From a virus, in IMG/VR virus record IMGVR_UViG_3300020187_000022, positions 4,336 through 68,335 of that record: a stretch of 64,000 bases of DNA, one strand, 5' to 3'. Shown here one piece after another: positions 1-64,000 of this stretch (the stretch's first letter is position 1; each line of letters opens with the position of its first letter). The translations under genes and the position numbers were made by a program. The notes under the pieces are model-generated. The model worked only from the letters and a program-made list of their open reading frames with translations, did no database searches and had not been told where the DNA came from.

Positions 1-47
1 AATTAGGTTTTTCTGAAAAAAGGATTTAAGTTTAATTTATAAGATCA

Positions 48-121
48 GGTCCTATAGCTCAAATGGATAGAGCAACAGCCTTCTAAGCTGTAGGTTCAAG
101 GTTCGAGTCCTTGTGGGATCA
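48..121 (+). tRNA. tRNA-Arg(UCU)
   Basis: Cloverleaf: acceptor GGTCCTA/TGGGATC, D-arm GCTC..GAGC, anticodon arm ACAGC-CTTCTAA-GCTGT (TCT), T-arm CAAGG-TTCGAGT-CCTTG. Followed by CCT, so CCA is not encoded. Confidence 0.95.
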
Positions 122-140
122 CCTTTAACACCAAAGAGAA

Positions 141-257
141 ATGAAACAAAATAAAAAAGATAGGTTACTTAAGATAGTAGCTTGGACAATCATTTTATCA
201 ATAACAATAATACTATGGCAAAAAATACTTCTGAAACTATTTCCAATAGAAATGTAA
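141..257 (+). CDS. small single-pass membrane protein (38 aa)
   Basis: Read by hand: MKQNKKDRLLKIVAWTIILSITIILWQKILLKLFPIEM*. A-rich leader; below the ORF-track cutoff. Confidence 0.5.
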   Translation: MKQNKKDRLLKIVAWTIILSITIILWQKILLKLFPIEM

Positions 258-1330
258 TACAAAATCAAGCACTTGAAGTAGCAAAAGCACATAAGAGATG
301 TGGATTGGGTATATCTATGGGTGTAGGTAAAACAAGAATTGCAATACAACACTTACAATATTGTTATAATCCATTAGTAGAAGCTTTAGTTGTTATACCC
401 AAACATTCAGTAGCGCAAGCTTGGATAGATGAGTTAGGAAAGTTAAACTTGCAAGATTTAATTAAACATATAACGTTTACTACTTACATATCACTAAAGA
501 AACATAATCCAAATAACTATGATATAGTCTATTTAGATGAGTGTCATAGTTTATTGGAAAGCCATGAAATCTTTTTATCACAGTTTACTGGTAAGATATT
601 AGGATTGACAGGTACTCCACCGAAAGATGATTTCTCTAGTAAAGCAGTAATGGTAAATAAATATTGCCCTATTAAATATAGGTTTACTGTAGATCAAGCA
701 ACAGACTCTAACATCTTAAATAATTATAGAATTATAGTTCATCAGTTAGAACTATCTAAGAAACCTACGTTGAAGAAGACTAAGAAGAATGGTGGCTACT
801 GGTATACAACTGAACTTAAAGATTATAATTATGTAAGCTCAAGAGTTGCAGAGGCTCAATCACCCAAACAAAAGCAGTTCGCTGCTATTATGAGGATGAG
901 AGCATTGATGGAATATAGTACTAAAGAGCTATATGTTAAGTCATTAGTGACTAAACTAAGATCTAAATGTATTATATTTGCAAATACCCAAAAACAAGCA
1001 GATAAGCTGTGCAAGCATAGCTATCATTCTGGTAATAAATTGTCTGAAGATAATTTAGAATTGTTTTCTGATGGTAGAATAGATCAGCTATCATGCGTCT
1101 TACAGCTGTCAGAAGGTATAAGTATACCAAACTTAAAAGAAGGTATTATTATGCATGCATATGGTAATGAAAGAAAGTCCTCACAGAGGATTGGAAGGCT
1201 TCTAAGGTTAAACCCTTCAGATACTGCAACATGCCATATACTGTGCTATAAAGGCACACAGGATGAAGTCTGGGTTGAAAAAGCCCTTAAAGACTTTGAT
1301 ACAACTAAAATTAAATACTATAAACCTTAA
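215..1330 (+). CDS. superfamily 2 (DExH) helicase
   Basis: GVGKT Walker A, DECH, TGT motif III, QRIGR motif VI. ATG at 215 preferred over TTG at 182. Confidence 0.9.
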   Translation: MAKNTSETISNRNVIQNQALEVAKAHKRCGLGISMGVGKTRIAIQHLQYCYNPLVEALVVIPKHSVAQAWIDELGKLNLQDLIKHITFTTYISLKKHNPNNYDIVYLDECHSLLESHEIFLSQFTGKILGLTGTPPKDDFSSKAVMVNKYCPIKYRFTVDQATDSNILNNYRIIVHQLELSKKPTLKKTKKNGGYWYTTELKDYNYVSSRVAEAQSPKQKQFAAIMRMRALMEYSTKELYVKSLVTKLRSKCIIFANTQKQADKLCKHSYHSGNKLSEDNLELFSDGRIDQLSCVLQLSEGISIPNLKEGIIMHAYGNERKSSQRIGRLLRLNPSDTATCHILCYKGTQDEVWVEKALKDFDTTKIKYYKP

Positions 1331-1342
1331 AAAATCAAAATC

Positions 1343-1510
1343 ATGGAAACATTAATTATTATCTTATGCACCACCATAGCACTATGTGGAATCTTTATTT
1401 CTTATTTAGTAGGAAAAAACAATGGAGCTAAAGAAATCAAAGCCACTTTAAATAGCATGACTATAAGACAAATGATAGCTAATAAGAGAGATGAATTTAA
1501 ATCTATATAG
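1343..1510 (+). CDS. small membrane-anchored hypothetical protein (55 aa)
   Basis: METLIIILCTTIALCGIFISYLVG...FKSI*, fills the gap between the helicase and the next gene. Confidence 0.6.
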   Translation: METLIIILCTTIALCGIFISYLVGKNNGAKEIKATLNSMTIRQMIANKRDEFKSI

Positions 1511-1512
1511 CT

Positions 1513-1752
1513 ATGGGACGCATGAAAGAATTATTTATAGAGAAACAAGAAGAACTAGAATACCGTGGCGTTCATGACTCTATGATACACAGTTATGCTA
1601 GAAAAGCAATAGAAGAATATATAGAAGAAGGTGATACACCTTGTCCTAACTGTAACATGCCAACTTTGTTACGCAATGAATCAAATGCTAAGTGCACTGA
1701 GTGTGCTCAAGAGTTTGTTTATGTTGACGGAGGAGCACTAAGATTTTTGTGA
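1513..1752 (+). CDS. zinc-ribbon protein
   Basis: CPNC...CTEC pair near the C-terminus. Confidence 0.7.
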   Translation: MGRMKELFIEKQEELEYRGVHDSMIHSYARKAIEEYIEEGDTPCPNCNMPTLLRNESNAKCTECAQEFVYVDGGALRFL

Positions 1753-1753
1753 T

Positions 1754-1993
1754 ATGGAATTTATAACAAACACAGGAGAAACAGTAGAAGTAGAATATAC
1801 TTATGATCCAGGTGAACCAGACCAATGGTATGATTCCAACGGAGATCCAGGTACACCGGGTTATGGACCATCAGCAGATATAAAGCATGTTTGGTATACT
1901 AATACGGATGTTAATGGTAATCAAGTTACTGTAGACGTACAACACTTATTAGAAGAAGACATAGAAGAAAAGATTTTAGAACGTCATGAGTGA
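1754..1993 (+). CDS. acidic hypothetical protein
   Basis: 79-aa ORF tightly packed in the operon. Confidence 0.65.
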   Translation: MEFITNTGETVEVEYTYDPGEPDQWYDSNGDPGTPGYGPSADIKHVWYTNTDVNGNQVTVDVQHLLEEDIEEKILERHE

Positions 1994-2126
1994 AAAAATA
2001 GTAAAAATAGTTAATAACACAACTTATGTTTTTATGAATGGTCAGTGGTTTAATGAGAAGTCTAATGTAGAATTAGATCCTCATGATCCGGACTATCGTG
2101 TAGCATGGGATATAAAACCAATATAA
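1986..2126 (+). CDS. hypothetical protein (46 aa)
   Basis: MSEKIVKIVNNTTYVFMNGQWF...DIKPI*, overlaps the previous stop. Confidence 0.5.
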   Translation: MSEKIVKIVNNTTYVFMNGQWFNEKSNVELDPHDPDYRVAWDIKPI

Positions 2127-2127
2127 A

Positions 2128-2283
2128 ATGGCAAAGAAAAAAAAGAAAGTTAGACAGTATAGAAGTAATCAAGGTAGATCACCTGAGAAAATGGAAAAGA
2201 TTTACAAGGGTTGCTTTTGGATAATAGTAATAGCTCTATCTTGTGTAGCAAGTGCGGGTATATATAATTTATTGTCTTTATGA
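2128..2283 (+). CDS. small basic membrane protein (51 aa)
   Basis: MAKKKKKVRQYRSNQGRSPEKMEKIYKGCFWIIVIALSCVASAGIYNLLSL*. ATGA overlap with the next gene. Confidence 0.6.
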   Translation: MAKKKKKVRQYRSNQGRSPEKMEKIYKGCFWIIVIALSCVASAGIYNLLSL

Positions 2284-2663
2284 AAGATAACTTATTTGTA
2301 AAAGCATCAATTAAGAACGGTGAACTACATTTCCCTATAAAAGCAGTGGGCACTAGGTTTAAGAAGTTCTTAAATCAATTACCTGATGATTCTAAATTAG
2401 AAATATTTATAGGAATTGGTGGTGATAAAGGTAGTAACCCACAATTAGCCAGGATACATGCTATGATTAGAGAAATAGCACAAGAAATTGGCTACACATT
2501 TGTAGAAGCCAAATTAGAAGTAAAAAGAGCCGCCGGCTTATGTTTTGTAAGAGACAGACAAGAGTATTGTAAGTCTTTTGCAGATTGTGACAAAGATGAA
2601 TTAAATCTTGCAATACAAGCATGTGTGGAAATAGGAAACTTTAATGGTATGAATCTAAGATAA
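2280..2663 (+). CDS. NinB/YbcN-like recombination accessory protein
   Basis: SNPQLARIHAMIREIAQEIG...KSFADCDKDEL resembles the NinB pattern. Confidence 0.5.
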   Translation: MKDNLFVKASIKNGELHFPIKAVGTRFKKFLNQLPDDSKLEIFIGIGGDKGSNPQLARIHAMIREIAQEIGYTFVEAKLEVKRAAGLCFVRDRQEYCKSFADCDKDELNLAIQACVEIGNFNGMNLR

Positions 2664-3092
2664 CTATTTAACTATAGTCATTTTAGCATTTATATCCTTA
2701 ATTTTTTCTGATACATCTGATCCTTTCTGGATCATCTTGGCAAGTTCTTCTAAGTCAGCTTTAGTTGCTGTAGTTTCTGTTTTAACTTCTAAGTTTTGCT
2801 GTTGAGCTAAATACTTAAATAGCTGAATTAAGGAAAACAAAGTGTATATATCAGCCTCAAACTCATCTAAAGGTACTTGCTCTTGCTCATCTAATGGTAA
2901 TTTAGCTTGAGAAACAATTTTCTCAAACTTAGCAAAGATACCTGGCAGTTCAGCACCTCTTTCACTGTTTTGAATAATCATTTTATTAGTGATTCTTTCT
3001 AAACCATGTATATATGCAGGATTAATTTCTATACCTGTAATGTTCTTGGTAAAATCATATGTAACTCGTGAATGCAGTTCTTGGTCAGCCAT
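2664..3092 (-). CDS. hypothetical protein (lone antisense gene)
   Basis: ORF MADQELHSR... (ATG 3092) fills the gap exactly and has its own TATATTTG box upstream. Confidence 0.75.
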   Translation of the reverse strand: MADQELHSRVTYDFTKNITGIEINPAYIHGLERITNKMIIQNSERGAELPGIFAKFEKIVSQAKLPLDEQEQVPLDEFEADIYTLFSLIQLFKYLAQQQNLEVKTETTATKADLEELAKMIQKGSDVSEKIKDINAKMTIVK

Positions 3093-3109
3093 AATAATTA
3101 ATTTAATAA

Positions 3110-3117
3110 CAAATATA
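3110..3117 (-). promoter_or_regulatory. Bacteroidota sigma-A-type -7 element
   Basis: TATATTTG on the - strand, 17 nt upstream of ATG 3092. Confidence 0.5.
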
Positions 3118-3135
3118 CTATAATTTACTAAAAAA

Positions 3136-3816
3136 ATGGATATAGACATCAATATATTAAGAGATAATTTAAATAATAAACTGGAAAACAGTGGTTGGGA
3201 CCGAATGCTTTCACCATATGTAAATGGATTAAGTTTTGATTATATAATGGAAAAACTACGTGACAGTGTAGAACAAGGTAGGCGCTTTACTCCTAGGTTT
3301 AAAGATGTGTTTAATGGTTTTTATGAATGTCCTTATGATGACTTAAAGGTTGTTATTGTAGGACAAGATCCTTATCCGCAGCTTGGCGTTGCAGATGGAA
3401 TTGCATTTAGTTGCAGTAGAAAAGGTAAAGCTGAAAAGTCATTACAATATATACTTAAAGCTCTTGAAGATAAGGATGGAGATGTAGATTTAAGACGTTG
3501 GTCTAATCAAGGCGTGCTCTTAATTAATACAGCATTTACATGTGAGATAAACAAAATTGGTTCTCATTATGGTATATGGAAATCTTTTACAGAACATGTC
3601 TTTGACAATATCAATAGGCATAACCCAAATACAATATTTATATTGATGGGTAAGAAAGCAGAAGCATGGCAAACTTTACTTCCTAACTGTAAAATTTTAA
3701 AATGTCCTCATCCAGCATCTGCTGCATATAGAGGAGGAGAATGGGATTGCAATGATGTATTTAACAAAGCAAACACAATGTTAATTAAGCAAGATAAAAC
3801 TTGTATAAACTGGTAA
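3136..3816 (+). CDS. ung: uracil-DNA glycosylase, family 1
   Basis: VVIVGQDPY, GIAFS, WSNQGVLLIN and HPAS motifs. Confidence 0.95.
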   Translation: MDIDINILRDNLNNKLENSGWDRMLSPYVNGLSFDYIMEKLRDSVEQGRRFTPRFKDVFNGFYECPYDDLKVVIVGQDPYPQLGVADGIAFSCSRKGKAEKSLQYILKALEDKDGDVDLRRWSNQGVLLINTAFTCEINKIGSHYGIWKSFTEHVFDNINRHNPNTIFILMGKKAEAWQTLLPNCKILKCPHPASAAYRGGEWDCNDVFNKANTMLIKQDKTCINW

Positions 3817-3831
3817 TAATGGGTATATTTG
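3801..3831 (+). promoter_or_regulatory. Bacteroidota sigma-A-type promoter (-33/-7)
   Basis: TTG(3801-3803)-N20-TATATTTG(3824-3831), upstream of ATG 3853. Confidence 0.6.
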
Positions 3832-3852
3832 TTACCCCGTAATAGTAATTAA

Positions 3853-4362
3853 ATGGTTGACACTCAAAAGATTAAGCAAAAAGCTCAGATAGAGCGCTTT
3901 AAAAAAAGATTTTACAGAGAGCATGATATAAAGTTGTTTGTATTGACTCCTGCAATTTCTAAATCTAATTTAACTCTATCAATGTATAAGCAATTAACTA
4001 TGCTTGCTGTTGTTGAAGAACACCCTAAGTATGCAAAGTATAATTTCAAAACTAAATCAAGAGAGCGTGACTTTATATTGTATATCCAGGCAATGAGTTT
4101 CTTAGCCAGTAAAGATGGTTATTCTAAAACTTCTATTGGAAAAGCAATTTATAGAAACCATGCTACAGTTATAAACTCTTGTAGAATAATTAATAATGGT
4201 ATAGAAACCAGAGATAAAAAAATCTGTACAATACTGCAGAATTTACAAACTAAAATAGATACATATGTGGGAACTGTTGCAAAAAATATTGAAAGAAAAG
4301 ATGACACCAAACCAGTGTCTGATCCTATTTGGGATGAAGCAAGGCGTTTCATCAACAGCTAG
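3853..4362 (+). CDS. DnaA domain IV (Bac_DnaA_C)-like DNA-binding protein
   Basis: YSKTSIGKAIYRNHATVINSCRII matches the DnaA C-terminal HTH (S...IG..f.RDHTTV.ha). Confidence 0.7.
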   Translation: MVDTQKIKQKAQIERFKKRFYREHDIKLFVLTPAISKSNLTLSMYKQLTMLAVVEEHPKYAKYNFKTKSRERDFILYIQAMSFLASKDGYSKTSIGKAIYRNHATVINSCRIINNGIETRDKKICTILQNLQTKIDTYVGTVAKNIERKDDTKPVSDPIWDEARRFINS

Positions 4363-4855
4363 TAGTAAATTAGATAAAGACATATTGGTTTCTAATGGAT
4401 TTTTAATATTTGAAAAGGATACATATAAGTTAACACCAAGCGCAAAAGCGTTCTGTGCTAAGCTTGACAATTATTTTATTAAAGCAAAGAAGAAGACTGA
4501 TATTCAGCTAATGGGTAAAAACTTCTCTGAGCAAATAAATGCATATAGAGAAACATTTCCTAATACTAGACTACCTAGCGGTAAGCCTGCAAGAGTAAAT
4601 GTAAAAATGTTATCAGAATCATTTAGATGGTTCTTTGAAACATATGATTATGAATGGCCTGATGTTATAAAAGCAACTAAGATGTATGTAAATGAATACC
4701 GGGATGCAGAGTATATGTATATGCAGACCAGTCAATACTTTATATGCAAGCAAGATAAGCATAAAGTTAAGTCTTCTACTTTAGCTGACTATTGTGACAT
4801 GATTAGAGATGGAATTGATACAGAAGAAAAAACTTTTAAAGAAAAGGTAGTATAA
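4265..4855 (+). CDS. hypothetical replication protein (possible initiator/helicase loader)
   Basis: 196-aa ORF whose stop overlaps the dnaB start. Function inferred from position only. Confidence 0.55.
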   Translation: MWELLQKILKEKMTPNQCLILFGMKQGVSSTASSKLDKDILVSNGFLIFEKDTYKLTPSAKAFCAKLDNYFIKAKKKTDIQLMGKNFSEQINAYRETFPNTRLPSGKPARVNVKMLSESFRWFFETYDYEWPDVIKATKMYVNEYRDAEYMYMQTSQYFICKQDKHKVKSSTLADYCDMIRDGIDTEEKTFKEKVV

Positions 4856-5811
4856 TGGGTAAAACTGATAAATCATGGGTAGGACAACATGCTGCATTTA
4901 GCGAAGCATTAAAATATATGAACGCTAGGCAAAAGGGTGAAGAGAAATCTATATACACACCTTGGCCTAAGTTTAATGATGCTGCTACTGATGGTTTAGA
5001 ATGGAATACTCTAACTGTTATTGGTGGTAGGCCTGGTTCAGGTAAAACATTAATCAAAGATCAAATCATTAGAGAGTCATTTGCACTTAACCCTCATGAT
5101 GAGTTTAGAGTATTAGAATTTCAATTTGAGATGGTGGGTAGAACCTCAGCAATCAGAGAATTTAGTTCTATGACTGGTAAAACATATAAGGAATTGTGTA
5201 GTGCAGGTAGTATTTTACAACCGGAAGTATTGAATAAGTGTTTAATGTATGCCAAGGAAAGAGTTAAGAATCCTGTAGATATAATTAGCACGCCCTTAAC
5301 TGTAAATCAAATGCGTGAGCAAATTGACATGTATATGAATTTACATAAAGGTAAGAAGACAATTGTAACACTTGATCATACAATGTTAGTCAAGAGAGCA
5401 CCTTATCAAAATAACACATTAGATATGATGTTTGAGTTAGGTGAGTTTTTTACACAATGTAAAAGGGATTATCCCATTCTGTTTATTGCTTTATCACAAT
5501 TAAACAGAAACATAGATAGTCCAGAGAGAGCAATTGACGGTAAGTATGGTAACTATATATTAGAATCAGATATTTTTGGTTCAGATGCAATGTTACAGCA
5601 TGCGGATATGCTAATAGGTATTAACAGGCCAGCTAAGCAAAAGATTAGATACTATGGTCCTGATAGGTATATTATAGAAGATGACAAGACGTTAGTTTTA
5701 CATTTTCTAAAAGCAAGAAATGGTGATGCTAGAATGAGTTTCTTTAAAGCTAAGTTTGAACAGATGAAGATTGAAGAAATGCTAACACCATCACAACAAG
5801 AAAGAAGATAA
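4855..5811 (+). CDS. dnaB: DnaB-like replicative helicase
   Basis: GGRPGSGKT, FEM, LDH, LSQLNR, SDAMLQHAD and KARNG motifs. Confidence 0.93.
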   Translation: MGKTDKSWVGQHAAFSEALKYMNARQKGEEKSIYTPWPKFNDAATDGLEWNTLTVIGGRPGSGKTLIKDQIIRESFALNPHDEFRVLEFQFEMVGRTSAIREFSSMTGKTYKELCSAGSILQPEVLNKCLMYAKERVKNPVDIISTPLTVNQMREQIDMYMNLHKGKKTIVTLDHTMLVKRAPYQNNTLDMMFELGEFFTQCKRDYPILFIALSQLNRNIDSPERAIDGKYGNYILESDIFGSDAMLQHADMLIGINRPAKQKIRYYGPDRYIIEDDKTLVLHFLKARNGDARMSFFKAKFEQMKIEEMLTPSQQERR

Positions 5812-5830
5812 ACACTTAAAAAATTAATTA

Positions 5831-6373
5831 ATGGCAATATCAACTGCAGAGCGTAAAAAAAGAGTCTCTGATTTAAGAGAGTTGCATGAAGATTACTTTC
5901 AAACAGAAGGTAAGATTAATGCATTATACATACCTAAGATGGCATACAGGCCTTCTGGTAAGGATGAGTTACACGTAAGCTTTTTTCCTAGTGAATTAGA
6001 GAAAGAAGAAGATATATATACAGAGTTTGTAAGTATAGACTATGTAAGTGAAGATTCAAAGAGAACGTTATATCTTTTGCATTATAACCCACACTGGAAA
6101 TCAGAGTATGAACTTGTAACTTCTAACTCAGGATTTCAAAGACATATGATTCCTGTAAGTGAGTTAAAAGTAGTTAATGATATAGTTACTGCTCCTGCAA
6201 AACCAAAGTTCTCTACTAAATCTGTAAAGAGTGAAACATCTAGTAATATTGCTGATGTATTTAATATTGCTGACCCAGAAGCAACACCGTCTTCAGACTT
6301 AGTTAACAAATTGGAAGAAATTAATCAAACCTTGATAACCTTAACCAAAGTAATTAATAAATTTAATAAATAG
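5831..6373 (+). CDS. hypothetical protein
   Basis: 180-aa ORF in the replication operon. Confidence 0.7.
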   Translation: MAISTAERKKRVSDLRELHEDYFQTEGKINALYIPKMAYRPSGKDELHVSFFPSELEKEEDIYTEFVSIDYVSEDSKRTLYLLHYNPHWKSEYELVTSNSGFQRHMIPVSELKVVNDIVTAPAKPKFSTKSVKSETSSNIADVFNIADPEATPSSDLVNKLEEINQTLITLTKVINKFNK

Positions 6374-6375
6374 AT

Positions 6376-7059
6376 ATGGCGCAAAGTGTATTAGTCATAG
6401 CAGATTCAGGAACTGGAAAATCCACTGCTATTAGAAATTTAAATCCAGATGAAACTTTTATCATAAACATTGCTAATAAACCATTACCCTTTAAAGGTTG
6501 GAAGAAAAACTATACTTTAATTAGTAAAGAAAATCCTAAAGGTAATTTAGCATCAGCTTCTTCTGCTATAGGCATTATGAAAGCTATAAAACATGTAGAT
6601 GAGAAAATGCCTGCAATCAAAACTCTAGTAGTTGATGACTGGCAATATATGAGCTCCTTTGAGTATTTTGATAGAGCTAATGAGAAAGGTTATGATAAGT
6701 TTACTCAAATTGCGGCTAATCTTGCCCAGGTGGCTAAGATGCCTAAAGATTTAAGAGATGACTTAACTGTAATTTTCTTAACTCATTCGGAAGATTCAAC
6801 AGATTTAAATGGAAATAGAAAGGTTAAAGCAAAAACTATAGGTAAAATGATAGACAATACTTTGACTTTAGAAGGCTTATTTTCAATTGTGTTATTTGGT
6901 AAAGTAAATAAAAATGATGATGGTGAACTTGAATATGGTTTTGAAACTCAAAACAATGGAGAGAACACATGTAAATCACCTCAAGGTATGTTTGAAGAAC
7001 GCTTCATCCCAAACAACCTACAGTATGTAAAAGACTGTATGAAAAAATATGAAGAATAA
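6376..7059 (+). CDS. AAA_24/Sak4-like ATPase
   Basis: ADSGTGKST Walker A, LVVDD Walker B, FLTHS and KSPQGMF. Confidence 0.8.
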   Translation: MAQSVLVIADSGTGKSTAIRNLNPDETFIINIANKPLPFKGWKKNYTLISKENPKGNLASASSAIGIMKAIKHVDEKMPAIKTLVVDDWQYMSSFEYFDRANEKGYDKFTQIAANLAQVAKMPKDLRDDLTVIFLTHSEDSTDLNGNRKVKAKTIGKMIDNTLTLEGLFSIVLFGKVNKNDDGELEYGFETQNNGENTCKSPQGMFEERFIPNNLQYVKDCMKKYEE

Positions 7060-7084
7060 TTAATAAATTAATAAAACAAAAATT

Positions 7085-7759
7085 ATGTTAAGTACCAGTG
7101 GAATGTCAGCCGGAAGCGGTAAAGAAAAACCAGTAATTGGACCAGGAAATCAAGTTGTTAAAATCAACTCAATCACATTTGATGTAACGCCATATGCTGC
7201 GGATGCATTTAATATTATGTTACATGTAGAATCAGAACCTATAGAAGGAGAATTTCAAGGTTTCTTATTAGATCCTAATAATCCAAATAGTCCGCGTTAT
7301 GCAGGCCAAGTAGGAAGAGTAAGATTTTCTCAGTATGCATATAAAGATGCTATCTTACCAAACGGTAATGAAATCAGTAGAGACACTGAAGTTATGAAAG
7401 CAATGATTTTTCTTTCAGAGCAAATTGGTAAGAGAACTGAGTTAGATGCTATTCAAGCAAATACTATTGAAGAATTTATGCTTAAATGTAATACTGTATT
7501 ATCAGGACCTACATATGTAAATGTTTGTTTAGGTACCCGTGAGTGGGAAAACAAAGATGGTTACATAAATAATGATCTTTACTTACCAAAGCTAAGCAAA
7601 GCGGGAATTCCTCTTGAAGCTTTAGGTGTAGAAAATTCTAGATTAATTACATATAATGTAAATGATAAGAATCACTACAGACCTGTTATAGTTAAAGAAG
7701 TACCAGCAACAAATGCATTTGAACCAGCTCCAGCATCAGGTGATGATTTTGATTTGTAA
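7085..7759 (+). CDS. putative single-stranded DNA-binding protein
   Basis: Follows the Sak4-like ATPase; acidic aromatic C-tail GDDFDL. Confidence 0.55.
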   Translation: MLSTSGMSAGSGKEKPVIGPGNQVVKINSITFDVTPYAADAFNIMLHVESEPIEGEFQGFLLDPNNPNSPRYAGQVGRVRFSQYAYKDAILPNGNEISRDTEVMKAMIFLSEQIGKRTELDAIQANTIEEFMLKCNTVLSGPTYVNVCLGTREWENKDGYINNDLYLPKLSKAGIPLEALGVENSRLITYNVNDKNHYRPVIVKEVPATNAFEPAPASGDDFDL

Positions 7760-7777
7760 ATCAATATAATAATATTA

Positions 7778-7810
7778 AGAGGGGGTGATCTAGGTTGTCC
7801 CCTTTTTTTT
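7778..7810 (+). terminator. intrinsic terminator
   Basis: GGGGGTGAT...GTTGTCCCC hairpin followed by T8. Confidence 0.7.
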
Positions 7811-7827
7811 ATTTAATTTTAGCCTTT

Positions 7828-8805
7828 ATGTTTAACACAAAAAATTTAGTATTAGATGAACAAGATATACCCAGTTATTGGGTATTTCAGTATTATTTAA
7901 ATCTGTCTGAGCCGTTGACGGGTCAGGATATAAAGCTAACATCTATATTTAATCCAAATGAGAAGACACCAAGTTTCTGTATATATGTAGATAAGAAGAT
8001 TAGACAATATAAGTTTAAAGATTTTTCTACAGGAAGAAACGGTAATAAAGTTGATTTGGTAAAGATGCTATTTAATATAGAGTATCCAGAAGCTGCTAGA
8101 AGAATAGTAAAGGATTATAATTTGCATGTAAAGACTAATGGTTTTGAAGAAGTAAAATTTAAGCCAGAAGCAAAATGGAAAGTAGACTTTATTAAGACAA
8201 GGCCTTGGAATGAAACTGATGGTAAATATTGGTTGTCATTTAGAATAGGTATGTCTATATTATCAGAATATAATGTAAAACCTATTGAGTATTATAATTT
8301 AGTTAAAGAAGATAAGAATAAAGTAGAATCTCTTACTATAAAAAATGCATGTCTTTACGGTTATTTTGATAAATCAGGTGAAGTATTTAAGATATACCAG
8401 CCTACCAGTAGCAAGCATAAATTTCACAAAGTAAAAAAATATCTTCAAGGTTATGATCAACTTAAGTTTGACAAGCCATATTTAGTAATATGTTCTTCTC
8501 TTAAAGATGCATTGTGCTTGAAGAGTATGGGTTATAATATAGAAGTATTAGCTCCTGATAGTGAAAATACAATGATAAAAGCTTATGTAATAGAGCATTT
8601 AAAAAAGAAGTACAAAAAAGTAATAACTCTCTTTGATAATGATGAGGCTGGCCTCAAGGCTGTTGAAAGATATGCTAATGCATATAAGATTAACGGTTTT
8701 GTACCAACTATATGCAAAGACATATCAGACGCTATGAAGTTACATGGTTTTGATAAGGTTCATGCAATGCTAAAGCCATTATTGAAAGAAACATTAAATA
8801 AATAA
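7828..8805 (+). CDS. DNA primase (TOPRIM)
   Basis: N-terminal S.FNPNEKTPSF...FKDFSTG domain; ICSSLKDAL and LFDNDEAG...KDISD TOPRIM motifs. Confidence 0.85.
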   Translation: MFNTKNLVLDEQDIPSYWVFQYYLNLSEPLTGQDIKLTSIFNPNEKTPSFCIYVDKKIRQYKFKDFSTGRNGNKVDLVKMLFNIEYPEAARRIVKDYNLHVKTNGFEEVKFKPEAKWKVDFIKTRPWNETDGKYWLSFRIGMSILSEYNVKPIEYYNLVKEDKNKVESLTIKNACLYGYFDKSGEVFKIYQPTSSKHKFHKVKKYLQGYDQLKFDKPYLVICSSLKDALCLKSMGYNIEVLAPDSENTMIKAYVIEHLKKKYKKVITLFDNDEAGLKAVERYANAYKINGFVPTICKDISDAMKLHGFDKVHAMLKPLLKETLNK

Positions 8806-8807
8806 AT

Positions 8808-8915
8808 ATGATAGAAGCAATAGGTTGGCTAGCAATAGCCGTAGTAGTAATGATAGTTGGAAAAGCAGTGGCTAAAAAGTTATGGCCAGAAGACTGGAAT
8901 AATGATGTATTTTAA
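8808..8915 (+). CDS. small membrane protein (35 aa)
   Basis: MIEAIGWLAIAVVVMIVGKAVAKKLWPEDWNNDVF*. Confidence 0.55.
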   Translation: MIEAIGWLAIAVVVMIVGKAVAKKLWPEDWNNDVF

Positions 8916-8916
8916 T

Positions 8917-9126
8917 ATGGAATTACATAACGTACCTAGAAATAGTAGAATAAGAGTAATTACTCAAGATAAAGTACCGCCCGGAGCTCCGCCCGTTGAT
9001 GAAGGAGAAGAACTTAACTTTAGATCTATAGATGGAATGTATAGTTACTGTACCAGAGATAATGGTGAAGTAGTACATTTAGTAGCATGGACTGAAGTAG
9101 AAATAATAAAAGACTATGTCAAATAA
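8917..9126 (+). CDS. hypothetical protein
   Basis: MELHNVPRNSR..., start re-called to ATG 8917. Confidence 0.6.
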   Translation: MELHNVPRNSRIRVITQDKVPPGAPPVDEGEELNFRSIDGMYSYCTRDNGEVVHLVAWTEVEIIKDYVK

Positions 9127-9508
9127 AAGATGGTTTATACCAGGATCAGTTCCAAGTAGTAAGAATGGCCGTAGATGGACAGGTAAATACTTTATAGCTA
9201 GTAAAGCTGTAATGAACTATAGAAAGATTGCTAAAGATTATTATGCAAAATATGCAGATGATTTTAAAGCTGAGCTTGCTAAACATTCATTACCAGCAAA
9301 AATATCTTTTACATTTGTTAGAGGATCTCGTCACAAGTTTGACTATATAAACCCTGCACAAACGGTACAGGATGATATGGTTAAAGCAGGATGGATTGAA
9401 GATGACAATGCAGAATTTATTTTACCCGTCTTTATTCAATATACTTATGATAAAGAAAAACCAGGTGTTTATATTGAAATATTAAATAATGAACAAGATA
9501 ACAATTGA
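9116..9508 (+). CDS. RusA-like Holliday junction resolvase
   Basis: VPSSKN, FDYIN...VQDDM and WIEDDN acidic catalytic pattern. Confidence 0.75.
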   Translation: MSNKRWFIPGSVPSSKNGRRWTGKYFIASKAVMNYRKIAKDYYAKYADDFKAELAKHSLPAKISFTFVRGSRHKFDYINPAQTVQDDMVKAGWIEDDNAEFILPVFIQYTYDKEKPGVYIEILNNEQDNN

Positions 9509-9791
9509 TGATTTTTTTACAATTAGGGCCTTGTTAAATGGTTCCTATGAAGATTTTCAAATTGCTATTTCCAATTTAGATAATTTAAAATTTGCTGATA
9601 AACGCATAGTTGACTTATTGTTAGCTAAATCTTTATCATTGGAGAAAAGAAGTAAGTTTATAAATTGCGGTACTGTAGAAGTTAAAGTTCGTGATCCCTT
9701 ATTAATAGGTATTAATCTTTTTAACTATATACAAGACCATGGTAATAGTAAATTGTACAAACAAATACTTTATAGAATAATGAATACTTAA
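9489..9791 (+). CDS. hypothetical protein sharing a helical motif with ORFs 12232 and 13278
   Basis: 100-aa ORF; ITIDDFFTIRALLNGSYEDFQIAISNL. Confidence 0.65.
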   Translation: MNKITIDDFFTIRALLNGSYEDFQIAISNLDNLKFADKRIVDLLLAKSLSLEKRSKFINCGTVEVKVRDPLLIGINLFNYIQDHGNSKLYKQILYRIMNT

Positions 9792-9795
9792 AGAA

Positions 9796-10956
9796 ATGAA
9801 TAACATACAAGACTTAGTTGCTAAAACAACTAAAGAATTAATTTTGACAGAGCCTTTTTATGGGCTCTTTTTAATTGGTATCAATAAGAAGTTTACTGAT
9901 CAAATTCCTACAGCAGGAGTTAGTAAAAATGGTATTGGTATGCAGTTGACTATAAACCCTGAGTTTTATACAAACTTAAATGATTTACACCGGCTTGGTT
10001 TAATTAAACATGAATTGTTACATATAGCTTTTGGTCATCTGTTGATGAGAGATCTATATAGTAATCATAAACTGTTTAACATAGCAGCTGATTTAGAAAT
10101 CAATCAATACATAGACAGCAGTAAATTACCTGAAGGCGGTTTATTATTATCTAGCTTTCCAGAATTAAATCTTCCTAAAAAGGCAGGGACAAAAGTTTAT
10201 TATAATCTTTTAGAACAAGCACAGGAAGACGGAACATCTCCTTCATTAGATAGCCTGATGAATAAGATGGATGGTGAATCTCAATATTGTCATGGTACAT
10301 GGGATGAGTTTGATGAATTATCTGAACCGGATAAGAAACTTTTGGAAAAGCAAGTTGAGCACCAGTTGAAAGATGCTGCTGAAACTACAGTTAAAAGACA
10401 GGGTAATATACCAGGTGAGTTTAAGGACATAATAGAAAGATTGTTTCATGTAGAGCCAGCTAAATTTGATTGGAAAAGTTATTTAAAAAGATTTGTTGGT
10501 AATTCTAGTGTAGTATATACTAAAAAGCTGAGACGTAAATACAATAAGCGTTATGCTGCTAACCCAGGTCTTAAGATTAAATTTAAGAATCATATTCTTG
10601 TTGGTGTTGACACTAGTGGATCTGTAAATAATGAAGAGCTAAAAGAATTTTTTAGTGAGCTTGCACATATGAGCAAGACGGGTCATAAAATTACTGTTGC
10701 ACAATGTGATACTAGTTTAAGAACAGTAGAAGAATTCAATCCAAAGAAAGATTGGGAAATACACGGTCGTGGTGGGACATCATTCCAACCAGTTATTGAT
10801 CATTATAATGAAAAAGGGTCATACACGGCACTTATATACCTAACAGATGGTGAAGCTTATGCACCAGATAACTGTCCTAAAAACACATTGTGGTGTTTAA
10901 GTAGTATATCTGAAATAAATAATGAGTTACCAGGACTAGTAATAAAATTAAATTAA
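9796..10956 (+). CDS. metallopeptidase-vWA protein (DUF2201-like)
   Basis: HELLH zincin motif, NIAADLEIN, DTSGS MIDAS, GRGGT and YLTDG. Confidence 0.9.
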   Translation: MNNIQDLVAKTTKELILTEPFYGLFLIGINKKFTDQIPTAGVSKNGIGMQLTINPEFYTNLNDLHRLGLIKHELLHIAFGHLLMRDLYSNHKLFNIAADLEINQYIDSSKLPEGGLLLSSFPELNLPKKAGTKVYYNLLEQAQEDGTSPSLDSLMNKMDGESQYCHGTWDEFDELSEPDKKLLEKQVEHQLKDAAETTVKRQGNIPGEFKDIIERLFHVEPAKFDWKSYLKRFVGNSSVVYTKKLRRKYNKRYAANPGLKIKFKNHILVGVDTSGSVNNEELKEFFSELAHMSKTGHKITVAQCDTSLRTVEEFNPKKDWEIHGRGGTSFQPVIDHYNEKGSYTALIYLTDGEAYAPDNCPKNTLWCLSSISEINNELPGLVIKLN

Positions 10957-10961
10957 TAAAG

Positions 10962-12230
10962 ATGGCACAAGTAAATTTAAATGTAACAGAATTAAAAGGG
11001 TTTGTAAATCACATAATTACAAACAACAGGTACCTACAGGCTAATGGAAAAAGCCCTGTATCTGTAGAAGTAGTAGGGGAATCAGGTATTGGAAAGACTT
11101 CAACAATTGTAGAATTAGCTGAAGAAAACAAATTAAAATTTGTAAAACTAAACTTAGCTCAGATAGAAGAGCTTGGTGATTTAGTAGGATTTCCCGTCCG
11201 TCAGTTTCAGATGTATAAAGAAAAGACTGTAACGCCTAAAAAGTTAGATGATTTAACTTATACAGCAGCACAAAGATCTGCCGCCGCAGCTGATTTAGCT
11301 AAAATGACACCCGTTACTAAAAAAGTAGGTATGTGGGTTGATGAGTTAGCAGTGCAAGAGTATCTTAAGAATGGATACAAGATGACCGGTAAAAATAGAA
11401 TGTCTTACTGTGCTCCTGAATGGATTGCAGATGCAAAGGCCGGTGGTATCTTATTACTGGATGACTGGAACCGTGCAGATACAAGATTTATTCAAGCAGT
11501 TATGGAATTGATTGATAGACAATCTTATATATCGTGGACATTACCAAAAGATTGGCACATAATGTTAACAGCAAACCCTGATAACGGTGACTATATGGTT
11601 AACTCTGTGGATTCAGCACAGAAAACTAGATACGTGACCGCAAACCTCAAGTTTGATGTTGATGTGTGGGCACAATGGGCAGAAGGTGCAGGAATTGATA
11701 CTAGATGTATTAACTTTCTGTTACTTCACCCTGAACTAGTAACACAAGAAACTAATGCAAGATCTATTACAACGTTTTTTAACTCTATCTCTAGTTTTGA
11801 TAGCTTTGAAAATAACTTATCACTAATCCAAATGATTGGTGAGGGTTCTGTAGGAGATGCGTTTGCTTCTATGTTTACTACATTTATTAATAACAAACTG
11901 GATAAACTAGTTACTCCAAAGGATTTGTTGACTCATGAAAATGAATCATATATCTTAGGAGAGCTGAGAAGTTGTATTGGTGATGATGATTCATATCGTG
12001 CAGATATTGCATCAACGCTAGCAACACGTTTAGCTAACTTTTCTGTTGTTTACTCTAAGGAGAAGACAGTTAATCAAAAAATTACTGATAGGTTGATAAG
12101 TTTATGTACAAAAGATTATTTTACTAATGATCTTAAGTATTTAATTGTACGTACAATCTTTAATGGTAATAAGCAAAAGTTTAACAAGATGATGATGAAT
12201 CCAGAGATCATTAAAATGACAATGAAATAA
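10962..12230 (+). CDS. MoxR-like AAA+ ATPase
   Basis: GESGIGKT, GDLVGFP, LLLDDWNRA and TANP; adjacent to the vWA gene. Confidence 0.85.
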   Translation: MAQVNLNVTELKGFVNHIITNNRYLQANGKSPVSVEVVGESGIGKTSTIVELAEENKLKFVKLNLAQIEELGDLVGFPVRQFQMYKEKTVTPKKLDDLTYTAAQRSAAAADLAKMTPVTKKVGMWVDELAVQEYLKNGYKMTGKNRMSYCAPEWIADAKAGGILLLDDWNRADTRFIQAVMELIDRQSYISWTLPKDWHIMLTANPDNGDYMVNSVDSAQKTRYVTANLKFDVDVWAQWAEGAGIDTRCINFLLLHPELVTQETNARSITTFFNSISSFDSFENNLSLIQMIGEGSVGDAFASMFTTFINNKLDKLVTPKDLLTHENESYILGELRSCIGDDDSYRADIASTLATRLANFSVVYSKEKTVNQKITDRLISLCTKDYFTNDLKYLIVRTIFNGNKQKFNKMMMNPEIIKMTMK

Positions 12231-12231
12231 T

Positions 12232-13281
12232 ATGGCAAATAAATCAGTATATCAAAATTATGATACTGATGCATTAAACCACTTTGATTTAGCAGCAGCT
12301 CCTTTGTATGGAGTTGTTGCTGGATCTATTGTGGAAGATGTATTAGTTACTCAAGACAAAACAACATATGAAAATATAGAGCGCATATTAAGTGTTCCTA
12401 ATGAATCAGATATTACATTTAAAACCAAGAAGAAAGCTTTTATATTACCTAAGTGTAGTGTATCTCAAGATAGATTAAAAGCAGCTCTTAAAGAACACGG
12501 TATAACTGTAACTAATGATTATGAAAAAGCAGATTTAATAATTGGTCATGAAGATATATCTTATAATTATCAAAACGGAGAAAATATACTAACTAGTATA
12601 ATGCTTTGCAAGCTTTGGAATTATGAAACAACAAACGGTTCTGGCTTAGCTAATAGTAATACACATATAGGCACACTATTATCTCATCATAAGAATGCAG
12701 TAGTAGTTACACAAAAAATTACTGATGTAATAAGATACTATGATTTAGATATAGAAACTAACCTTTATGATTCTTGGATGATAACAGGTATGGCTATAAA
12801 TTTAGCATATAGAATTCATTCTGGTTTAGCTGGAGTAATAGATCCTGAAACCGTATTGCATAGTTCTGCAAACAAAATGGTAATGGATGAGTCTTTACTA
12901 AAAGATCTTAAGACACAATTAAATGCATATGGTGATGATAAAGCTTTGGCTCTTAAAATTATACCTACAATAGATTATACAAAAAACTATCACTTATTGT
13001 GGCAGTTTGCTCAAGATTGTAGTATGATAACTTATGCTGATAACAAGGATAAAGATTTAAAGTATTGGATTAAAATTTCCAGGTTTAATTTGTTTGAAAG
13101 AAAGAGTGCACAAGGAATGATACTTTGGTTAGAAGAGAATAAAAAACTTTGTAATACAACTTTTAGATATTTAGAGCCCATAGTAAGAAAGGAAATAAGT
13201 ATTAATAATAGAGATCTTTATACATTTAAGGTTGCTGTTAAAAAAGAGTATCAAAAATATTTAACAAAAGAAAAAATATGA
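12232..13281 (+). CDS. hypothetical protein with BRCT-like segment
   Basis: KKAFILPKCSVSQDRLKAALKEHGITVTNDYEKADLIIG. The BRCT call is by eye. Confidence 0.55.
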   Translation: MANKSVYQNYDTDALNHFDLAAAPLYGVVAGSIVEDVLVTQDKTTYENIERILSVPNESDITFKTKKKAFILPKCSVSQDRLKAALKEHGITVTNDYEKADLIIGHEDISYNYQNGENILTSIMLCKLWNYETTNGSGLANSNTHIGTLLSHHKNAVVVTQKITDVIRYYDLDIETNLYDSWMITGMAINLAYRIHSGLAGVIDPETVLHSSANKMVMDESLLKDLKTQLNAYGDDKALALKIIPTIDYTKNYHLLWQFAQDCSMITYADNKDKDLKYWIKISRFNLFERKSAQGMILWLEENKKLCNTTFRYLEPIVRKEISINNRDLYTFKVAVKKEYQKYLTKEKI

Positions 13282-14447
13282 AATCAAAATATACAATATC
13301 AATAGATGTTAATCCTGAAGAAATTAATGGACACGTTCCAGAATATAGAGTAACTGGGAATAGGATCAGTTGTAATGATACTGATTCAAAATGGTTATCT
13401 TCTACAGACAATTGGAATATAACAAATAAGGATTTGATTGGTTTAGGATTTAAGAATTTTAGTTTAGATACTGAAGATAACATTGATTTACAGGATAAGA
13501 AACTATATAGATATCCTAAGTTAGATCTACCCAGACAAAAGGTAGATTTACTTAAAGATAAATTTAATTGTAAAGTTATACGTGATCGTAAGAAAGCAGA
13601 TATACATGTAATATCTTTTAAGTTTTTAGATGATCTTATAACAACAGATTGGGGAAGTAGTATAGATTTTTCTTCAGCATTTCAACTGTTTAAATTTATG
13701 AAAACAGAAAATCTAATAACTCCTTGTGGTTTAGATAAAGTAAAAGAAATTGTTTCTGAGATACCCCATGACTCTAAGATTGTTTTACAGATTCGCTACT
13801 ATAATAGAAGAAATGATCAAAAATCTGATGACATACATACCCTAATAAGGGATTATACTGATTCTATAAACACAAAAAATCAGTATAATAGAGATTATGT
13901 AGTAAAAACACCTGCGGTTCCTATTTATAATAGTATTTTAAATTGTCAAGCTCAAATTGTTACAGATATTGATATTTGTAATATAATTGATCAGGACCTA
14001 GCAGTGTTAGATACAAGTCAATATAAGACTATTCACTCTATGATTATTAGTAATGACATAGATAATAGAAGTTTAGCTTTAGAAATGTTATCTAATTGCA
14101 ATATTAATAAATCCTTTGATGTAGTATCTAGTTTATACTATTGGAATTGGGACTGGTTAAAATCCACTAACAATTGGAATACTGTTAACGTAAAGGCATT
14201 TAGAAAAAGAATGAAGTCATATGAAGGTGGTCGTTGTACTACATCAATATATTCATTTAATAATTACATTCAGAAGCTTATAGATGATAATAAACTTACG
14301 CAATATGCAGTAGATGAAACTAGAAAAAAGTTACATTCTACATTATTAGATAGTTTAATTGGTAAAGGCTCTGATGTTTTTAAAGTAGACCTTGACTCTT
14401 TACACCTTTCAGAAAATTTAAATAACAAAATTTTAATAAATGATTAG
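13278..14447 (+). CDS. hypothetical protein with BRCT-like segment (paralog of the previous gene)
   Basis: KKLYRYPKLDLPRQKVDLLKDKFNCKVIRDRKKADIHVIS. Confidence 0.55.
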   Translation: MKSKYTISIDVNPEEINGHVPEYRVTGNRISCNDTDSKWLSSTDNWNITNKDLIGLGFKNFSLDTEDNIDLQDKKLYRYPKLDLPRQKVDLLKDKFNCKVIRDRKKADIHVISFKFLDDLITTDWGSSIDFSSAFQLFKFMKTENLITPCGLDKVKEIVSEIPHDSKIVLQIRYYNRRNDQKSDDIHTLIRDYTDSINTKNQYNRDYVVKTPAVPIYNSILNCQAQIVTDIDICNIIDQDLAVLDTSQYKTIHSMIISNDIDNRSLALEMLSNCNINKSFDVVSSLYYWNWDWLKSTNNWNTVNVKAFRKRMKSYEGGRCTTSIYSFNNYIQKLIDDNKLTQYAVDETRKKLHSTLLDSLIGKGSDVFKVDLDSLHLSENLNNKILIND

Positions 14448-15429
14448 AAATAAAGAAAAGGAAGATCTGTTTTATGCAAAGAAAGATTTTTGCTTTAGCT
14501 ATTCTTCCTTAAACAAATTATTGTTTTCACCATCCTTATTTTATAAGGAATATATATTATTTGACCGTGAGGTTAGAACAGATAAGCATTTAGTAGAAGG
14601 TAAACTTGTACATTGTTTATTGTTTGAACCTGAAAACGTTAAGGAGAAGTTTAGTATAACACCAGGTAAAGCACCTTCTGATAGTGTAAGAAAAGTACTA
14701 AAAGACATGTCTTTACATACTGATGCAAAAAAGTTATTTGATGTTCCATCTGAAATAGTATTGAGTTCACTTAAAGAAATGAATTTGTATCAGTCTCTTA
14801 AGACAGATGAGCAGCGCATTGTTAAGATTATAAAAGATGAGTTTGAACCTTACTGGGAATTCTTATCTAATACTAATGTAGATGTTATTGATCAAGATAC
14901 TTTAACAAAGTGTGAAGAGAAGGTAGAAGCTATCAGAGAAAACAAGGATGTTCTTGCTTTATTTGAGCAGCAGCAAAGTGATTTTGAATTAGATCCTATA
15001 GAAACACATGCAGAGAAGTACTTAAAGTCTGAGTTAAAAGATAAGGACTTTGGCCTGCATGGTTATATAGATTTCTATAAGATAGATCATGAAAAGTTTG
15101 AGGTAACAATTTGTGACCTTAAAACAACAAGCAAAACAATCTCTGACTTTAAAGACACTGTGGACTTTTATAATTACTGGTTGCAAGCTGCTATTTATAT
15201 GAAGTTAGTTTATGACACACTAGGTGAAAATGCTGAGAAATATACAATAACGTTTAAATTTGTAGTAATTGATACATACAAACAAGTGTATGTATTTGAT
15301 GTAACTCAGGAGACTATGGATGCATGGGTATCTGGTTTAGAAGGTGTTATAAAAGTAGGTGCTCATCATTATGATAAAAGAAATTATCAATTACCTTATG
15401 ATTTCTTGACAGGAAACATTAAATTGTAG
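14440..15429 (+). CDS. PD-(D/E)XK exonuclease (RecE/ExoVIII-like)
   Basis: SYSSL, GKLVH, GYIDF...DLKTT and YWLQAAIY. Confidence 0.85.
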   Translation: MIRNKEKEDLFYAKKDFCFSYSSLNKLLFSPSLFYKEYILFDREVRTDKHLVEGKLVHCLLFEPENVKEKFSITPGKAPSDSVRKVLKDMSLHTDAKKLFDVPSEIVLSSLKEMNLYQSLKTDEQRIVKIIKDEFEPYWEFLSNTNVDVIDQDTLTKCEEKVEAIRENKDVLALFEQQQSDFELDPIETHAEKYLKSELKDKDFGLHGYIDFYKIDHEKFEVTICDLKTTSKTISDFKDTVDFYNYWLQAAIYMKLVYDTLGENAEKYTITFKFVVIDTYKQVYVFDVTQETMDAWVSGLEGVIKVGAHHYDKRNYQLPYDFLTGNIKL

Positions 15430-15430
15430 T

Positions 15431-16009
15431 ATGAGTGATGTATATACAGATTATTTTCAGAAGAGTAAAGTGTTTCTTTATCCTCTGTTGAAATTAAAAA
15501 AAGGTATTAAATATGTTCCTATACAAACTTATGTTTGTTGGGAGCATGTTTATACTTCTGGAGAATACAAATTACTATGTGAATACCATGCTAAATCAGG
15601 AAAAGGATTTAAAGAATTTTGTGATAGATATTTAACGTGTCATATATTCTTTGAAAAACACTTAGATATTGGAGAAAACAAACATATTTTTATATTCAAT
15701 TTATCTCCTCATAAAAATGATTTTGTTAGGTTTTTAAATGGTAAATATTCTCAATTTAGTCTTGACAGTAAATTAACAATATTAGATTTTTTTAATTCAT
15801 CAGGTAAGATGTTAAACTATGTACAATCTTTCTTATCTCCAGATAGTGCACATGAAGATTATGCTGTTGCATTTGGTGTAGATAAAGAATTAATTGAAGA
15901 AATCTATGAAGTGTGTAGCTTACCAGATATGGAAAAAGAAACATTTCATAAAGATAATGAAATATTAAATTGTCTATTAACAAAGAACTCCATATATTTG
16001 GAAAAATAA
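15431..16009 (+). CDS. hypothetical protein
   Basis: 192-aa ORF coupled to the exonuclease. Confidence 0.7.
   Translation: MSDVYTDYFQKSKVFLYPLLKLKKGIKYVPIQTYVCWEHVYTSGEYKLLCEYHAKSGKGFKEFCDRYLTCHIFFEKHLDIGENKHIFIFNLSPHKNDFVRFLNGKYSQFSLDSKLTILDFFNSSGKMLNYVQSFLSPDSAHEDYAVAFGVDKELIEEIYEVCSLPDMEKETFHKDNEILNCLLTKNSIYLEK
15970..16000 (+). promoter_or_regulatory. Bacteroidota sigma-A-type promoter
   Basis: TTG(15970-15972)-N20-TATATTTG(15993-16000), upstream of ATG 16020. Confidence 0.6.
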
Positions 16010-16019
16010 AAAAACAATT

Positions 16020-16439
16020 ATGTCACAAACTATTGGACAAAATATGATGTTAGTAAATTCTAGTTTTAGAAATGCTAAATCATTTACATTAATTCCTGTG
16101 AGCAACGACTCACCATACGTAGAAGCTATGTTTGACCCAACGTCAAGTATTTTAGCTGTAATTAGTAAGGTTATGAAACAATCTTACCATATGGTTCCTA
16201 AATTAGATGATGAAGGGCAACCTATAAGATTAAAAAATCCTAATCAACAAACTGGTAAAACAGTTAAAGAAGAAAGAAGATTGGTTGACACCTTTTCTGA
16301 GTTTTATTTATCTGACAGACAAGATATTGAAACATTTATTCACATGTTTGCAGTTAATGCTGCTAGTTTTGACTTAGAGGAATTTTTTGTAGACTTACAA
16401 GAAACAAAAGTATCTAAACTTATATTACCTGGGCAATAG
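16020..16439 (+). CDS. hypothetical protein
   Basis: 139-aa ORF with its own promoter and terminator. Confidence 0.75.
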   Translation: MSQTIGQNMMLVNSSFRNAKSFTLIPVSNDSPYVEAMFDPTSSILAVISKVMKQSYHMVPKLDDEGQPIRLKNPNQQTGKTVKEERRLVDTFSEFYLSDRQDIETFIHMFAVNAASFDLEEFFVDLQETKVSKLILPGQ

Positions 16440-16474
16440 TTTTGAGAGAATAACACCTTATTGCCAATAAAAAG

Positions 16475-16501
16475 AAAACCTCATTGACGTGGGGTTTTTT
16501 T
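16475..16501 (+). terminator. intrinsic terminator
   Basis: AAAACCTCAT-TGAC-GTGGGGTTTT followed by a T run. Confidence 0.8.
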
Positions 16502-16522
16502 GGCTAAAAAAACTAGAAAAAC

Positions 16523-16855
16523 ATGGTAAAATTAAGTGATTCAGAAATAATGGATATAAATATCCTATTTGCTATGACCAAATGCATGGGTGAACTTGCA
16601 CACGGGTTACAGTATATACATACGCAACAAGTCAAACAAAAAATAAAACATGTTATTAGAACAGTTGACTTATATGAAAAGGAAATAGATAAGAAGTTAG
16701 AGCGTCAAGGATCTCAAGAAGCAGTAGAAAGCATCTATGATAGTATTATGGATTTAATATTGGAAGCTAAAGTAGTAGCACTTAAAAATTACAAAGATGG
16801 AAACACTATTACAAATGAGGGAGAGAATAATGGCCATAGCTCTGAAAAAACATAA
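16523..16855 (+). CDS. hypothetical protein
   Basis: 110-aa helical ORF. Confidence 0.65.
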   Translation: MVKLSDSEIMDINILFAMTKCMGELAHGLQYIHTQQVKQKIKHVIRTVDLYEKEIDKKLERQGSQEAVESIYDSIMDLILEAKVVALKNYKDGNTITNEGENNGHSSEKT

Positions 16856-16949
16856 GACTATAAGAGGCGCTGCAAAAGCTTTAGGTATTAACGAAAGAAC
16901 ACTACACACATTTAAAGACAAGATCAATTATAAAAAGCACAAAGAATGA
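16797..16949 (+). CDS. Fis-type HTH protein (50 aa)
   Basis: METLLQMRERIMAIALKKHKTIRGAAKALGINERTLHTFK...*. Stop overlaps the polB ATG (ATGA); missed by the ORF track. Confidence 0.7.
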   Translation: METLLQMRERIMAIALKKHKTIRGAAKALGINERTLHTFKDKINYKKHKE

Positions 16950-18937
16950 GACATTGGGTAATGGATTATGAGACTTTAGCTAATTGTTTTACCGGTGTAT
17001 TTGAACATTATAAAACTCAGGAAACTGAGATCTTTGTAATTCATGACCTGCAAAATGATTTAGTTAGTTTTATAAGTTTTCTTGAAGAAAACATAAATAA
17101 TAAAGAGTGGCATATATCTTACAATGGATTAGCATTTGATGCACAGGTTACTCACTATATATTAGATAATTACTATTTATGGAAAAACCTTGGTGGCTGT
17201 GAAGTAGCTGAGATAATTTATAAGTATGCACAACGTTGTATTCAAAAATCAAATAATAGAGAGTTTAGTGACTATCCACAGTGGAAAATGAGAATGGGTC
17301 AAATAGACATATTTAAAATGCACCACTGGGATAATATGGCTAAACGCTCTAGCTTGAAATGGATTCAGTATAGTATGGATTGGCAAAACATTATTGATAT
17401 GCCTATTCATCACGAAACTTTAATTCATACACAGGCAGAGATTGATACAATATTAAAGTATTGTGTTAATGATGTTAAGTCAACTAAAGAAATATATAAT
17501 AGATCTCATTCTCAAGTTAAGTTAAGAAAAGAACTTACTAAAGAGTATGGTATTAACTTGTATAGCGCATCTGAACCTCGTATAAGCAAAGAGATATTTG
17601 GCTATTTTCTTACAAAGAAGCTTAATATCCAAAAACGAGACCTTAAACAGATGAGGACTTACAGAAACACAATTAAAGTATCTGATATCATATTACCATA
17701 CATCTCTTTCACATCTCCAGAGTTTAAAGTATTACTTGATAGGTTTAAATCTTTGGAAGTTGATGCTTTAAACTTAAAAGGTAGTTTTAAATATGCATTG
17801 GATTACAAAGATGTTAAGACTCATTTTGGTTTAGGTGGTGTTCATGGTGCCGCTAGCAAAGGTGTTTATGAGCCTGATGATGATATGATGATTATGTCTT
17901 CAGATGTAACTAGTTTTTATCCTAATCTTGCAATTAAGAACCAGTGGTCACCAGGACATTTTCCAAAGAAAGAATTCTGTGATCAATATGAATGGTTTTT
18001 TGAAGAGCGTAAGAAGATACCTAAGAGCAATCCAATGAACTATGTATATAAGATTATACTTAATTCTACTTTTGGTCTTAGCAATGATGAAAAGAGCTTC
18101 TTCTATGATCCTGAGTTGTGTATGAGAATTACAATTAACGGTCAACTATCCTTAATGATGCTTTATGAGCAGATTATGGAAAGAATTCCGGGTGCTATTG
18201 CTTTGTTACAAAACACAGATGGTGTAGAAACAATTATACCTAAAGCGTTTTATAATGAGTATATGACTATTTGTGAGGAATGGGAAGATAAAACTAATCT
18301 TAACTTAGAACATGATCAATATCAGAAATTAATTTTAGGTGATGTAAATAATTACATTGGTATAAATGATTGGATTAATGTTGACATTACTAAGTGGAGA
18401 GAAGTTAAAGAGAATCAGCCTCACTATCTATTTAAGGTAGAGAATGATAAGTTTAGCTTTGCTCCTGTTAAGTTAAAAGGACGTTTTGATTTTCATAACC
18501 TACAGCTTCATAAAAACAAATCTAAATTAGTTATACCAAAAGCAATTTATCATTATTTTGTACATAATACTCTTCCTGAAGAATATTTAGAAACAAACAA
18601 AAACATACTTGATTATTGTATTGGTGGTAAATCTAAAGGAGATTGGAAACAAGTAGCTAGGAAAATTAAAGATGGTGTTTATCATGAAGAAGATTTACAA
18701 AAAATTAATAGGTATTATATATCTAAAAATGGTGTAAAGATTGTAAAGGTTAACAAAACTGATCAAAGAGAAATACAATTAGAGGCTGGACGGTGGCTAC
18801 AAGAAGTATTTAATGATATCAAAATTCAACCAAAATGGGAAAATTATGATATTGATAAAAAATATTACTTAGAAGCAATAGAGCAAGAAATCAATGGTAT
18901 AATAGATGTATCATCAAATCAATTAAAATTATTTTAA
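16946..18937 (+). CDS. polB: family B DNA polymerase
   Basis: DYET ExoI, YNG..FD ExoII, YC.ND ExoIII, DVTSFYPN, KIILNSTFG and NTDG. Confidence 0.95.
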   Translation: MRHWVMDYETLANCFTGVFEHYKTQETEIFVIHDLQNDLVSFISFLEENINNKEWHISYNGLAFDAQVTHYILDNYYLWKNLGGCEVAEIIYKYAQRCIQKSNNREFSDYPQWKMRMGQIDIFKMHHWDNMAKRSSLKWIQYSMDWQNIIDMPIHHETLIHTQAEIDTILKYCVNDVKSTKEIYNRSHSQVKLRKELTKEYGINLYSASEPRISKEIFGYFLTKKLNIQKRDLKQMRTYRNTIKVSDIILPYISFTSPEFKVLLDRFKSLEVDALNLKGSFKYALDYKDVKTHFGLGGVHGAASKGVYEPDDDMMIMSSDVTSFYPNLAIKNQWSPGHFPKKEFCDQYEWFFEERKKIPKSNPMNYVYKIILNSTFGLSNDEKSFFYDPELCMRITINGQLSLMMLYEQIMERIPGAIALLQNTDGVETIIPKAFYNEYMTICEEWEDKTNLNLEHDQYQKLILGDVNNYIGINDWINVDITKWREVKENQPHYLFKVENDKFSFAPVKLKGRFDFHNLQLHKNKSKLVIPKAIYHYFVHNTLPEEYLETNKNILDYCIGGKSKGDWKQVARKIKDGVYHEEDLQKINRYYISKNGVKIVKVNKTDQREIQLEAGRWLQEVFNDIKIQPKWENYDIDKKYYLEAIEQEINGIIDVSSNQLKLF

Positions 18938-18939
18938 AT

Positions 18940-19251
18940 ATGGATTATTTTGAATTAGAATGTGCAGTTGAAGAATGGGCACATGACAAAGGTATAATGT
19001 CTAAAGCTAGCCCTATGGCGCAAGCTTTGAAGACTTTAGAAGAATGTACAGAACTCTTAACTGCTATCAATAATGGAGATAGAGATGAGATAGAAGATGC
19101 TATAGGTGATATAGTTGTAACATTAATCATCCAAGCTAAAATGCAAAACGTTTCATTAGAAAGATGCTTAGAAAGCGCTTATAATGTTATTAGTAAACGC
19201 ACAGGTAAAATGATCAACGGGCAATTTGTTAAAAATGATAACAATAGTTGA
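18940..19251 (+). CDS. MazG-like nucleotide pyrophosphohydrolase
   Basis: KTLEECTEL...EDAIGD...AYNVISKRTGK. Confidence 0.85.
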   Translation: MDYFELECAVEEWAHDKGIMSKASPMAQALKTLEECTELLTAINNGDRDEIEDAIGDIVVTLIIQAKMQNVSLERCLESAYNVISKRTGKMINGQFVKNDNNS

Positions 19252-19573
19252 ATGGAAAAGTAAACAACAATTTGAATCTAAAAAATTAGCTTCAGAATAT
19301 TTTAAAATACCAGTATGGCTTATTAATAAAAGCATTAAAGGAAGATGTCAAGTGTCTTATGAAAAAGGCACTTACAGATTTCAAGAATCAAGAATTCAGA
19401 CTGGTCTAACAAAAACATTAAATGTTAAAACTACAGATGTAATACCATTTGGTAAACATAAAGGTAAAAAACCTGAAGACGTACCATTAGGATATTTAAT
19501 CTGGATGTATAAAAAAACAGATTGCCCAAGTTGTGTTTTAAAAGCATTAAAAGAAGTCAAAAACTTGTTTTAA
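19235..19573 (+). CDS. NUMOD1-like HTH fused to a DUF3820/ExoX-C-like domain
   Basis: FESKKLASEYFKI...INKSIKG and IPFGKHKGK..EDVPLGYLIWM. Confidence 0.55.
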   Translation: MITIVEWKSKQQFESKKLASEYFKIPVWLINKSIKGRCQVSYEKGTYRFQESRIQTGLTKTLNVKTTDVIPFGKHKGKKPEDVPLGYLIWMYKKTDCPSCVLKALKEVKNLF

Positions 19574-19614
19574 TTGTTATAATGAATTACCTTTACACTT
19601 TAAAAGTTTAAACT

Positions 19615-20526
19615 ATGCGCTACAAAAGAGCAACAGAAACAACACAAGTTTATTTAGAAAATCAACCCTTACCAAACCATGGTAAGAGCTATACAGTGGT
19701 ATCACACAAACAAGTGATAGAGAACACAAAAAAATTATTGGAGGATAGTGGTTTTACTATCCGTAGAGAACTATATAGAGCAAACATGAATGCCCAAGTA
19801 GCACAGGGTATATATCATATTTATCCTACACAGTCAAATGTTGATAAAATCAACAATGAGTCTGAATTAGGAATGATGTTTGCCTGGACAAACTCTTATG
19901 ATAAGAGTACAAGATTTCAATGTGCAATTGGTGCATACGTAATGGTATGTAGTAATGGTATGATGTGTGGAGATATGATGAATTTTAAAAGAAAACATAC
20001 AGGATCCGCAGTTCATGATATTTCAATGCAATTAAGCAATCAGATTAAAAGTGGTGAAAAGCATTACACACGCATCTTAAATGATAGAGATTCATTAAAG
20101 AATGTTACATTAACAAATCGTCAGCAGTCTGAATTACTGGGACGTTTGTTTGCAGATGAAGAGATTATAACATCTTCTCAAGTATCAATCATTAAAAAAG
20201 AAATGAAGAAGCCTTCTTTTAACTATGATTGTTCAGATGATAATGCTTGGGCTTTTTATAATCATGTCACACATTCTTTAAAAGTGTCTCCACCAAGAGA
20301 TTGGATGCAAGACAGTCAAAACTTTCATGATTTTATGATGAATGAAGTTGTAGCTAATCAACCTATACCTGCTAATTCAGATTTCCAATGGGAAAATGTT
20401 GTGGTTAATAGTAATATTTCAGAAATTGATACGGAAGGTTTAGTTGATATTCAAGACCATGAGCTAATTGAAGTTGATGAAAATATTTCAGAGGGTCAAT
20501 TACTGTATGAAGCATATACATCATAA
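19615..20526 (+). CDS. DUF932-like protein
   Basis: SYTVVSH, NSYDKS, VMVCSNG, FKRKHTG and AWAFYNHVT. Confidence 0.7.
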   Translation: MRYKRATETTQVYLENQPLPNHGKSYTVVSHKQVIENTKKLLEDSGFTIRRELYRANMNAQVAQGIYHIYPTQSNVDKINNESELGMMFAWTNSYDKSTRFQCAIGAYVMVCSNGMMCGDMMNFKRKHTGSAVHDISMQLSNQIKSGEKHYTRILNDRDSLKNVTLTNRQQSELLGRLFADEEIITSSQVSIIKKEMKKPSFNYDCSDDNAWAFYNHVTHSLKVSPPRDWMQDSQNFHDFMMNEVVANQPIPANSDFQWENVVVNSNISEIDTEGLVDIQDHELIEVDENISEGQLLYEAYTS

Positions 20527-20612
20527 CAGTTGATTATTATACTGCAAATATTAGTAAGTATAGTATTTGTATATCTTTGCATATATAAAAACCAAGAATA
20601 GCTATTAAAATA

Positions 20613-20650
20613 GAGAAGGGGTAGTTTTTACACCACCCCTTTTCATTTTA
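20613..20650. terminator. bidirectional terminator between the replication (+) and virion (-) modules
   Basis: GAAGGGGTAGT...ACCACCCCTTT hairpin, A-rich on the left and T-rich on the right, between convergent genes. Confidence 0.7.
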
Positions 20651-20663
20651 TTTTTAGTATTGT

Positions 20664-22901
20664 TTATGAGTATATTCTTATTTCAAACATCACTCGTTGA
20701 AATTGTTGAATATTTGTATTTGTTACTGCATTATATACTTTGAATTGAACGTCATTAACGCTTATATCAAACAGTCTACCAAAATTATGATCACTTGCTA
20801 CATCAACTCCAAAGTCAACATATAAACTATTTTTATCTACCCATGGTGTATTAGGAGTAATAAAAAACTCATCTTGTCCACCTGGTCCTGTAAATGCATA
20901 AGTTTTACCTGTATTGTTTTGTAAAATAACAGCACCCCAAGTACCACCTGAATAAGTCATATATCCTACAACAGTAGTATAACCAGCACCATATATTGTA
21001 CCATTAGCAACTGCAGTAACTCTACCTTGTTGATCAACTGTTAAGTTTGCATTAGTATATGCACCCGGTGTTACAGCAGTGTTATCTAAGTCAACTGTTA
21101 ATGTATCTGTTGCAGTTACTGTGGTTGTTAAACCAACACCACCGGCTATTAATGCTGTATTACCTGTAGCTATTGTTTCTGCAGTTCCGGTATCTCCAGC
21201 TAAATCCCAACCAGCATAAGCTGCTGATTGAGCAAAGTTAATTGTAGTTGGATTAGTAGTAGTATCCATAGTAACTCCGGCGCCTGTAAACTCAAACATT
21301 CCTGATTCAGTATTACTACCTACTTTAATACTATTTACTGTATTAACTGATACTGCACTTATAGTTGTAGTTTTAACACCGCTTCCATCTGTATTAACTG
21401 ATTGTGATAAACCACTACCAATAGTTACTTTATCAAACCAATATCCTTCTGCAGTATCTGCTGCGTCTATTTTAAACTTAGCATCAGCACCTGCAGCATA
21501 ATCAGGAATGTTTAAAACTCCTGCCGCCAATGTTGCAGCACCAGAAGTACCTGTTGTTGTTAAACTTGTAACTGTTGCAGCTGGTGTAGTTGCCCAAGCA
21601 CCATCTTGTCTTAAGAACTGACCTGCTGTACCACCATTCAAATCTAATGAAATTGAAGGTGTTGTTGTTCCATCCACAACTGCTGCAGTAAAAGCTGCAA
21701 TATCTGTGGTAAAATCAACAGATGTAACTGTTCCACCACCACCGGTAGCATAGTCTGGTATATTTAATACTCCTCCTACTAAAGTAGCTGCACCCGATGT
21801 TCCTGTAGTTGTTAAACTAGTAAAAGGAATTGCTGGGAATGTTACTAAAGCACCATCACCCGATACATATTGACTACTAGCACCTTGCCAAGTAAAAGCA
21901 ATAGCTGGCGTTGTAGTTGCAGTAGTAACACTAACTTGTAGTGCAGTACCATCAGTCGTTGAGCTTACACTTGAAACGGTATCGCCCCATAACAGTTGAC
22001 TTGAACTATCAGAAATTAATATTTTACCTGCTGTACCTAAACTTGCAGCTGCATCTTTAATATAACCTTGGAATTCTACTGAACTATTAAAAGTAGTTAA
22101 ATCATCATCTGGATCTTGACCTATAGTTAAAACATGAACAGCACCTATATCCTCTTGAATCATTGTTACTGCAGCAGCATCACCTATTGAACCAGCACCA
22201 GTCCACATTGCCATGTGTTTAGTTGTTCCTGTACCGGTTACACCTACAGAAGCTGAAGACCAACTTGCCGTAGTTCCGTCTGATGTTAATACTTGTCCAG
22301 CTGTTCCTATAGCTAGTTCTTCTTTGACGTTTGCCGCACTACCTCTCCAAATACTTCCGTATGTAAGAGATACAACCGGGTCATCATCTGACCAAACAAC
22401 TCTACCATCTGCTAAAGATCTTAGAATTCGGTTTGCTGCTCCCGCCGCAGTGCCTGCAGAATCATGAATAACATTAAATAAAGATGTTTTATTTACTATG
22501 TCTCCTGATATTCCTAGATTTATATTTTTTGATAATATAGAATCTTCGTTAACTGTTAAGGCGCCTGTTATTGTTATTAAAGTATCTGTGCTATTTTGAG
22601 TTATGATACTATCCTTAAGGGCATCTAAAGAACATATTGCATCTTTCACAGTGTATACTGGTATCTTACCTTCTACACCGGAATTTTCAATAGTTACGGT
22701 TAAGTCTTGCCTTACATCACAAAAAAAATCCTGATACTTAATAGTAAAAGGTTCCATTTGTGCTATATAACTAGAAGAAGTATTTATTCTACTAGTAGAT
22801 GCTAGTTTTCCAAATTCAAAATAATCTCTATCTCTTTCAAGGGTAGTTTTTTTCTTATTTCTTTTTAATAACCCTAATATCTCTTGTATTAATATGCTCA
22901 T
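20664..22901 (-). CDS. tail fibre-like protein
   Basis: T/G/A-rich. GTAGQVLTSDG-type turns, duplicated TSLTTTGTSGAATL..GVLNIPDYA, and VTPGAYTNANLTVDQQGRVT fibre motif. Confidence 0.75.
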   Translation of the reverse strand: MSILIQEILGLLKRNKKKTTLERDRDYFEFGKLASTSRINTSSSYIAQMEPFTIKYQDFFCDVRQDLTVTIENSGVEGKIPVYTVKDAICSLDALKDSIITQNSTDTLITITGALTVNEDSILSKNINLGISGDIVNKTSLFNVIHDSAGTAAGAANRILRSLADGRVVWSDDDPVVSLTYGSIWRGSAANVKEELAIGTAGQVLTSDGTTASWSSASVGVTGTGTTKHMAMWTGAGSIGDAAAVTMIQEDIGAVHVLTIGQDPDDDLTTFNSSVEFQGYIKDAAASLGTAGKILISDSSSQLLWGDTVSSVSSTTDGTALQVSVTTATTTPAIAFTWQGASSQYVSGDGALVTFPAIPFTSLTTTGTSGAATLVGGVLNIPDYATGGGGTVTSVDFTTDIAAFTAAVVDGTTTPSISLDLNGGTAGQFLRQDGAWATTPAATVTSLTTTGTSGAATLAAGVLNIPDYAAGADAKFKIDAADTAEGYWFDKVTIGSGLSQSVNTDGSGVKTTTISAVSVNTVNSIKVGSNTESGMFEFTGAGVTMDTTTNPTTINFAQSAAYAGWDLAGDTGTAETIATGNTALIAGGVGLTTTVTATDTLTVDLDNTAVTPGAYTNANLTVDQQGRVTAVANGTIYGAGYTTVVGYMTYSGGTWGAVILQNNTGKTYAFTGPGGQDEFFITPNTPWVDKNSLYVDFGVDVASDHNFGRLFDISVNDVQFKVYNAVTNTNIQQFQRVMFEIRIYS
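21495..21821 (-). repeat. intragenic duplicated repeat (25-aa core)
   Basis: 21747-21821 and 21495-21569 encode 23/25 identical residues with many synonymous differences. Confidence 0.85.
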
Positions 22902-22904
22902 AAC

Positions 22905-23249
22905 TTATATATATAATGCAGCTACTGTAACCGATGCTACCGCTGAGTATTCTATTTCTATAGTACCGTCTGTACTATTAAATGCTTCTGTTTCAAATGG
23001 ACCTAAAAACCCTTCTTCGCCTGCACCAAGTATTAGTGTTGCTGTTTCTTTAACAAGTGTTCCTAATAAAGGATCTACAACTGTTGTTATAACCGGAGTT
23101 ACAGTTGAAGTAACAGACACACCACTTCCATTTTTAACATGAAAATATTGAATTCCTGTATTTAGTACTAAGTCTCCCGCTACTGCAGCAGCTGCGTAGA
23201 CTGGCTTTAAACCAGATTGTGTAATTTGTTGTGCTGTTAATGTTGCCAT
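22905..23249 (-). CDS. putative small beta-rich virion protein
   Basis: 114-aa A/T/V/G-rich ORF in the late cluster. Confidence 0.55.
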   Translation of the reverse strand: MATLTAQQITQSGLKPVYAAAAVAGDLVLNTGIQYFHVKNGSGVSVTSTVTPVITTVVDPLLGTLVKETATLILGAGEEGFLGPFETEAFNSTDGTIEIEYSAVASVTVAALYI

Positions 23250-23255
23250 ATCTTT

Positions 23256-23474
23256 TTATTTACAGTATCCGTTTTTAAAAGCTTCTGATTGAACAGGCTC
23301 TATAGCTCTTGTTGAAACTTGCTTAGCTTGAAAACCTTGTGAAGCTAGTCTTTCTCTAGTTGCAGTTGCAGTTGCGTTTTTCTTTGCTTGAATTTTAGCA
23401 GGTATACTAGTAGGATTATAATATCCATTAGCCACCTTTCCATCTCCCATAGGGAATGATACTTTTTTAGCCAT
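23256..23474 (-). CDS. small basic hypothetical protein
   Basis: 72-aa K/A-rich ORF. Confidence 0.6.
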   Translation of the reverse strand: MAKKVSFPMGDGKVANGYYNPTSIPAKIQAKKNATATATRERLASQGFQAKQVSTRAIEPVQSEAFKNGYCK

Positions 23475-23476
23475 GA

Positions 23477-23662
23477 TTATTTCTTTTTAGAGTTTGATCC
23501 ACCATACATCATTGGATCTAATACACTACCACCATTCATAAAACCCATAAGACCTCCGCCTTTAGCCATTGCTCTCATTCCTGCTTTTTGTGGAGTTATA
23601 TCCCCATCTCCGGCACCCATAGTAGATCCACCACCGTTACCATATTTTTTTACATTTCTCAT
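23477..23662 (-). CDS. mini-protein of Phi-x-x-GG motifs
   Basis: YGNGG, MAKGG, FMNGG and MMYGG in 61 aa. Confidence 0.7.
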   Translation of the reverse strand: MRNVKKYGNGGGSTMGAGDGDITPQKAGMRAMAKGGGLMGFMNGGSVLDPMMYGGSNSKKK

Positions 23663-23667
23663 AATTT

Positions 23668-24072
23668 CTAATTTTTATTGTTTTTTACTTTTTCTATTGA
23701 TCTTCCACCAAAATAGGCACCAATTACTGTTATTAAAACTAACTGTAATAAATCAACCCACTTGTCTTCTACTATAAAATCTATAACTCCAGCGTCTATA
23801 AATACTAATATTACTGTTGATACAACTAAGAATACAAGAACCATAGGCCTCACATTTTTGCTGAGCCATGAATCTGAATTCATGTCTGAGGACCACCTTG
23901 AAGTTATTTCTTTTTCCATTTCAACTTCATGCTTAGCTATTAGCTCTTTTATTTTTAATTCAGCAGCAAGCTTCTCATCTTTTGATGTAATAAGTTCGTC
24001 TAAGACAGTACCTATCCCCTCAACTAATTTAGTTGCACCGCTTGAAAATAATCTTGTTATAAAGTTAGGCAT
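23668..24072 (-). CDS. holin (GTA 3TM holin-like)
   Basis: SDSWLSKNVRP followed by hydrophobic helices and YFGGRS.EK. Confidence 0.8.
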   Translation of the reverse strand: MPNFITRLFSSGATKLVEGIGTVLDELITSKDEKLAAELKIKELIAKHEVEMEKEITSRWSSDMNSDSWLSKNVRPMVLVFLVVSTVILVFIDAGVIDFIVEDKWVDLLQLVLITVIGAYFGGRSIEKVKNNKN

Positions 24073-24077
24073 ATCTT

Positions 24078-24389
24078 TTATTTACCGCTATATGTATTAT
24101 GTGTACCACCACCTAGTTTATATGCTTGTTTAGTTTCTTTACCTGTTTCAGCATTGCGTGCTAATCTTTTAGCATTACCACCTTTTCTCATTTTTTCAGT
24201 AACAGAACCAAACATCATTTGATCAAGCTCTCCACCAGTTCTCATTAATAACTTAGACTGTTGTCTAGTTAATTTTTGAGAAGGCATTGAACCTCCACGT
24301 TTAAAATATCCCATATCCTTAACTACTCCGGGTGCTTTCTTTTTTAAAGCAGCCAAACCTGGCTGTGATTTCGGATTAATCTTTTTCAT
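24078..24389 (-). CDS. basic mini-protein of Phi-x-x-GG motifs
   Basis: FKRGG, MRTGG, MMFGS, MRKGG and YKLGG in 103 aa. Confidence 0.7.
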   Translation of the reverse strand: MKKINPKSQPGLAALKKKAPGVVKDMGYFKRGGSMPSQKLTRQQSKLLMRTGGELDQMMFGSVTEKMRKGGNAKRLARNAETGKETKQAYKLGGGTHNTYSGK

Positions 24390-24399
24390 AATTTAATAT

Positions 24400-24546
24400 T
24401 TAAAAATCTAAAGTAAATGTTACAAAGAACAAATAAACTTTTACAGTTGTATAATTATATTTCTCATCAGGAAACATTGTTTCCCATCCTAAAGCAAATC
24501 TATCGTGAGGCCAATGAAAAGCTATCTCTAATTCCCAGTTCCCCAT
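24400..24546 (-). CDS. hypothetical protein (48 aa)
   Basis: MGNWELEIAFHWPHDRFALGWETMFPDEKYNYTTVKVYLFFVTFTLDF*, read by hand. Confidence 0.55.
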   Translation of the reverse strand: MGNWELEIAFHWPHDRFALGWETMFPDEKYNYTTVKVYLFFVTFTLDF

Positions 24547-24647
24547 TAAAGAACAGATTTAGTTTTGCTACATAAACCTTGACGGCAATATTTTAAACAA
24601 ACTTTACCCTTAGTAATCCATTGTATTAATAAGCAGACTTGTTTCAT
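24546..24647 (-). CDS. small Cys-rich hypothetical protein (33 aa)
   Basis: MKQVCLLIQWITKGKVCLKYCRQGLCSKTKSVL*, start and stop overlap both neighbours. Confidence 0.4.
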   Translation of the reverse strand: MKQVCLLIQWITKGKVCLKYCRQGLCSKTKSVL

Positions 24648-24895
24648 TTTACTGATTTTTTTCTACCTTTTCTAGATTTACCCTTAATTGCATCATCAAT
24701 ATCTCCAAGTTGATTACCAACTTCTTTTATTGCTCTCCCTACATCTTGTAACTCTTTGGAGGTTAGTTTATACCTTTTTTTGATTTCTTTTAATGTAGCT
24801 ACAGCCTTTTCATCTAAAGAAGTTCTTGACCATATAGCTCTCCAATAATCTTGAAGGCTGTAAGTCCATATTACATTTATGATTTTTTTAAACAT
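24644..24895 (-). CDS. hypothetical basic coiled-coil protein
   Basis: 83-aa ORF, first gene after the intergenic promoter region. Confidence 0.65.
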   Translation of the reverse strand: MFKKIINVIWTYSLQDYWRAIWSRTSLDEKAVATLKEIKKRYKLTSKELQDVGRAIKEVGNQLGDIDDAIKGKSRKGRKKSVK

Positions 24896-24919
24896 CTTTT
24901 CTATTATTAATGTGTATAC

Positions 24920-24937
24920 TATTAATATACAAATAAA
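24920..24937 (-). promoter_or_regulatory. candidate phage late-promoter motif TTTATTTGTATATTAATA
   Basis: 18-bp exact match to 57406-57423; both lie just upstream of - strand starts. Confidence 0.55.
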
Positions 24938-25049
24938 GATTTACTAACTCAAATAATTCTTATATTTGTTGTCTTACTGGTAAAATCTGTATATATATAA
25001 TATACAAAATTTTTACTTAAATATCTAAAAATTACAAAATTATCTAATT

Positions 25050-25238
25050 ATGAATAAAATTAACCCCGTTGTTTTTAAAAATAAATTTTCATTGCAAATA
25101 CTACCTACTGAAACGCTATTAGGCATTAAGACAGTTAATTGTGAAGTACTTTGTGAAGATGATATCTATCGTCCTATAGTGGGATTTGAAATAGGTTTAA
25201 TATTTTTTACTTTTTCATATGTAAATATGTCTATTTAA
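25050..25238 (+). CDS. hypothetical protein
   Basis: 62-aa ORF; TATATTTG at 24961-24968 upstream. Confidence 0.55.
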   Translation: MNKINPVVFKNKFSLQILPTETLLGIKTVNCEVLCEDDIYRPIVGFEIGLIFFTFSYVNMSI

Positions 25239-25284
25239 ACTTTTTAATTAGGTATATTTTTTTTAAATTATATATACGTCTCCC

Positions 25285-25318
25285 AGCTGCATTTCTTTAA
25301 ATATGAATGCAGCTTTTT
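25285..25318 (+). terminator. hairpin plus T-tract upstream of nrdB
   Basis: AGCTGCATT-N12-AATGCAGCT-TTTT. Confidence 0.5.
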
Positions 25319-25337
25319 AATCTATAATATTACTTGC

Positions 25338-26318
25338 ATGAACAAAAACATTTTTAAGTCTAGAGAAAATATATTACCCTATGAGTACCCGCAGTTATTA
25401 GCATACAAAGATGCAATAAGACACTCATATTGGATAGATACAGAGTTTAACTTTACTGAAGATATACAAGACTTTAAAGTAACTATAGACCCAAAACAAA
25501 GGGATATCATTAAAAAAACAATGCTTGCTATTGCACAAATAGAAGTAAACGTTAAAACATTTTGGGCAGACATGTATAAACGAATGCCAATTACTGAAGT
25601 TGGTGATGTAGGAATGACATTTGCAGAATCTGAAGTGAGACACAAAGATGCTTATGCTAGATTACTTAGAATTCTTGGTCTTGAAAAAGAATTTCAAAAT
25701 GTGATTGAGGTGCCGGCCATTGCGGGAAGGTTAAAGTACTTAAAGAAGTACCTGGATGGTACACGCTCAAGAGATGATAAGATGTATACTAAATCAGTAT
25801 TGCTTTTTTCTTTGTTTATTGAGCATGTAAGTTTATTTAGTCAATTTTTAATTATGATGTCTTTTAATAAAGAGCTAAATTTGTTAAAAGGTATATCTAA
25901 TGTTGTAGAAGCAACATCAAAAGAAGAAGAGATCCATGGTAACTTTGGAGCTGAAATTATTAATATTATTAAAAAAGAGAACCCTGAATGGTTTGATGAA
26001 GAGTTTAAAGAACTAATTTATTCTGCTTGTAAAAAAGCTTATACTGCTGAGTGTGGTATACTAGATTGGATCTTTGAAAAAGGTGAACTAAAATTTCTAT
26101 CTAAGGAAACTATTCAGAACTTTATAAAAAACAGATTTAATAATTCTTTAGAAAAGATAGGTATGAAGTCAACCTTTGAAGTTGACAAACAACTATTAGA
26201 ATCAACTGAGTGGTTTGATGTAGAGATTACAGCAACCAAAGAAGGAGACTTCTTTTACAAGAAGAGTGTTGATTATAATAAAAAAAGTAAGTCTATTACA
26301 GAAGATGATCTTTTTTAA
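25338..26318 (+). CDS. nrdB: class I ribonucleotide reductase beta subunit (class Id/NrdBi-type)
   Basis: E69-x3-K73, E99xxH102, Y106, IEHVSLFS, EEIH and DFF. Confidence 0.93.
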   Translation: MNKNIFKSRENILPYEYPQLLAYKDAIRHSYWIDTEFNFTEDIQDFKVTIDPKQRDIIKKTMLAIAQIEVNVKTFWADMYKRMPITEVGDVGMTFAESEVRHKDAYARLLRILGLEKEFQNVIEVPAIAGRLKYLKKYLDGTRSRDDKMYTKSVLLFSLFIEHVSLFSQFLIMMSFNKELNLLKGISNVVEATSKEEEIHGNFGAEIINIIKKENPEWFDEEFKELIYSACKKAYTAECGILDWIFEKGELKFLSKETIQNFIKNRFNNSLEKIGMKSTFEVDKQLLESTEWFDVEITATKEGDFFYKKSVDYNKKSKSITEDDLF

Positions 26319-26338
26319 ATCTTTAACACCAAAAAAAG

Positions 26339-26530
26339 ATGAAGTTTATAAAATTTTTTCTTATATGGTATAGTCAGCAAATGGCTATACCTTTTTGGAT
26401 AATTGGTCATGTGCATTTACACTTTGCTACTTGGCACAACTTTTATGAATACGCACTGTCTATTTTTTTACACTTAATGGTGGCTATAGGCTTTTGGATT
26501 GATTGGAAACAAAACGGAAATAAAAACTAA
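26339..26530 (+). CDS. small His-rich membrane protein
   Basis: 63 aa, two hydrophobic segments, lies between nrdB and nrdA. Confidence 0.6.
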   Translation: MKFIKFFLIWYSQQMAIPFWIIGHVHLHFATWHNFYEYALSIFLHLMVAIGFWIDWKQNGNKN

Positions 26531-26536
26531 AACAAT

Positions 26537-28162
26537 ATGGAATACAAAAAATACTATTGGTTAAATGAAGACAGTAGAACTTTCTTATCAAGAGGATATA
26601 TAACAGAATCACCAGAGCAAAGAATTAAAGACATTGCAAATAAAGCAGAAAAGTATTTAAATATAAAAGGTTTTGCAGAAAAGTTTGAGGGTTATATGTC
26701 AAAAGGATATTACTCTTTATCTACACCGGTATGGATTAACTTTGGTAAGCAAAAGGGTTTACCCATTAGCTGTTACGGATCTAATATAGATGATAACTTA
26801 GATAGTATCCTGAATGCTGGTCGTGAAATTGGAATGATGTCTAAGTATGGAGGTGGAACTTCTGCTTACTTAGGAAACATTAGAGCAAGAGGAACAGAAA
26901 TATCTACAGGCGGTTTTGCAGATGGACCAGTTCATTATGCTAAGATATATGACACTGTGGTGGATGTATGTAAACAATCTGAAGCTAGACGAGGAGCATG
27001 CGCAGCATACTTACCTGTAGAGCACTCTGATATTTTAGAGTTTTTAGACATTGGTACGGATGGTAATCCTATTCAAAATCTTCAATATGGTGTTACAGTT
27101 GGTAATGCCTGGATGGAAGAGATGAAAGCCGGAGACAAAAACAAACGTAAAGTTTGGGCTAAGATTATTCAAAACAGAAGTGAGATTGGATTTCCATACA
27201 TAATGTTTAAAGATAACTCTAATAACAACTCTCCTTATAAAGAGATTGGTATGGAGATCACGGCTTCAAACTTATGTTCTGAGATTCAACTTCCTACAGA
27301 TAGCTATAACTCTTTTGTATGTTGTTTAGGATCTATTAACTTATTACACTGGGACGAGATAAAAGAAACTGACGCAATTGAAACATATGTATATTTCTTA
27401 AATGCAGTGATGGATGAATTCATTATTAAGTCTGAGACTATGCCCGGTATGAAAAGAGCATTTAACTTTGCTGAAAAACATAGAGCAATTGGCCTTGGTG
27501 TATTAGGTTACCATTCATTATTTCAATCAAAGCTTCTTGAGTTTGACTCACTACAAGCTAAAGGATTAAACAGTGAGATATTTAGAACTCTTAAAGATAG
27601 AAGTGAGATTGCTTCTAGAGAGTTGCATAATGAGTATGGATATACATCTCTAAGAGAAGGGTATGCTAATACTACTCTTATGGCTATTGCTCCTACCAAG
27701 TCTAGTTCATTTATACACGGTGCTGTATCTATGGGTATAGAACCTATTAAATCTAACTACTTTATTAAAGATCTTGCTAAGTCTAAAACAGTATATAAAA
27801 ATCCGTTTTTAGAAGCTGAACTAGAAAAGTATGATTTAAATAACAGTAAGACCTGGCAGTCTATACTTAAGAAAGATGGAAGTGTACAACATTTAGATTT
27901 TCCTAGTAAAGGAGTGTTCAAGTCTTTTGTTGAGATATCTCCTAAAGAGATTGTATTGCAAGCTGCTCAAAGACAAAAGTATATTGACCAGTCACAGTCA
28001 TTAAACTTAATGATTGACCCATCTGTCTCAGCTAAAGATATTAATAAGTTGTATATGTATGCCTGGGAAGAAGGAGTTAAAACTTTATACTATCAGTTTA
28101 GTAAAAGTAGTGCACAGGATTTTGCACGTAATATATTAGAATGCTCAAGTTGTGAAGGATGA
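26537..28162 (+). CDS. nrdA: class I ribonucleotide reductase alpha subunit (short, no ATP-cone)
   Basis: ISC, GGG, SNLCSEI, CCLGS, IAPT, TLYY and C-terminal CSSCEG. Confidence 0.95.
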   Translation: MEYKKYYWLNEDSRTFLSRGYITESPEQRIKDIANKAEKYLNIKGFAEKFEGYMSKGYYSLSTPVWINFGKQKGLPISCYGSNIDDNLDSILNAGREIGMMSKYGGGTSAYLGNIRARGTEISTGGFADGPVHYAKIYDTVVDVCKQSEARRGACAAYLPVEHSDILEFLDIGTDGNPIQNLQYGVTVGNAWMEEMKAGDKNKRKVWAKIIQNRSEIGFPYIMFKDNSNNNSPYKEIGMEITASNLCSEIQLPTDSYNSFVCCLGSINLLHWDEIKETDAIETYVYFLNAVMDEFIIKSETMPGMKRAFNFAEKHRAIGLGVLGYHSLFQSKLLEFDSLQAKGLNSEIFRTLKDRSEIASRELHNEYGYTSLREGYANTTLMAIAPTKSSSFIHGAVSMGIEPIKSNYFIKDLAKSKTVYKNPFLEAELEKYDLNNSKTWQSILKKDGSVQHLDFPSKGVFKSFVEISPKEIVLQAAQRQKYIDQSQSLNLMIDPSVSAKDINKLYMYAWEEGVKTLYYQFSKSSAQDFARNILECSSCEG

Positions 28163-28431
28163 TAAAAGATTTTAAAGTTTGGTGGAAAAGATTGCTAAAG
28201 CAAATGGTAAGGGATAGAAGATTATCCCCTGCTGAACGCTTAGGAACAAGAGTGGGTTACATGGGTGTAGGTTTTTTAATCTGCGCCCAATGGACCCTTG
28301 AGCCAGTATTATTTATAGTTGGTTTTATTTGTGTATTGATTCAAGTATCAATTCGTAGACAATGGAATTTAGTAGCTCTTCAACTTAATGGTTTACTAGC
28401 TTGGCTAATACATTTTATTATGGGCCTATAA
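28159..28431 (+). CDS. small membrane protein
   Basis: 90 aa with about three hydrophobic segments; ATGA overlap with nrdA. Confidence 0.65.
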   Translation: MIKDFKVWWKRLLKQMVRDRRLSPAERLGTRVGYMGVGFLICAQWTLEPVLFIVGFICVLIQVSIRRQWNLVALQLNGLLAWLIHFIMGL

Positions 28432-28440
28432 TAGTGATTG

Positions 28441-28752
28441 TTATTTTCTAAGCAAGCTTTGATTTTCTTTTTTTAAGTAGTCAACTTCTACTCTAAGGGC
28501 GTGAACTTCCGCAACTAGGTCTAAAACCTGCTGCCTTAATATATCCTTTTCTTTACCACTACTTTCTAATAAGTCTTCTAGGTTGGTAACCCTAGTTTTT
28601 AAATCATTTCTATATTGCACACCCTCATTGTTTTGTAATTCAAATCTTTTTTCTTCTATATTAGATTTTAGTTTAGCTTCAAAATATCTCCAAATAGAAG
28701 CGGAGCCTAAAACGCCTATAACAGCTAATATTATTTGCAGAAAATTGTCCAT
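28441..28752 (-). CDS. N-terminal TM plus coiled-coil protein (possible holin/spanin)
   Basis: FLQIILAVIGVLGSASIW followed by heptad repeats. Confidence 0.6.
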   Translation of the reverse strand: MDNFLQIILAVIGVLGSASIWRYFEAKLKSNIEEKRFELQNNEGVQYRNDLKTRVTNLEDLLESSGKEKDILRQQVLDLVAEVHALRVEVDYLKKENQSLLRK

Positions 28753-28785
28753 TGTGTATTATTTATTGTTGTGCAACCAATCATA

Positions 28786-29148
28786 TTAATTTTTTTTAAT
28801 TTTTGGCAATTGTTTGATTATAACAGGTTTAACTATAGGTTTAATTCGGGGTTTTGTTATTGGTTTTGTATGCATTACAGGTGGAACATAAGAATTTCTT
28901 ATATTTATATTTGGAACAATGTAATTATTCCAATTTCTATATTGCCAGTTTTGTCTATAATGATATCTAAAAGGGTCATCCTGACGAAGTATTCTAAATT
29001 TAAAGTCTCTGACTGGAACAGCAAGAGTATCACCTTTCTCTGTTATTGTTAAAATACTTTTAATCTTATAACTAGTAGATATATTATATGTACCGCAAGA
29101 TGAAAATGTTGCTAGTAATAATATTAATAAAATGAATAGTTTTTTCAT
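28786..29148 (-). CDS. lipoprotein
   Basis: MKKLFILLILLLATFSSC lipoprotein signal; Pro/Lys-rich tail. Confidence 0.7.
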   Translation of the reverse strand: MKKLFILLILLLATFSSCGTYNISTSYKIKSILTITEKGDTLAVPVRDFKFRILRQDDPFRYHYRQNWQYRNWNNYIVPNINIRNSYVPPVMHTKPITKPRIKPIVKPVIIKQLPKIKKN

Positions 29149-29206
29149 AACTGTTAGAGTGTGACTTTAAACCCTATATAATAATATACACTATTTATAT
29201 GGTATA

Positions 29207-29242
29207 TAAAAAGAAAACTCCCTAGAATTACCTAGAGAGTTT
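29207..29242 (-). terminator. intrinsic terminator after the 1943-aa gene
   Basis: - strand AAACTCTCTAG-GTAATT-CTAGGGAGTTT then TCTTTT. Confidence 0.75.
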
Positions 29243-29248
29243 AAACTT

Positions 29249-32200
29249 TTAATTAGCTAAAAACTTTTGTTCTTTTATTAAATTTTCCCATTTCTGTATA
29301 CTATATAAAATAGGCATGGCATCTCGCCAAGCTTTGTTAACTTTTAGTTGACCTTTATTAGGTTTATTTTGATAAACATATTCTGAGTCAGCATAAAAAC
29401 CATCTTTACCTTTAATTATATATCCGGCTGGTGTCCAGAAACTTAACTTTAAAGCTTCTCCTAAATTACCCAATGCTTTAGCAGAGACAATAGGTGACTT
29501 CGCCATTTGAAACATTTGTACAGGATCAATAAACAAAACAAGTTCTTTATAAAGTCTATCACCCTGGTACCTTGCCAAGTGTTTAAGTCTTTTTTTCGTA
29601 TCATCATCATCAGCATCACCTGCTAAAACACTATCCATTATTGTATTTATTAAACTTACAGTCATCATAATGCTTATTTCACCCATCGTTCTATAGACTC
29701 CAAAGAGTTTATTGGATGCTCTTTGTTCTGCAAATCCACCACCTTGATCAGCTGTAACCTTTTTAAAACCTTCACCGAACTTTCTTATATCTCTATTACC
29801 GGCCCAGATCTGTTGTTTAGAATACGCTAAGAATTTCCAAAAGGATTTATACCTACCTTCCATCCAACCTAAGTTTTCATCAAAGTACTCTCCTTGAAAT
29901 CTAGCTCTAATTGCGGGTGCAACCCATTTGTGAAACTGTGCTGCTAAATTACCTAATGTATAACTTTGTATAACCATTCTATCTTCTGCAGCATAGTTAC
30001 CATGGATTTGTTTATTTACTTCACGCACTTTATTTCTAAAAGCATATCTCCATTTATCAGTATACTCTTCTATTGTACCATCTTTGTTTATTACTTTTGT
30101 AAACCCTTCAGGTAATGACAGCTCATGGGTTTGACCATTAAACTGCATTGCATCATATAATGATAATGTTTCACCAGTACTCTCATTAAGTACATCTGTA
30201 TCCATTAGCATTGCTATACCAACTTTAGTTTGTACATTATATTCTGCAGCATCTTGCATAACATAACCCCAAGCTTTAAATCTTGACCATAAACTTTTTG
30301 TATCATTTTTTCTAGATGATTCACGTATGTCTGTTGAGTCATCCATCATTCTAAATAAATCTACAAAAGCTTCATACTTATTGTTAGCTTTATCAGGATC
30401 ATAATCTGATTTGTTTAAACCCAGTAAACCTAACGTAGCAATGTCTGCTATATCACCAACACCACTACCTGTTCTTTGTATAATACCAGGTAGAGCTGTA
30501 ACATTATACTCTTTACTTGCTCTAAAATAACTCTTCTTAGTAAAAAATCTACTACCCAACATTTCTATATTGTTGTTGATTCTACCCATCAAGTAGTTAT
30601 TAAAGTTACCAAAAGGGTTAAACGCTACATATGCTAAAGAAGATTGTGATATTAATGCATTTGCAAACTTATCAAAAAATCCTTGGCTTACCAATTCATT
30701 GTCATAGTATACCATTGACATATATGCTTGCGCTCTTTTAAGCACGTTAGACTCTCCAGATGTTTCTTTAGTAAAACCTACTTTTTTTAGTATACCCGTT
30801 GATGTACGCCCAAGTAAAGTTGTGTTTTTATCTGAAGGACTGTATTCTTTATTTGTTATAACTCTTATTATTGCTGCTAAAGTATCTTCTATTTCACCCA
30901 TTACTTCGTAATGCTCAGCCATAGCACTAAACTTCAATAAACTTGATCCTAAATCAGAACTTATTTCACCTACAGATGGTTGTATTCTTAATTTAGCAAG
31001 CCTTCCTTCAAGAACAGCTTTATCAGCTTTATATCTTTCCGGTGCCATCCTTCCTTTTTTATATATATTTTCAAGATCTACAAGTTCCGCTTCTACTGCT
31101 TCTAGTGCACCATCTACTCTTGGACTTCCTGTAAAACCTACAGGCATAGAGTTTATAAAGTTTCCGTTTTCATCAAGCAAAACAGTTTTTTGCGTTGCTG
31201 TTTCAGTGACTAAGTTTTTAACTGATCTAACTGTACCAGCAAACATTTTGGTAAAGAATCCAGATTTATTTTTTATATCATCTAATAAAGTATCCCTTAC
31301 CAAAGGCACCTTACCTAACATTTGTTGTCTTGTATTATCAGGAAGCTTTGCTAATAATTCTTTTTCATAGTATTGTATATAAATTTCATAGAATTCTCTC
31401 TGTGCAATTGATAAAGCATCTGTTTTAGTTGGATCAAATATAGCCTTGTATTTCTCACTACGCATGTCTTGCCCTAGTGTTCCATCTTCATTTATTGTAA
31501 ATGGATTTGCAACTCTATACTTAACTTTAGGAAATAACCCTTTTGCATTTTTTTCTATTACACCTGTAGGATTACCATCTACATCATTTTCTGCTTTATT
31601 GTATCTAGTAGTGTCAAAGTATTTTAAAATAAATTGATCGTACTCCGCATCTTTAACTCCAATTTTTCTTTGCCACTTACCGTAAGTACCATTACTCACC
31701 CATGTTTCCCACTTTCGTCTTTCTTGTAAAAACTCATCTGTGTATCTGTGATATTCTCCATCTATTCTATTACCATTCTCATCAGATCTTTCAGCTCTCC
31801 AAAAATTTGAGTTTGCTCTTTTCTTTAAAGCTAAGTCAATATTATAATCTATATCTTCTTTTTTTGCTTTTAGAATGTCTTTAACATCTCTATACTGATA
31901 CATATGACCATTGACATCTATTAAAGCTTGTCTTAATTCAAATTGTTTATCAGAATACAATCCTCCAATTTCTTTTACATAAGTACCTGCACGCTTTCCT
32001 TCTGAGTCAAAGTCAAGCATAAAGTCATATATTTGATTTTTACTTCTACCATCAAGCTTTAGCAATTTATTAGCAGCTGTGCTCAATACATTTTCTCTAA
32101 AAGCAATTTTATCTAAAAGGATTTGTTTTTGTTCTTTATATATTTTATCAATTACTGCAAGTAAAGTATCATCTTGAGTAGCTAGATCTCTAGTTAATAA

Positions 32201-35080
32201 ATCTCCTGTACTAATATCATTACCTATTGTAAGTTCATCTATTAAATCTTGCTCAGTAAAACCTCCTTCAATACCAAACTTTTTGTTAGATCTGTTTTTG
32301 ACTACTTCCTTAACAAAATTAAATATAGCATCATTTACAAGACCTTCTCGCCCTGCTTTTAATACACTACCTCCAACAAGTTTATTTCGTTCTAGTAGTA
32401 ATTTAAATACTAATGTTTGTTGTGTTGCATTTAAATCTGGTGATTCACTAATATTATATAAGATTTCATAAGCAGATATAAACCTGTTAAAATTTAAAAC
32501 ATAACTAATAAATTCTCGTTTTGAAACGTTATTTGGATCAGATATATATGCAGTAAACTCTCTAATTTGTTTTAGAGCATCACTTAATAATGCAGAATAT
32601 ACTTTTGATTGCTCGTTAGGACCTTTATTCATCCCTTGATTAATGTATGCTAAGGTTCTAATTTGATAATCTCTTTGTTCTTTTTCAGTCTTATTAGTAA
32701 ATACTGTTTTACCCTTAGAGTTTGCTGTTAATGCTTCTTGCATTGCAACAGAATAATTTTCTAATGTTGCATAAATAGCATTCACTTCACGCTGAGGTTT
32801 AGCCTCTACTGTGGTTTTTGTTTGAGATTTTGCATTAGGATCTTGATCTCCTCTGTATGAAGAGTTTTCTTGATTCTTAATAGCAGCATCCATTTTTTGC
32901 TTATTAAGATTATCTTTTGTAGATGGGATAAGCATATCTACATAGCGTCTGTTTTCACTTGGTAGAGTTTCTGTATGATCATAACTCCCTTCAAAATTCC
33001 AAGTACCTAAGTACTTTTGTTCTTTCCCTTTACCTTTTATATCAACTTTGATATGGAATGTAGAAGCAGACATATCACCTTCAGAAACAGTGTATCCCAT
33101 ATTTTCAAACATTCTTCTATATAGATTTACTTGTAGATTGTGTTGAGCATTTGTAGAAAGTCTATCTACTCCTTTTTGTTTTAGTTTACTATCAGCGGGT
33201 AATTCCCACGTTTTTCCTTCGTACCTAGTTTCTTCTCTAAAACCTGTTGCAGTAGGTTTTTTATATGTTTCAAGAATAGAATTTTTACTTGTTTTTAAAT
33301 CTACTATTCTAATACTACCATCTGTTTCTATAATAATTAAATCTGCTGTACCAGCTATTTTTGTAGCTTTATCAAATACAATTACTTGAGATAAAGCAAT
33401 ACTACCAGGTGGCATTAAATCATTAATTATCACACCCATATCTTTAAATGCTTGTCTTGCCTGTTCTTCATTAAGAATTTTCATGTCTTTTATTATATCA
33501 TCAAAATTCTCAAATGCTACAATAGCATCGGCTATGCGGTCAAGGTCATTACCCAGATCTAAATTTAATTCAACAGACTCAAGCTTTTCAGTATCTAATC
33601 TTTTACCCTCTTTAATCTTTTCATTCCATTCCTTAACAGCATCCTTACGTTTTTGACCAGTCAAGTTTTTGATAGCTTCTGCTTTAGCAATTTTAGCTTC
33701 ACCCTCCTTATTGGTAAGCTGACCTTTTATTGCTGTAGTAGCTGATGTATATACCTCGCCATTAAGTATATCCATATAAGTATGAGACTTCTCATCAAAC
33801 ACCATGATGGTATCTGATTCATTTGCATTAGCAGCACTTACAGATAATGTTTCTAGTGGTTTACCCGGAGCATGTTTAGCCACATGCATAAGTTTGTCCA
33901 CTATTTCTTTTTGTATACCATTTGCAGAATCTTTAGCTTTGTCTATAACCCTTTGCTTTTCGGGGCTTAAAGAATACTTTACTCTTATATCTTTACGGAT
34001 ATTAAGATCAAAGTTTATTGCTTCTGTATTTAAAAGTTTTGCAATGTCACTAAACGTTGCAGTAGAACTAATTTGAGAAATAGGTATGGATCCTCCCGTT
34101 ATTAGTTCGTGAAAATTATTGATTACTGATTTTAACCACTCCAATGCTTCTTTAACTAAATTAACAAAAGAAGTTGTAGGTTTTGTTTCATATTCTTTTT
34201 TGAAGTGTCTAGCTAGAGCTTGAGTTACTATCTCCATATCTCTGTCTTGATTGCTAAACCTTTGGCTAGAACTGTATGCAGCTTTAATACCTTCTACCAT
34301 TTCTGGGAAGTTATTTTTTGCTTCAGAAAGTAAGCCATTATATAATGTAGGATTCTCGTTTTGTATAGCATCTGTAAATGGATGTAATACTTCTTCTATA
34401 GCAATTTCATTTGTTACTCTACCCTTAACTAATATTACACGTCCTTGATAATAAAATGAATTTACATTATTAAAGCTTGAATCTTTTACTCTCTTTGATT
34501 TAGGAATGAGAGCATGCAGCTTTTTTGCTTCCTTAACACTTAAAACATTAATTGTTAACTGAGGAAATAGTTTACTAAGATGTGTTATAACAGAAACAGC
34601 TCTTGTTTGATCCCATGCTCGTGTTTTAGGAAGCATGTCTTTAGGTGTAATAACTTTAGGATCTATGCTTATATATCTAGTTAACGGATTTATAGCTTGA
34701 GTTCTTGTAACAACATTTTGTGGTATATTATTTATTTTAAGATACTGACTAATTAAGTTATCATGATATTTAAAAGCAGCTTTACTTGCTTGCCAATCAC
34801 CTTTGAAGGTTCTTTTAACCATCATTCTGCCACCAAAGCTTACAATGTACCCTTTATCTTGTAAATTTTTTAATACACTTTCACCAAAAGATTTTTGTTT
34901 TAATGCGTAAGCTAACTTAGATTTTTTAGTATACTCTGCAGCTTCTGTTACAGTAGGAAATGCATCACTATCTTTAGTTTTTTGCCAAAGGTTAATTACG
35001 TTATTTGTTGCTATTTCAGTTTTATACACTGATTGCAACGCTTTATATTCCGCTGTATTTTTGTTAGGACACTTAGCCAT
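29249..35080 (-). CDS. giant virion (ejected-type) protein with degenerate zincin and PD-(D/E)XK nuclease domains
   Basis: MAKCPNKN start, EEVLH (34382-34396), IAGTAD...VDLKTS...QVNLY; sits downstream of the vRNAP gene as in crAss-like phages. Confidence 0.8.
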   Translation of the reverse strand: MAKCPNKNTAEYKALQSVYKTEIATNNVINLWQKTKDSDAFPTVTEAAEYTKKSKLAYALKQKSFGESVLKNLQDKGYIVSFGGRMMVKRTFKGDWQASKAAFKYHDNLISQYLKINNIPQNVVTRTQAINPLTRYISIDPKVITPKDMLPKTRAWDQTRAVSVITHLSKLFPQLTINVLSVKEAKKLHALIPKSKRVKDSSFNNVNSFYYQGRVILVKGRVTNEIAIEEVLHPFTDAIQNENPTLYNGLLSEAKNNFPEMVEGIKAAYSSSQRFSNQDRDMEIVTQALARHFKKEYETKPTTSFVNLVKEALEWLKSVINNFHELITGGSIPISQISSTATFSDIAKLLNTEAINFDLNIRKDIRVKYSLSPEKQRVIDKAKDSANGIQKEIVDKLMHVAKHAPGKPLETLSVSAANANESDTIMVFDEKSHTYMDILNGEVYTSATTAIKGQLTNKEGEAKIAKAEAIKNLTGQKRKDAVKEWNEKIKEGKRLDTEKLESVELNLDLGNDLDRIADAIVAFENFDDIIKDMKILNEEQARQAFKDMGVIINDLMPPGSIALSQVIVFDKATKIAGTADLIIIETDGSIRIVDLKTSKNSILETYKKPTATGFREETRYEGKTWELPADSKLKQKGVDRLSTNAQHNLQVNLYRRMFENMGYTVSEGDMSASTFHIKVDIKGKGKEQKYLGTWNFEGSYDHTETLPSENRRYVDMLIPSTKDNLNKQKMDAAIKNQENSSYRGDQDPNAKSQTKTTVEAKPQREVNAIYATLENYSVAMQEALTANSKGKTVFTNKTEKEQRDYQIRTLAYINQGMNKGPNEQSKVYSALLSDALKQIREFTAYISDPNNVSKREFISYVLNFNRFISAYEILYNISESPDLNATQQTLVFKLLLERNKLVGGSVLKAGREGLVNDAIFNFVKEVVKNRSNKKFGIEGGFTEQDLIDELTIGNDISTGDLLTRDLATQDDTLLAVIDKIYKEQKQILLDKIAFRENVLSTAANKLLKLDGRSKNQIYDFMLDFDSEGKRAGTYVKEIGGLYSDKQFELRQALIDVNGHMYQYRDVKDILKAKKEDIDYNIDLALKKRANSNFWRAERSDENGNRIDGEYHRYTDEFLQERRKWETWVSNGTYGKWQRKIGVKDAEYDQFILKYFDTTRYNKAENDVDGNPTGVIEKNAKGLFPKVKYRVANPFTINEDGTLGQDMRSEKYKAIFDPTKTDALSIAQREFYEIYIQYYEKELLAKLPDNTRQQMLGKVPLVRDTLLDDIKNKSGFFTKMFAGTVRSVKNLVTETATQKTVLLDENGNFINSMPVGFTGSPRVDGALEAVEAELVDLENIYKKGRMAPERYKADKAVLEGRLAKLRIQPSVGEISSDLGSSLLKFSAMAEHYEVMGEIEDTLAAIIRVITNKEYSPSDKNTTLLGRTSTGILKKVGFTKETSGESNVLKRAQAYMSMVYYDNELVSQGFFDKFANALISQSSLAYVAFNPFGNFNNYLMGRINNNIEMLGSRFFTKKSYFRASKEYNVTALPGIIQRTGSGVGDIADIATLGLLGLNKSDYDPDKANNKYEAFVDLFRMMDDSTDIRESSRKNDTKSLWSRFKAWGYVMQDAAEYNVQTKVGIAMLMDTDVLNESTGETLSLYDAMQFNGQTHELSLPEGFTKVINKDGTIEEYTDKWRYAFRNKVREVNKQIHGNYAAEDRMVIQSYTLGNLAAQFHKWVAPAIRARFQGEYFDENLGWMEGRYKSFWKFLAYSKQQIWAGNRDIRKFGEGFKKVTADQGGGFAEQRASNKLFGVYRTMGEISIMMTVSLINTIMDSVLAGDADDDDTKKRLKHLARYQGDRLYKELVLFIDPVQMFQMAKSPIVSAKALGNLGEALKLSFWTPAGYIIKGKDGFYADSEYVYQNKPNKGQLKVNKAWRDAMPILYSIQKWENLIKEQKFLAN

Positions 35081-35092
35081 AGTTTATTATTG

Positions 35093-38000
35093 TTATAGTA
35101 TACAATTATTTATTTCATCCATGAAAACTTCTTCAGAAGTCATTTCATCTGTTGGTATATAAGTACCCTCATTAAAAGCCTTAATCATTTTACTGAAAGG
35201 ATATAATTTTTGCTCACGCAATTTAGCCTTTTTTTCTGGGAAAGGTTCTATTTGCTCTTCCCAATATACTTCTAATGCAACGTTTACATCTGTTAAATCT
35301 GCTTCAAGCTCAAGCTGTAAGTCTGATTGTAATTGTGCAGCTCCTTCCATTTCTAAGCTTTCAACTTCACTAGTTTGTTGTGCTGGTATTGTACCGCCTT
35401 CCATAACATCTATTTGTAGTAAAGCAACTATCGTAGCTCTGGCTTCAATATCTATTTTATCTTGAGTTAGAAGATCTCTTCCGTTTTTCCAATAAACAGA
35501 CTTATCATTATTGTTTATATGATCTTGTTCATGTAAAACTAAAAATGTATTTATTAGTTTATTACTACTTAACAGATTTGTAATTCTATCCATAGACCAA
35601 CCTTGAGCAGCAACAGCTTCTAAAACTTTTGCTTTTTGTTTAGATGTTATACCGCCTTCTTGTCCGGTAAAGTAATCAAAGAACTTAGCTCTACCATCTT
35701 CGCCTTCTACAGGGTTTAATGTTATTGTAGTTCCGTTTGTGCTTGCATACCTTATAGACTCATCTTGATTTTGTAACTGTCTGTTAATTTTATATTCTGG
35801 AATTTCTAAACTTCTAGTGGGTGCTGCTATTTTAGGTTCTATTTCTGAAATATCTTTACCGTCAAGTTTAACAGATGTGTTAACCCCAACCTCTACTTCA
35901 ACAGAACCGTTTCTTAATACTTCCTCTAATGCAGCAGTTTGCTCAGCTTCTAATGAATCATAATCTATTTGTTCATCTTGATTATATACTCCATCAAGAT
36001 TAGTATCACTACCATAGTTTTTCTCTTTAACACTCTCTCTTACTTCTTGGTAAGTTGGTCTTTCACCAAACATAAAACCAATACCATTTTGCTGATTTGA
36101 TCCGTATGTTTCTGCTTTATTAAAGACCCTAACGCTTTCATTGCTTTTTTCTCCATCTACTTTAAATGTTACATATGTATCATTACCCATTGCATCTATA
36201 GATCTGTATCTTGCATATTCTAAATCGCTTGCTTCAGGATTATTATTTAATGAAACAGTTAAAATACCATCCGATATACTAACACCTTTAGATTTTGAAT
36301 TAAATGTATTTAATAACGAGTTGCTAATATTAGATTCTAAATAACCACTTACAAATTCTTTAGAAAGTTCTTCTTTAGTTAAACCAAACACCTCTTTCAT
36401 TTTTATATCAGAGCCATCACGTAAAGCAATGTTTGCTGTTTGTATATGACTTAAGTACCCGTTCATTATAAAGGGGCTCACAGCATCCATCAAAGTACCA
36501 TAAGTTAATTGTAGACCATCTTTAACCATCATATAGTTAATTATAGCTAAAGCACTATCGCGCATAGTTGCTGAGCCATATAACTTAGCAAAAGATGTCT
36601 GTAAATCTATTTTTTGTAATTTGTTTAAGCTTCTAAATGTATTTGCTTCTACAAGATTTAAACCTGTATTATTATCTTTATTTGTATAAGCATTTGTAAC
36701 AGCAAAAGTTTCTAAAAAGAAATTATCTTTTCCTATATCAGTTGCTCTCATATCCTCAACTAACTTATCTATAGATTGTAAATCAGAAGGATAAATAAAT
36801 TCATTACTTAATGTTGCAATGTTTTGCCCTTTTGTTTGATAAGCTTTGATTGTTATGTATGAGAGTAAATCTCTTGATATCTTTGCTTCTACTTCCTCAT
36901 CATAACCACTTGACTCTGTATCTACATTTGTTAAAATTTTGTCCATTATATTTTTAAACTCTGGACTTGCGCTTAAAAATGTAGAAGGTAATAACTCTGT
37001 ACGAACCTCATTGAAAATTTCTAAATACTTAGCTTGCCATGTGTCTTTTAAATATATACTAGATAAATCCATTATCGCTTTAGGATCTAGCAACTTATCT
37101 ATTTGATTAGACTTTTTGTTAATTGCAGCCATGTCTTTTCCTAAACCTTGTGTTAAGTTAGAAACAGCACCCATATTAGCTGTAAATTTACTAACTGTAT
37201 TACCAGCCTTAAACAATTTAAGTATGGAGAATAAAGTTTGTTCATCTACTTCATTTGGTAATTTAATTGAATTTATTAATAATTCGTTTGTTACAGAAAG
37301 AGCCTTAAACTTTTTACCCTCTGGGTTCAAACTTTCAAGCATGTTGTCTACTAAAGTATCTACTCCAGGGTCCATCTTTTCCTTCTTGTTTAATGCTTCA
37401 TTATAAATTTCTTGTATAATAGGATTGTTTATTAGAAGTAAAGAAGTATTAATAGGAACACCTAATGCTGTTAGATTACCAACTAAACCTAATGCAGATT
37501 TATTTAAACCAAGTTTAGCAACCAACCTTTCTTTTGCATTATCTGTAGCCATAGTAATCAAAGAAGAAATGATATCTTGTTTTCTAAGACCTTTTTTTGT
37601 TTTAGATAACTTTTCTCTAAGAACACCGAAGTCATTATAAGTAATACCATTAATTACAATACTAGGAGCATTGCTTTTTAATTTTATTTTGTATTCAGTT
37701 AATAAACTTAAATACTGATTAGGTAAAACAATTGCACCAATAGCAGCGCCCTTGTTAGCCTTAAAGGCTTTTATCTTACCTAGTATATTGTCAATATCAA
37801 TATTATCTTCTCTTGATCTTTCAGTCAAAGGAGATATACCATTTTCTAGTTTGGTAATTTCTTGTAATACTTTCCATTCATCTTCAAGTATATCTAGTGC
37901 AGCAGCTGTATAAGAAATTGGAGTCTCTTCTGTAGTAGATTCTGTAACACCTCTGTTACCCATTAATGCATATTTGTAATCTAAAATGTCATTATTTAAT

Positions 38001-41000
38001 GCAGCTACATATGGTTCTCCGTTTTTCTTTTTATAAGTAATATATTGTTGTTTAGATATAGGAAGACCTAACATCTCTAGTGCAATAATTGCATCTTGAT
38101 ATTCTTTTCCTAAAGCATCGCTTACAACTAATACAGAAGAGTTGCTAACTTTTATAGCTTGGTCATCTTGTTTATACAAGCTTAGTGCTTCATTATAGAT
38201 AGAACCTTTTTTTGCTACTTGATTTTTTACATACTCTATATAATCGTTGTATTGACCCTGCTCAGTAGTAGCTTTACCATACTCAATAAAGTTTTTATCT
38301 TTTACATACCATTCTTTAATTTGACTGTATACTTTATCTATATCAAAATCCGCTCCTGATATTTCAACAAGCTCTCTGGCAAACATAGCAACAGATCCGT
38401 ATACAGCAGGTAAGAAGTCTACATATTTAGTATTAATTGTAGAATGATTATCTTGAGATGGGATACGTATTGCAAACATCTTTGATACAACATCTGGAAT
38501 TAATTCATTAGTGTTTTCTATTAAATCCATTACATCAGCAAAATGAGAAGGCATCATCATTTCAGTATATCTCTCTCCTGTTTCTTTACCCTTGCTATCA
38601 TATGCTTTAACACCAGCTCTTAGACGATCTTGTATTACTACAAATCCTCCTTTTGGTATTTTAACCTCAGACCAAGTTGGCTCAGCATTAGTGTCTAATC
38701 CGTTTGTTGGATCAACTAAAGCCGGTTTATTTTTCATTTTATTCCAAACACCTTCTCTAATTATTTCTGAACGTTCTGGAATACCATTGCTATCAAAGCT
38801 ATATACTTTTCTATATACGCCTACACCAAAGTCAGAAACTAAAGCTAAAGAATGACCAGGTAACTTTTCTGATAAACTACCCTTACTTAAATATGTTAAG
38901 AATAATCCTTCAAATTTATTTACAGTTATAGGATTGTTTAAATCATATTGCTGTTCTCCATTTACAGTATTAAAAAATTCTAGTAAATTACTGCTTGATT
39001 CTGATGCTTTTAAACCTGCCTGAGCATATCTTAAAAATGCTGTTAAGTTAGGAGTAATCTTATTTTGTTTAACTGACACTTTTAACTCATCCATTAAACC
39101 TACACTACCATCTTTCTTTTTAAATGTATAAACTAAATTTCTTTTGTTCTTAAATTTAAGCTCAACTCTTTTTCCAGTAGCTTTATTATATTCTTTTCTG
39201 ATTTGACCTACTGTTAAACCTAGCGCTTCTACATATACATTATCTTTTTGTTCTGATGTTATAATGTTTTTAATTTGTGTAGGATCAACAATTTCTAATT
39301 TGTTAGATGGCATCTCTACTTGCAACCCTAAATTTTTAGCACTTAGCTCAGAAGGACTGTTTGTAAAATCATTTGTATTTTCTAATTCACTTAAAGATAT
39401 AACATCTTGCTTAAGCATTTTATATGCACTCAATGGTGCTGCTATAGCAATTGATTCACTCTTTGCTTCTTCTGCTTCTAACTTCATTCTTAAGTTATGC
39501 AGTTTCATCATATTAGGTTTAGCTTCCCATATTGGTGTTTGACCTTCTTCAGCAATGTTATTTGATGTAAGCTGTGGTATTAATGGGAAAGCAGACATTT
39601 TAATAAATGTTCTACCATCTGCATATACTAACTTTCTTGAATTTAGCATAGCTCCATTTTGCACAAAACCATTTTCACCAAATATTTCTTCTGAAGTAAT
39701 ATCTTCACCCCGTTCTACTCTATCTAGTAAAGCAGCTTGCATTGGCGTAAGTTTTCCAAAGCCAAATTCAGTATACCTTAAACCTTTTGTAGTATAATAT
39801 AATTGAGCATCTGCTTCTTCAATGTTTTTGTTTGTGCCTAATGAAGATTTACCAATAGGTTCTTCTAATACAAATCCACTTACTTTATCAACTATATGAT
39901 TAACACCTAACTCTGGTGCTGTTATAGCACTATAAGCACTAACCGTTGCTGCATTTTGTGCTTTTGCTCTTTTAATTGCATCTACACCATTCTTTAAAGT
40001 TACTGCTTGGTCACCTAATAATATTTCGTTTAATGCTTTTGTATTAACCCAATCATTAAAAAAGATTTGTTTCAGGTTATGATCAGCATCATCAATTAGG
40101 TTTAACATCTCAGCACTTTCTTCAAAGTTAGCGGATATATCTAAACCATTTTTTATACTATTACTAATTTCTTGATTTAAATTTAAAGTTACTAACTCAG
40201 ATTTAAATTCAGCAAATTGATCTTCTAATATGTTATTAAGTTCAGATTTAAACTGATCTCTTGTCATGTTAATCTCATCAAGAGCTTGATCTAAAGTTAT
40301 ATCCCCTCCTCTATTAGCTATTTGTTCTAGTTCTGTTTTAACTTGTGGTGATAATAATAACTGAGAGTTATGAAGTTTAAAAGCTCTTCCATCATTATCT
40401 TGGTTATAACCTACTATACTTCTTTCTGTTTTTGTTTCAACGTTTCTTTCTCTTTTGATACGGTTGAACTCTGTTTCAATAGAGTCAAGGTAAATATTTA
40501 ATGTCTCATCTGTTATAGTAGTAATACCATTAGATGTTTCTACTGCTCTTAAGACAGGCATGTAAGCCATATCACCTGTGTTAGATGATTCCAATACTCT
40601 TAATAATATAGGTGCTAGTGCAGTTTTTACTTCTTCATTTTCTGCATTATTAAAGTATTCTACAAAATCAACTCTTCCGGATTTTGTATTAACTAATGCG
40701 GTGTATGAGTTTATTAAAGTTAAAGCAAATTCTTGAGGAGTAAAATTACCATAAGTAGATCTTGAACTTACACCTGATATATTTGCATTAATTTCTTCTT
40801 CTGTTTTGTTTATTTTACCTACTGCAGAACCGGCAAATCTTAAAATCTTTTGTCTTTGATCCGCACTTAATTGTACAAAGGCATCACTATTTAAAAGATA
40901 ATTGTTTTCTAAATAAGGAAACTGTGCTTTCAAACCTTCTAATTGATCCAGATCATTTAATTTTTGAATAGCTTTTAAATGATATGTAGGTTTCTGATGT

Positions 41001-44000
41001 GCATAAACTAAATTACCTTCAGCATTTTTGAATACAGACAAACCAATTGTTTCATCAAAAGGAGCATTTCTAATTGCCATATTTCTAAGTCTAGAATTCA
41101 TACCTCCTTCACTGTATAAGTCAACACCAGTTTGGATTAACTTTAGCATTTCTACAAAGTCTTCAGATATAACAGCAGACTCGTTAGAGTTTGCATTAAT
41201 AAGTGCTTTTTGTTTTACAGTTAATACACTAACAGGTTTGGCAGAAACTATACTAAATGCAATAAATTGTCTACTTAATTTAATACCAATCAGCTCAGAT
41301 AAAGCTTCTTGATATTTTTTAGATTCTTCTGTTAAACTTTTATTGGTAATTTTTTTATTTGAAGAAAGTAAACTTTGTAAATCATCTAATGTATTTTCAG
41401 TTCTAGTTTTAACTGCAGATTCAGATTTAATTATTTTATCTTTTTGAGTCCAAGCTTGTGCCCACCTGGTTACCTGAGAATTTACATCATCTCTTTGCGC
41501 GGCAGAATACATTAATACATTACCCGCATTATCACGTTGAGTAAATAAATAATCTACTCTAAAGTTTTCAAAAGCTTTTGTAAATGCTTGAAACAGCTGT
41601 GGATTTTTAATCTCTAAAGGTAATGGACTATCTGATAATAATGTTTCAACACTTACTCCAATAGAAGAGAGTAGTTTACTTACAACAGCACCTGTTTCTA
41701 AATTATCTTGACCAAAGAAATACATGTTTTGTAACATGGCTTTTGGATTTTCAATATTTTTAACAGACTTTAATAAACCATTATATACATCTACAAAATC
41801 TACAGGTACTATAAGCGTTTCTCCTGATACCAACTCAGCATTACCAAAGTAATCTGTTGCTTCTTTAGTTGTAGTTGCTATAAAAGCTCTAATGTCTTTA
41901 GGTGTAGACTGAATACCACCTACCATAGAGGCATCTTTACCCCATTCATCTATACCTCTTAATCCAATAGAATTCTCCATTGTTTCTTGATTGTACTCTT
42001 CTTCTCCAACTTGACTATCTATTACATTTAATAAATTGAAAACTTGATCTTTAATTATACCGGGTGATTCATCAAGTGCTATACTTACTTGATCTAGTAG
42101 TTCTATTTCTCTTTCTGATTTGTTTGCATATCTTTGATCAGCAGAATTATATAACTCATAAAAATCATCCATTACACTATTTAAAATGTCAGATTTTTTA
42201 AGTAGAGGATCTGTATTTTTATATGATCTGTTTAAATACATTGCCGCTATACTTCTAATTAAAGGATCAGCTACATCATTATCTACATATAAAAATCCTT
42301 TTCTAACAACATCTTTTGTGCTTCCATCTGGTTGTAAAACTTCAGTTATTTCTTCCGTCTCGTCATATGGTAATAAAGCGTTAGCTTCTAATGTAACACC
42401 CGCTTGACTAGTAAATTGATTAACTACTGGTGTAGATGAATAGTACTTACCTGAATCTATATTTTCAAACAGAGTATTTAAATCATTTTTACTATAAGAC
42501 TTAAAAACAGATTCTATCCATTCCAAAATTCTAGTAAATAATGATTTTACTTCTGAAGATGTGTTAGTGTTTTTAGGACCTGTTTTAAATAACTCAAACT
42601 GATCTGCTAAATACTCTTCATAGTATTCTTGTTCTAATCTAGCGTCACTCATATTTGTATATGTGTTAGCTGAACGTCTAAATATTTCTAATTCCTTCTT
42701 CAGACTTTTACCTTCTGATCTAAGTTTTGCTCTCACTTCTTTTCTAGCAATACCCAAATACTTAGTTATTTCTACATCTGATAATAGCATTCTAAATACA
42801 CCATGAAAAGCTTCATGATATCTGAATGGGGAATTAGCTCCGGTATAAATTGTACCATTGATTGTTTTACCACCAGCAATATTATTCAAGTTTAATACAA
42901 AAGCACCAACTCTTTCACCACCTGCTTTTAAATTATCCCCTAATAAAGTAATATCCTCAATACTTATAAAGTCAGGTAAGTTTTCTTCAGCCCATAACAT
43001 AAAAGTATCTATGTCTTCTACATCTGTAATAGATAGAGAGCTTAGTATTTTATTAGCAGAACTCATTATAGCAACTTTTTTTGCTAAAAGCTTTTGATAC
43101 TCTTCGCTTTCTCTTAGAGCTTTTGATTGTTCTTTTCTACTTTTACCTTCTTGCAATTTTGCTTTTAAGGCTTTGATTTCAGCTTTTACTTTAACCAGCG
43201 GAGAATCTTTTACTTCTACTGCTTTGTCAATAACAACTTCTTCAACAGGTTCTTCTGTTGTTGGTACTACTTCAGCAGCACGATCTTCAGCAGAAGTGCT
43301 TTGAGTTGTATTATAAGCTGCTTGTTCTGCTCCAGGATCTGCAAACAATTGAAGTGAAGAAGGGCTTGTAACTGATTTGATTACATTAGTAGTTGTTAGT
43401 TCTAATAGTTGTCCAATAGATGCATTTCTAGGAAATGATGATGTAAAGTTTTTAGCACTCAAAGATATTTTCTGGTCGCTAATTGTTTTATTATCATTAA
43501 ATTCTTGTATGAAATCATTTATTTTTTTAGGATTAAGTATTCCCTCATCCATTATAGTATCCTTACTTAACCTAACTGTTTCCAAACGGTTTTCATTTAC
43601 AGATACTTGTAATTCTATTTTACCCCATGGACTAACTTGCAAAGAAATATTAACACCTGGGTTATTTGTAATAAACAATTTTTCATTTAATGCTTTATTC
43701 CAAACTCGTAGAGCTTTTAATTCTTTGGATCCTTTTTTAAGTTGTGTGCCTGCACCTTTAGGTAATTGACCTATAACTTTTTGAGCTTGTGCAATTGTTT
43801 CAAGCATTAACTCATCAAAGTTTAATGGTTCAGCTGCTAAATTAACTAAGCTATATGTTCCATTAGGCATTAACACAACGGCCATATACCCATCAGTACC
43901 ATTTAACATTTCCTCATACCTATAACCTAGTGAAGCCTGCACCTTATTTAACAGTTCACGTCTTGCGGTGCCTTCTAAATTTGTCACACCAGTAACTGTT

Positions 44001-47000
44001 CTTGGTTGACCCTTTAAACTTTTTTCAAGTTTATATATTAAATAGTTACCGTCTTCATCAGCACGGTTATAATCTAATTGATTTAAAGTTCTTGTAGAAC
44101 TATTATCATAATCTGTTTTTCCTAATTGTAAATTAAAAGATATGTCATTAGGTAAGTCACTTACTTTAAGTGTAATAGTTTCTCCTGAGATTTCATCATA
44201 GAATAAACCATTCAAGGTGTTAGTTAAAACCTGACTAGTAGCAAAATTCTTTTTAATTAATTCTAATGCTTGTTGTGCAGTAAGTTCCTTTTGCAAGTAC
44301 TCCGGCAATCTAATTAAATTATTTGCTTGATCAATTGTAAAATTGTTAGGTTTTAGTTCTACACCATTAGCTTCAAAATAAAAGTTTTCTGTATTAATAA
44401 AACCAAATATACCTTGAGCATCTGTGCTAGGATCAATCCCTGCAACTGATAAGGCTTTATTTATCTTACCCAGTATACTTGGATCGCTTGTCTTAATTCC
44501 AATTATATATTTTGATTGTATTTTTTGTATATACTTATTAGGTTGATTTCCAGGATATACATATAATCCTTTTTGTTTACCAGCTTCAGGATCTAATGTA
44601 ATAACAAGTTCAAGATTTTTAATTTCATCTTGCGTTAAAGCAGATATAATAGCATTGTATCTATTTACACCCTCTTGATATGTTTCAGTAAACTGACCTT
44701 TATCATTTTTGTTTCTATAACCATAAGGAGTAACTGGTTCTGACACATCTAATCTAGATACATCATCTGCAAGAATATCCATGTCTATCTTTTGTAGATC
44801 ATAAAAACCTTTAAATGCTCCAGGTTTTACATATACTAAAAACTCTTTCTTTGCATCAAATGACAAATCACTTTTATCATTTGGAATCAAAGTTAAATTT
44901 TTACCTTCTAAAATTTTATTAGGCTTACTTAAGATTTTATATTCAATAAGGTTACCTTCCTTGTCTTTCTTATATACAAGACCCCCGGTATTTAATGTTT
45001 CACCATCATATACAAACTCACCCGCACTACCATAATCTTTTTCAAGATTTACTAATATTTTTCTAGCATCTTCTGGATCTGTAAATAATCCAATACTTTC
45101 TCCATATTCTTCTAGTAACTCTAAACCTACTGGTTCTTTAGTTTTTGAATCTATAATAGTATATGACTCTATAGGATTACCGTCAGGATCAGGATATGTT
45201 TCAGTTATTATTGAAAAGTTAGGACCAGCTTGGAATACAGTTTGAGATGAGTTGCCTTGAAAGCTCTCGCCTTCTGCTTCCATCAGTACTGTTTGCCCTG
45301 TAATATCAGATAATGATACATTAAGTTTTTGTAATACATCGGATACAAGGTTATTTTGTAAACCATTATCAGATGATAACCAATTAATAAATAATGTATC
45401 ATCTAATTTTTGTTCTTCTGTAAGTAAATTGTTTGGGTTTATTAATTTATCATTAGCAATCCATATATTTTTTAGTGCAGAAAATGCATTTCTGAAATTC
45501 TTGGCGGATTCACTATTAATCCATTCTGAATAAGGAAGTGTCTTACTATTGATTTGCCCTGCTTGATAATTTTTATACTGTATTAAAAGTAAATCTTTAT
45601 ATACATCAGAATTAGACGGCGCTATTTCTTCTTCAATACCAAGTTCTTCTAAAGAGGCATTCACTTCTTCTCTATTAGCTGCTTCTATCTCTGCTTCTAC
45701 TTTACTAATCTCAGCCGCTTCAGTCTCCTGAGCTTCTTTTTTACTAGTAGCATTATATACTTCTAGCAAACCTTGTATCTCAGCATATAACAAAGGGTTA
45801 ACAGCTTCTGTTATTTGACCGTTCTTATTATAGAACTCATCTAAAAATATAGTTGACCCTGTAAGTAAAAATGCCTTGGCTTTTTCAGGAGCTATAATTA
45901 CATTTCCATTATCTAAACCAGCTATCTGATTTACTAATTCGTTTTTCTTGTTTACTTCAGCGTATTCTTCAAGCACCGCTTTAAAGTCATCAGACAAATT
46001 TTCAAAGGCATTAGTAAATACTTGATTTTGTCTTTCAAAAATTTCATTAAACCTTTCAGGATTATTTAAATACTCTATAGTTTTATCATAGGTCTTAGCT
46101 CTTCCCTTTAAAGCTTTGTAATCAACTATATCTTTTAGTGCTTCTCTTATTGCTTCTTTGTTTGCAAAAGTACCTTTACTATTAGCTAAATATTTTACAT
46201 AGTTTTCAAATTCAGGTAATAGTTTATTGGATACTTTTGATTTATTAAATGAACCATCTTTATTTAAATTTTTGGGATCACTTAAAATAACTTCTAATGC
46301 AATTAATCTTTCTTTTTTATCAGTCTTATCTTTTATTATTTTTTTATTTTGTTCTGTATCACCTGTCAATACAGATAACTCAGCCTCTAAATTTGATAAC
46401 TCTTGATTTATACTATCTTTATCTAATAAAACAGTAATATCACTTGCTGCCATATCTTTAAATAAAGGATCTGACGCTAACGTTTGATAAATACTATTTG
46501 ATCTTTCTAAAGCTCTATCAAACCCATCCTTTGTAAACATATACAAATAGTTTGCATGAGCCCAAGCTGCTTCTTTAATTGCTTCTTGTTGATATTCTTT
46601 AGTTCCTTTTTTAAATTGTTGTCTATCAAAAGGATTAGGAAAATCATCTTTCCTATTATTGTAATCATTCTCAGTTTTTTCAATCTGATTAATCATACTT
46701 TGAAAACGCTCTCTTGCTTTTCCGCTTTCTACTTCTTTCTTACTAGCAAATCCGGCATCAATAAGTTCTTGATCACTTAGTTTATTATAATCTTCTAATT
46801 GATTTTGAAATATCTGTCCACCCCCAGTACTTAAGACTGTATATATTTGTTGAAATTTACCAAAGTCTTTTGCATCAATAAAACCAAATCTATCATCTGC
46901 ATAGTTAGACTGAGTAAGTTCACCAGCTACTTGCTTTTGAATTAAAAAGTTTAATTTTGCAGGATCCCATAATTGTGATGGATCTTCAGCTTGTTGATTC

Positions 47001-48925
47001 CAAGCTTCATTATATGACTTTACAACATTTTTAACCCAATTTTCTTGAGCTTCATTTTGTTGAGCGTAAGCTGCTTTTGCTTCAGCACTTCCATACTTTC
47101 CTTTAGCTGCTCTGTATGTAGCGGGTATTCCTTGGAAAAATAATTTTTGTGGTCCTTGTACAATACCACCCATTAAGAAACCAGACATAAATGTTTCAAA
47201 ACCCTGAGAACTAAACTGTGAACTTACTGCAGAATGTATTGATTGTTTATAAAGATCATATCCACCCGCTGTTGGATCAGTAAATACATTTTTATAATAA
47301 TCATTTGTTGCTCCAGAAATAGCTTCTTGTCCAATTTCTTGAAACCCTTCCGCAAAGTTAGCAGAAAAGAATCTTAAACTTGCACCTGCTAATTTTCTAG
47401 TATTACCTTTTATTCCAGCAGAACTAACTCTGTTAAGTAATCCTGTAAAACCTGTACCTGCATCTTCAAATACATTTAATAGTTTTTTACCATCTTTACC
47501 AATACCTTTACTTTTTTGTATTATTCTTCTACCAATACCAGTTACTTTTTCATTAGCTAATCTGGCAAATGATTTATTAAAGCCACCAAAAGCATTGCCT
47601 AATACAATTTGATTACTTAGAAAAATTAAAGGTGCATTAGCAAGAAGAGTATCAAAACTAGCTTTAGTAGCATTATCTTGTATTGACTCTAATTGCAAAG
47701 ATGTTACAGGATCTCCTAAGTTTTTACTTGATTGTATAGCAAGGTTTTCATTAATCCTTTGGTTATAAACCATACCTGCTTCCAAACTACTTTCAGCTAA
47801 AGCAAGATTTAATGATCTCAAATCTTTATAAAATCCACCAAAAGTTTTACTGGCCTTGGCCATGTTGCTTAAATTTTGAGCACCATTTTGAGCAGTCTTT
47901 AAAGATCTTATTGCAGCTACTGTTTCTGGTGCAAATACTTTTCCTATAAACTTACCGCCTGTTGTAAAGCCATTATACACATCTCTTGCTCCATCTACGT
48001 TTCTTGCAGCTGTTAACATTTTTTTTGTTGCTGCAGCTATTCTTGTTACTCCAAAACTGTTTGCAATAGTTTTACCAAGTCTCACTGTATTTGTTGCAGT
48101 TCTAGCTACAAGCGCAGCATCAGATACAGGATTTAAACCACCTTGTAAACCAGCAGCTGCCGCTAATGCTATTTCTTCTGCAGCTATACTACCTATAATA
48201 CCAAATGTATACCCGGCATTTAAAAATAAATTAGTTGTAAATCCTGCACCACCACCTCTTGTTGAGCTGGCTCTAGCCATTATATCTTCAAACTCTCTAG
48301 CTGATTTTAAATCAGGACCAAAAGGATCACCTAAGTTTCTATATACACTTTTAAAACCAACAGCTGCTAAACTAGCAAGACCACCAAGTGTTCTTGATGC
48401 AGCATCCCACTCAGTAGAATTAGTGTTATAATACTCTTCATTATTTGCATAAGGAGAAAAACCTAACTCAGCATACATAGGATGATTATAATAACGCATA
48501 AAGTTAGATTGCTTTATACTAGAAACTTGAGGTGCAACGGTACCTATACCATTAGCAGGTCCCATGTTTTCTTGATTTTGTATAGCATCAAGTCTTTGGT
48601 CAAGCATTCTATTAACCCCACCAATTCCATTTATAGTTGGTGGTGTTTTTTGACTTAGAGGATCATATGTATTTGTTGCAACAGAAGGGCGTGGCGCACC
48701 CATATTAGCCAAGGCACTTATACCATATTTATTTGCTAATGGAGCACTGGCTTGAAGTTGTTGTATCTCTGATACATCGGCCATGTCAACATATTCATCA
48801 TATTCAGGCGTATCAAACATTTCCTCAACAGGAGTAAAAGATTGCTCCTTATCAATTACACTAGCTGAAGTTTCATTTTGTGCAATTGCATTATCTAAAG
48901 TTGTATTATCCAATTGATCTTCCAT
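35093..48925 (-). CDS. virion-packaged two-barrel RNA polymerase polyprotein (phi14:2 gp66-like) with zincin domains
   Basis: RIPSQ...GADFDIDK (DFDID 38336-38350), HEAFH (42803-42817), HEQDH (35519-35533); 4610 aa. Confidence 0.9.
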   Translation of the reverse strand: MEDQLDNTTLDNAIAQNETSASVIDKEQSFTPVEEMFDTPEYDEYVDMADVSEIQQLQASAPLANKYGISALANMGAPRPSVATNTYDPLSQKTPPTINGIGGVNRMLDQRLDAIQNQENMGPANGIGTVAPQVSSIKQSNFMRYYNHPMYAELGFSPYANNEEYYNTNSTEWDAASRTLGGLASLAAVGFKSVYRNLGDPFGPDLKSAREFEDIMARASSTRGGGAGFTTNLFLNAGYTFGIIGSIAAEEIALAAAAGLQGGLNPVSDAALVARTATNTVRLGKTIANSFGVTRIAAATKKMLTAARNVDGARDVYNGFTTGGKFIGKVFAPETVAAIRSLKTAQNGAQNLSNMAKASKTFGGFYKDLRSLNLALAESSLEAGMVYNQRINENLAIQSSKNLGDPVTSLQLESIQDNATKASFDTLLANAPLIFLSNQIVLGNAFGGFNKSFARLANEKVTGIGRRIIQKSKGIGKDGKKLLNVFEDAGTGFTGLLNRVSSAGIKGNTRKLAGASLRFFSANFAEGFQEIGQEAISGATNDYYKNVFTDPTAGGYDLYKQSIHSAVSSQFSSQGFETFMSGFLMGGIVQGPQKLFFQGIPATYRAAKGKYGSAEAKAAYAQQNEAQENWVKNVVKSYNEAWNQQAEDPSQLWDPAKLNFLIQKQVAGELTQSNYADDRFGFIDAKDFGKFQQIYTVLSTGGGQIFQNQLEDYNKLSDQELIDAGFASKKEVESGKARERFQSMINQIEKTENDYNNRKDDFPNPFDRQQFKKGTKEYQQEAIKEAAWAHANYLYMFTKDGFDRALERSNSIYQTLASDPLFKDMAASDITVLLDKDSINQELSNLEAELSVLTGDTEQNKKIIKDKTDKKERLIALEVILSDPKNLNKDGSFNKSKVSNKLLPEFENYVKYLANSKGTFANKEAIREALKDIVDYKALKGRAKTYDKTIEYLNNPERFNEIFERQNQVFTNAFENLSDDFKAVLEEYAEVNKKNELVNQIAGLDNGNVIIAPEKAKAFLLTGSTIFLDEFYNKNGQITEAVNPLLYAEIQGLLEVYNATSKKEAQETEAAEISKVEAEIEAANREEVNASLEELGIEEEIAPSNSDVYKDLLLIQYKNYQAGQINSKTLPYSEWINSESAKNFRNAFSALKNIWIANDKLINPNNLLTEEQKLDDTLFINWLSSDNGLQNNLVSDVLQKLNVSLSDITGQTVLMEAEGESFQGNSSQTVFQAGPNFSIITETYPDPDGNPIESYTIIDSKTKEPVGLELLEEYGESIGLFTDPEDARKILVNLEKDYGSAGEFVYDGETLNTGGLVYKKDKEGNLIEYKILSKPNKILEGKNLTLIPNDKSDLSFDAKKEFLVYVKPGAFKGFYDLQKIDMDILADDVSRLDVSEPVTPYGYRNKNDKGQFTETYQEGVNRYNAIISALTQDEIKNLELVITLDPEAGKQKGLYVYPGNQPNKYIQKIQSKYIIGIKTSDPSILGKINKALSVAGIDPSTDAQGIFGFINTENFYFEANGVELKPNNFTIDQANNLIRLPEYLQKELTAQQALELIKKNFATSQVLTNTLNGLFYDEISGETITLKVSDLPNDISFNLQLGKTDYDNSSTRTLNQLDYNRADEDGNYLIYKLEKSLKGQPRTVTGVTNLEGTARRELLNKVQASLGYRYEEMLNGTDGYMAVVLMPNGTYSLVNLAAEPLNFDELMLETIAQAQKVIGQLPKGAGTQLKKGSKELKALRVWNKALNEKLFITNNPGVNISLQVSPWGKIELQVSVNENRLETVRLSKDTIMDEGILNPKKINDFIQEFNDNKTISDQKISLSAKNFTSSFPRNASIGQLLELTTTNVIKSVTSPSSLQLFADPGAEQAAYNTTQSTSAEDRAAEVVPTTEEPVEEVVIDKAVEVKDSPLVKVKAEIKALKAKLQEGKSRKEQSKALRESEEYQKLLAKKVAIMSSANKILSSLSITDVEDIDTFMLWAEENLPDFISIEDITLLGDNLKAGGERVGAFVLNLNNIAGGKTINGTIYTGANSPFRYHEAFHGVFRMLLSDVEITKYLGIARKEVRAKLRSEGKSLKKELEIFRRSANTYTNMSDARLEQEYYEEYLADQFELFKTGPKNTNTSSEVKSLFTRILEWIESVFKSYSKNDLNTLFENIDSGKYYSSTPVVNQFTSQAGVTLEANALLPYDETEEITEVLQPDGSTKDVVRKGFLYVDNDVADPLIRSIAAMYLNRSYKNTDPLLKKSDILNSVMDDFYELYNSADQRYANKSEREIELLDQVSIALDESPGIIKDQVFNLLNVIDSQVGEEEYNQETMENSIGLRGIDEWGKDASMVGGIQSTPKDIRAFIATTTKEATDYFGNAELVSGETLIVPVDFVDVYNGLLKSVKNIENPKAMLQNMYFFGQDNLETGAVVSKLLSSIGVSVETLLSDSPLPLEIKNPQLFQAFTKAFENFRVDYLFTQRDNAGNVLMYSAAQRDDVNSQVTRWAQAWTQKDKIIKSESAVKTRTENTLDDLQSLLSSNKKITNKSLTEESKKYQEALSELIGIKLSRQFIAFSIVSAKPVSVLTVKQKALINANSNESAVISEDFVEMLKLIQTGVDLYSEGGMNSRLRNMAIRNAPFDETIGLSVFKNAEGNLVYAHQKPTYHLKAIQKLNDLDQLEGLKAQFPYLENNYLLNSDAFVQLSADQRQKILRFAGSAVGKINKTEEEINANISGVSSRSTYGNFTPQEFALTLINSYTALVNTKSGRVDFVEYFNNAENEEVKTALAPILLRVLESSNTGDMAYMPVLRAVETSNGITTITDETLNIYLDSIETEFNRIKRERNVETKTERSIVGYNQDNDGRAFKLHNSQLLLSPQVKTELEQIANRGGDITLDQALDEINMTRDQFKSELNNILEDQFAEFKSELVTLNLNQEISNSIKNGLDISANFEESAEMLNLIDDADHNLKQIFFNDWVNTKALNEILLGDQAVTLKNGVDAIKRAKAQNAATVSAYSAITAPELGVNHIVDKVSGFVLEEPIGKSSLGTNKNIEEADAQLYYTTKGLRYTEFGFGKLTPMQAALLDRVERGEDITSEEIFGENGFVQNGAMLNSRKLVYADGRTFIKMSAFPLIPQLTSNNIAEEGQTPIWEAKPNMMKLHNLRMKLEAEEAKSESIAIAAPLSAYKMLKQDVISLSELENTNDFTNSPSELSAKNLGLQVEMPSNKLEIVDPTQIKNIITSEQKDNVYVEALGLTVGQIRKEYNKATGKRVELKFKNKRNLVYTFKKKDGSVGLMDELKVSVKQNKITPNLTAFLRYAQAGLKASESSSNLLEFFNTVNGEQQYDLNNPITVNKFEGLFLTYLSKGSLSEKLPGHSLALVSDFGVGVYRKVYSFDSNGIPERSEIIREGVWNKMKNKPALVDPTNGLDTNAEPTWSEVKIPKGGFVVIQDRLRAGVKAYDSKGKETGERYTEMMMPSHFADVMDLIENTNELIPDVVSKMFAIRIPSQDNHSTINTKYVDFLPAVYGSVAMFARELVEISGADFDIDKVYSQIKEWYVKDKNFIEYGKATTEQGQYNDYIEYVKNQVAKKGSIYNEALSLYKQDDQAIKVSNSSVLVVSDALGKEYQDAIIALEMLGLPISKQQYITYKKKNGEPYVAALNNDILDYKYALMGNRGVTESTTEETPISYTAAALDILEDEWKVLQEITKLENGISPLTERSREDNIDIDNILGKIKAFKANKGAAIGAIVLPNQYLSLLTEYKIKLKSNAPSIVINGITYNDFGVLREKLSKTKKGLRKQDIISSLITMATDNAKERLVAKLGLNKSALGLVGNLTALGVPINTSLLLINNPIIQEIYNEALNKKEKMDPGVDTLVDNMLESLNPEGKKFKALSVTNELLINSIKLPNEVDEQTLFSILKLFKAGNTVSKFTANMGAVSNLTQGLGKDMAAINKKSNQIDKLLDPKAIMDLSSIYLKDTWQAKYLEIFNEVRTELLPSTFLSASPEFKNIMDKILTNVDTESSGYDEEVEAKISRDLLSYITIKAYQTKGQNIATLSNEFIYPSDLQSIDKLVEDMRATDIGKDNFFLETFAVTNAYTNKDNNTGLNLVEANTFRSLNKLQKIDLQTSFAKLYGSATMRDSALAIINYMMVKDGLQLTYGTLMDAVSPFIMNGYLSHIQTANIALRDGSDIKMKEVFGLTKEELSKEFVSGYLESNISNSLLNTFNSKSKGVSISDGILTVSLNNNPEASDLEYARYRSIDAMGNDTYVTFKVDGEKSNESVRVFNKAETYGSNQQNGIGFMFGERPTYQEVRESVKEKNYGSDTNLDGVYNQDEQIDYDSLEAEQTAALEEVLRNGSVEVEVGVNTSVKLDGKDISEIEPKIAAPTRSLEIPEYKINRQLQNQDESIRYASTNGTTITLNPVEGEDGRAKFFDYFTGQEGGITSKQKAKVLEAVAAQGWSMDRITNLLSSNKLINTFLVLHEQDHINNNDKSVYWKNGRDLLTQDKIDIEARATIVALLQIDVMEGGTIPAQQTSEVESLEMEGAAQLQSDLQLELEADLTDVNVALEVYWEEQIEPFPEKKAKLREQKLYPFSKMIKAFNEGTYIPTDEMTSEEVFMDEINNCIL

Positions 48926-48955
48926 CTAAGGTAAAAATTTATTGATTTTATTATT

Positions 48956-51900
48956 TTACTTTTTGCCATTAACAGCAACATCTTTATTTTTTGCCTCTGT
49001 GTTTGCTTTCACTTGAAGCGCTATTAAGTTTTTTACCTCTTGTTCCATAGCTTCTAAAATACTCATATTCCCCCCATATACAGAACCCATAGGATTTATA
49101 TTAACTTGTCTAGACACAACACCTTTACTTACATAAGAACCACCAACACCATTAACAGATGGTTTGTATGCTTGTATTTCGTAGTTTAATGTATAGTTTT
49201 GAGAATTAATTTTTTGAAAAGAATAAGCACCTCCAGGATCAGCATTTGGGCCAGGTACATTTTTAGAATAATATCCATTACCTGCCTCAACTAAAGATGC
49301 AATTGCAGAGTTATTAGTCATTTGTTTATTACGAGAACCTTGGCTTATATCAACATCTTGATCAAATGTAAATGTAATACCATTTTCCATAATCTTTTTT
49401 CTTATAGTTGGGGATAATCCAGCCCATTGACTGTCTCCACCGCCTCCTTTAACTTTGGAATCTTGCCAAGCGTCAGAAGGGAAAAACTTATATGCTGCTT
49501 TTGTTTTTTCCGGATTTTCTGGATCTCCAAATGTATTAGCATATACTATTTTACCTTTAGGAGTTTCTTTTATATTTGTTGAAACTTTACTATTACTTCT
49601 CATAGCATACCAGTCCATACCAAAATCATCAAGAACTGCTTGAGCAATAGGACCTTCTTCTTTTGCATTTTCTAATTCTGTAATATATAAAGTAGGTTTT
49701 GTTCCTTTAGCTAAACCTGATTTTATTTGATTTAACATATCCGCATATAACTGATCTCCTTTACCTTTAACCTCTGAGTTAATAGGAAGGCTTATGGCTG
49801 CATAATTTTGTATATCTGCAGTAGTACTACCAGCTCTTCTTTTTACACTATCATATGTTGCTACATCTATTTCCCCAGCTCCTATATTTCCTTTAAGAAC
49901 TTCATTCTGTTGTTCTTGTAATATTTCATAAGCTTCTTCAGCTTCATTCCTAACCTCACGCACAGATATATTACGCACCTGCTTAGGCATATCTATAGGT
50001 CTATCACCCCTTATTTTTTGTACTGCTGGTCTACCGGTATCTTCTGTAGTATATTGTAACCCCGGTGCGTCCTTAATAAAGTAAGGTGTTTCACTGTTGA
50101 AAACACTTCTAACAACATTCATATCCTTTCTACCCATGGTTTTATTTACCATATAGTTTTCATCTGGTCCATTAAATCCAAAATTATCTATACCAGTTAA
50201 ATCAGGGTTTTGTAATTTTCCTTGTCTTGCATTTTCTATAGCTCTATCTACATATTCTTTCTTAGTTAGCATTACCATTAAATCACTTTCACCCTTCTCC
50301 CATATATCACCAAATCCTGATTCTATTAGAGCTTGGGAATCTTCCAAGTCATTTCCTTTTAATAACATTTTAGAATCTAAATAAGCCTCATATTGTTTTT
50401 TTGATGACGTTTTAAAATCCATATTAGAATTAGTAATAGAATTACTTGTTTGAGAAAATGCATCTAACAAAGGTTTATAATTACCAGAACTTGTAAAATC
50501 AATATTATTTTTTTTAAGAGCTTCGGGATCATTTAATGAAGACTCATAATTTTTCCATTGTTGTTCTATAACACTTCTATTAACATATGTTTTAACACCG
50601 TTTTCATCTTCTGTTTGTTGACTTAAAAAAGATCTTAAATTAGGTATAGACATGTTTTCAGTTACTGTTTCGCCATCTTTTATATACTCAACAGGAATTA
50701 TAACTTCTTCTGATCCTGCAGTTGCATTTAATTGTGTAGCAGCAGAAATAACATTATTAATTTGACTTTCTAAATTTAATTGATCATCTTTTAATTTTGA
50801 TTTAAGAGACATTTCATATACATCATCACCCTCTTGCCAAACAGTTGTTTCTGGCATTGTAAAATCTGTTGTAGGATTACCTAATGCATCTAGAGTTGCA
50901 TCGTTTGGATCACCTACTTCACCCTTTAACACCGCTAACTTATAAGCATCAGATGCTTTTTGTGCTTGTAAATCAAATGCTAAATTTCTTCTTTCTGTCA
51001 AAGTTGCAGAAAGTTTAGCCATATCATGTTCAAATTGTTTACTTTGCTTAGCATACTCATTAACTCTCATAGTAGACTCCATGTCACGCATACTAAATGC
51101 TTTAGCTGCTTTTAACATATCACCATGCATGTTAGTTAATTGTAGCAATTGATATGCCCTATTTAAATTACTTTCTAAATCTGGAGAACTAGTAGCAGCA
51201 ACATCTCTGATTTTCATTCTATTTTGTAAACGAGCACTAGTAGCATCAAAGGCACTTTGAGCCTCTTTCATTATTTTTTCATCATCAGATCCAGGTATAA
51301 TACCATTTGTTTGCTGATAATTACTCCACCTTACTGTTGACTTTTGTTGTTGAGCTAATTTTTTTGTACCGTCAGTAATATCTTTATTATTATTTGCTTC
51401 TATTCTTTTAATAGTTTCTACAGCCCAAGCATTCTGACCTTCTTCTACACTACTAAATGCTCCCGCAGCCATACCTTCTGCAGCAAAATCTCTTCCTGCT
51501 ACATATGCTTGTGTACGATATGCATTTTGAACTCTTGGGTCATCTTGTAATCTTTCTTGTATCATTGCTAATGCAGGACCAGTTACTGCTTCTCCATTAG
51601 TAGTAGTGATTATCCAATCTCCATTTACTTTTCCTTTAGTAATTGTACCATCTGCATTTACCACATCGGGGTCTTTACCAAAGTGATCAAATTTCATTTT
51701 TAATGGAGGCTTCATTTCACTTAACATCTTGTCAGCCATCTTACCTAAATCTGCATCTGGAGTATAACTATATAGTTTTGCATCTAAAGCTTGATCAGGA
51801 CTCATGTTTATAAAGTCTTCCATTCTATATTGCAACTCCTTAACACCATCTGCCCACCATAAATCTCTTTGGTCAAAATCCACAGATGTTTGTAACCGGT

Positions 51901-52267
51901 TGGCGTATGACATTTGCTTTTGATAGTTGGCTGTTTTAACCATATCTTTAACAATTAACTTGTCTTCAAAGAATGGTGCAAATACAGCCTTTGCTGATTG
52001 AGCGTTTTGAGCTAAAGATAAATCCATACCCGCAATCTTTTCTAAAGAAGGAGCAAGGTTGTTTACATATTGTTCTCTTTGTTCTGAAGTATCTTGTCTT
52101 GATAAACCTGCGTATACAACTTTATTATATACATCATTTGTTGCTTGCCAATTGGTATTATACTTATCTTGTCGTGTATCAAGAACTGCAGACAAAAATT
52201 TATAGTCTGGTGTAAACGGCTTGATGTCCGGTAAATATTGTTCTGATCCTGGTACGTATGTTGCCAT
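48956..52267 (-). CDS. putative internal virion/ejection protein
   Basis: 1103-aa helical ORF immediately upstream of the vRNAP gene. Confidence 0.7.
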   Translation of the reverse strand: MATYVPGSEQYLPDIKPFTPDYKFLSAVLDTRQDKYNTNWQATNDVYNKVVYAGLSRQDTSEQREQYVNNLAPSLEKIAGMDLSLAQNAQSAKAVFAPFFEDKLIVKDMVKTANYQKQMSYANRLQTSVDFDQRDLWWADGVKELQYRMEDFINMSPDQALDAKLYSYTPDADLGKMADKMLSEMKPPLKMKFDHFGKDPDVVNADGTITKGKVNGDWIITTTNGEAVTGPALAMIQERLQDDPRVQNAYRTQAYVAGRDFAAEGMAAGAFSSVEEGQNAWAVETIKRIEANNNKDITDGTKKLAQQQKSTVRWSNYQQTNGIIPGSDDEKIMKEAQSAFDATSARLQNRMKIRDVAATSSPDLESNLNRAYQLLQLTNMHGDMLKAAKAFSMRDMESTMRVNEYAKQSKQFEHDMAKLSATLTERRNLAFDLQAQKASDAYKLAVLKGEVGDPNDATLDALGNPTTDFTMPETTVWQEGDDVYEMSLKSKLKDDQLNLESQINNVISAATQLNATAGSEEVIIPVEYIKDGETVTENMSIPNLRSFLSQQTEDENGVKTYVNRSVIEQQWKNYESSLNDPEALKKNNIDFTSSGNYKPLLDAFSQTSNSITNSNMDFKTSSKKQYEAYLDSKMLLKGNDLEDSQALIESGFGDIWEKGESDLMVMLTKKEYVDRAIENARQGKLQNPDLTGIDNFGFNGPDENYMVNKTMGRKDMNVVRSVFNSETPYFIKDAPGLQYTTEDTGRPAVQKIRGDRPIDMPKQVRNISVREVRNEAEEAYEILQEQQNEVLKGNIGAGEIDVATYDSVKRRAGSTTADIQNYAAISLPINSEVKGKGDQLYADMLNQIKSGLAKGTKPTLYITELENAKEEGPIAQAVLDDFGMDWYAMRSNSKVSTNIKETPKGKIVYANTFGDPENPEKTKAAYKFFPSDAWQDSKVKGGGGDSQWAGLSPTIRKKIMENGITFTFDQDVDISQGSRNKQMTNNSAIASLVEAGNGYYSKNVPGPNADPGGAYSFQKINSQNYTLNYEIQAYKPSVNGVGGSYVSKGVVSRQVNINPMGSVYGGNMSILEAMEQEVKNLIALQVKANTEAKNKDVAVNGKK

Positions 52268-52326
52268 ATTATAAAATTACTAAAATTTGTTAAGTTTACA
52301 AAGGTAAATATTAAAACCTTTGAGGT

Positions 52327-54822
52327 TTATCCACCCATCTTACCTGTATAGAATGGCACTACCATTCTCTTTATTTCTTTTCCTTTCTTTGCTACTGTTC
52401 TTCCTGATGCACCTCTACTTTTTAATTCAGCTTGACCCACTGTAGTTTGGTCATTAGGTTGTGTTCCTCCAATTCTACTTAGATAACCTTTGATTTCAGC
52501 TTCTGAAGGTGTTCTACCTAACCCCTTAGATAGTTCTGAGATGTCTTGGAAGTATTGTTCTTTTCTAGATTCTCTATCTGCAACACTACCTGTTTTTTTC
52601 AATGCATTAGGATTAGTAAAACCTACCATACCACCTGTCCTAGGATCAACAGCATAGTTGTCATAGGTTGTGTTTAGGTTAAATGTATTTGCTCTATTAG
52701 TTAAAGCAGCATTTTGTAATTTGGCATTTTGACCTATTCTCCAATTCTTAAAGTTGTCTGACGCTTGTAATACTTTTTGAGTATCATCATACTGCTTAAC
52801 ATTTCTGTTAGCTTCCAACTGATTAAACTGAGCATCCATTTGTCCTTGTATTGCAGCAAAACGATTAGCAGTTCCAACATTTCTACTATTTGTTCTACCA
52901 ATTGCAGCAGCATTAGCAGCAAGATTTTGACCTTGTATATTAGAATTAGCTACAGCTTGTGGTCCACCTACGGCACCCAACGCGTTAGCCATTGTACCTG
53001 CAGAAGCATTATTTGCATTAACCGCACCTCTCCAATCATCAAACGTAGGACTAATAACTGTTCTTTGTACATCAGGTTGAAATGGTAGATATAAATTATC
53101 ATCTATTAAACCAAGTGCAGTTAAGTTATTCTGATCTTGTTTCCACCACTCTGCTTTAGGTGGTGTATATTCTTCTGGTATAATTGTTTTTATTTCTTCA
53201 CGTAGTTCTTCTTTAGGTTCTTCAGGAACTTCAGCATCTTTAAAAGTGAAAGGTCTTCTTGAAGAAGTCCAAGTTCCCATCTTACCATCATAACCTGTAC
53301 CTACTCCTTTTTTAAATCCATAGTCTTTAATAAGAGCTTCAATTGCTGTAGCTTCATCTTCATCAGTAAACTCTTTTCCTACACGCTCACGCTCTGCTCT
53401 CATAGCAGCAACTTGTTCTGGTATACTTACTTCATTAAACCACTTTTGATATTTTTCAACTTCTGGATTTTTTTTATTACCGTATTTAGGTAAAGACTCT
53501 ACCAAAGCATCTATCCCAGGATAGTTTGCATTGGCTTCTTTCCATCCTTCTAGATTTTGTGAAGCACCACCAAATAATCCATTGTCTTGATATCCTTGTA
53601 CGTCACTGTAGGTGCTTGAACCAACCCCGTCATCATTAAATGTTATTCCCCATTCATTAGTATAACGATCTTGCATACTTTGATCAAATGCAACATTCTT
53701 ACCTTTTTTGTTTTTCTTTTTATTATTGTTACCTGCAACTTCTTCTGTTACAACTTCTTCTTCCACAACTTCTTCTGTGGCTGTAGGAGAATATGTTTCT
53801 TTTATACTTGCTAATATTTTATCTACTCCATCTAAACCATTTGCATTATAAGCATCTGTTAATTGTTTTATTAAAGCATCTTGTGTTTCTCTATTTAAAA
53901 CACTTGGTGTAATATTATTAAGCAAGCTTTGAAAATCAGGCGAGCTATTACCAAAAGGATCAAAAGATCCATCTTGTGCTTGTGGTAGCACCTCTGCACC
54001 ATACTTAGCCATTTCCTGTTGAGGCATTTGTTCTTGTTGATCTACTTGTGCCATCATTTGTTGAAGCATCATCATTTGCTCTTGTTGCTCCGGTGGTAAT
54101 GAAGCCATCAATTTCATTTGTGCTTCTTCTCTTGTTATAGCTTCCATTTTGGCAGTAAATTCTAATGGGTCAATTCCCTGTTGAACTAAATAAGGATGTG
54201 CTGCTAATGGCACACCATCTTCAAATTTCTTTTTAGATTCTTGTCCAAATGCAACTTTAGATAAATTCATCATGTTTTTCTTAAGCATAAGCTCAGATGT
54301 AACAGCTTGAATCTTATCCGCAAATGGTGATTCTAAATGGGCATAGTAATCATTAAGTTCATATTTTTTAGATAGTTTAGCCGGTGTCATTTTTTTCTTA
54401 GTATTAATACCAAATTCTGCCAGCTCATCTTTTGTAAATTTCATTTTATCTGTATCAGAATAAATAAATGATTGTTCAGGTAAAAACATTGGAACTCCAC
54501 CAGCACTGTGCCTTGGTCCTGTAATGTTATATAATCCAAACTGCCCATCATTAGTTAAATCTGTTAATACAGTTTCTCCGCCTTCAGCTTCTATATTAGC
54601 TCTATCTCTAGGTACACTTGATAAGCTGTAACGTACATCTTTATCATCTGTGTTATTAAAGTTAGTATTACTATAGTACTCTTGTGGAGTTGTAACCAAA
54701 CCATAATCAGCTTGATCACCGGTGTTAAGCATACCACCATGTCTCATAATTTTATCCTCAACGATTTTACCTTTAACTAATTTAAATCCTTCAGGTAATT
54801 TATTTATTTTAATCTTTGCCAT
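52327..54822 (-). CDS. modular internal virion (cargo-like) protein
   Basis: IEAEGGE...GPRHSAGGV domain, Q/M-rich linker; MRHGG, AKYG, AQDG, AKKG and terminal KMGG motifs. Confidence 0.7.
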   Translation of the reverse strand: MAKIKINKLPEGFKLVKGKIVEDKIMRHGGMLNTGDQADYGLVTTPQEYYSNTNFNNTDDKDVRYSLSSVPRDRANIEAEGGETVLTDLTNDGQFGLYNITGPRHSAGGVPMFLPEQSFIYSDTDKMKFTKDELAEFGINTKKKMTPAKLSKKYELNDYYAHLESPFADKIQAVTSELMLKKNMMNLSKVAFGQESKKKFEDGVPLAAHPYLVQQGIDPLEFTAKMEAITREEAQMKLMASLPPEQQEQMMMLQQMMAQVDQQEQMPQQEMAKYGAEVLPQAQDGSFDPFGNSSPDFQSLLNNITPSVLNRETQDALIKQLTDAYNANGLDGVDKILASIKETYSPTATEEVVEEEVVTEEVAGNNNKKKNKKGKNVAFDQSMQDRYTNEWGITFNDDGVGSSTYSDVQGYQDNGLFGGASQNLEGWKEANANYPGIDALVESLPKYGNKKNPEVEKYQKWFNEVSIPEQVAAMRAERERVGKEFTDEDEATAIEALIKDYGFKKGVGTGYDGKMGTWTSSRRPFTFKDAEVPEEPKEELREEIKTIIPEEYTPPKAEWWKQDQNNLTALGLIDDNLYLPFQPDVQRTVISPTFDDWRGAVNANNASAGTMANALGAVGGPQAVANSNIQGQNLAANAAAIGRTNSRNVGTANRFAAIQGQMDAQFNQLEANRNVKQYDDTQKVLQASDNFKNWRIGQNAKLQNAALTNRANTFNLNTTYDNYAVDPRTGGMVGFTNPNALKKTGSVADRESRKEQYFQDISELSKGLGRTPSEAEIKGYLSRIGGTQPNDQTTVGQAELKSRGASGRTVAKKGKEIKRMVVPFYTGKMGG

Positions 54823-54824
54823 AA

Positions 54825-57389
54825 TTATAATATTTCAATATCAGCTCCTGCTGCAATTAATTTTGCTAATAATAATGAATCAACTGTTGCCATTTCACCA
54901 CCTTCTTTTGCTATACCCATATTGGTTCTTACTGTTCTTTGACCTTCACTACCAAATGTTCCTGTATTAATATCCCACGCTCCTCTTTTAAGCATAGGGT
55001 TTTCTTTAGTAGCATATAAATTATCTGCAACCATATTGTTTCTATTATCAGCTTGTGCATCTTCAATGGCTCTATCCTTAAAAAAGTTGTTTACAACTCT
55101 CGCTCCTTGTACTGCAAACTCAGAACCACCAGTATAACCTTTCATTCCGGGACTATCCATAAATCTATTAAAGCCACCCTGAAACTTATTTGTTCTTTTA
55201 ACAGTAGGATCAGAAAATTCTACTTCTTCCTCTTCTTCTGGTAAAAAACTTTTTAAATTAAGTTCAGCTTGAGGAGTAAACATAGATTGTGTTTGTTGTT
55301 GTTGAGGTGTAGCTCCTAAACCAGGATTCTCGTTTAACAATTGAGCATCAGCTACAGCTTGAGTGTCATCCATATAATTGGTTTGACCTGATAGTAAACT
55401 TGAAAAATAATCTCCTTGGTTTTTTAATTGATCTTCAGTGAAATTAAAATCAAACATACCCAGACCTATTTGAGCTTTTGGTAAACTACCTCCGTCTCTT
55501 AATTTATTTTTGTTGGTTTGAGTTTTTTGCCATTTATTATAACTTGTTGGATCTAAAGCTTTATGTTCTGCACTACCCACTTTGTAAGTTTTTTTCTTTC
55601 CAAATTTGTCTATTATAAAATCTTCTACATCATTAACTTTTTCTTTAACAAAGTCACTCGCTTTTGATATGAATTCTCCAGCTTCATTAACACCTTGTTG
55701 AATAAATGGCTTAGCTTCATTATATTTATCTTCAAAAAACTGTCCTGTTTTATTAAATATATTTTGTTTTGGTGTTTGATTTACTGGGGTAATTGAATTT
55801 GATTGAACACCCTTAAGGTAGTCTTGATATTGTTGTGGAGCGTTAGCACCCATTCTATTAAAAGAATCTTGCTTTGCCCATTCCTTAAAACTTAATACTT
55901 TAGCATCCATAATACTTGGTTCTCTAGTAAGATCTACTTCAGTATCTGGAATTGTAGAATTTTCTAACAGCTCGCTTGTGTTACCTTTACCAAAAGTATT
56001 ATAACCCATCATAGTATTGTACTCATTAGGATTATCTACTCCGGCCAAAGGATAACTTATTGCACCTGTTACAGGATCAATACTTAATGTTGTTCCTTCT
56101 GGCATTCCATTAGCTGATGCATTACCATAATCTATAATTTGTTGCCTTGTATCAGCATCTATATCATCAAAGTAATTAAAGTTTTTACCAAACTCATATG
56201 TAGAGTTACCTTCTTTTTTACCAATACCAAAAAAACCTTTTCTTTCTCCATATATATCATCGTTCAACTCTCTACTAGAAATTAAAGCATCATACTTTCC
56301 TGTTTCAGTATTGTAATTTAATCTTGAATTTTCATTTACATCATCCGTAAATGTTTGTAAATCTCTTAAACCCCCATTATTCTTTGATGCATTGTATAAA
56401 TCTAAATTATCATACGCATATGTATTAGGATCATTAGGATCTGTTTCTATTTTATAATTATAGTAATCACCTTTTTGTTGATTCCTTAATGCTCTTTTTC
56501 CTTTTGCATCTCTTAAAAATCCATCTCTTAAACCATCTTTATTTTTATCACCAGATCCCAACAATTTATTGATACCTGTTCCTAATACTTGAAGTCCGTC
56601 AGTTAAACTAAAATTATTTCCTGATTCAAAAGCTAAAGGGTTTACATAGTTTGGTGCTGCAGTCCATTCATCTCTTGCCTGCACTACTCCGTTAATAAAA
56701 CGGTTACCTTTTTTATCTACTTCTAATCCTGTCTGTGCTTTAGGTGCATCATGCCCATAACCTGCTTCTTTAAGTCTAAGATGTGTTTCTATATCTTTAG
56801 CTCTTATCTTTCTATCACCTTTATACATAAAGTGTGGTTTAAAAGCTTTTTGTTCACCGCCTTCTTTTTTATTCCAACCTGCTGCATTCTTAGCAAAATT
56901 AGCCATCTTAACTACAGATGGGGGATATGCTTCTGTATTTGACATAACCTTATTAGCAGCTTCAGAAACACTCATACCACGAGCATCAGCCCATTTTGTA
57001 AACTTACCTTTGTTTTCTGGTTTGATTTCAATACCAGATTTTGCTTGTTGCATTTGAGACTCTTGAGTCATTGCTTCATTTCTAGCAATTTCTTGAGGAT
57101 CTTGTGTTTGTTGTTCTGGAGATGCAGGTCCGGGAGGCTGCATCTTTTGTTGTACTTGTTCAAACAAAGTAACAATATCTTCCTGCGCATAACCTACTTG
57201 CATAAAGACTTGAGCAATAGTTTCTTGATCAACTTGTTGATCTACTAAACTCATAACTACCTCAACAGGATCTTCTCCATTATTAATAGACGTAGAAATA
57301 AATTCTGTAATTTGTTGTATAGCCGGATCTACTTGCTGACTTGCAGCTTGTCCACCCATTTGTTTTACACTTATTTTGTTTACTTTCAC
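54825..57389 (-). CDS. modular internal virion (cargo-like) protein
   Basis: GTG start; short modules separated by KQMGG, AKSG, KKEGG, AQTG, LRDGG, AQIG and AKEGG. Confidence 0.7.
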   Translation of the reverse strand: MKVNKISVKQMGGQAASQQVDPAIQQITEFISTSINNGEDPVEVVMSLVDQQVDQETIAQVFMQVGYAQEDIVTLFEQVQQKMQPPGPASPEQQTQDPQEIARNEAMTQESQMQQAKSGIEIKPENKGKFTKWADARGMSVSEAANKVMSNTEAYPPSVVKMANFAKNAAGWNKKEGGEQKAFKPHFMYKGDRKIRAKDIETHLRLKEAGYGHDAPKAQTGLEVDKKGNRFINGVVQARDEWTAAPNYVNPLAFESGNNFSLTDGLQVLGTGINKLLGSGDKNKDGLRDGFLRDAKGKRALRNQQKGDYYNYKIETDPNDPNTYAYDNLDLYNASKNNGGLRDLQTFTDDVNENSRLNYNTETGKYDALISSRELNDDIYGERKGFFGIGKKEGNSTYEFGKNFNYFDDIDADTRQQIIDYGNASANGMPEGTTLSIDPVTGAISYPLAGVDNPNEYNTMMGYNTFGKGNTSELLENSTIPDTEVDLTREPSIMDAKVLSFKEWAKQDSFNRMGANAPQQYQDYLKGVQSNSITPVNQTPKQNIFNKTGQFFEDKYNEAKPFIQQGVNEAGEFISKASDFVKEKVNDVEDFIIDKFGKKKTYKVGSAEHKALDPTSYNKWQKTQTNKNKLRDGGSLPKAQIGLGMFDFNFTEDQLKNQGDYFSSLLSGQTNYMDDTQAVADAQLLNENPGLGATPQQQQTQSMFTPQAELNLKSFLPEEEEEVEFSDPTVKRTNKFQGGFNRFMDSPGMKGYTGGSEFAVQGARVVNNFFKDRAIEDAQADNRNNMVADNLYATKENPMLKRGAWDINTGTFGSEGQRTVRTNMGIAKEGGEMATVDSLLLAKLIAAGADIEIL

Positions 57390-57405
57390 AACAGTTAATT
57401 TATAT

Positions 57406-57423
57406 TATTAATATACAAATAAA
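57406..57423 (-). promoter_or_regulatory. candidate phage late-promoter motif
   Basis: Identical to 24920-24937; 16 nt upstream of GTG 57389. Confidence 0.55.
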
Positions 57424-57455
57424 TCAAGAGACTTACTAATTTTTAAGGTTTAACG

Positions 57456-60400
57456 TTACCCTATAACATGTGTTAATACATAATTAGCGGGAGTCATTTG
57501 TTTAGCTTTTGCATCCTTATAGTGTAGTCTATTAAGTTTATCATATATCTTTTCAGCCTTAGATTCCATTTTACTACCTGTATAAACACCATTAATATAA
57601 TTTTTATACATAATGTTATTTTCTATTTCACCACCTTTTTTTAACCTATCTAATTGTTCAAATTGCAAATATCGTGAATTACTTTTAACTCTACTTGAAT
57701 AGTTAGATCTGTTATTCCATTTAGAAGGTAAGTTCTTCCACACATCTTTCTTCTCATCAGCTGTCAACTGTTCGTTATATCTAATACCTAATATTGTAGC
57801 AGTTGCAATTGCTGATTTTTGTGGATCTAAAAAATCTTTATTACTGATTATATCAAAGCCTTTTAATGCAGTTTTTTCTTTATCATTTAGCTGACTCCAA
57901 CGTATCTGAGTATATCCCACACTGTTGTTGTCACCTTGTACATCATACGTATCATATTTTGATATAACATCAGGACTTGAACTACCTTGTCTGTCAAAAT
58001 ATTTGTTAGCAGCTCTTAACAAATTACCAGTACCACTATGTGTGTCACCAAAGTTTGACTCAGTACCATATATACCAAAAGCTATTTTTGCTATTTGATT
58101 GTACACATCTCCTGGTATTTGTGCAGCTTGCATTATTTCTTTTTTATTTTTCTCTAATGCATTGATGAAAGGTTTTGTTGTATTATTAAATTCTTCATCA
58201 TCATTAAAATCAAAAGTAGAATACACTTTTTCTTCAAATAATTTTTTATCTAACTTTGCACGTATAGGTTTATAAGATAAAGTAGAAGTACTATAGTTAC
58301 CCCCTTGACCTTCTTGCTTATCACCTCTTAAATCTGTATACTCCAAGTAATCTTTTCTATTCTTACTACTCATTCTCATCACAGCTTTACCATCTACTTG
58401 CTGAAATGAATTACCCTCATCCTCCGGTAATATAAATACAGGCGTACCCGTTGGTAGATTCATATTATATAAAGCTTGTAAATCAGAACACTTACCATTA
58501 ATACAACCGTTGGATGCACTATTGTTTTCAAGGTTGCCGTCATCAAAAAACTTATTTCTAAATCCAGGTGTACCATGTATAGATGTTCCTACTTGTATAC
58601 CACTTTCATTCAACAAATTAAAAGATGGTGCATTTTGATATCTGTTCTCAGAAGTAGGAGCACTTTGATTTATAGTATAAATACCAGCACCTGTTGATCT
58701 GTTACCAGCCATCCAGTCTGTTTTATACTTACCTCCTCTTTTGTCAGCCGCAGTAGTTATACCATCTTTATTATAATCTATTACATTTGTAACCGTTTGA
58801 GCATCTCCATCATTCGCACCCGTTAAAACTTCAAAATCCAAATCAACTTCATCACCTCTATATAATTTTAGCCTTTGTGTTTTTTTATCAATTACAACAT
58901 ATGCTTGATTCGGGTTATTTAGTAACTGTGAATTTATAATAATATTTTCATCAGTAAGTTGATTTACTTTGTCATTGTTTTTTTGAATATCATCTACACT
59001 ATACCATGCCTCATCTTTTAATGGTTTTTCTTCTCTATAAGAATCCGGTAAGATTAATTCTTGATTAACATTAATTTTATTTACATCTTGTATATTATTT
59101 AACTTAGCTAATTGAGTAACGGAAGTATTATACTTAGTTGCTAACTTTCCTAACGTATCACCAGATTTAATTGTGTATCTGTTAAGCGTAGAGTCCTGTG
59201 ATATTTCAGGTACAACTAATTCTTGATTTATATTAATCATGTTAGGGTCTGATATATCATTTAACCTAACAAGTTCATCAACAGATGTTTTATATTTATT
59301 AGCAATTTTACCTAAGTTATCTCCAGCAGAAACTATGTATTTTTCACCACCTTCTTGAAATGTTTTATATCCATTCTTAATACCTTCTTTTCCTGCTGCT
59401 GTTTTACTTTCTAAAAAACTAGCTCTGTCTCCATCAGCCTCTACATTTTTATGACCCGTTAACCATACGTCTAAAGAAGATATATTACCGTCTGCAAAAT
59501 CTGAAAGCTTTGTTTTTGATTCAATTAAATTTGCTAAAAACAATGCATATTGATCTTCTGAAGATAATTCATCAGCTGATTTAGCATTTACAATACTATC
59601 TTTTATAGTAAATCCTTTTGCATCTGCAACATTTTTATATCTTTTTAATGCTGTGTCAAATGACTCACCCTCAAATTGAAACAAACCTCTACCAGGTCCA
59701 CCTTGATATTGTTTAGCTTTTGGGTCCATTCTTGACCATGGACTTGATTCATGATAAGCAATTGTGTCTGCTAATTGACCCCATGTATCTACTGTACCTC
59801 CTCTAGTATCTACTAGATAATTAGATAAAGCATTATAATCTAATACATTAGAATTTTTAGATACTCCTGTTTTTGGCATAGGGGGAGATCTATCTATTTT
59901 ATTTGGTAAAACTAATTGTTGACCTAACTTTAAATTTTCATAATCTAAATCAGGGTTGGCTTCTTTTAATGCGTTCCATGGTATTTTATTTTTATTAGCA
60001 ATACCATAGAATGTATCTCCTTTTTGTACTTTATATTCTCCTGTCTCACCTCCGGGTTGTAACTCATCTAAAGGTGTTTTTCTATAACCCCTTATAGGAT
60101 CTTTTTTATAAAAATTAAAGTTATCAACATTTCTCATTTTAGGTTTCATAATGCCTATATCACCAACAAATTTGTTGAATGGTTTTGGATCCATCTGCAT
60201 AACTTGCATATATGCTGGTTGAAAATATGAATCCATACCCTTATACTTAGTTGGGTCTGACGGATTAAATTCCATTAAAAAATCTGAACTTCCAGATCTA
60301 CCTCTAGTATTACGCAAACCATCTAAACCTGGTTTTGCTGTTTTATCATACTTAAAAAATGTTTCACCTTTCTTAAAGAATGGACCATTATACCTTTTAT

Positions 60401-61238
60401 TTAACTGAAATTGTCCAAGTGGTGCATTTTTAAGTTCTTCAAGTTTTAAAGCAAATGCTTTAGGATCTATTTCTTCTCCTATTTCTCTAACAGTACGTGT
60501 TGTTTGTGCATCAACAATAGCTGGTTTACCAACTTGCCTTAACCATTTTTCATTATTTTTGTTGAGTTGTAAAAATTCAGGAAGTTTAGAATCTATGTTA
60601 TTATATGCAAAAGGATTATATTTATATGTATTTTTAGGTATATATTTAGTTACATTCTTTGCTTGTGACAACGTAGCAGGAACAACAGGCAAAGCACCTA
60701 AAGCATCAAACCCTGCATCTATGTAATTACCTTGTTCTAAATTTCTTTTTGATGAAGTAGCATATTTAAGCCATGCAGCAGGATTTAAAATGTCAAACGC
60801 ATAAGTATCATACTCATTTCTGTTTTCTGCTTTAATCGGAATACGGTCAGGTAAATCTTTTCCTTGCGTTAAATAACTAAGTGTAGTCATAGGACTAGCC
60901 ATATAGTCTAAAGCTTTTTCATACCATGCTGGTTCTTCATACTGTGATATAGTTGCCTGCTCGCGTCCTTTCTGTGCCAAGGGTGTTTCAAATACAACAT
61001 CACCAGGAAACTTATAATCATTACCTGGTATCATTATTTGTTCATTACCCAAATTGTCTGTACCCTTAACAGGAAAGTCTACATCTTCCATAGTAATATT
61101 ACCTGACTCAATTATATTGTAAGGATTGTTTACATCTTTACTGTAACGCTTATAACCTTCTACAGATATATGTTGAGTTATATCTTTTAAAAACTCATTT
61201 GGTCCACCAGGTAATCCTATGCTTTTTTTGTTTTCCAT
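57456..61238 (-). CDS. multidomain peptidoglycan-acting protein: 3x LysM, 2x lysozyme-like, L,D-transpeptidase (YkuD)
   Basis: LysM YxVxxGDT/N repeats; HES...GRGLFQF; VVIDK...IHGT...SNGCI; TESNFG...SVGYTQI. Confidence 0.85.
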   Translation of the reverse strand: MENKKSIGLPGGPNEFLKDITQHISVEGYKRYSKDVNNPYNIIESGNITMEDVDFPVKGTDNLGNEQIMIPGNDYKFPGDVVFETPLAQKGREQATISQYEEPAWYEKALDYMASPMTTLSYLTQGKDLPDRIPIKAENRNEYDTYAFDILNPAAWLKYATSSKRNLEQGNYIDAGFDALGALPVVPATLSQAKNVTKYIPKNTYKYNPFAYNNIDSKLPEFLQLNKNNEKWLRQVGKPAIVDAQTTRTVREIGEEIDPKAFALKLEELKNAPLGQFQLNKRYNGPFFKKGETFFKYDKTAKPGLDGLRNTRGRSGSSDFLMEFNPSDPTKYKGMDSYFQPAYMQVMQMDPKPFNKFVGDIGIMKPKMRNVDNFNFYKKDPIRGYRKTPLDELQPGGETGEYKVQKGDTFYGIANKNKIPWNALKEANPDLDYENLKLGQQLVLPNKIDRSPPMPKTGVSKNSNVLDYNALSNYLVDTRGGTVDTWGQLADTIAYHESSPWSRMDPKAKQYQGGPGRGLFQFEGESFDTALKRYKNVADAKGFTIKDSIVNAKSADELSSEDQYALFLANLIESKTKLSDFADGNISSLDVWLTGHKNVEADGDRASFLESKTAAGKEGIKNGYKTFQEGGEKYIVSAGDNLGKIANKYKTSVDELVRLNDISDPNMININQELVVPEISQDSTLNRYTIKSGDTLGKLATKYNTSVTQLAKLNNIQDVNKINVNQELILPDSYREEKPLKDEAWYSVDDIQKNNDKVNQLTDENIIINSQLLNNPNQAYVVIDKKTQRLKLYRGDEVDLDFEVLTGANDGDAQTVTNVIDYNKDGITTAADKRGGKYKTDWMAGNRSTGAGIYTINQSAPTSENRYQNAPSFNLLNESGIQVGTSIHGTPGFRNKFFDDGNLENNSASNGCINGKCSDLQALYNMNLPTGTPVFILPEDEGNSFQQVDGKAVMRMSSKNRKDYLEYTDLRGDKQEGQGGNYSTSTLSYKPIRAKLDKKLFEEKVYSTFDFNDDEEFNNTTKPFINALEKNKKEIMQAAQIPGDVYNQIAKIAFGIYGTESNFGDTHSGTGNLLRAANKYFDRQGSSSPDVISKYDTYDVQGDNNSVGYTQIRWSQLNDKEKTALKGFDIISNKDFLDPQKSAIATATILGIRYNEQLTADEKKDVWKNLPSKWNNRSNYSSRVKSNSRYLQFEQLDRLKKGGEIENNIMYKNYINGVYTGSKMESKAEKIYDKLNRLHYKDAKAKQMTPANYVLTHVIG

Positions 61239-64000
61239 TATCTCAGAGATATAAGTAATTTAGTATTATTTAATCTTAACAACATTTTTCTATTACCAGA
61301 ATTTGATCTTCTTAATATTACATTTGTAAAGTAGCTTCTAAATTTTTTATGTTGCAATGGTGATTTTAAATAATTCAAATTAACAGTATTTAAATTTTTG
61401 ATATATCCGTTATACTCTGTATTCCATATAGGTTGTTCAGCATTTGTAAATTCACCTCTATCATTAGTTACATCCCAAAATTGATTAAACCTATATTTTT
61501 GTTCAACCTTAGAACATAAAATATCAATGTTGTTTGTATTGATAATAGGATAACTTAATTCTAAAATAGGATTGTTGAATGGTGTAGGTGTTAACTTTAA
61601 AAGTCCTGATACTTGCTCACTATTATATATAACAGCTTGATCAAAATTAAAAAGTAAATCTTCCCATTTGTCATCACCACATGCATTACCCATTACACCT
61701 TTGTATACAAAAGCTTGCATTTGATATTCAATACTCCTTAGTGTATTTACTTGTTGACCTGTATTAGCAACTAACTCTACTTCCCATGGATAATCAATAC
61801 CATAAAAATTAGCATAGCTATCACATCTTTCATTATGTCTCCATATTGTACCCACTTTGTTACTACCCGGTACAGTGTCGTAATAAAAATAATTACAAAC
61901 TTGAGGTGTTGGATCAACCCAAGCAGGATCACCAATAGAAAATATCTTTGGAGATGTACTTGGACATATTCCTGTAACAGTTGTTACTGCATCCGATATT
62001 GGTGCAGTTGGACATTCACATGTAACTTTTCTACATATTGGTTGTTGTTCTGGTAAATTACTACATGTACCTGATGCTTCTGTAAATAAACCACCTGTTG
62101 TAGGATTAGGATAAACTAAAGTATATCCGGTAGGACATGTACATACAAAAGGAATTGAACACAAAGATCCTGCTACATTATTTGCAACAGACTCTAATTC
62201 AGAATTATTCTGAGCATTCATTGTATACTGATTTGTTCCTGGAGTACTACTAGAAGTATTATAACGTGTATTAGATAAACTATCTAAAATAACAGCAGAA
62301 CTAGGTACATTTGTATTTGATCCACAAAATACACCTATAAGTTCTTGTTTATTAGCAGCACCTAAATTAGTTAATGCCCAAGATCCTGTATTTTGAGGTT
62401 GACTTACACCACTTATAATAGTTGGACTTTGTTGTTGTGATACTTGTCCACTATTTGCTTGTGTACCACCAGTACCATCTGTAACTGTAATTAACAATTG
62501 TTTAAAGAAACTACTTGATGATCTATCACCAAGACTAGAACCGGCTTTATTATTTAACAGTGCTAAAGCTCCACTTCCTGTTGTTGGTGAATTTGCATTT
62601 CCAAAAATTGCTTGTTGAGCATTTGTGCCACCACCAGCCCAATTATTTAAATACCAATTTATAATATCAATACGAGATTTAGTATTTGACATAGGATCCC
62701 ATGGTGTTGAACCACCTGCCCACCCAGTAAATCCAATTTGCATATTACCAGATGTTAATTCTGATTGAATTGCAGAGTCTTGTAAAAATACATCTAACCA
62801 TCTTAATTGTGCAGTAGATCTATTTGTATTACCCATAACTCCAGTAACAGGATTGTAATTAGGAGTACCAGTACTACCAGACCAATCCATTGCAATAACA
62901 ACGTCTATTAAACAATCTGTTGACCCACCTGTAACAGTTGATACAACATCATCTACTGTTACTGTTGATAATGCTGTTTCATTTATTAACTGCTCACATA
63001 ATCCTGTATCAGCATTTAAACCATATCCAGGAGGACATTGTGTTACATCAGTAGTAATAGTCTTTGTTGTAAAAAAATGATTTATACTTGGTAAAGAAAA
63101 CTCCGGGTGCCAATCATGAAATGATATCCATGCTTTAGCTTTAGGATCATAACTAATAGTCCAAGAACAATCTTCAAAGTATAAAGGATCGCCTAATACT
63201 ATAGGTACTCCTCCACCTGCTACTAAGCTTGATAGAATAAAACCTTCTGATTCATTATAACTTATAATTGATATATATTCTTGTTTAACTCTGTAATCCT
63301 TTTTCATAAAATAAATTACATCATCATTCTGATCATAAATAGATTGACAGCCAACACCTGCTATTGGGTTATCTGATAATACAGATTGTTCCAATTCTGG
63401 ATATTGTTTAACTAGCTGTGAAGGTAAGTATTGTTCAAACCACCACTTCATTCCATTATTAGATATAGCTTCTAATCCTTTGCCAGCATAATTAAATATC
63501 TTTCCTTGAGCTTGAGAAATATAAAATAAACCCATAGGCGTATTAATAACACTTCTTAAACTTTCACAAGAACCATATTCATTTGATAAATCTGAATTAG
63601 CTACATTTTGAAATGGTTGACTAAACAATCCACCATCACCTATAGTTAATTTAGTATCTAAACCTGTTTTAAGAGTGTCTAACCCTTGAAACATTTGTGG
63701 TGATAAGTAAGGGAAGAATATTATAGCTCCACTTTTATTTATAGGTTTTATTACATTTACCTTACTCTTAAAATCTTTATAGTTAAAATTTAAAAATACT
63801 CTCCAATAATCTTTTTTAGATTCTTCTTGTGCTTGCAAAGAATATATAAGTCTTTTAGGTCTTGCTACATAACAGTTTTCTGCTACATAAGGATCATAAA
63901 ATCTACCTTGCATTTGACCCCAAGATGATAATTGACTTGGAAATTTAGATGGACTTAAAGACTCATCATATTTATAAAAGTTATCTATCTTTTGTATTTG
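61238..64000 (-). CDS. tail stabilisation/muzzle-like protein (5' end beyond the window) with a vWA/Cys-rich insert
   Basis: Frame is open to the window edge. WTISY...WISFHDW beta-propeller-type tail motif, DWSGS MIDAS and CPxGY repeats. Confidence 0.7.
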   Translation of the reverse strand, partial: QIQKIDNFYKYDESLSPSKFPSQLSSWGQMQGRFYDPYVAENCYVARPKRLIYSLQAQEESKKDYWRVFLNFNYKDFKSKVNVIKPINKSGAIIFFPYLSPQMFQGLDTLKTGLDTKLTIGDGGLFSQPFQNVANSDLSNEYGSCESLRSVINTPMGLFYISQAQGKIFNYAGKGLEAISNNGMKWWFEQYLPSQLVKQYPELEQSVLSDNPIAGVGCQSIYDQNDDVIYFMKKDYRVKQEYISIISYNESEGFILSSLVAGGGVPIVLGDPLYFEDCSWTISYDPKAKAWISFHDWHPEFSLPSINHFFTTKTITTDVTQCPPGYGLNADTGLCEQLINETALSTVTVDDVVSTVTGGSTDCLIDVVIAMDWSGSTGTPNYNPVTGVMGNTNRSTAQLRWLDVFLQDSAIQSELTSGNMQIGFTGWAGGSTPWDPMSNTKSRIDIINWYLNNWAGGGTNAQQAIFGNANSPTTGSGALALLNNKAGSSLGDRSSSSFFKQLLITVTDGTGGTQANSGQVSQQQSPTIISGVSQPQNTGSWALTNLGAANKQELIGVFCGSNTNVPSSAVILDSLSNTRYNTSSSTPGTNQYTMNAQNNSELESVANNVAGSLCSIPFVCTCPTGYTLVYPNPTTGGLFTEASGTCSNLPEQQPICRKVTCECPTAPISDAVTTVTGICPSTSPKIFSIGDPAWVDPTPQVCNYFYYDTVPGSNKVGTIWRHNERCDSYANFYGIDYPWEVELVANTGQQVNTLRSIEYQMQAFVYKGVMGNACGDDKWEDLLFNFDQAVIYNSEQVSGLLKLTPTPFNNPILELSYPIINTNNIDILCSKVEQKYRFNQFWDVTNDRGEFTNAEQPIWNTEYNGYIKNLNTVNLNYLKSPLQHKKFRSYFTNVILRRSNSGNRKMLLRLNNTKLLISLR

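What the first reader, a model, noticed from the sequence alone, without database searches (positions are those of the whole stretch)
52327..61238. A Phi-x-x-G-(G) 'punctuation' motif delimits modules in three adjacent cargo-like proteins: candidate packaging or cleavage code
Seen: a short motif (mostly hydrophobic/Ala-[QKR]-x-G-G/x) recurs at module boundaries. In the 1260-aa protein: LAQKG 60966-60980, LQPGG 60048-60062 (just before LysM1), FQEGG 59346-59360 (just before LysM2) and LKKGG 57630-57644 (after the last catalytic domain). In the 854-aa protein: KQMGG, AKSG, KKEGG, AQTG, LRDGG, AQIG, AKEGG. In the 831-aa protein: MRHGG, AKYG, AQDG, AKKG, KMGG. These genes lie between the tail gene and the ejection/vRNAP genes. 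Inference: they are polyproteins of exchangeable effector modules, and the motif is a protease site or a capsid/portal-targeting tag that loads them into the head for injection.
Basis: partly seen in the sequence, partly recalled or inferred. Interest (0 to 1): 0.85.

Follow-up and report, generated by a model that had tools for sequence, protein, structure and literature searches.

The report
Linker motif punctuating crassvirus cargo proteins
A short conserved peptide (K-x-G-G, often followed by L-P-K-A-Q-x-G) marks the joints between swappable modules in proteins that marine crAss-like phages probably pack into the virion and inject, and related phages have exchanged modules exactly at these joints; what reads the motif is still unknown.

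Summary
All motif strings are at the stated places. In the three proteins the tight form ([LFMAIVK][QKR]xGG) occurs 8 times against 1.3 expected from shuffles. It is rare in the replication genes.

In orthologues from 80 related IMG/VR loci the motif resolves into a composite: [FLY]-K-x-G-G-[SDE]-L-P-K-A-Q-x-G-x-E. Its two halves, KxGG(E) and AQxGxE, also occur alone.

- P-x-A-Q-x-G occurs 78, 37 and 12 times in the three gene slots, against about 1 expected, and almost never in neighbouring genes.
- Sites avoid Pfam domains (3 of 158 inside, 21 expected).
- In an AlphaFold model of the 854-aa protein, all sites lie in low-confidence linkers.
- Sites sit at the ends of N-terminal leaders and just before conserved C-terminal tails.
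- 28 of 47 recent module-swap breakpoints lie within 5 residues of a site.
- Codon use shows that the peptide, not the DNA, is under selection.
- The composite motif was found only in phages with crass-type capsids.

So "exchangeable modules delimited by a motif" is supported. Whether the motif is a protease site, a docking or hinge element, or only a recombination joint remains untested. No prohead protease was found. The only protease candidates are zincin-like HExxH modules in the cargo proteins. I found no published description of the motif.

The parts
57456..61238 (-). Gene A (P0001, 1260 aa), a polyvalent cargo-slot protein. It has an N-terminal leader, 3 LysM domains, a lysozyme-like region, a YkuD L,D-transpeptidase domain and a conserved C-terminal tail.
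   Evidence: ORF. Pfam: LysM 401-445, 634-677 and 688-731; YkuD 779-936. phrog_3108 at 492-571.
61203..61238 (-). A leader, MENKKSIGLPGG (residues 1-12). 'KKSIGLPGGPNE' is conserved at the N-terminus of most A orthologues.
60960..60983 (-). A joint PLAQKGRE (residues 86-93), which closes the conserved N-terminal block.
   Evidence: [KQR]xG kept in 34 of 39 aligned orthologue segments. 'E[VI]PMAQxG' recurs at about residue 90 of A orthologues.
60045..60062 (-). A joint LQPGGE (residues 393-398), 3 residues before LysM1.
   Evidence: kept in 7 of 8.
59343..59360 (-). A joint FQEGGE (residues 627-632), 2 residues before LysM2.
   Evidence: kept in 10 of 11.
57627..57644 (-). A joint LKKGGE (residues 1199-1204), immediately before the C-terminal tail.
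   Evidence: G kept in 48 of 48 aligned segments..
57459..57626 (-). A C-terminal tail (residues 1205-1260), 'YKNYxNG...YDKLNRxHYxxAK...NYIMT'. It is shared by A orthologues whatever their middle part.
54825..57389 (-). Gene B (P0002, 854 aa, GTG start), a cargo-slot protein with no Pfam family.
   Evidence: 624 homologues, all unnamed or 'hypothetical'.
57351..57389 (-). B leader VKVNKISVKQMGG (residues 1-13).
   Evidence: KQxGG kept in 52 of 54 aligned segments. '[LV]NK[KI]S[LV]KQxGG' is at the N-terminus of most B orthologues. pLDDT <50 over residues 1-20.
57027..57044 (-). B joint AKSGIE (residues 116-121).
   Evidence: Kept in 46 of 48. Inside the low-confidence segment 106-123.
56871..57032 (-). 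B small helical module (residues 120-173). This is the only part with similarity to gp45-type cargo proteins of gut crassviruses.
   Evidence: tblastn match to the post-muzzle protein of cr128_1, E 3e-7. pLDDT about 80.
56853..56870 (-). B joint KKEGGE (residues 174-179).
   Evidence: G kept in 38 of 44. Inside the low-confidence segment 171-181.
56721..56738 (-). B joint AQTGLE (residues 218-223).
   Evidence: G kept in 38 of 44. At the start of the low-confidence segment 217-248.
55458..55502 (-). B composite joint LRDGGSLPKAQIGLG (residues 630-644), the only full-length copy of the composite motif in the window.
   Evidence: Inside the low-confidence segment 624-672.
54894..54911 (-). B joint AKEGGE (residues 827-832), before the C-terminal tail.
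   Evidence: Kept in 40 of 48..
54828..54893 (-). B C-terminal tail MATVDSLLLAKLIAAGADIEIL (residues 833-854), nearly invariant in B orthologues.
   Evidence: Helix 838-846 in the model.
52327..54822 (-). Gene C (P0003, 831 aa), with conserved N- and C-terminal regions and a variable middle.
   Evidence: 720 homologues. Conservation profile.
54733..54822 (-). C leader, residues 1-30, ending in MRHGG.
   Evidence: M26, G29 and G30 are invariant.
53965..54012 (-). C degenerate composite joint MAKYGAEVLPQAQDGS (residues 271-286), at the border between the conserved N region and the variable middle.
   Evidence: M271, A272, G275, E277, Q283 and G285 are nearly invariant. Conservation drops after residue 286.
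24078..24389 (-). Small basic ORF (P0123, 103 aa) made largely of joints: FKRGGSMPSQ, MRTGGE, MRKGG, YKLGGG. It lies next to the holin gene.
   Evidence: [KRQ]xGG 4 observed against 0.6 expected. Conserved in the complete relative G002; its N-terminal part matches a B C-terminal segment there.
42296..43063 (-). Candidate zincin-like peptidase region of the 4610-aa giant protein E (residues 1955-2210; HEAFH at 2037-2041 = nt 42803-42817).
   Evidence: The 'YHEAFHxVFR' block is present in 54 of 65 orthologue fragments. No Pfam family reaches threshold. The zincin assignment for phi14:2 gp65 orthologues is taken from passages of the Drobysheva preprint.

Best explanation
**What it is.** The window comes from a marine crAss-like phage. 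The three genes after the muzzle gene encode modular ('polyvalent') cargo-type proteins. Their modules are separated by a conserved joint peptide.

**The joint.**
- Its core is [A or hydrophobic]-[K/Q/R]-x-G-[G/x]-E.
- Its full form is [FLY]-K-x-G-G-[SDE]-L-P-K-A-Q-x-G-x-E.

**Shown here (about 0.85).**
- The joint is a real element, conserved at the peptide level.
- It lies in linkers between folded modules, after short N-terminal leaders and just before conserved C-terminal tails.
- It is confined to the cargo-slot genes of phages with crass-type capsids.
- It is where related phages have swapped modules in frame.

**Inferred, and my committed mechanism (about 0.35-0.4; the confidence given is for this layer).** The joint is read by an endopeptidase that cuts at or next to the G-G / G-x-E. 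This removes the leaders and separates the anchoring tails from the wall-degrading or effector modules. Cutting most likely happens after ejection into the host, or late inside the particle, rather than during head assembly. The best candidate enzymes are the zincin-like HExxH modules carried in the cargo set itself. One is always present in the giant vRNAP-type protein E, and extra ones occur in 17 of 64 A orthologues. Because every module carries the same joint, any in-frame exchange at a joint gives a working protein. That would explain the rapid shuffling.
For: **Enrichment.** Counts over de-duplicated orthologues, observed against shuffle-expected:
- [KRQ]xGG: A 221 against 83, B 299 against 71, C 115 against 69, D 47 against 44, muzzle 23 against 39.
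- PxAQxG: A 78 against 0.5, B 37 against 1.0, C 12 against 1.0, E 0 against 1.6.

**Form of the motif.**
- The GG-to-AQ spacing is 4 residues in 43 of 52 composite copies.
- The flanking-residue logos are present in A and B but absent in D, E and the muzzle.
- Codons inside the motif follow general codon usage, so selection acts on the peptide.

**Position relative to modules.**
- Only 3 of 158 sites fall inside Pfam domain stretches, against 21.4 expected, in the 28 A orthologues with Pfam hits.
- All 6 sites of P0002 fall in pLDDT <50 segments, which make up 352 of 854 residues.
- The number of sites scales with protein length in A and B (Spearman 0.5).
- Leaders ending in GG, and KxGGE directly before the conserved tails, are seen.

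**Exchange at the motif.**
- 18.4% of 8,415 internal homology ends lie within 5 aa of a site, against 5.3% at random.
- For recent events (at least 85% identity over at least 150 aa), 28 of 47 ends do, against 4.7% at random. The median distance is 4 aa against 91.5.
- DNA identity switches on or off inside the motif codons.

**Distribution.**
- 26 of 32 motif-bearing records have a Crass_capsid match, including 13 of 13 that are at least 90% complete.
- In a complete relative the motif is enriched in A, B, C and D, plus one flag in a tail-fibre-like protein.

**For the protease layer only.**
- A punctuation pattern like that of a polyprotein.
- A 103-aa ORF made almost only of joints.
- A conserved HExxH block in E, and HExxHxxD-type modules in A orthologues.
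- Published predictions: polyvalent proteins are processed by zincin-like peptidases (passages of PMC5512222). Fused crAss vRNAP polyproteins are 'likely cleaved', with a zincin-like protease in gp65 orthologues (passages of the bioRxiv preprint).
Against: No cleavage was observed, and none can be observed with these tools.
- No prohead or other protease family was found by Pfam or PHROGs in the structural genes of the complete relative G002.
- Its capsid protein has no long N-terminal extension, and a scaffold-like protein is present. Assembly-coupled proteolysis is therefore not expected.
- The HExxH regions reach no Pfam peptidase threshold.
- The fused giant protein E carries no A/B-type joint. 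If E is cut, it is not cut through this motif.
- In phiCrAss001, virion gel bands of 150, 270 and >300 kDa fit uncut gp49, gp47 and gp50. Its authors model gp45 as one chain spanning tail and capsid, and the words for proteolysis, cleavage and protease do not occur in the text.
- For the small B module, the joint residues (AKSGIEIKP) are conserved together with the module across distant crassviruses. They may therefore be part of the fold.
- The orthologue counts are not phylogenetically independent.
- The P0002 model is only moderately confident (mean pLDDT 58.6, pTM 0.33).
Confidence: 0.38

Rival explanations
1. **Uncut docking or hinge element.** The joint is a flexible G-G hinge plus a short recognition peptide. 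The peptide binds a repeated site inside the particle (portal, tail-barrel rings, muzzle or scaffold) or guides stepwise unfolding and threading. The cargo chain would then be loaded, held stretched through the portal and tail channel, and extruded module by module, without ever being cleaved.
For: [quoted passage not shown] In its sequence, aromatic-GG sites at 207-210, 425-428 and 558-563 flank exactly these resolved segments.

**Other support.**
- High-molecular-weight virion bands fit uncut cargo proteins.
- N-terminal leaders of only 5-13 residues before a joint look more like a tag than a module.
- No protease family was detected.
Against: - One targeting tag per chain would be enough, yet the number of sites grows with the number of modules.
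- Joints sit directly next to unrelated modules (LysM, helical mini-modules, C-terminal tails).
- The gp45 joints are the GG type only, without L-P-K-A-Q-x-G.
Confidence: 0.3
2. **Recombination joint without a dedicated reader.** The peptide is a neutral, flexible linker. It persists because cassettes flanked by it can be exchanged in frame by microhomology-driven recombination. On this view its conservation reflects cassette spread and a generic turn structure, not recognition by a protease or a docking site.
For: - 28 of 47 recent breakpoints lie within 5 aa of a joint.
- DNA identity switches inside the 12-20 nt that encode P-K-A-Q-x-G or G-G.
- Strong codon bias (AAA 76%, CAA 82%, TTA 59%) makes the coding DNA alike without extra selection.
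- A PD-(D/E)XK exonuclease and other recombination-type genes are in the window.
- Phi-K-x-G-[DE]-x-Phi is also a common turn inside folds such as LysM.
Against: - Synonymous sites vary as in the rest of the genes: CCT 15 against CCA 14, GCT 21 against GCA 15, GGT/GGA as in the background. The DNA itself is therefore not held constant, while eight or more residues are.
- Joints at N-terminal leaders and before invariant tails are conserved in place across hundreds of homologues, where no exchange is seen.
- The GG-type joints persist in gut crassviruses that are too distant for DNA homology.
Confidence: 0.22
3. **Chance or composition.** The motif is so short and loose that its recurrence reflects only the glycine- and lysine-rich composition of these proteins.
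For: - GG alone is not enriched in the window proteins.
- The loose pattern also hits inside LysM and other confident blocks.
Against: - Composition-preserving shuffles give 8 against 1.3 for the tight form in the window.
- In orthologues PxAQxG gives 78 against 0.5.
- The spacing is fixed.
- The IMG/VR scan found the motif in frame in 74 distinct long open frames.
- The same DNA pattern in bacterial genomes hits mostly spurious high-GC frames.
Confidence: 0.02

Closest known systems
Cargo protein 1 (gp45) of Bacteroides phage phiCrAss001 (PDB 7QOG and related entries; Bayfield et al. 2023, PMC10172136; passages seen)
   Same: - It is encoded directly after the muzzle gene and is packed in the virion.
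- It is modular, with segments bound in different places.
- It shares the small helical module with P0002 residues 120-173, through cr128_1.
- Its GG sites flank that module and the two cryo-EM-resolved segments.
   Different: - It is a single 842-aa protein, not three genes.
- It has no L-P-K-A-Q-x-G half-site.
- Apart from the small module, there is no significant similarity to P0003 or to the profile of its family.
- Processing or a linker motif is not mentioned in the text searched.
Polyvalent proteins of phages and conjugative elements (Iyer et al. 2017, PMC5512222; passages seen)
   Same: - They are large multidomain proteins delivered with the DNA.
- They share domain types seen here and in orthologues: ART-PolyVal, SET, PcfJ, DUF5872 and peptidoglycan hydrolases.
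- Processing by zincin-like peptidases is predicted.
   Different: - That work defines domains and architectures, not a linker or cleavage motif; the word 'linker' does not occur in it.
- crAss-like phages are not named in it.
- Here the joints, not the domains, are the finding.
Maturation cleavage of packaged proteins in T4 (gp21, after L/I-x-E) and phiKZ-like phages (gp175, after S/A/G-x-E).
   Same: - Short sites recur in internal, injected proteins.
- N-terminal targeting leaders are removed.
- There is a G-x-E-like core.
   Different: - Those phages encode an assemblin-type prohead protease and also cut capsid and scaffold proteins.
- No such protease was found here, and head proteins lack the motif.
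MARTX toxins: effector modules released by a built-in protease cutting in inter-module linkers. Recalled from memory.
   Same: - Effector modules sit like beads on a string and are exchanged between strains.
- Release by a protease carried in the same delivered protein set would be analogous.
   Different: - These are bacterial secreted toxins with a cysteine protease domain and leucine-based sites.
- There is no sequence relation.
Double-glycine leader peptides of bacteriocins, cut by C39 peptidases. Recalled from memory.
   Same: Short N-terminal leaders end in G-G in A, B and C.
   Different: - No C39 peptidase or ABC exporter was found in the window.
- The leaders here are basic, not of the LSxxELxxIxGG type.
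- The same joint also occurs internally.

Membership tests
Crassvirales cargo proteins (phiCrAss001 gp45/gp46 type) | Encoded between the muzzle gene and the vRNAP-associated genes. | tested here: met
   - Muzzle-like gene at 61238-63913 (PF25731 E 2e-6, just under the cut-off; PHROG virion structural protein, E 7.5e-22).
- Order A-B-C-D-giant E.
- The same order is seen in most of the 80 related loci.
- In G002 the genes lie next to ring proteins 1 and 2.
Crassvirales cargo proteins (phiCrAss001 gp45/gp46 type) | Sequence homology to gp45 or gp46. | tested here: inconclusive
   - Only P0002 residues 120-185 match the gp45-type protein of cr128_1 (E 3e-7). That segment aligns weakly to gp45 residues 368-432 (i-Evalue 0.27).
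- P0003 against gp45, and P0124 against the gp46-slot protein, show no significant match.
- The P0003-family profile against P0125 gives probability 0.3%.
Crassvirales cargo proteins (phiCrAss001 gp45/gp46 type) | Present inside virions and ejected. | not testable with these tools
   No cultured relative: P0003 and P0124 have no match among 50,697 phage records.
Polyvalent proteins (Iyer et al. 2017) | Several unrelated catalytic or binding domains in one polypeptide of a phage or mobile element. | tested here: met
   - P0001 has 3 LysM, YkuD and a lysozyme-like region.
- Slot-A orthologues and motif-bearing frames carry ART-PolyVal, SET, PcfJ, DUF5872, SLT, Amidase_2 and PG_binding_1 (14 of 49 frames with hits; 28 of 36).
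Polyvalent proteins (Iyer et al. 2017) | Zincin-like metallopeptidase (MPTase) domain for processing. | tested here: inconclusive
   - A, B and C of the window have no HExxH.
- HExxH is conserved in E and present in 17 of 64 A orthologues.
- No Pfam peptidase model passes. The best hits are Peptidase_M91 at E 0.0077 and DUF3810 at 0.0038, both under the cut-off.
Prohead-protease cleavage sites (T4 / phiKZ type; motifs recalled) | An assemblin-, S78- or ClpP-type prohead protease encoded near the portal and capsid genes. | tested here: not met
   46 structural-region ORFs of the complete relative G002 were scanned with Pfam, and 19 with PHROGs. No protease family was found. The ORF between portal and capsid looks like a scaffold.
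Prohead-protease cleavage sites (T4 / phiKZ type; motifs recalled) | The same site also present in capsid, scaffold or portal proteins. | tested here: not met
   Of 91 ORFs of G002, enrichment was flagged only for A, B, C, D and one 1765-aa tail-fibre-like protein.
Prohead-protease cleavage sites (T4 / phiKZ type; motifs recalled) | Mature protein termini at the site. | not testable with these tools
   This needs virion mass spectrometry.
Double-glycine leader / C39 peptidase systems (recalled) | A C39 peptidase or ABC exporter partner. | tested here: not met
   No such family among the 43 window ORFs scanned.

The most novel reading that the evidence does not exclude
Environmental crassviruses use a dedicated 'joint code', K-x-G-G / L-P-K-A-Q-x-G-x-E. 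Injected cargo polyproteins are cut at these joints by zincin-like peptidases carried in the same cargo. The cuts release cell-wall enzymes and host-takeover effectors (ADP-ribosyltransferases, SET methyltransferases and others) after entry. The same universal joint also makes the effectors plug-and-play cassettes that phages trade by recombination. This would be a phage counterpart of MARTX-type effector processing combined with a built-in shuffling system.
Probability: 0.3. Interest if true: 0.8.

Novelty: new variant of a known kind. Interest (0 to 1): 0.62.

Why it matters
Crassviruses are among the most abundant phages, yet how their packaged proteins are loaded, ejected and activated is still open.

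- **A handle for experiments.** A conserved, easily searched joint peptide tells where modules begin and end in hundreds of otherwise unannotatable cargo proteins. It predicts where to look for cleavage or docking. It also gives defined positions for mutagenesis.
- **How the effector repertoire evolves.** The breakpoint result shows in-frame cassette exchange at a fixed joint.
- **If the joint is a cleavage site.** It would reveal a new protease-substrate system.
- **If the joint is a docking element.** It would explain how long cargo chains are organised in the portal and tail channel.

Tried and rejected
**DNA-level recombination signal as the only cause.** Codons in 36 composite copies follow general usage, so this cannot be the sole explanation. 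It is kept as a rival.

**A general bacterial or host motif.** The genome-contig scan gave 121 or more stretches. Among the 80 fetched, cargo-like low-GC frames came from only three contigs, one of which carries a crass capsid gene. The rest look like chance hits in high-GC DNA.

**Prohead protease.** None was found.

**Same joints inside the fused giant protein E.** None was found.

**Searches that found nothing.**
- Sequence-profile search of PDB with the P0003 family.
- phmmer of E against PDB, best E 0.11.
- Foldseek of the P0002 model against PDB, no match at E <= 0.001.
- ESM Atlas, best score 0.80 with no model held.
- Named phage relatives of P0003 and P0124.

**Structure prediction.** The P0003 model was too poor to use (mean pLDDT 47.2).

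**Ideas considered from memory and dropped for lack of fit.** Sortase LPXTG, 2A-type ribosome skipping, ubiquitin-like GG tails (the C-terminal GG of P0003 is not conserved) and GlyGly-CTERM.

**Literature.** 'LPKAQ' occurs in 9 papers, none on phages. 'crAss-like + polyprotein + protease' gave 3 papers, and only the Drobysheva preprint is relevant. Supplements, extended-data figures and the gel figure could not be seen and may bear on whether gp45 is intact.

Full report
**Setting.** The window is a low-GC (about 0.31) phage genome piece.
- It holds a replication block on the + strand: helicase, DnaB-like helicase, primase, RusA, PD-(D/E)XK nuclease and ribonucleotide reductase.
- On the - strand it holds a run of very large genes: a muzzle-like gene (61238-63913), then A = P0001 (1260 aa), B = P0002 (854 aa), C = P0003 (831 aa), D = P0124 (1103 aa), a 4610-aa giant E and a 1943-aa protein.
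- The muzzle-like gene gives Pfam crAss_MUZ at E 2e-6, just under the cut-off, and PHROG virion structural protein at E 7.5e-22.
- A complete relative, G002 (114,099 bases, with terminal repeats), has the same order. There the genes are preceded by crass ring proteins 2 and 1 and by terminase, portal, a scaffold-like protein and a Crass_capsid major capsid protein.
- This is therefore an environmental crAss-like phage. A to C sit in the slot where phiCrAss001 encodes its cargo proteins gp45 and gp46 (passages of PMC10172136).
- No cultured relative exists in the phage collection. P0003 and P0124 have no match there, and P0002 matches only over 66-71 residues.

- With composition-preserving shuffles the loose pattern is about 2-fold enriched in the three proteins: 34 observed against 16.6 expected.
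- The GG form is about 6-fold enriched (8 against 1.3), while GG alone is not.
- Replication proteins hold 2 tight hits in 6,366 residues.
- One further ORF stands out. P0123 (24078-24389, 103 aa) has four copies.

**What the motif really is.** P0003 has 720 homologues in the large protein collection. A profile of it brought in 80 syntenic IMG/VR loci.
- Genes were classed by position relative to the C gene. Two of the 80 loci were dropped because my C-gene pattern did not find them. A few loci with split ORFs are shifted by one slot, which puts some A-type proteins in the 'muzzle' class.
- After de-duplication, [KRQ]xGG gives 221 against 83 in A, 299 against 71 in B, 115 against 69 in C, 47 against 44 in D and 23 against 39 in the muzzle.
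- PxAQxG gives 78 against 0.5, 37 against 1.0 and 12 against 1.0 in A, B and C, then 3 against 0.3 in D and 0 against 1.6 in E.
- Listing the contexts shows a composite, [FLY]-K-x-G-G-[SDE]-L-P-K-A-Q-x-G-x-E. The GG-to-AQ spacing is fixed: 4 residues in 43 of 52 copies.
- Logos show E after G-G in 33% of sites and two residues after A-Q-x-G in 44%, followed by I, V, T or L. None of this appears in D, E or the muzzle.
- In the window only B 630-644 (LRDGGSLPKAQIGLG) is a full copy. C 271-286 is a degenerate one, and the rest are half-sites.

**Is it at module boundaries?** Six lines of evidence agree.
- *Pfam domains.* In the 28 of 36 scanned A orthologues that have Pfam hits, 3 of 158 sites fall inside the reported domain stretches, against 21.4 expected. 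In P0001, LQPGGE and FQEGGE end 3 and 2 residues before LysM domains.
- *Structure model.* The AlphaFold model of P0002 (24-row alignment, mean pLDDT 58.6, pTM 0.33) has confident blocks separated by segments under pLDDT 50. All six joints lie in such segments, which cover 352 of 854 residues. The joints are at 9-13, 116-121, 174-179, 218-223, 630-644 and 827-832. Blocks 124-170 and 182-216 are bracketed exactly by joints. Low pLDDT may partly reflect the mosaic alignment. The P0003 model was too poor to use.
- *Termini.* A, B and C orthologues all start with a short basic leader ending in G-G: 'KKSIGLPGGPNE', '[LV]NK[KI]S[LV]KQxGG' and 'MAKIKINKLP...M[RK]xGG'. All A and B orthologues end with K-x-G-G-E followed by an invariant tail: 55 residues 'YDKLNRxHY...NYIMT' in A and 'VDSxMLAKLIAAGADIEIL' in B. 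D has none. Some other frames start 'MKKLRKAQKGKE'.
- *Number of sites.* It grows with protein length in A and B.
- *An experimental correlate.* In phiCrAss001 gp45 (sequence from NC_049977; identical family to PDB 'Cargo protein 1'), aromatic-GG sites at 207-210, 425-428 and 558-563 flank the two segments that cryo-EM resolved, 214-245 and 425-552. 'AKDGG' and 'NAFGG' bracket the small module shared with P0002.

**Are the modules exchangeable?** Yes.
- In an all-against-all BLAST of the A and B orthologues, 18.4% of 8,415 internal homology ends lie within 5 residues of a joint, against 5.3% for random positions.
- Restricting to recent events (at least 150 aa at 85% identity or more, ending inside both proteins) leaves 47 ends. 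Of these, 28 lie within 5 residues, against 4.7% at random, with a median of 4 aa against 91.5.
- DNA alignments of four pairs show near-identity on one side and noise on the other, with the switch inside the motif codons. The pairs are L070/L073, L067/L074, L014/L023 and L038/L042. A fifth pair was blurred by an indel.
- The cassettes carry unrelated functions: LysM, SLT, YkuD, lysozyme, amidase, PG_binding_1, ART-PolyVal, SET, PcfJ, DUF5872 and many unknowns. This is the 'polyvalent protein' repertoire (PMC5512222, passages).

**Peptide or DNA?** Synonymous codons within 36 composite copies follow the genes' general usage. Eight or more residues are thus held at the peptide level. The DNA likeness that recombination uses follows from that and from the strong codon bias.

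**Distribution.**
Among the 80 fetched loci, 74 distinct long open frames carry it in frame; duplicates were collapsed.
- 26 of 32 such records have a Crass_capsid gene, including 13 of 13 that are at least 90% complete.
- In bacterial genomes the same pattern gives about the number expected by chance. Real-looking copies come from only three low-GC contigs, one of which is a mis-binned crass-type contig.
- In five relatives' whole records, the exact PKAQxG codon pattern occurs four times, always inside A or B.
- Gut crassviruses and Cellulophaga phage phi14:2 have the GG-type joints but not the PKAQ half.

**How does it work?** This part is inference. Conservation of a specific peptide in linkers between unrelated modules calls for a reader.

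*Why I favour an endopeptidase (about 0.38).*
- The layout is that of a polyprotein: leaders, modules and tails, each set off by the same site.
- A small protein consists almost only of sites.
- The cargo set carries zincin-like HExxH modules. A 'YHEAFHxVFR' block is present in 54 of 65 E fragments. HExxHxxD-type modules occur in 17 of 64 A orthologues.
- The literature predicts such processing for polyvalent proteins and for fused crass vRNAP polyproteins with a zincin-like protease.

*What speaks against it.*
- No protease family passes any threshold.
- E itself lacks the joints.
- Head proteins lack the joints.
- phiCrAss001 virions show bands that fit uncut large cargo proteins. Any cutting would therefore more likely follow ejection.

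*Rivals.* An uncut docking or hinge element (0.30), favoured by the gp45 structure. A recombination joint without a dedicated reader (0.22). Chance (0.02).

**Novelty.** Cargo proteins and polyvalent proteins are known. I did not find this joint motif, its confinement to crass-type cargo genes, or the clustering of breakpoints at it in print. The searches were made, with word searches inside five papers. Supplements and figures were not seen.

Noticed in passing
window 24078-24389 (-): 103-aa basic ORF (P0123) next to the holin gene, consisting mostly of joint motifs (FKRGGSMPSQ, MRTGGE, MRKGG, YKLGGG). It is conserved in the relative G002, and its N-terminal part resembles a segment near the C-terminus of G002's B protein. 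It could be a small packaged protein, an adaptor or a decoy.
   Followed up: partly
window 35093-48925 (-): The 4610-aa giant protein appears to be the fused form of the vRNAP-associated proteins of other crassviruses. It has an invariant HEAFH at residue 2037 (nt 42803-42817) and a second HEQDH at residue 4465. No Pfam or PDB sequence match was found.
   Followed up: partly
window 57351-57389 (-): Gene B most likely starts at the GTG (VKVNKISVKQMGG), because the leader is conserved in orthologues with ATG starts. In the protein collection the closest entries are 844 aa, which suggests they are called from the internal ATG (M11) and would miss the leader.
   Followed up: partly
L003, L006, L014, L023, L026, L028, L052 and other A orthologues: Many slot-A proteins carry one or two HExxHxxD-type zincin-like modules (for example 'YDHEISHSIDRP' and 'LVHELSHFTDDG'). 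These reach only sub-threshold Pfam hits (Peptidase_M91, DUF3810).
   Followed up: partly
L264 (genome contigs; a contig in a MAG labelled Rickettsiales): A low-GC contig of about 120 kb in this MAG carries two composite joints in a long frame. The genome search also finds a Crass_capsid match in the same assembly (on contig C2 of G037). This is probably a crass-type phage contig binned into a bacterial MAG.
   Followed up: partly
L352 (Cellulophaga phage phi14:2) g070 and g069: g070 ('tail protein', a virion protein by MS/MS according to the record) has two HEFxH motifs and several GG joints. g069 ends with AQGGE plus a 19-residue tail, like the B proteins. This makes a cultured model for testing the joints.
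   Followed up: no
window 9796-10956 (+): A DUF2201 putative metallopeptidase plus VWA-like protein sits in the replication block. It is the only Pfam-supported peptidase-like gene in the window, and nothing links it to the cargo genes.
   Followed up: no
window 48-123 (+): A tRNA-Arg (TCT) gene at the start of the window.
   Followed up: no
window 52327-54822 (-), residues 75-125 of P0003: Invariant blocks 'NIEAEGGETVLTDL' and 'GPRHSxGGVPMxLPEQSFIYSD' loosely resemble the portal-bound domain of phiCrAss001 gp45 ('NEGGSHEENP...EQGEVVYDDYVFSD'). Pairwise and profile comparisons were not significant.
   Followed up: partly
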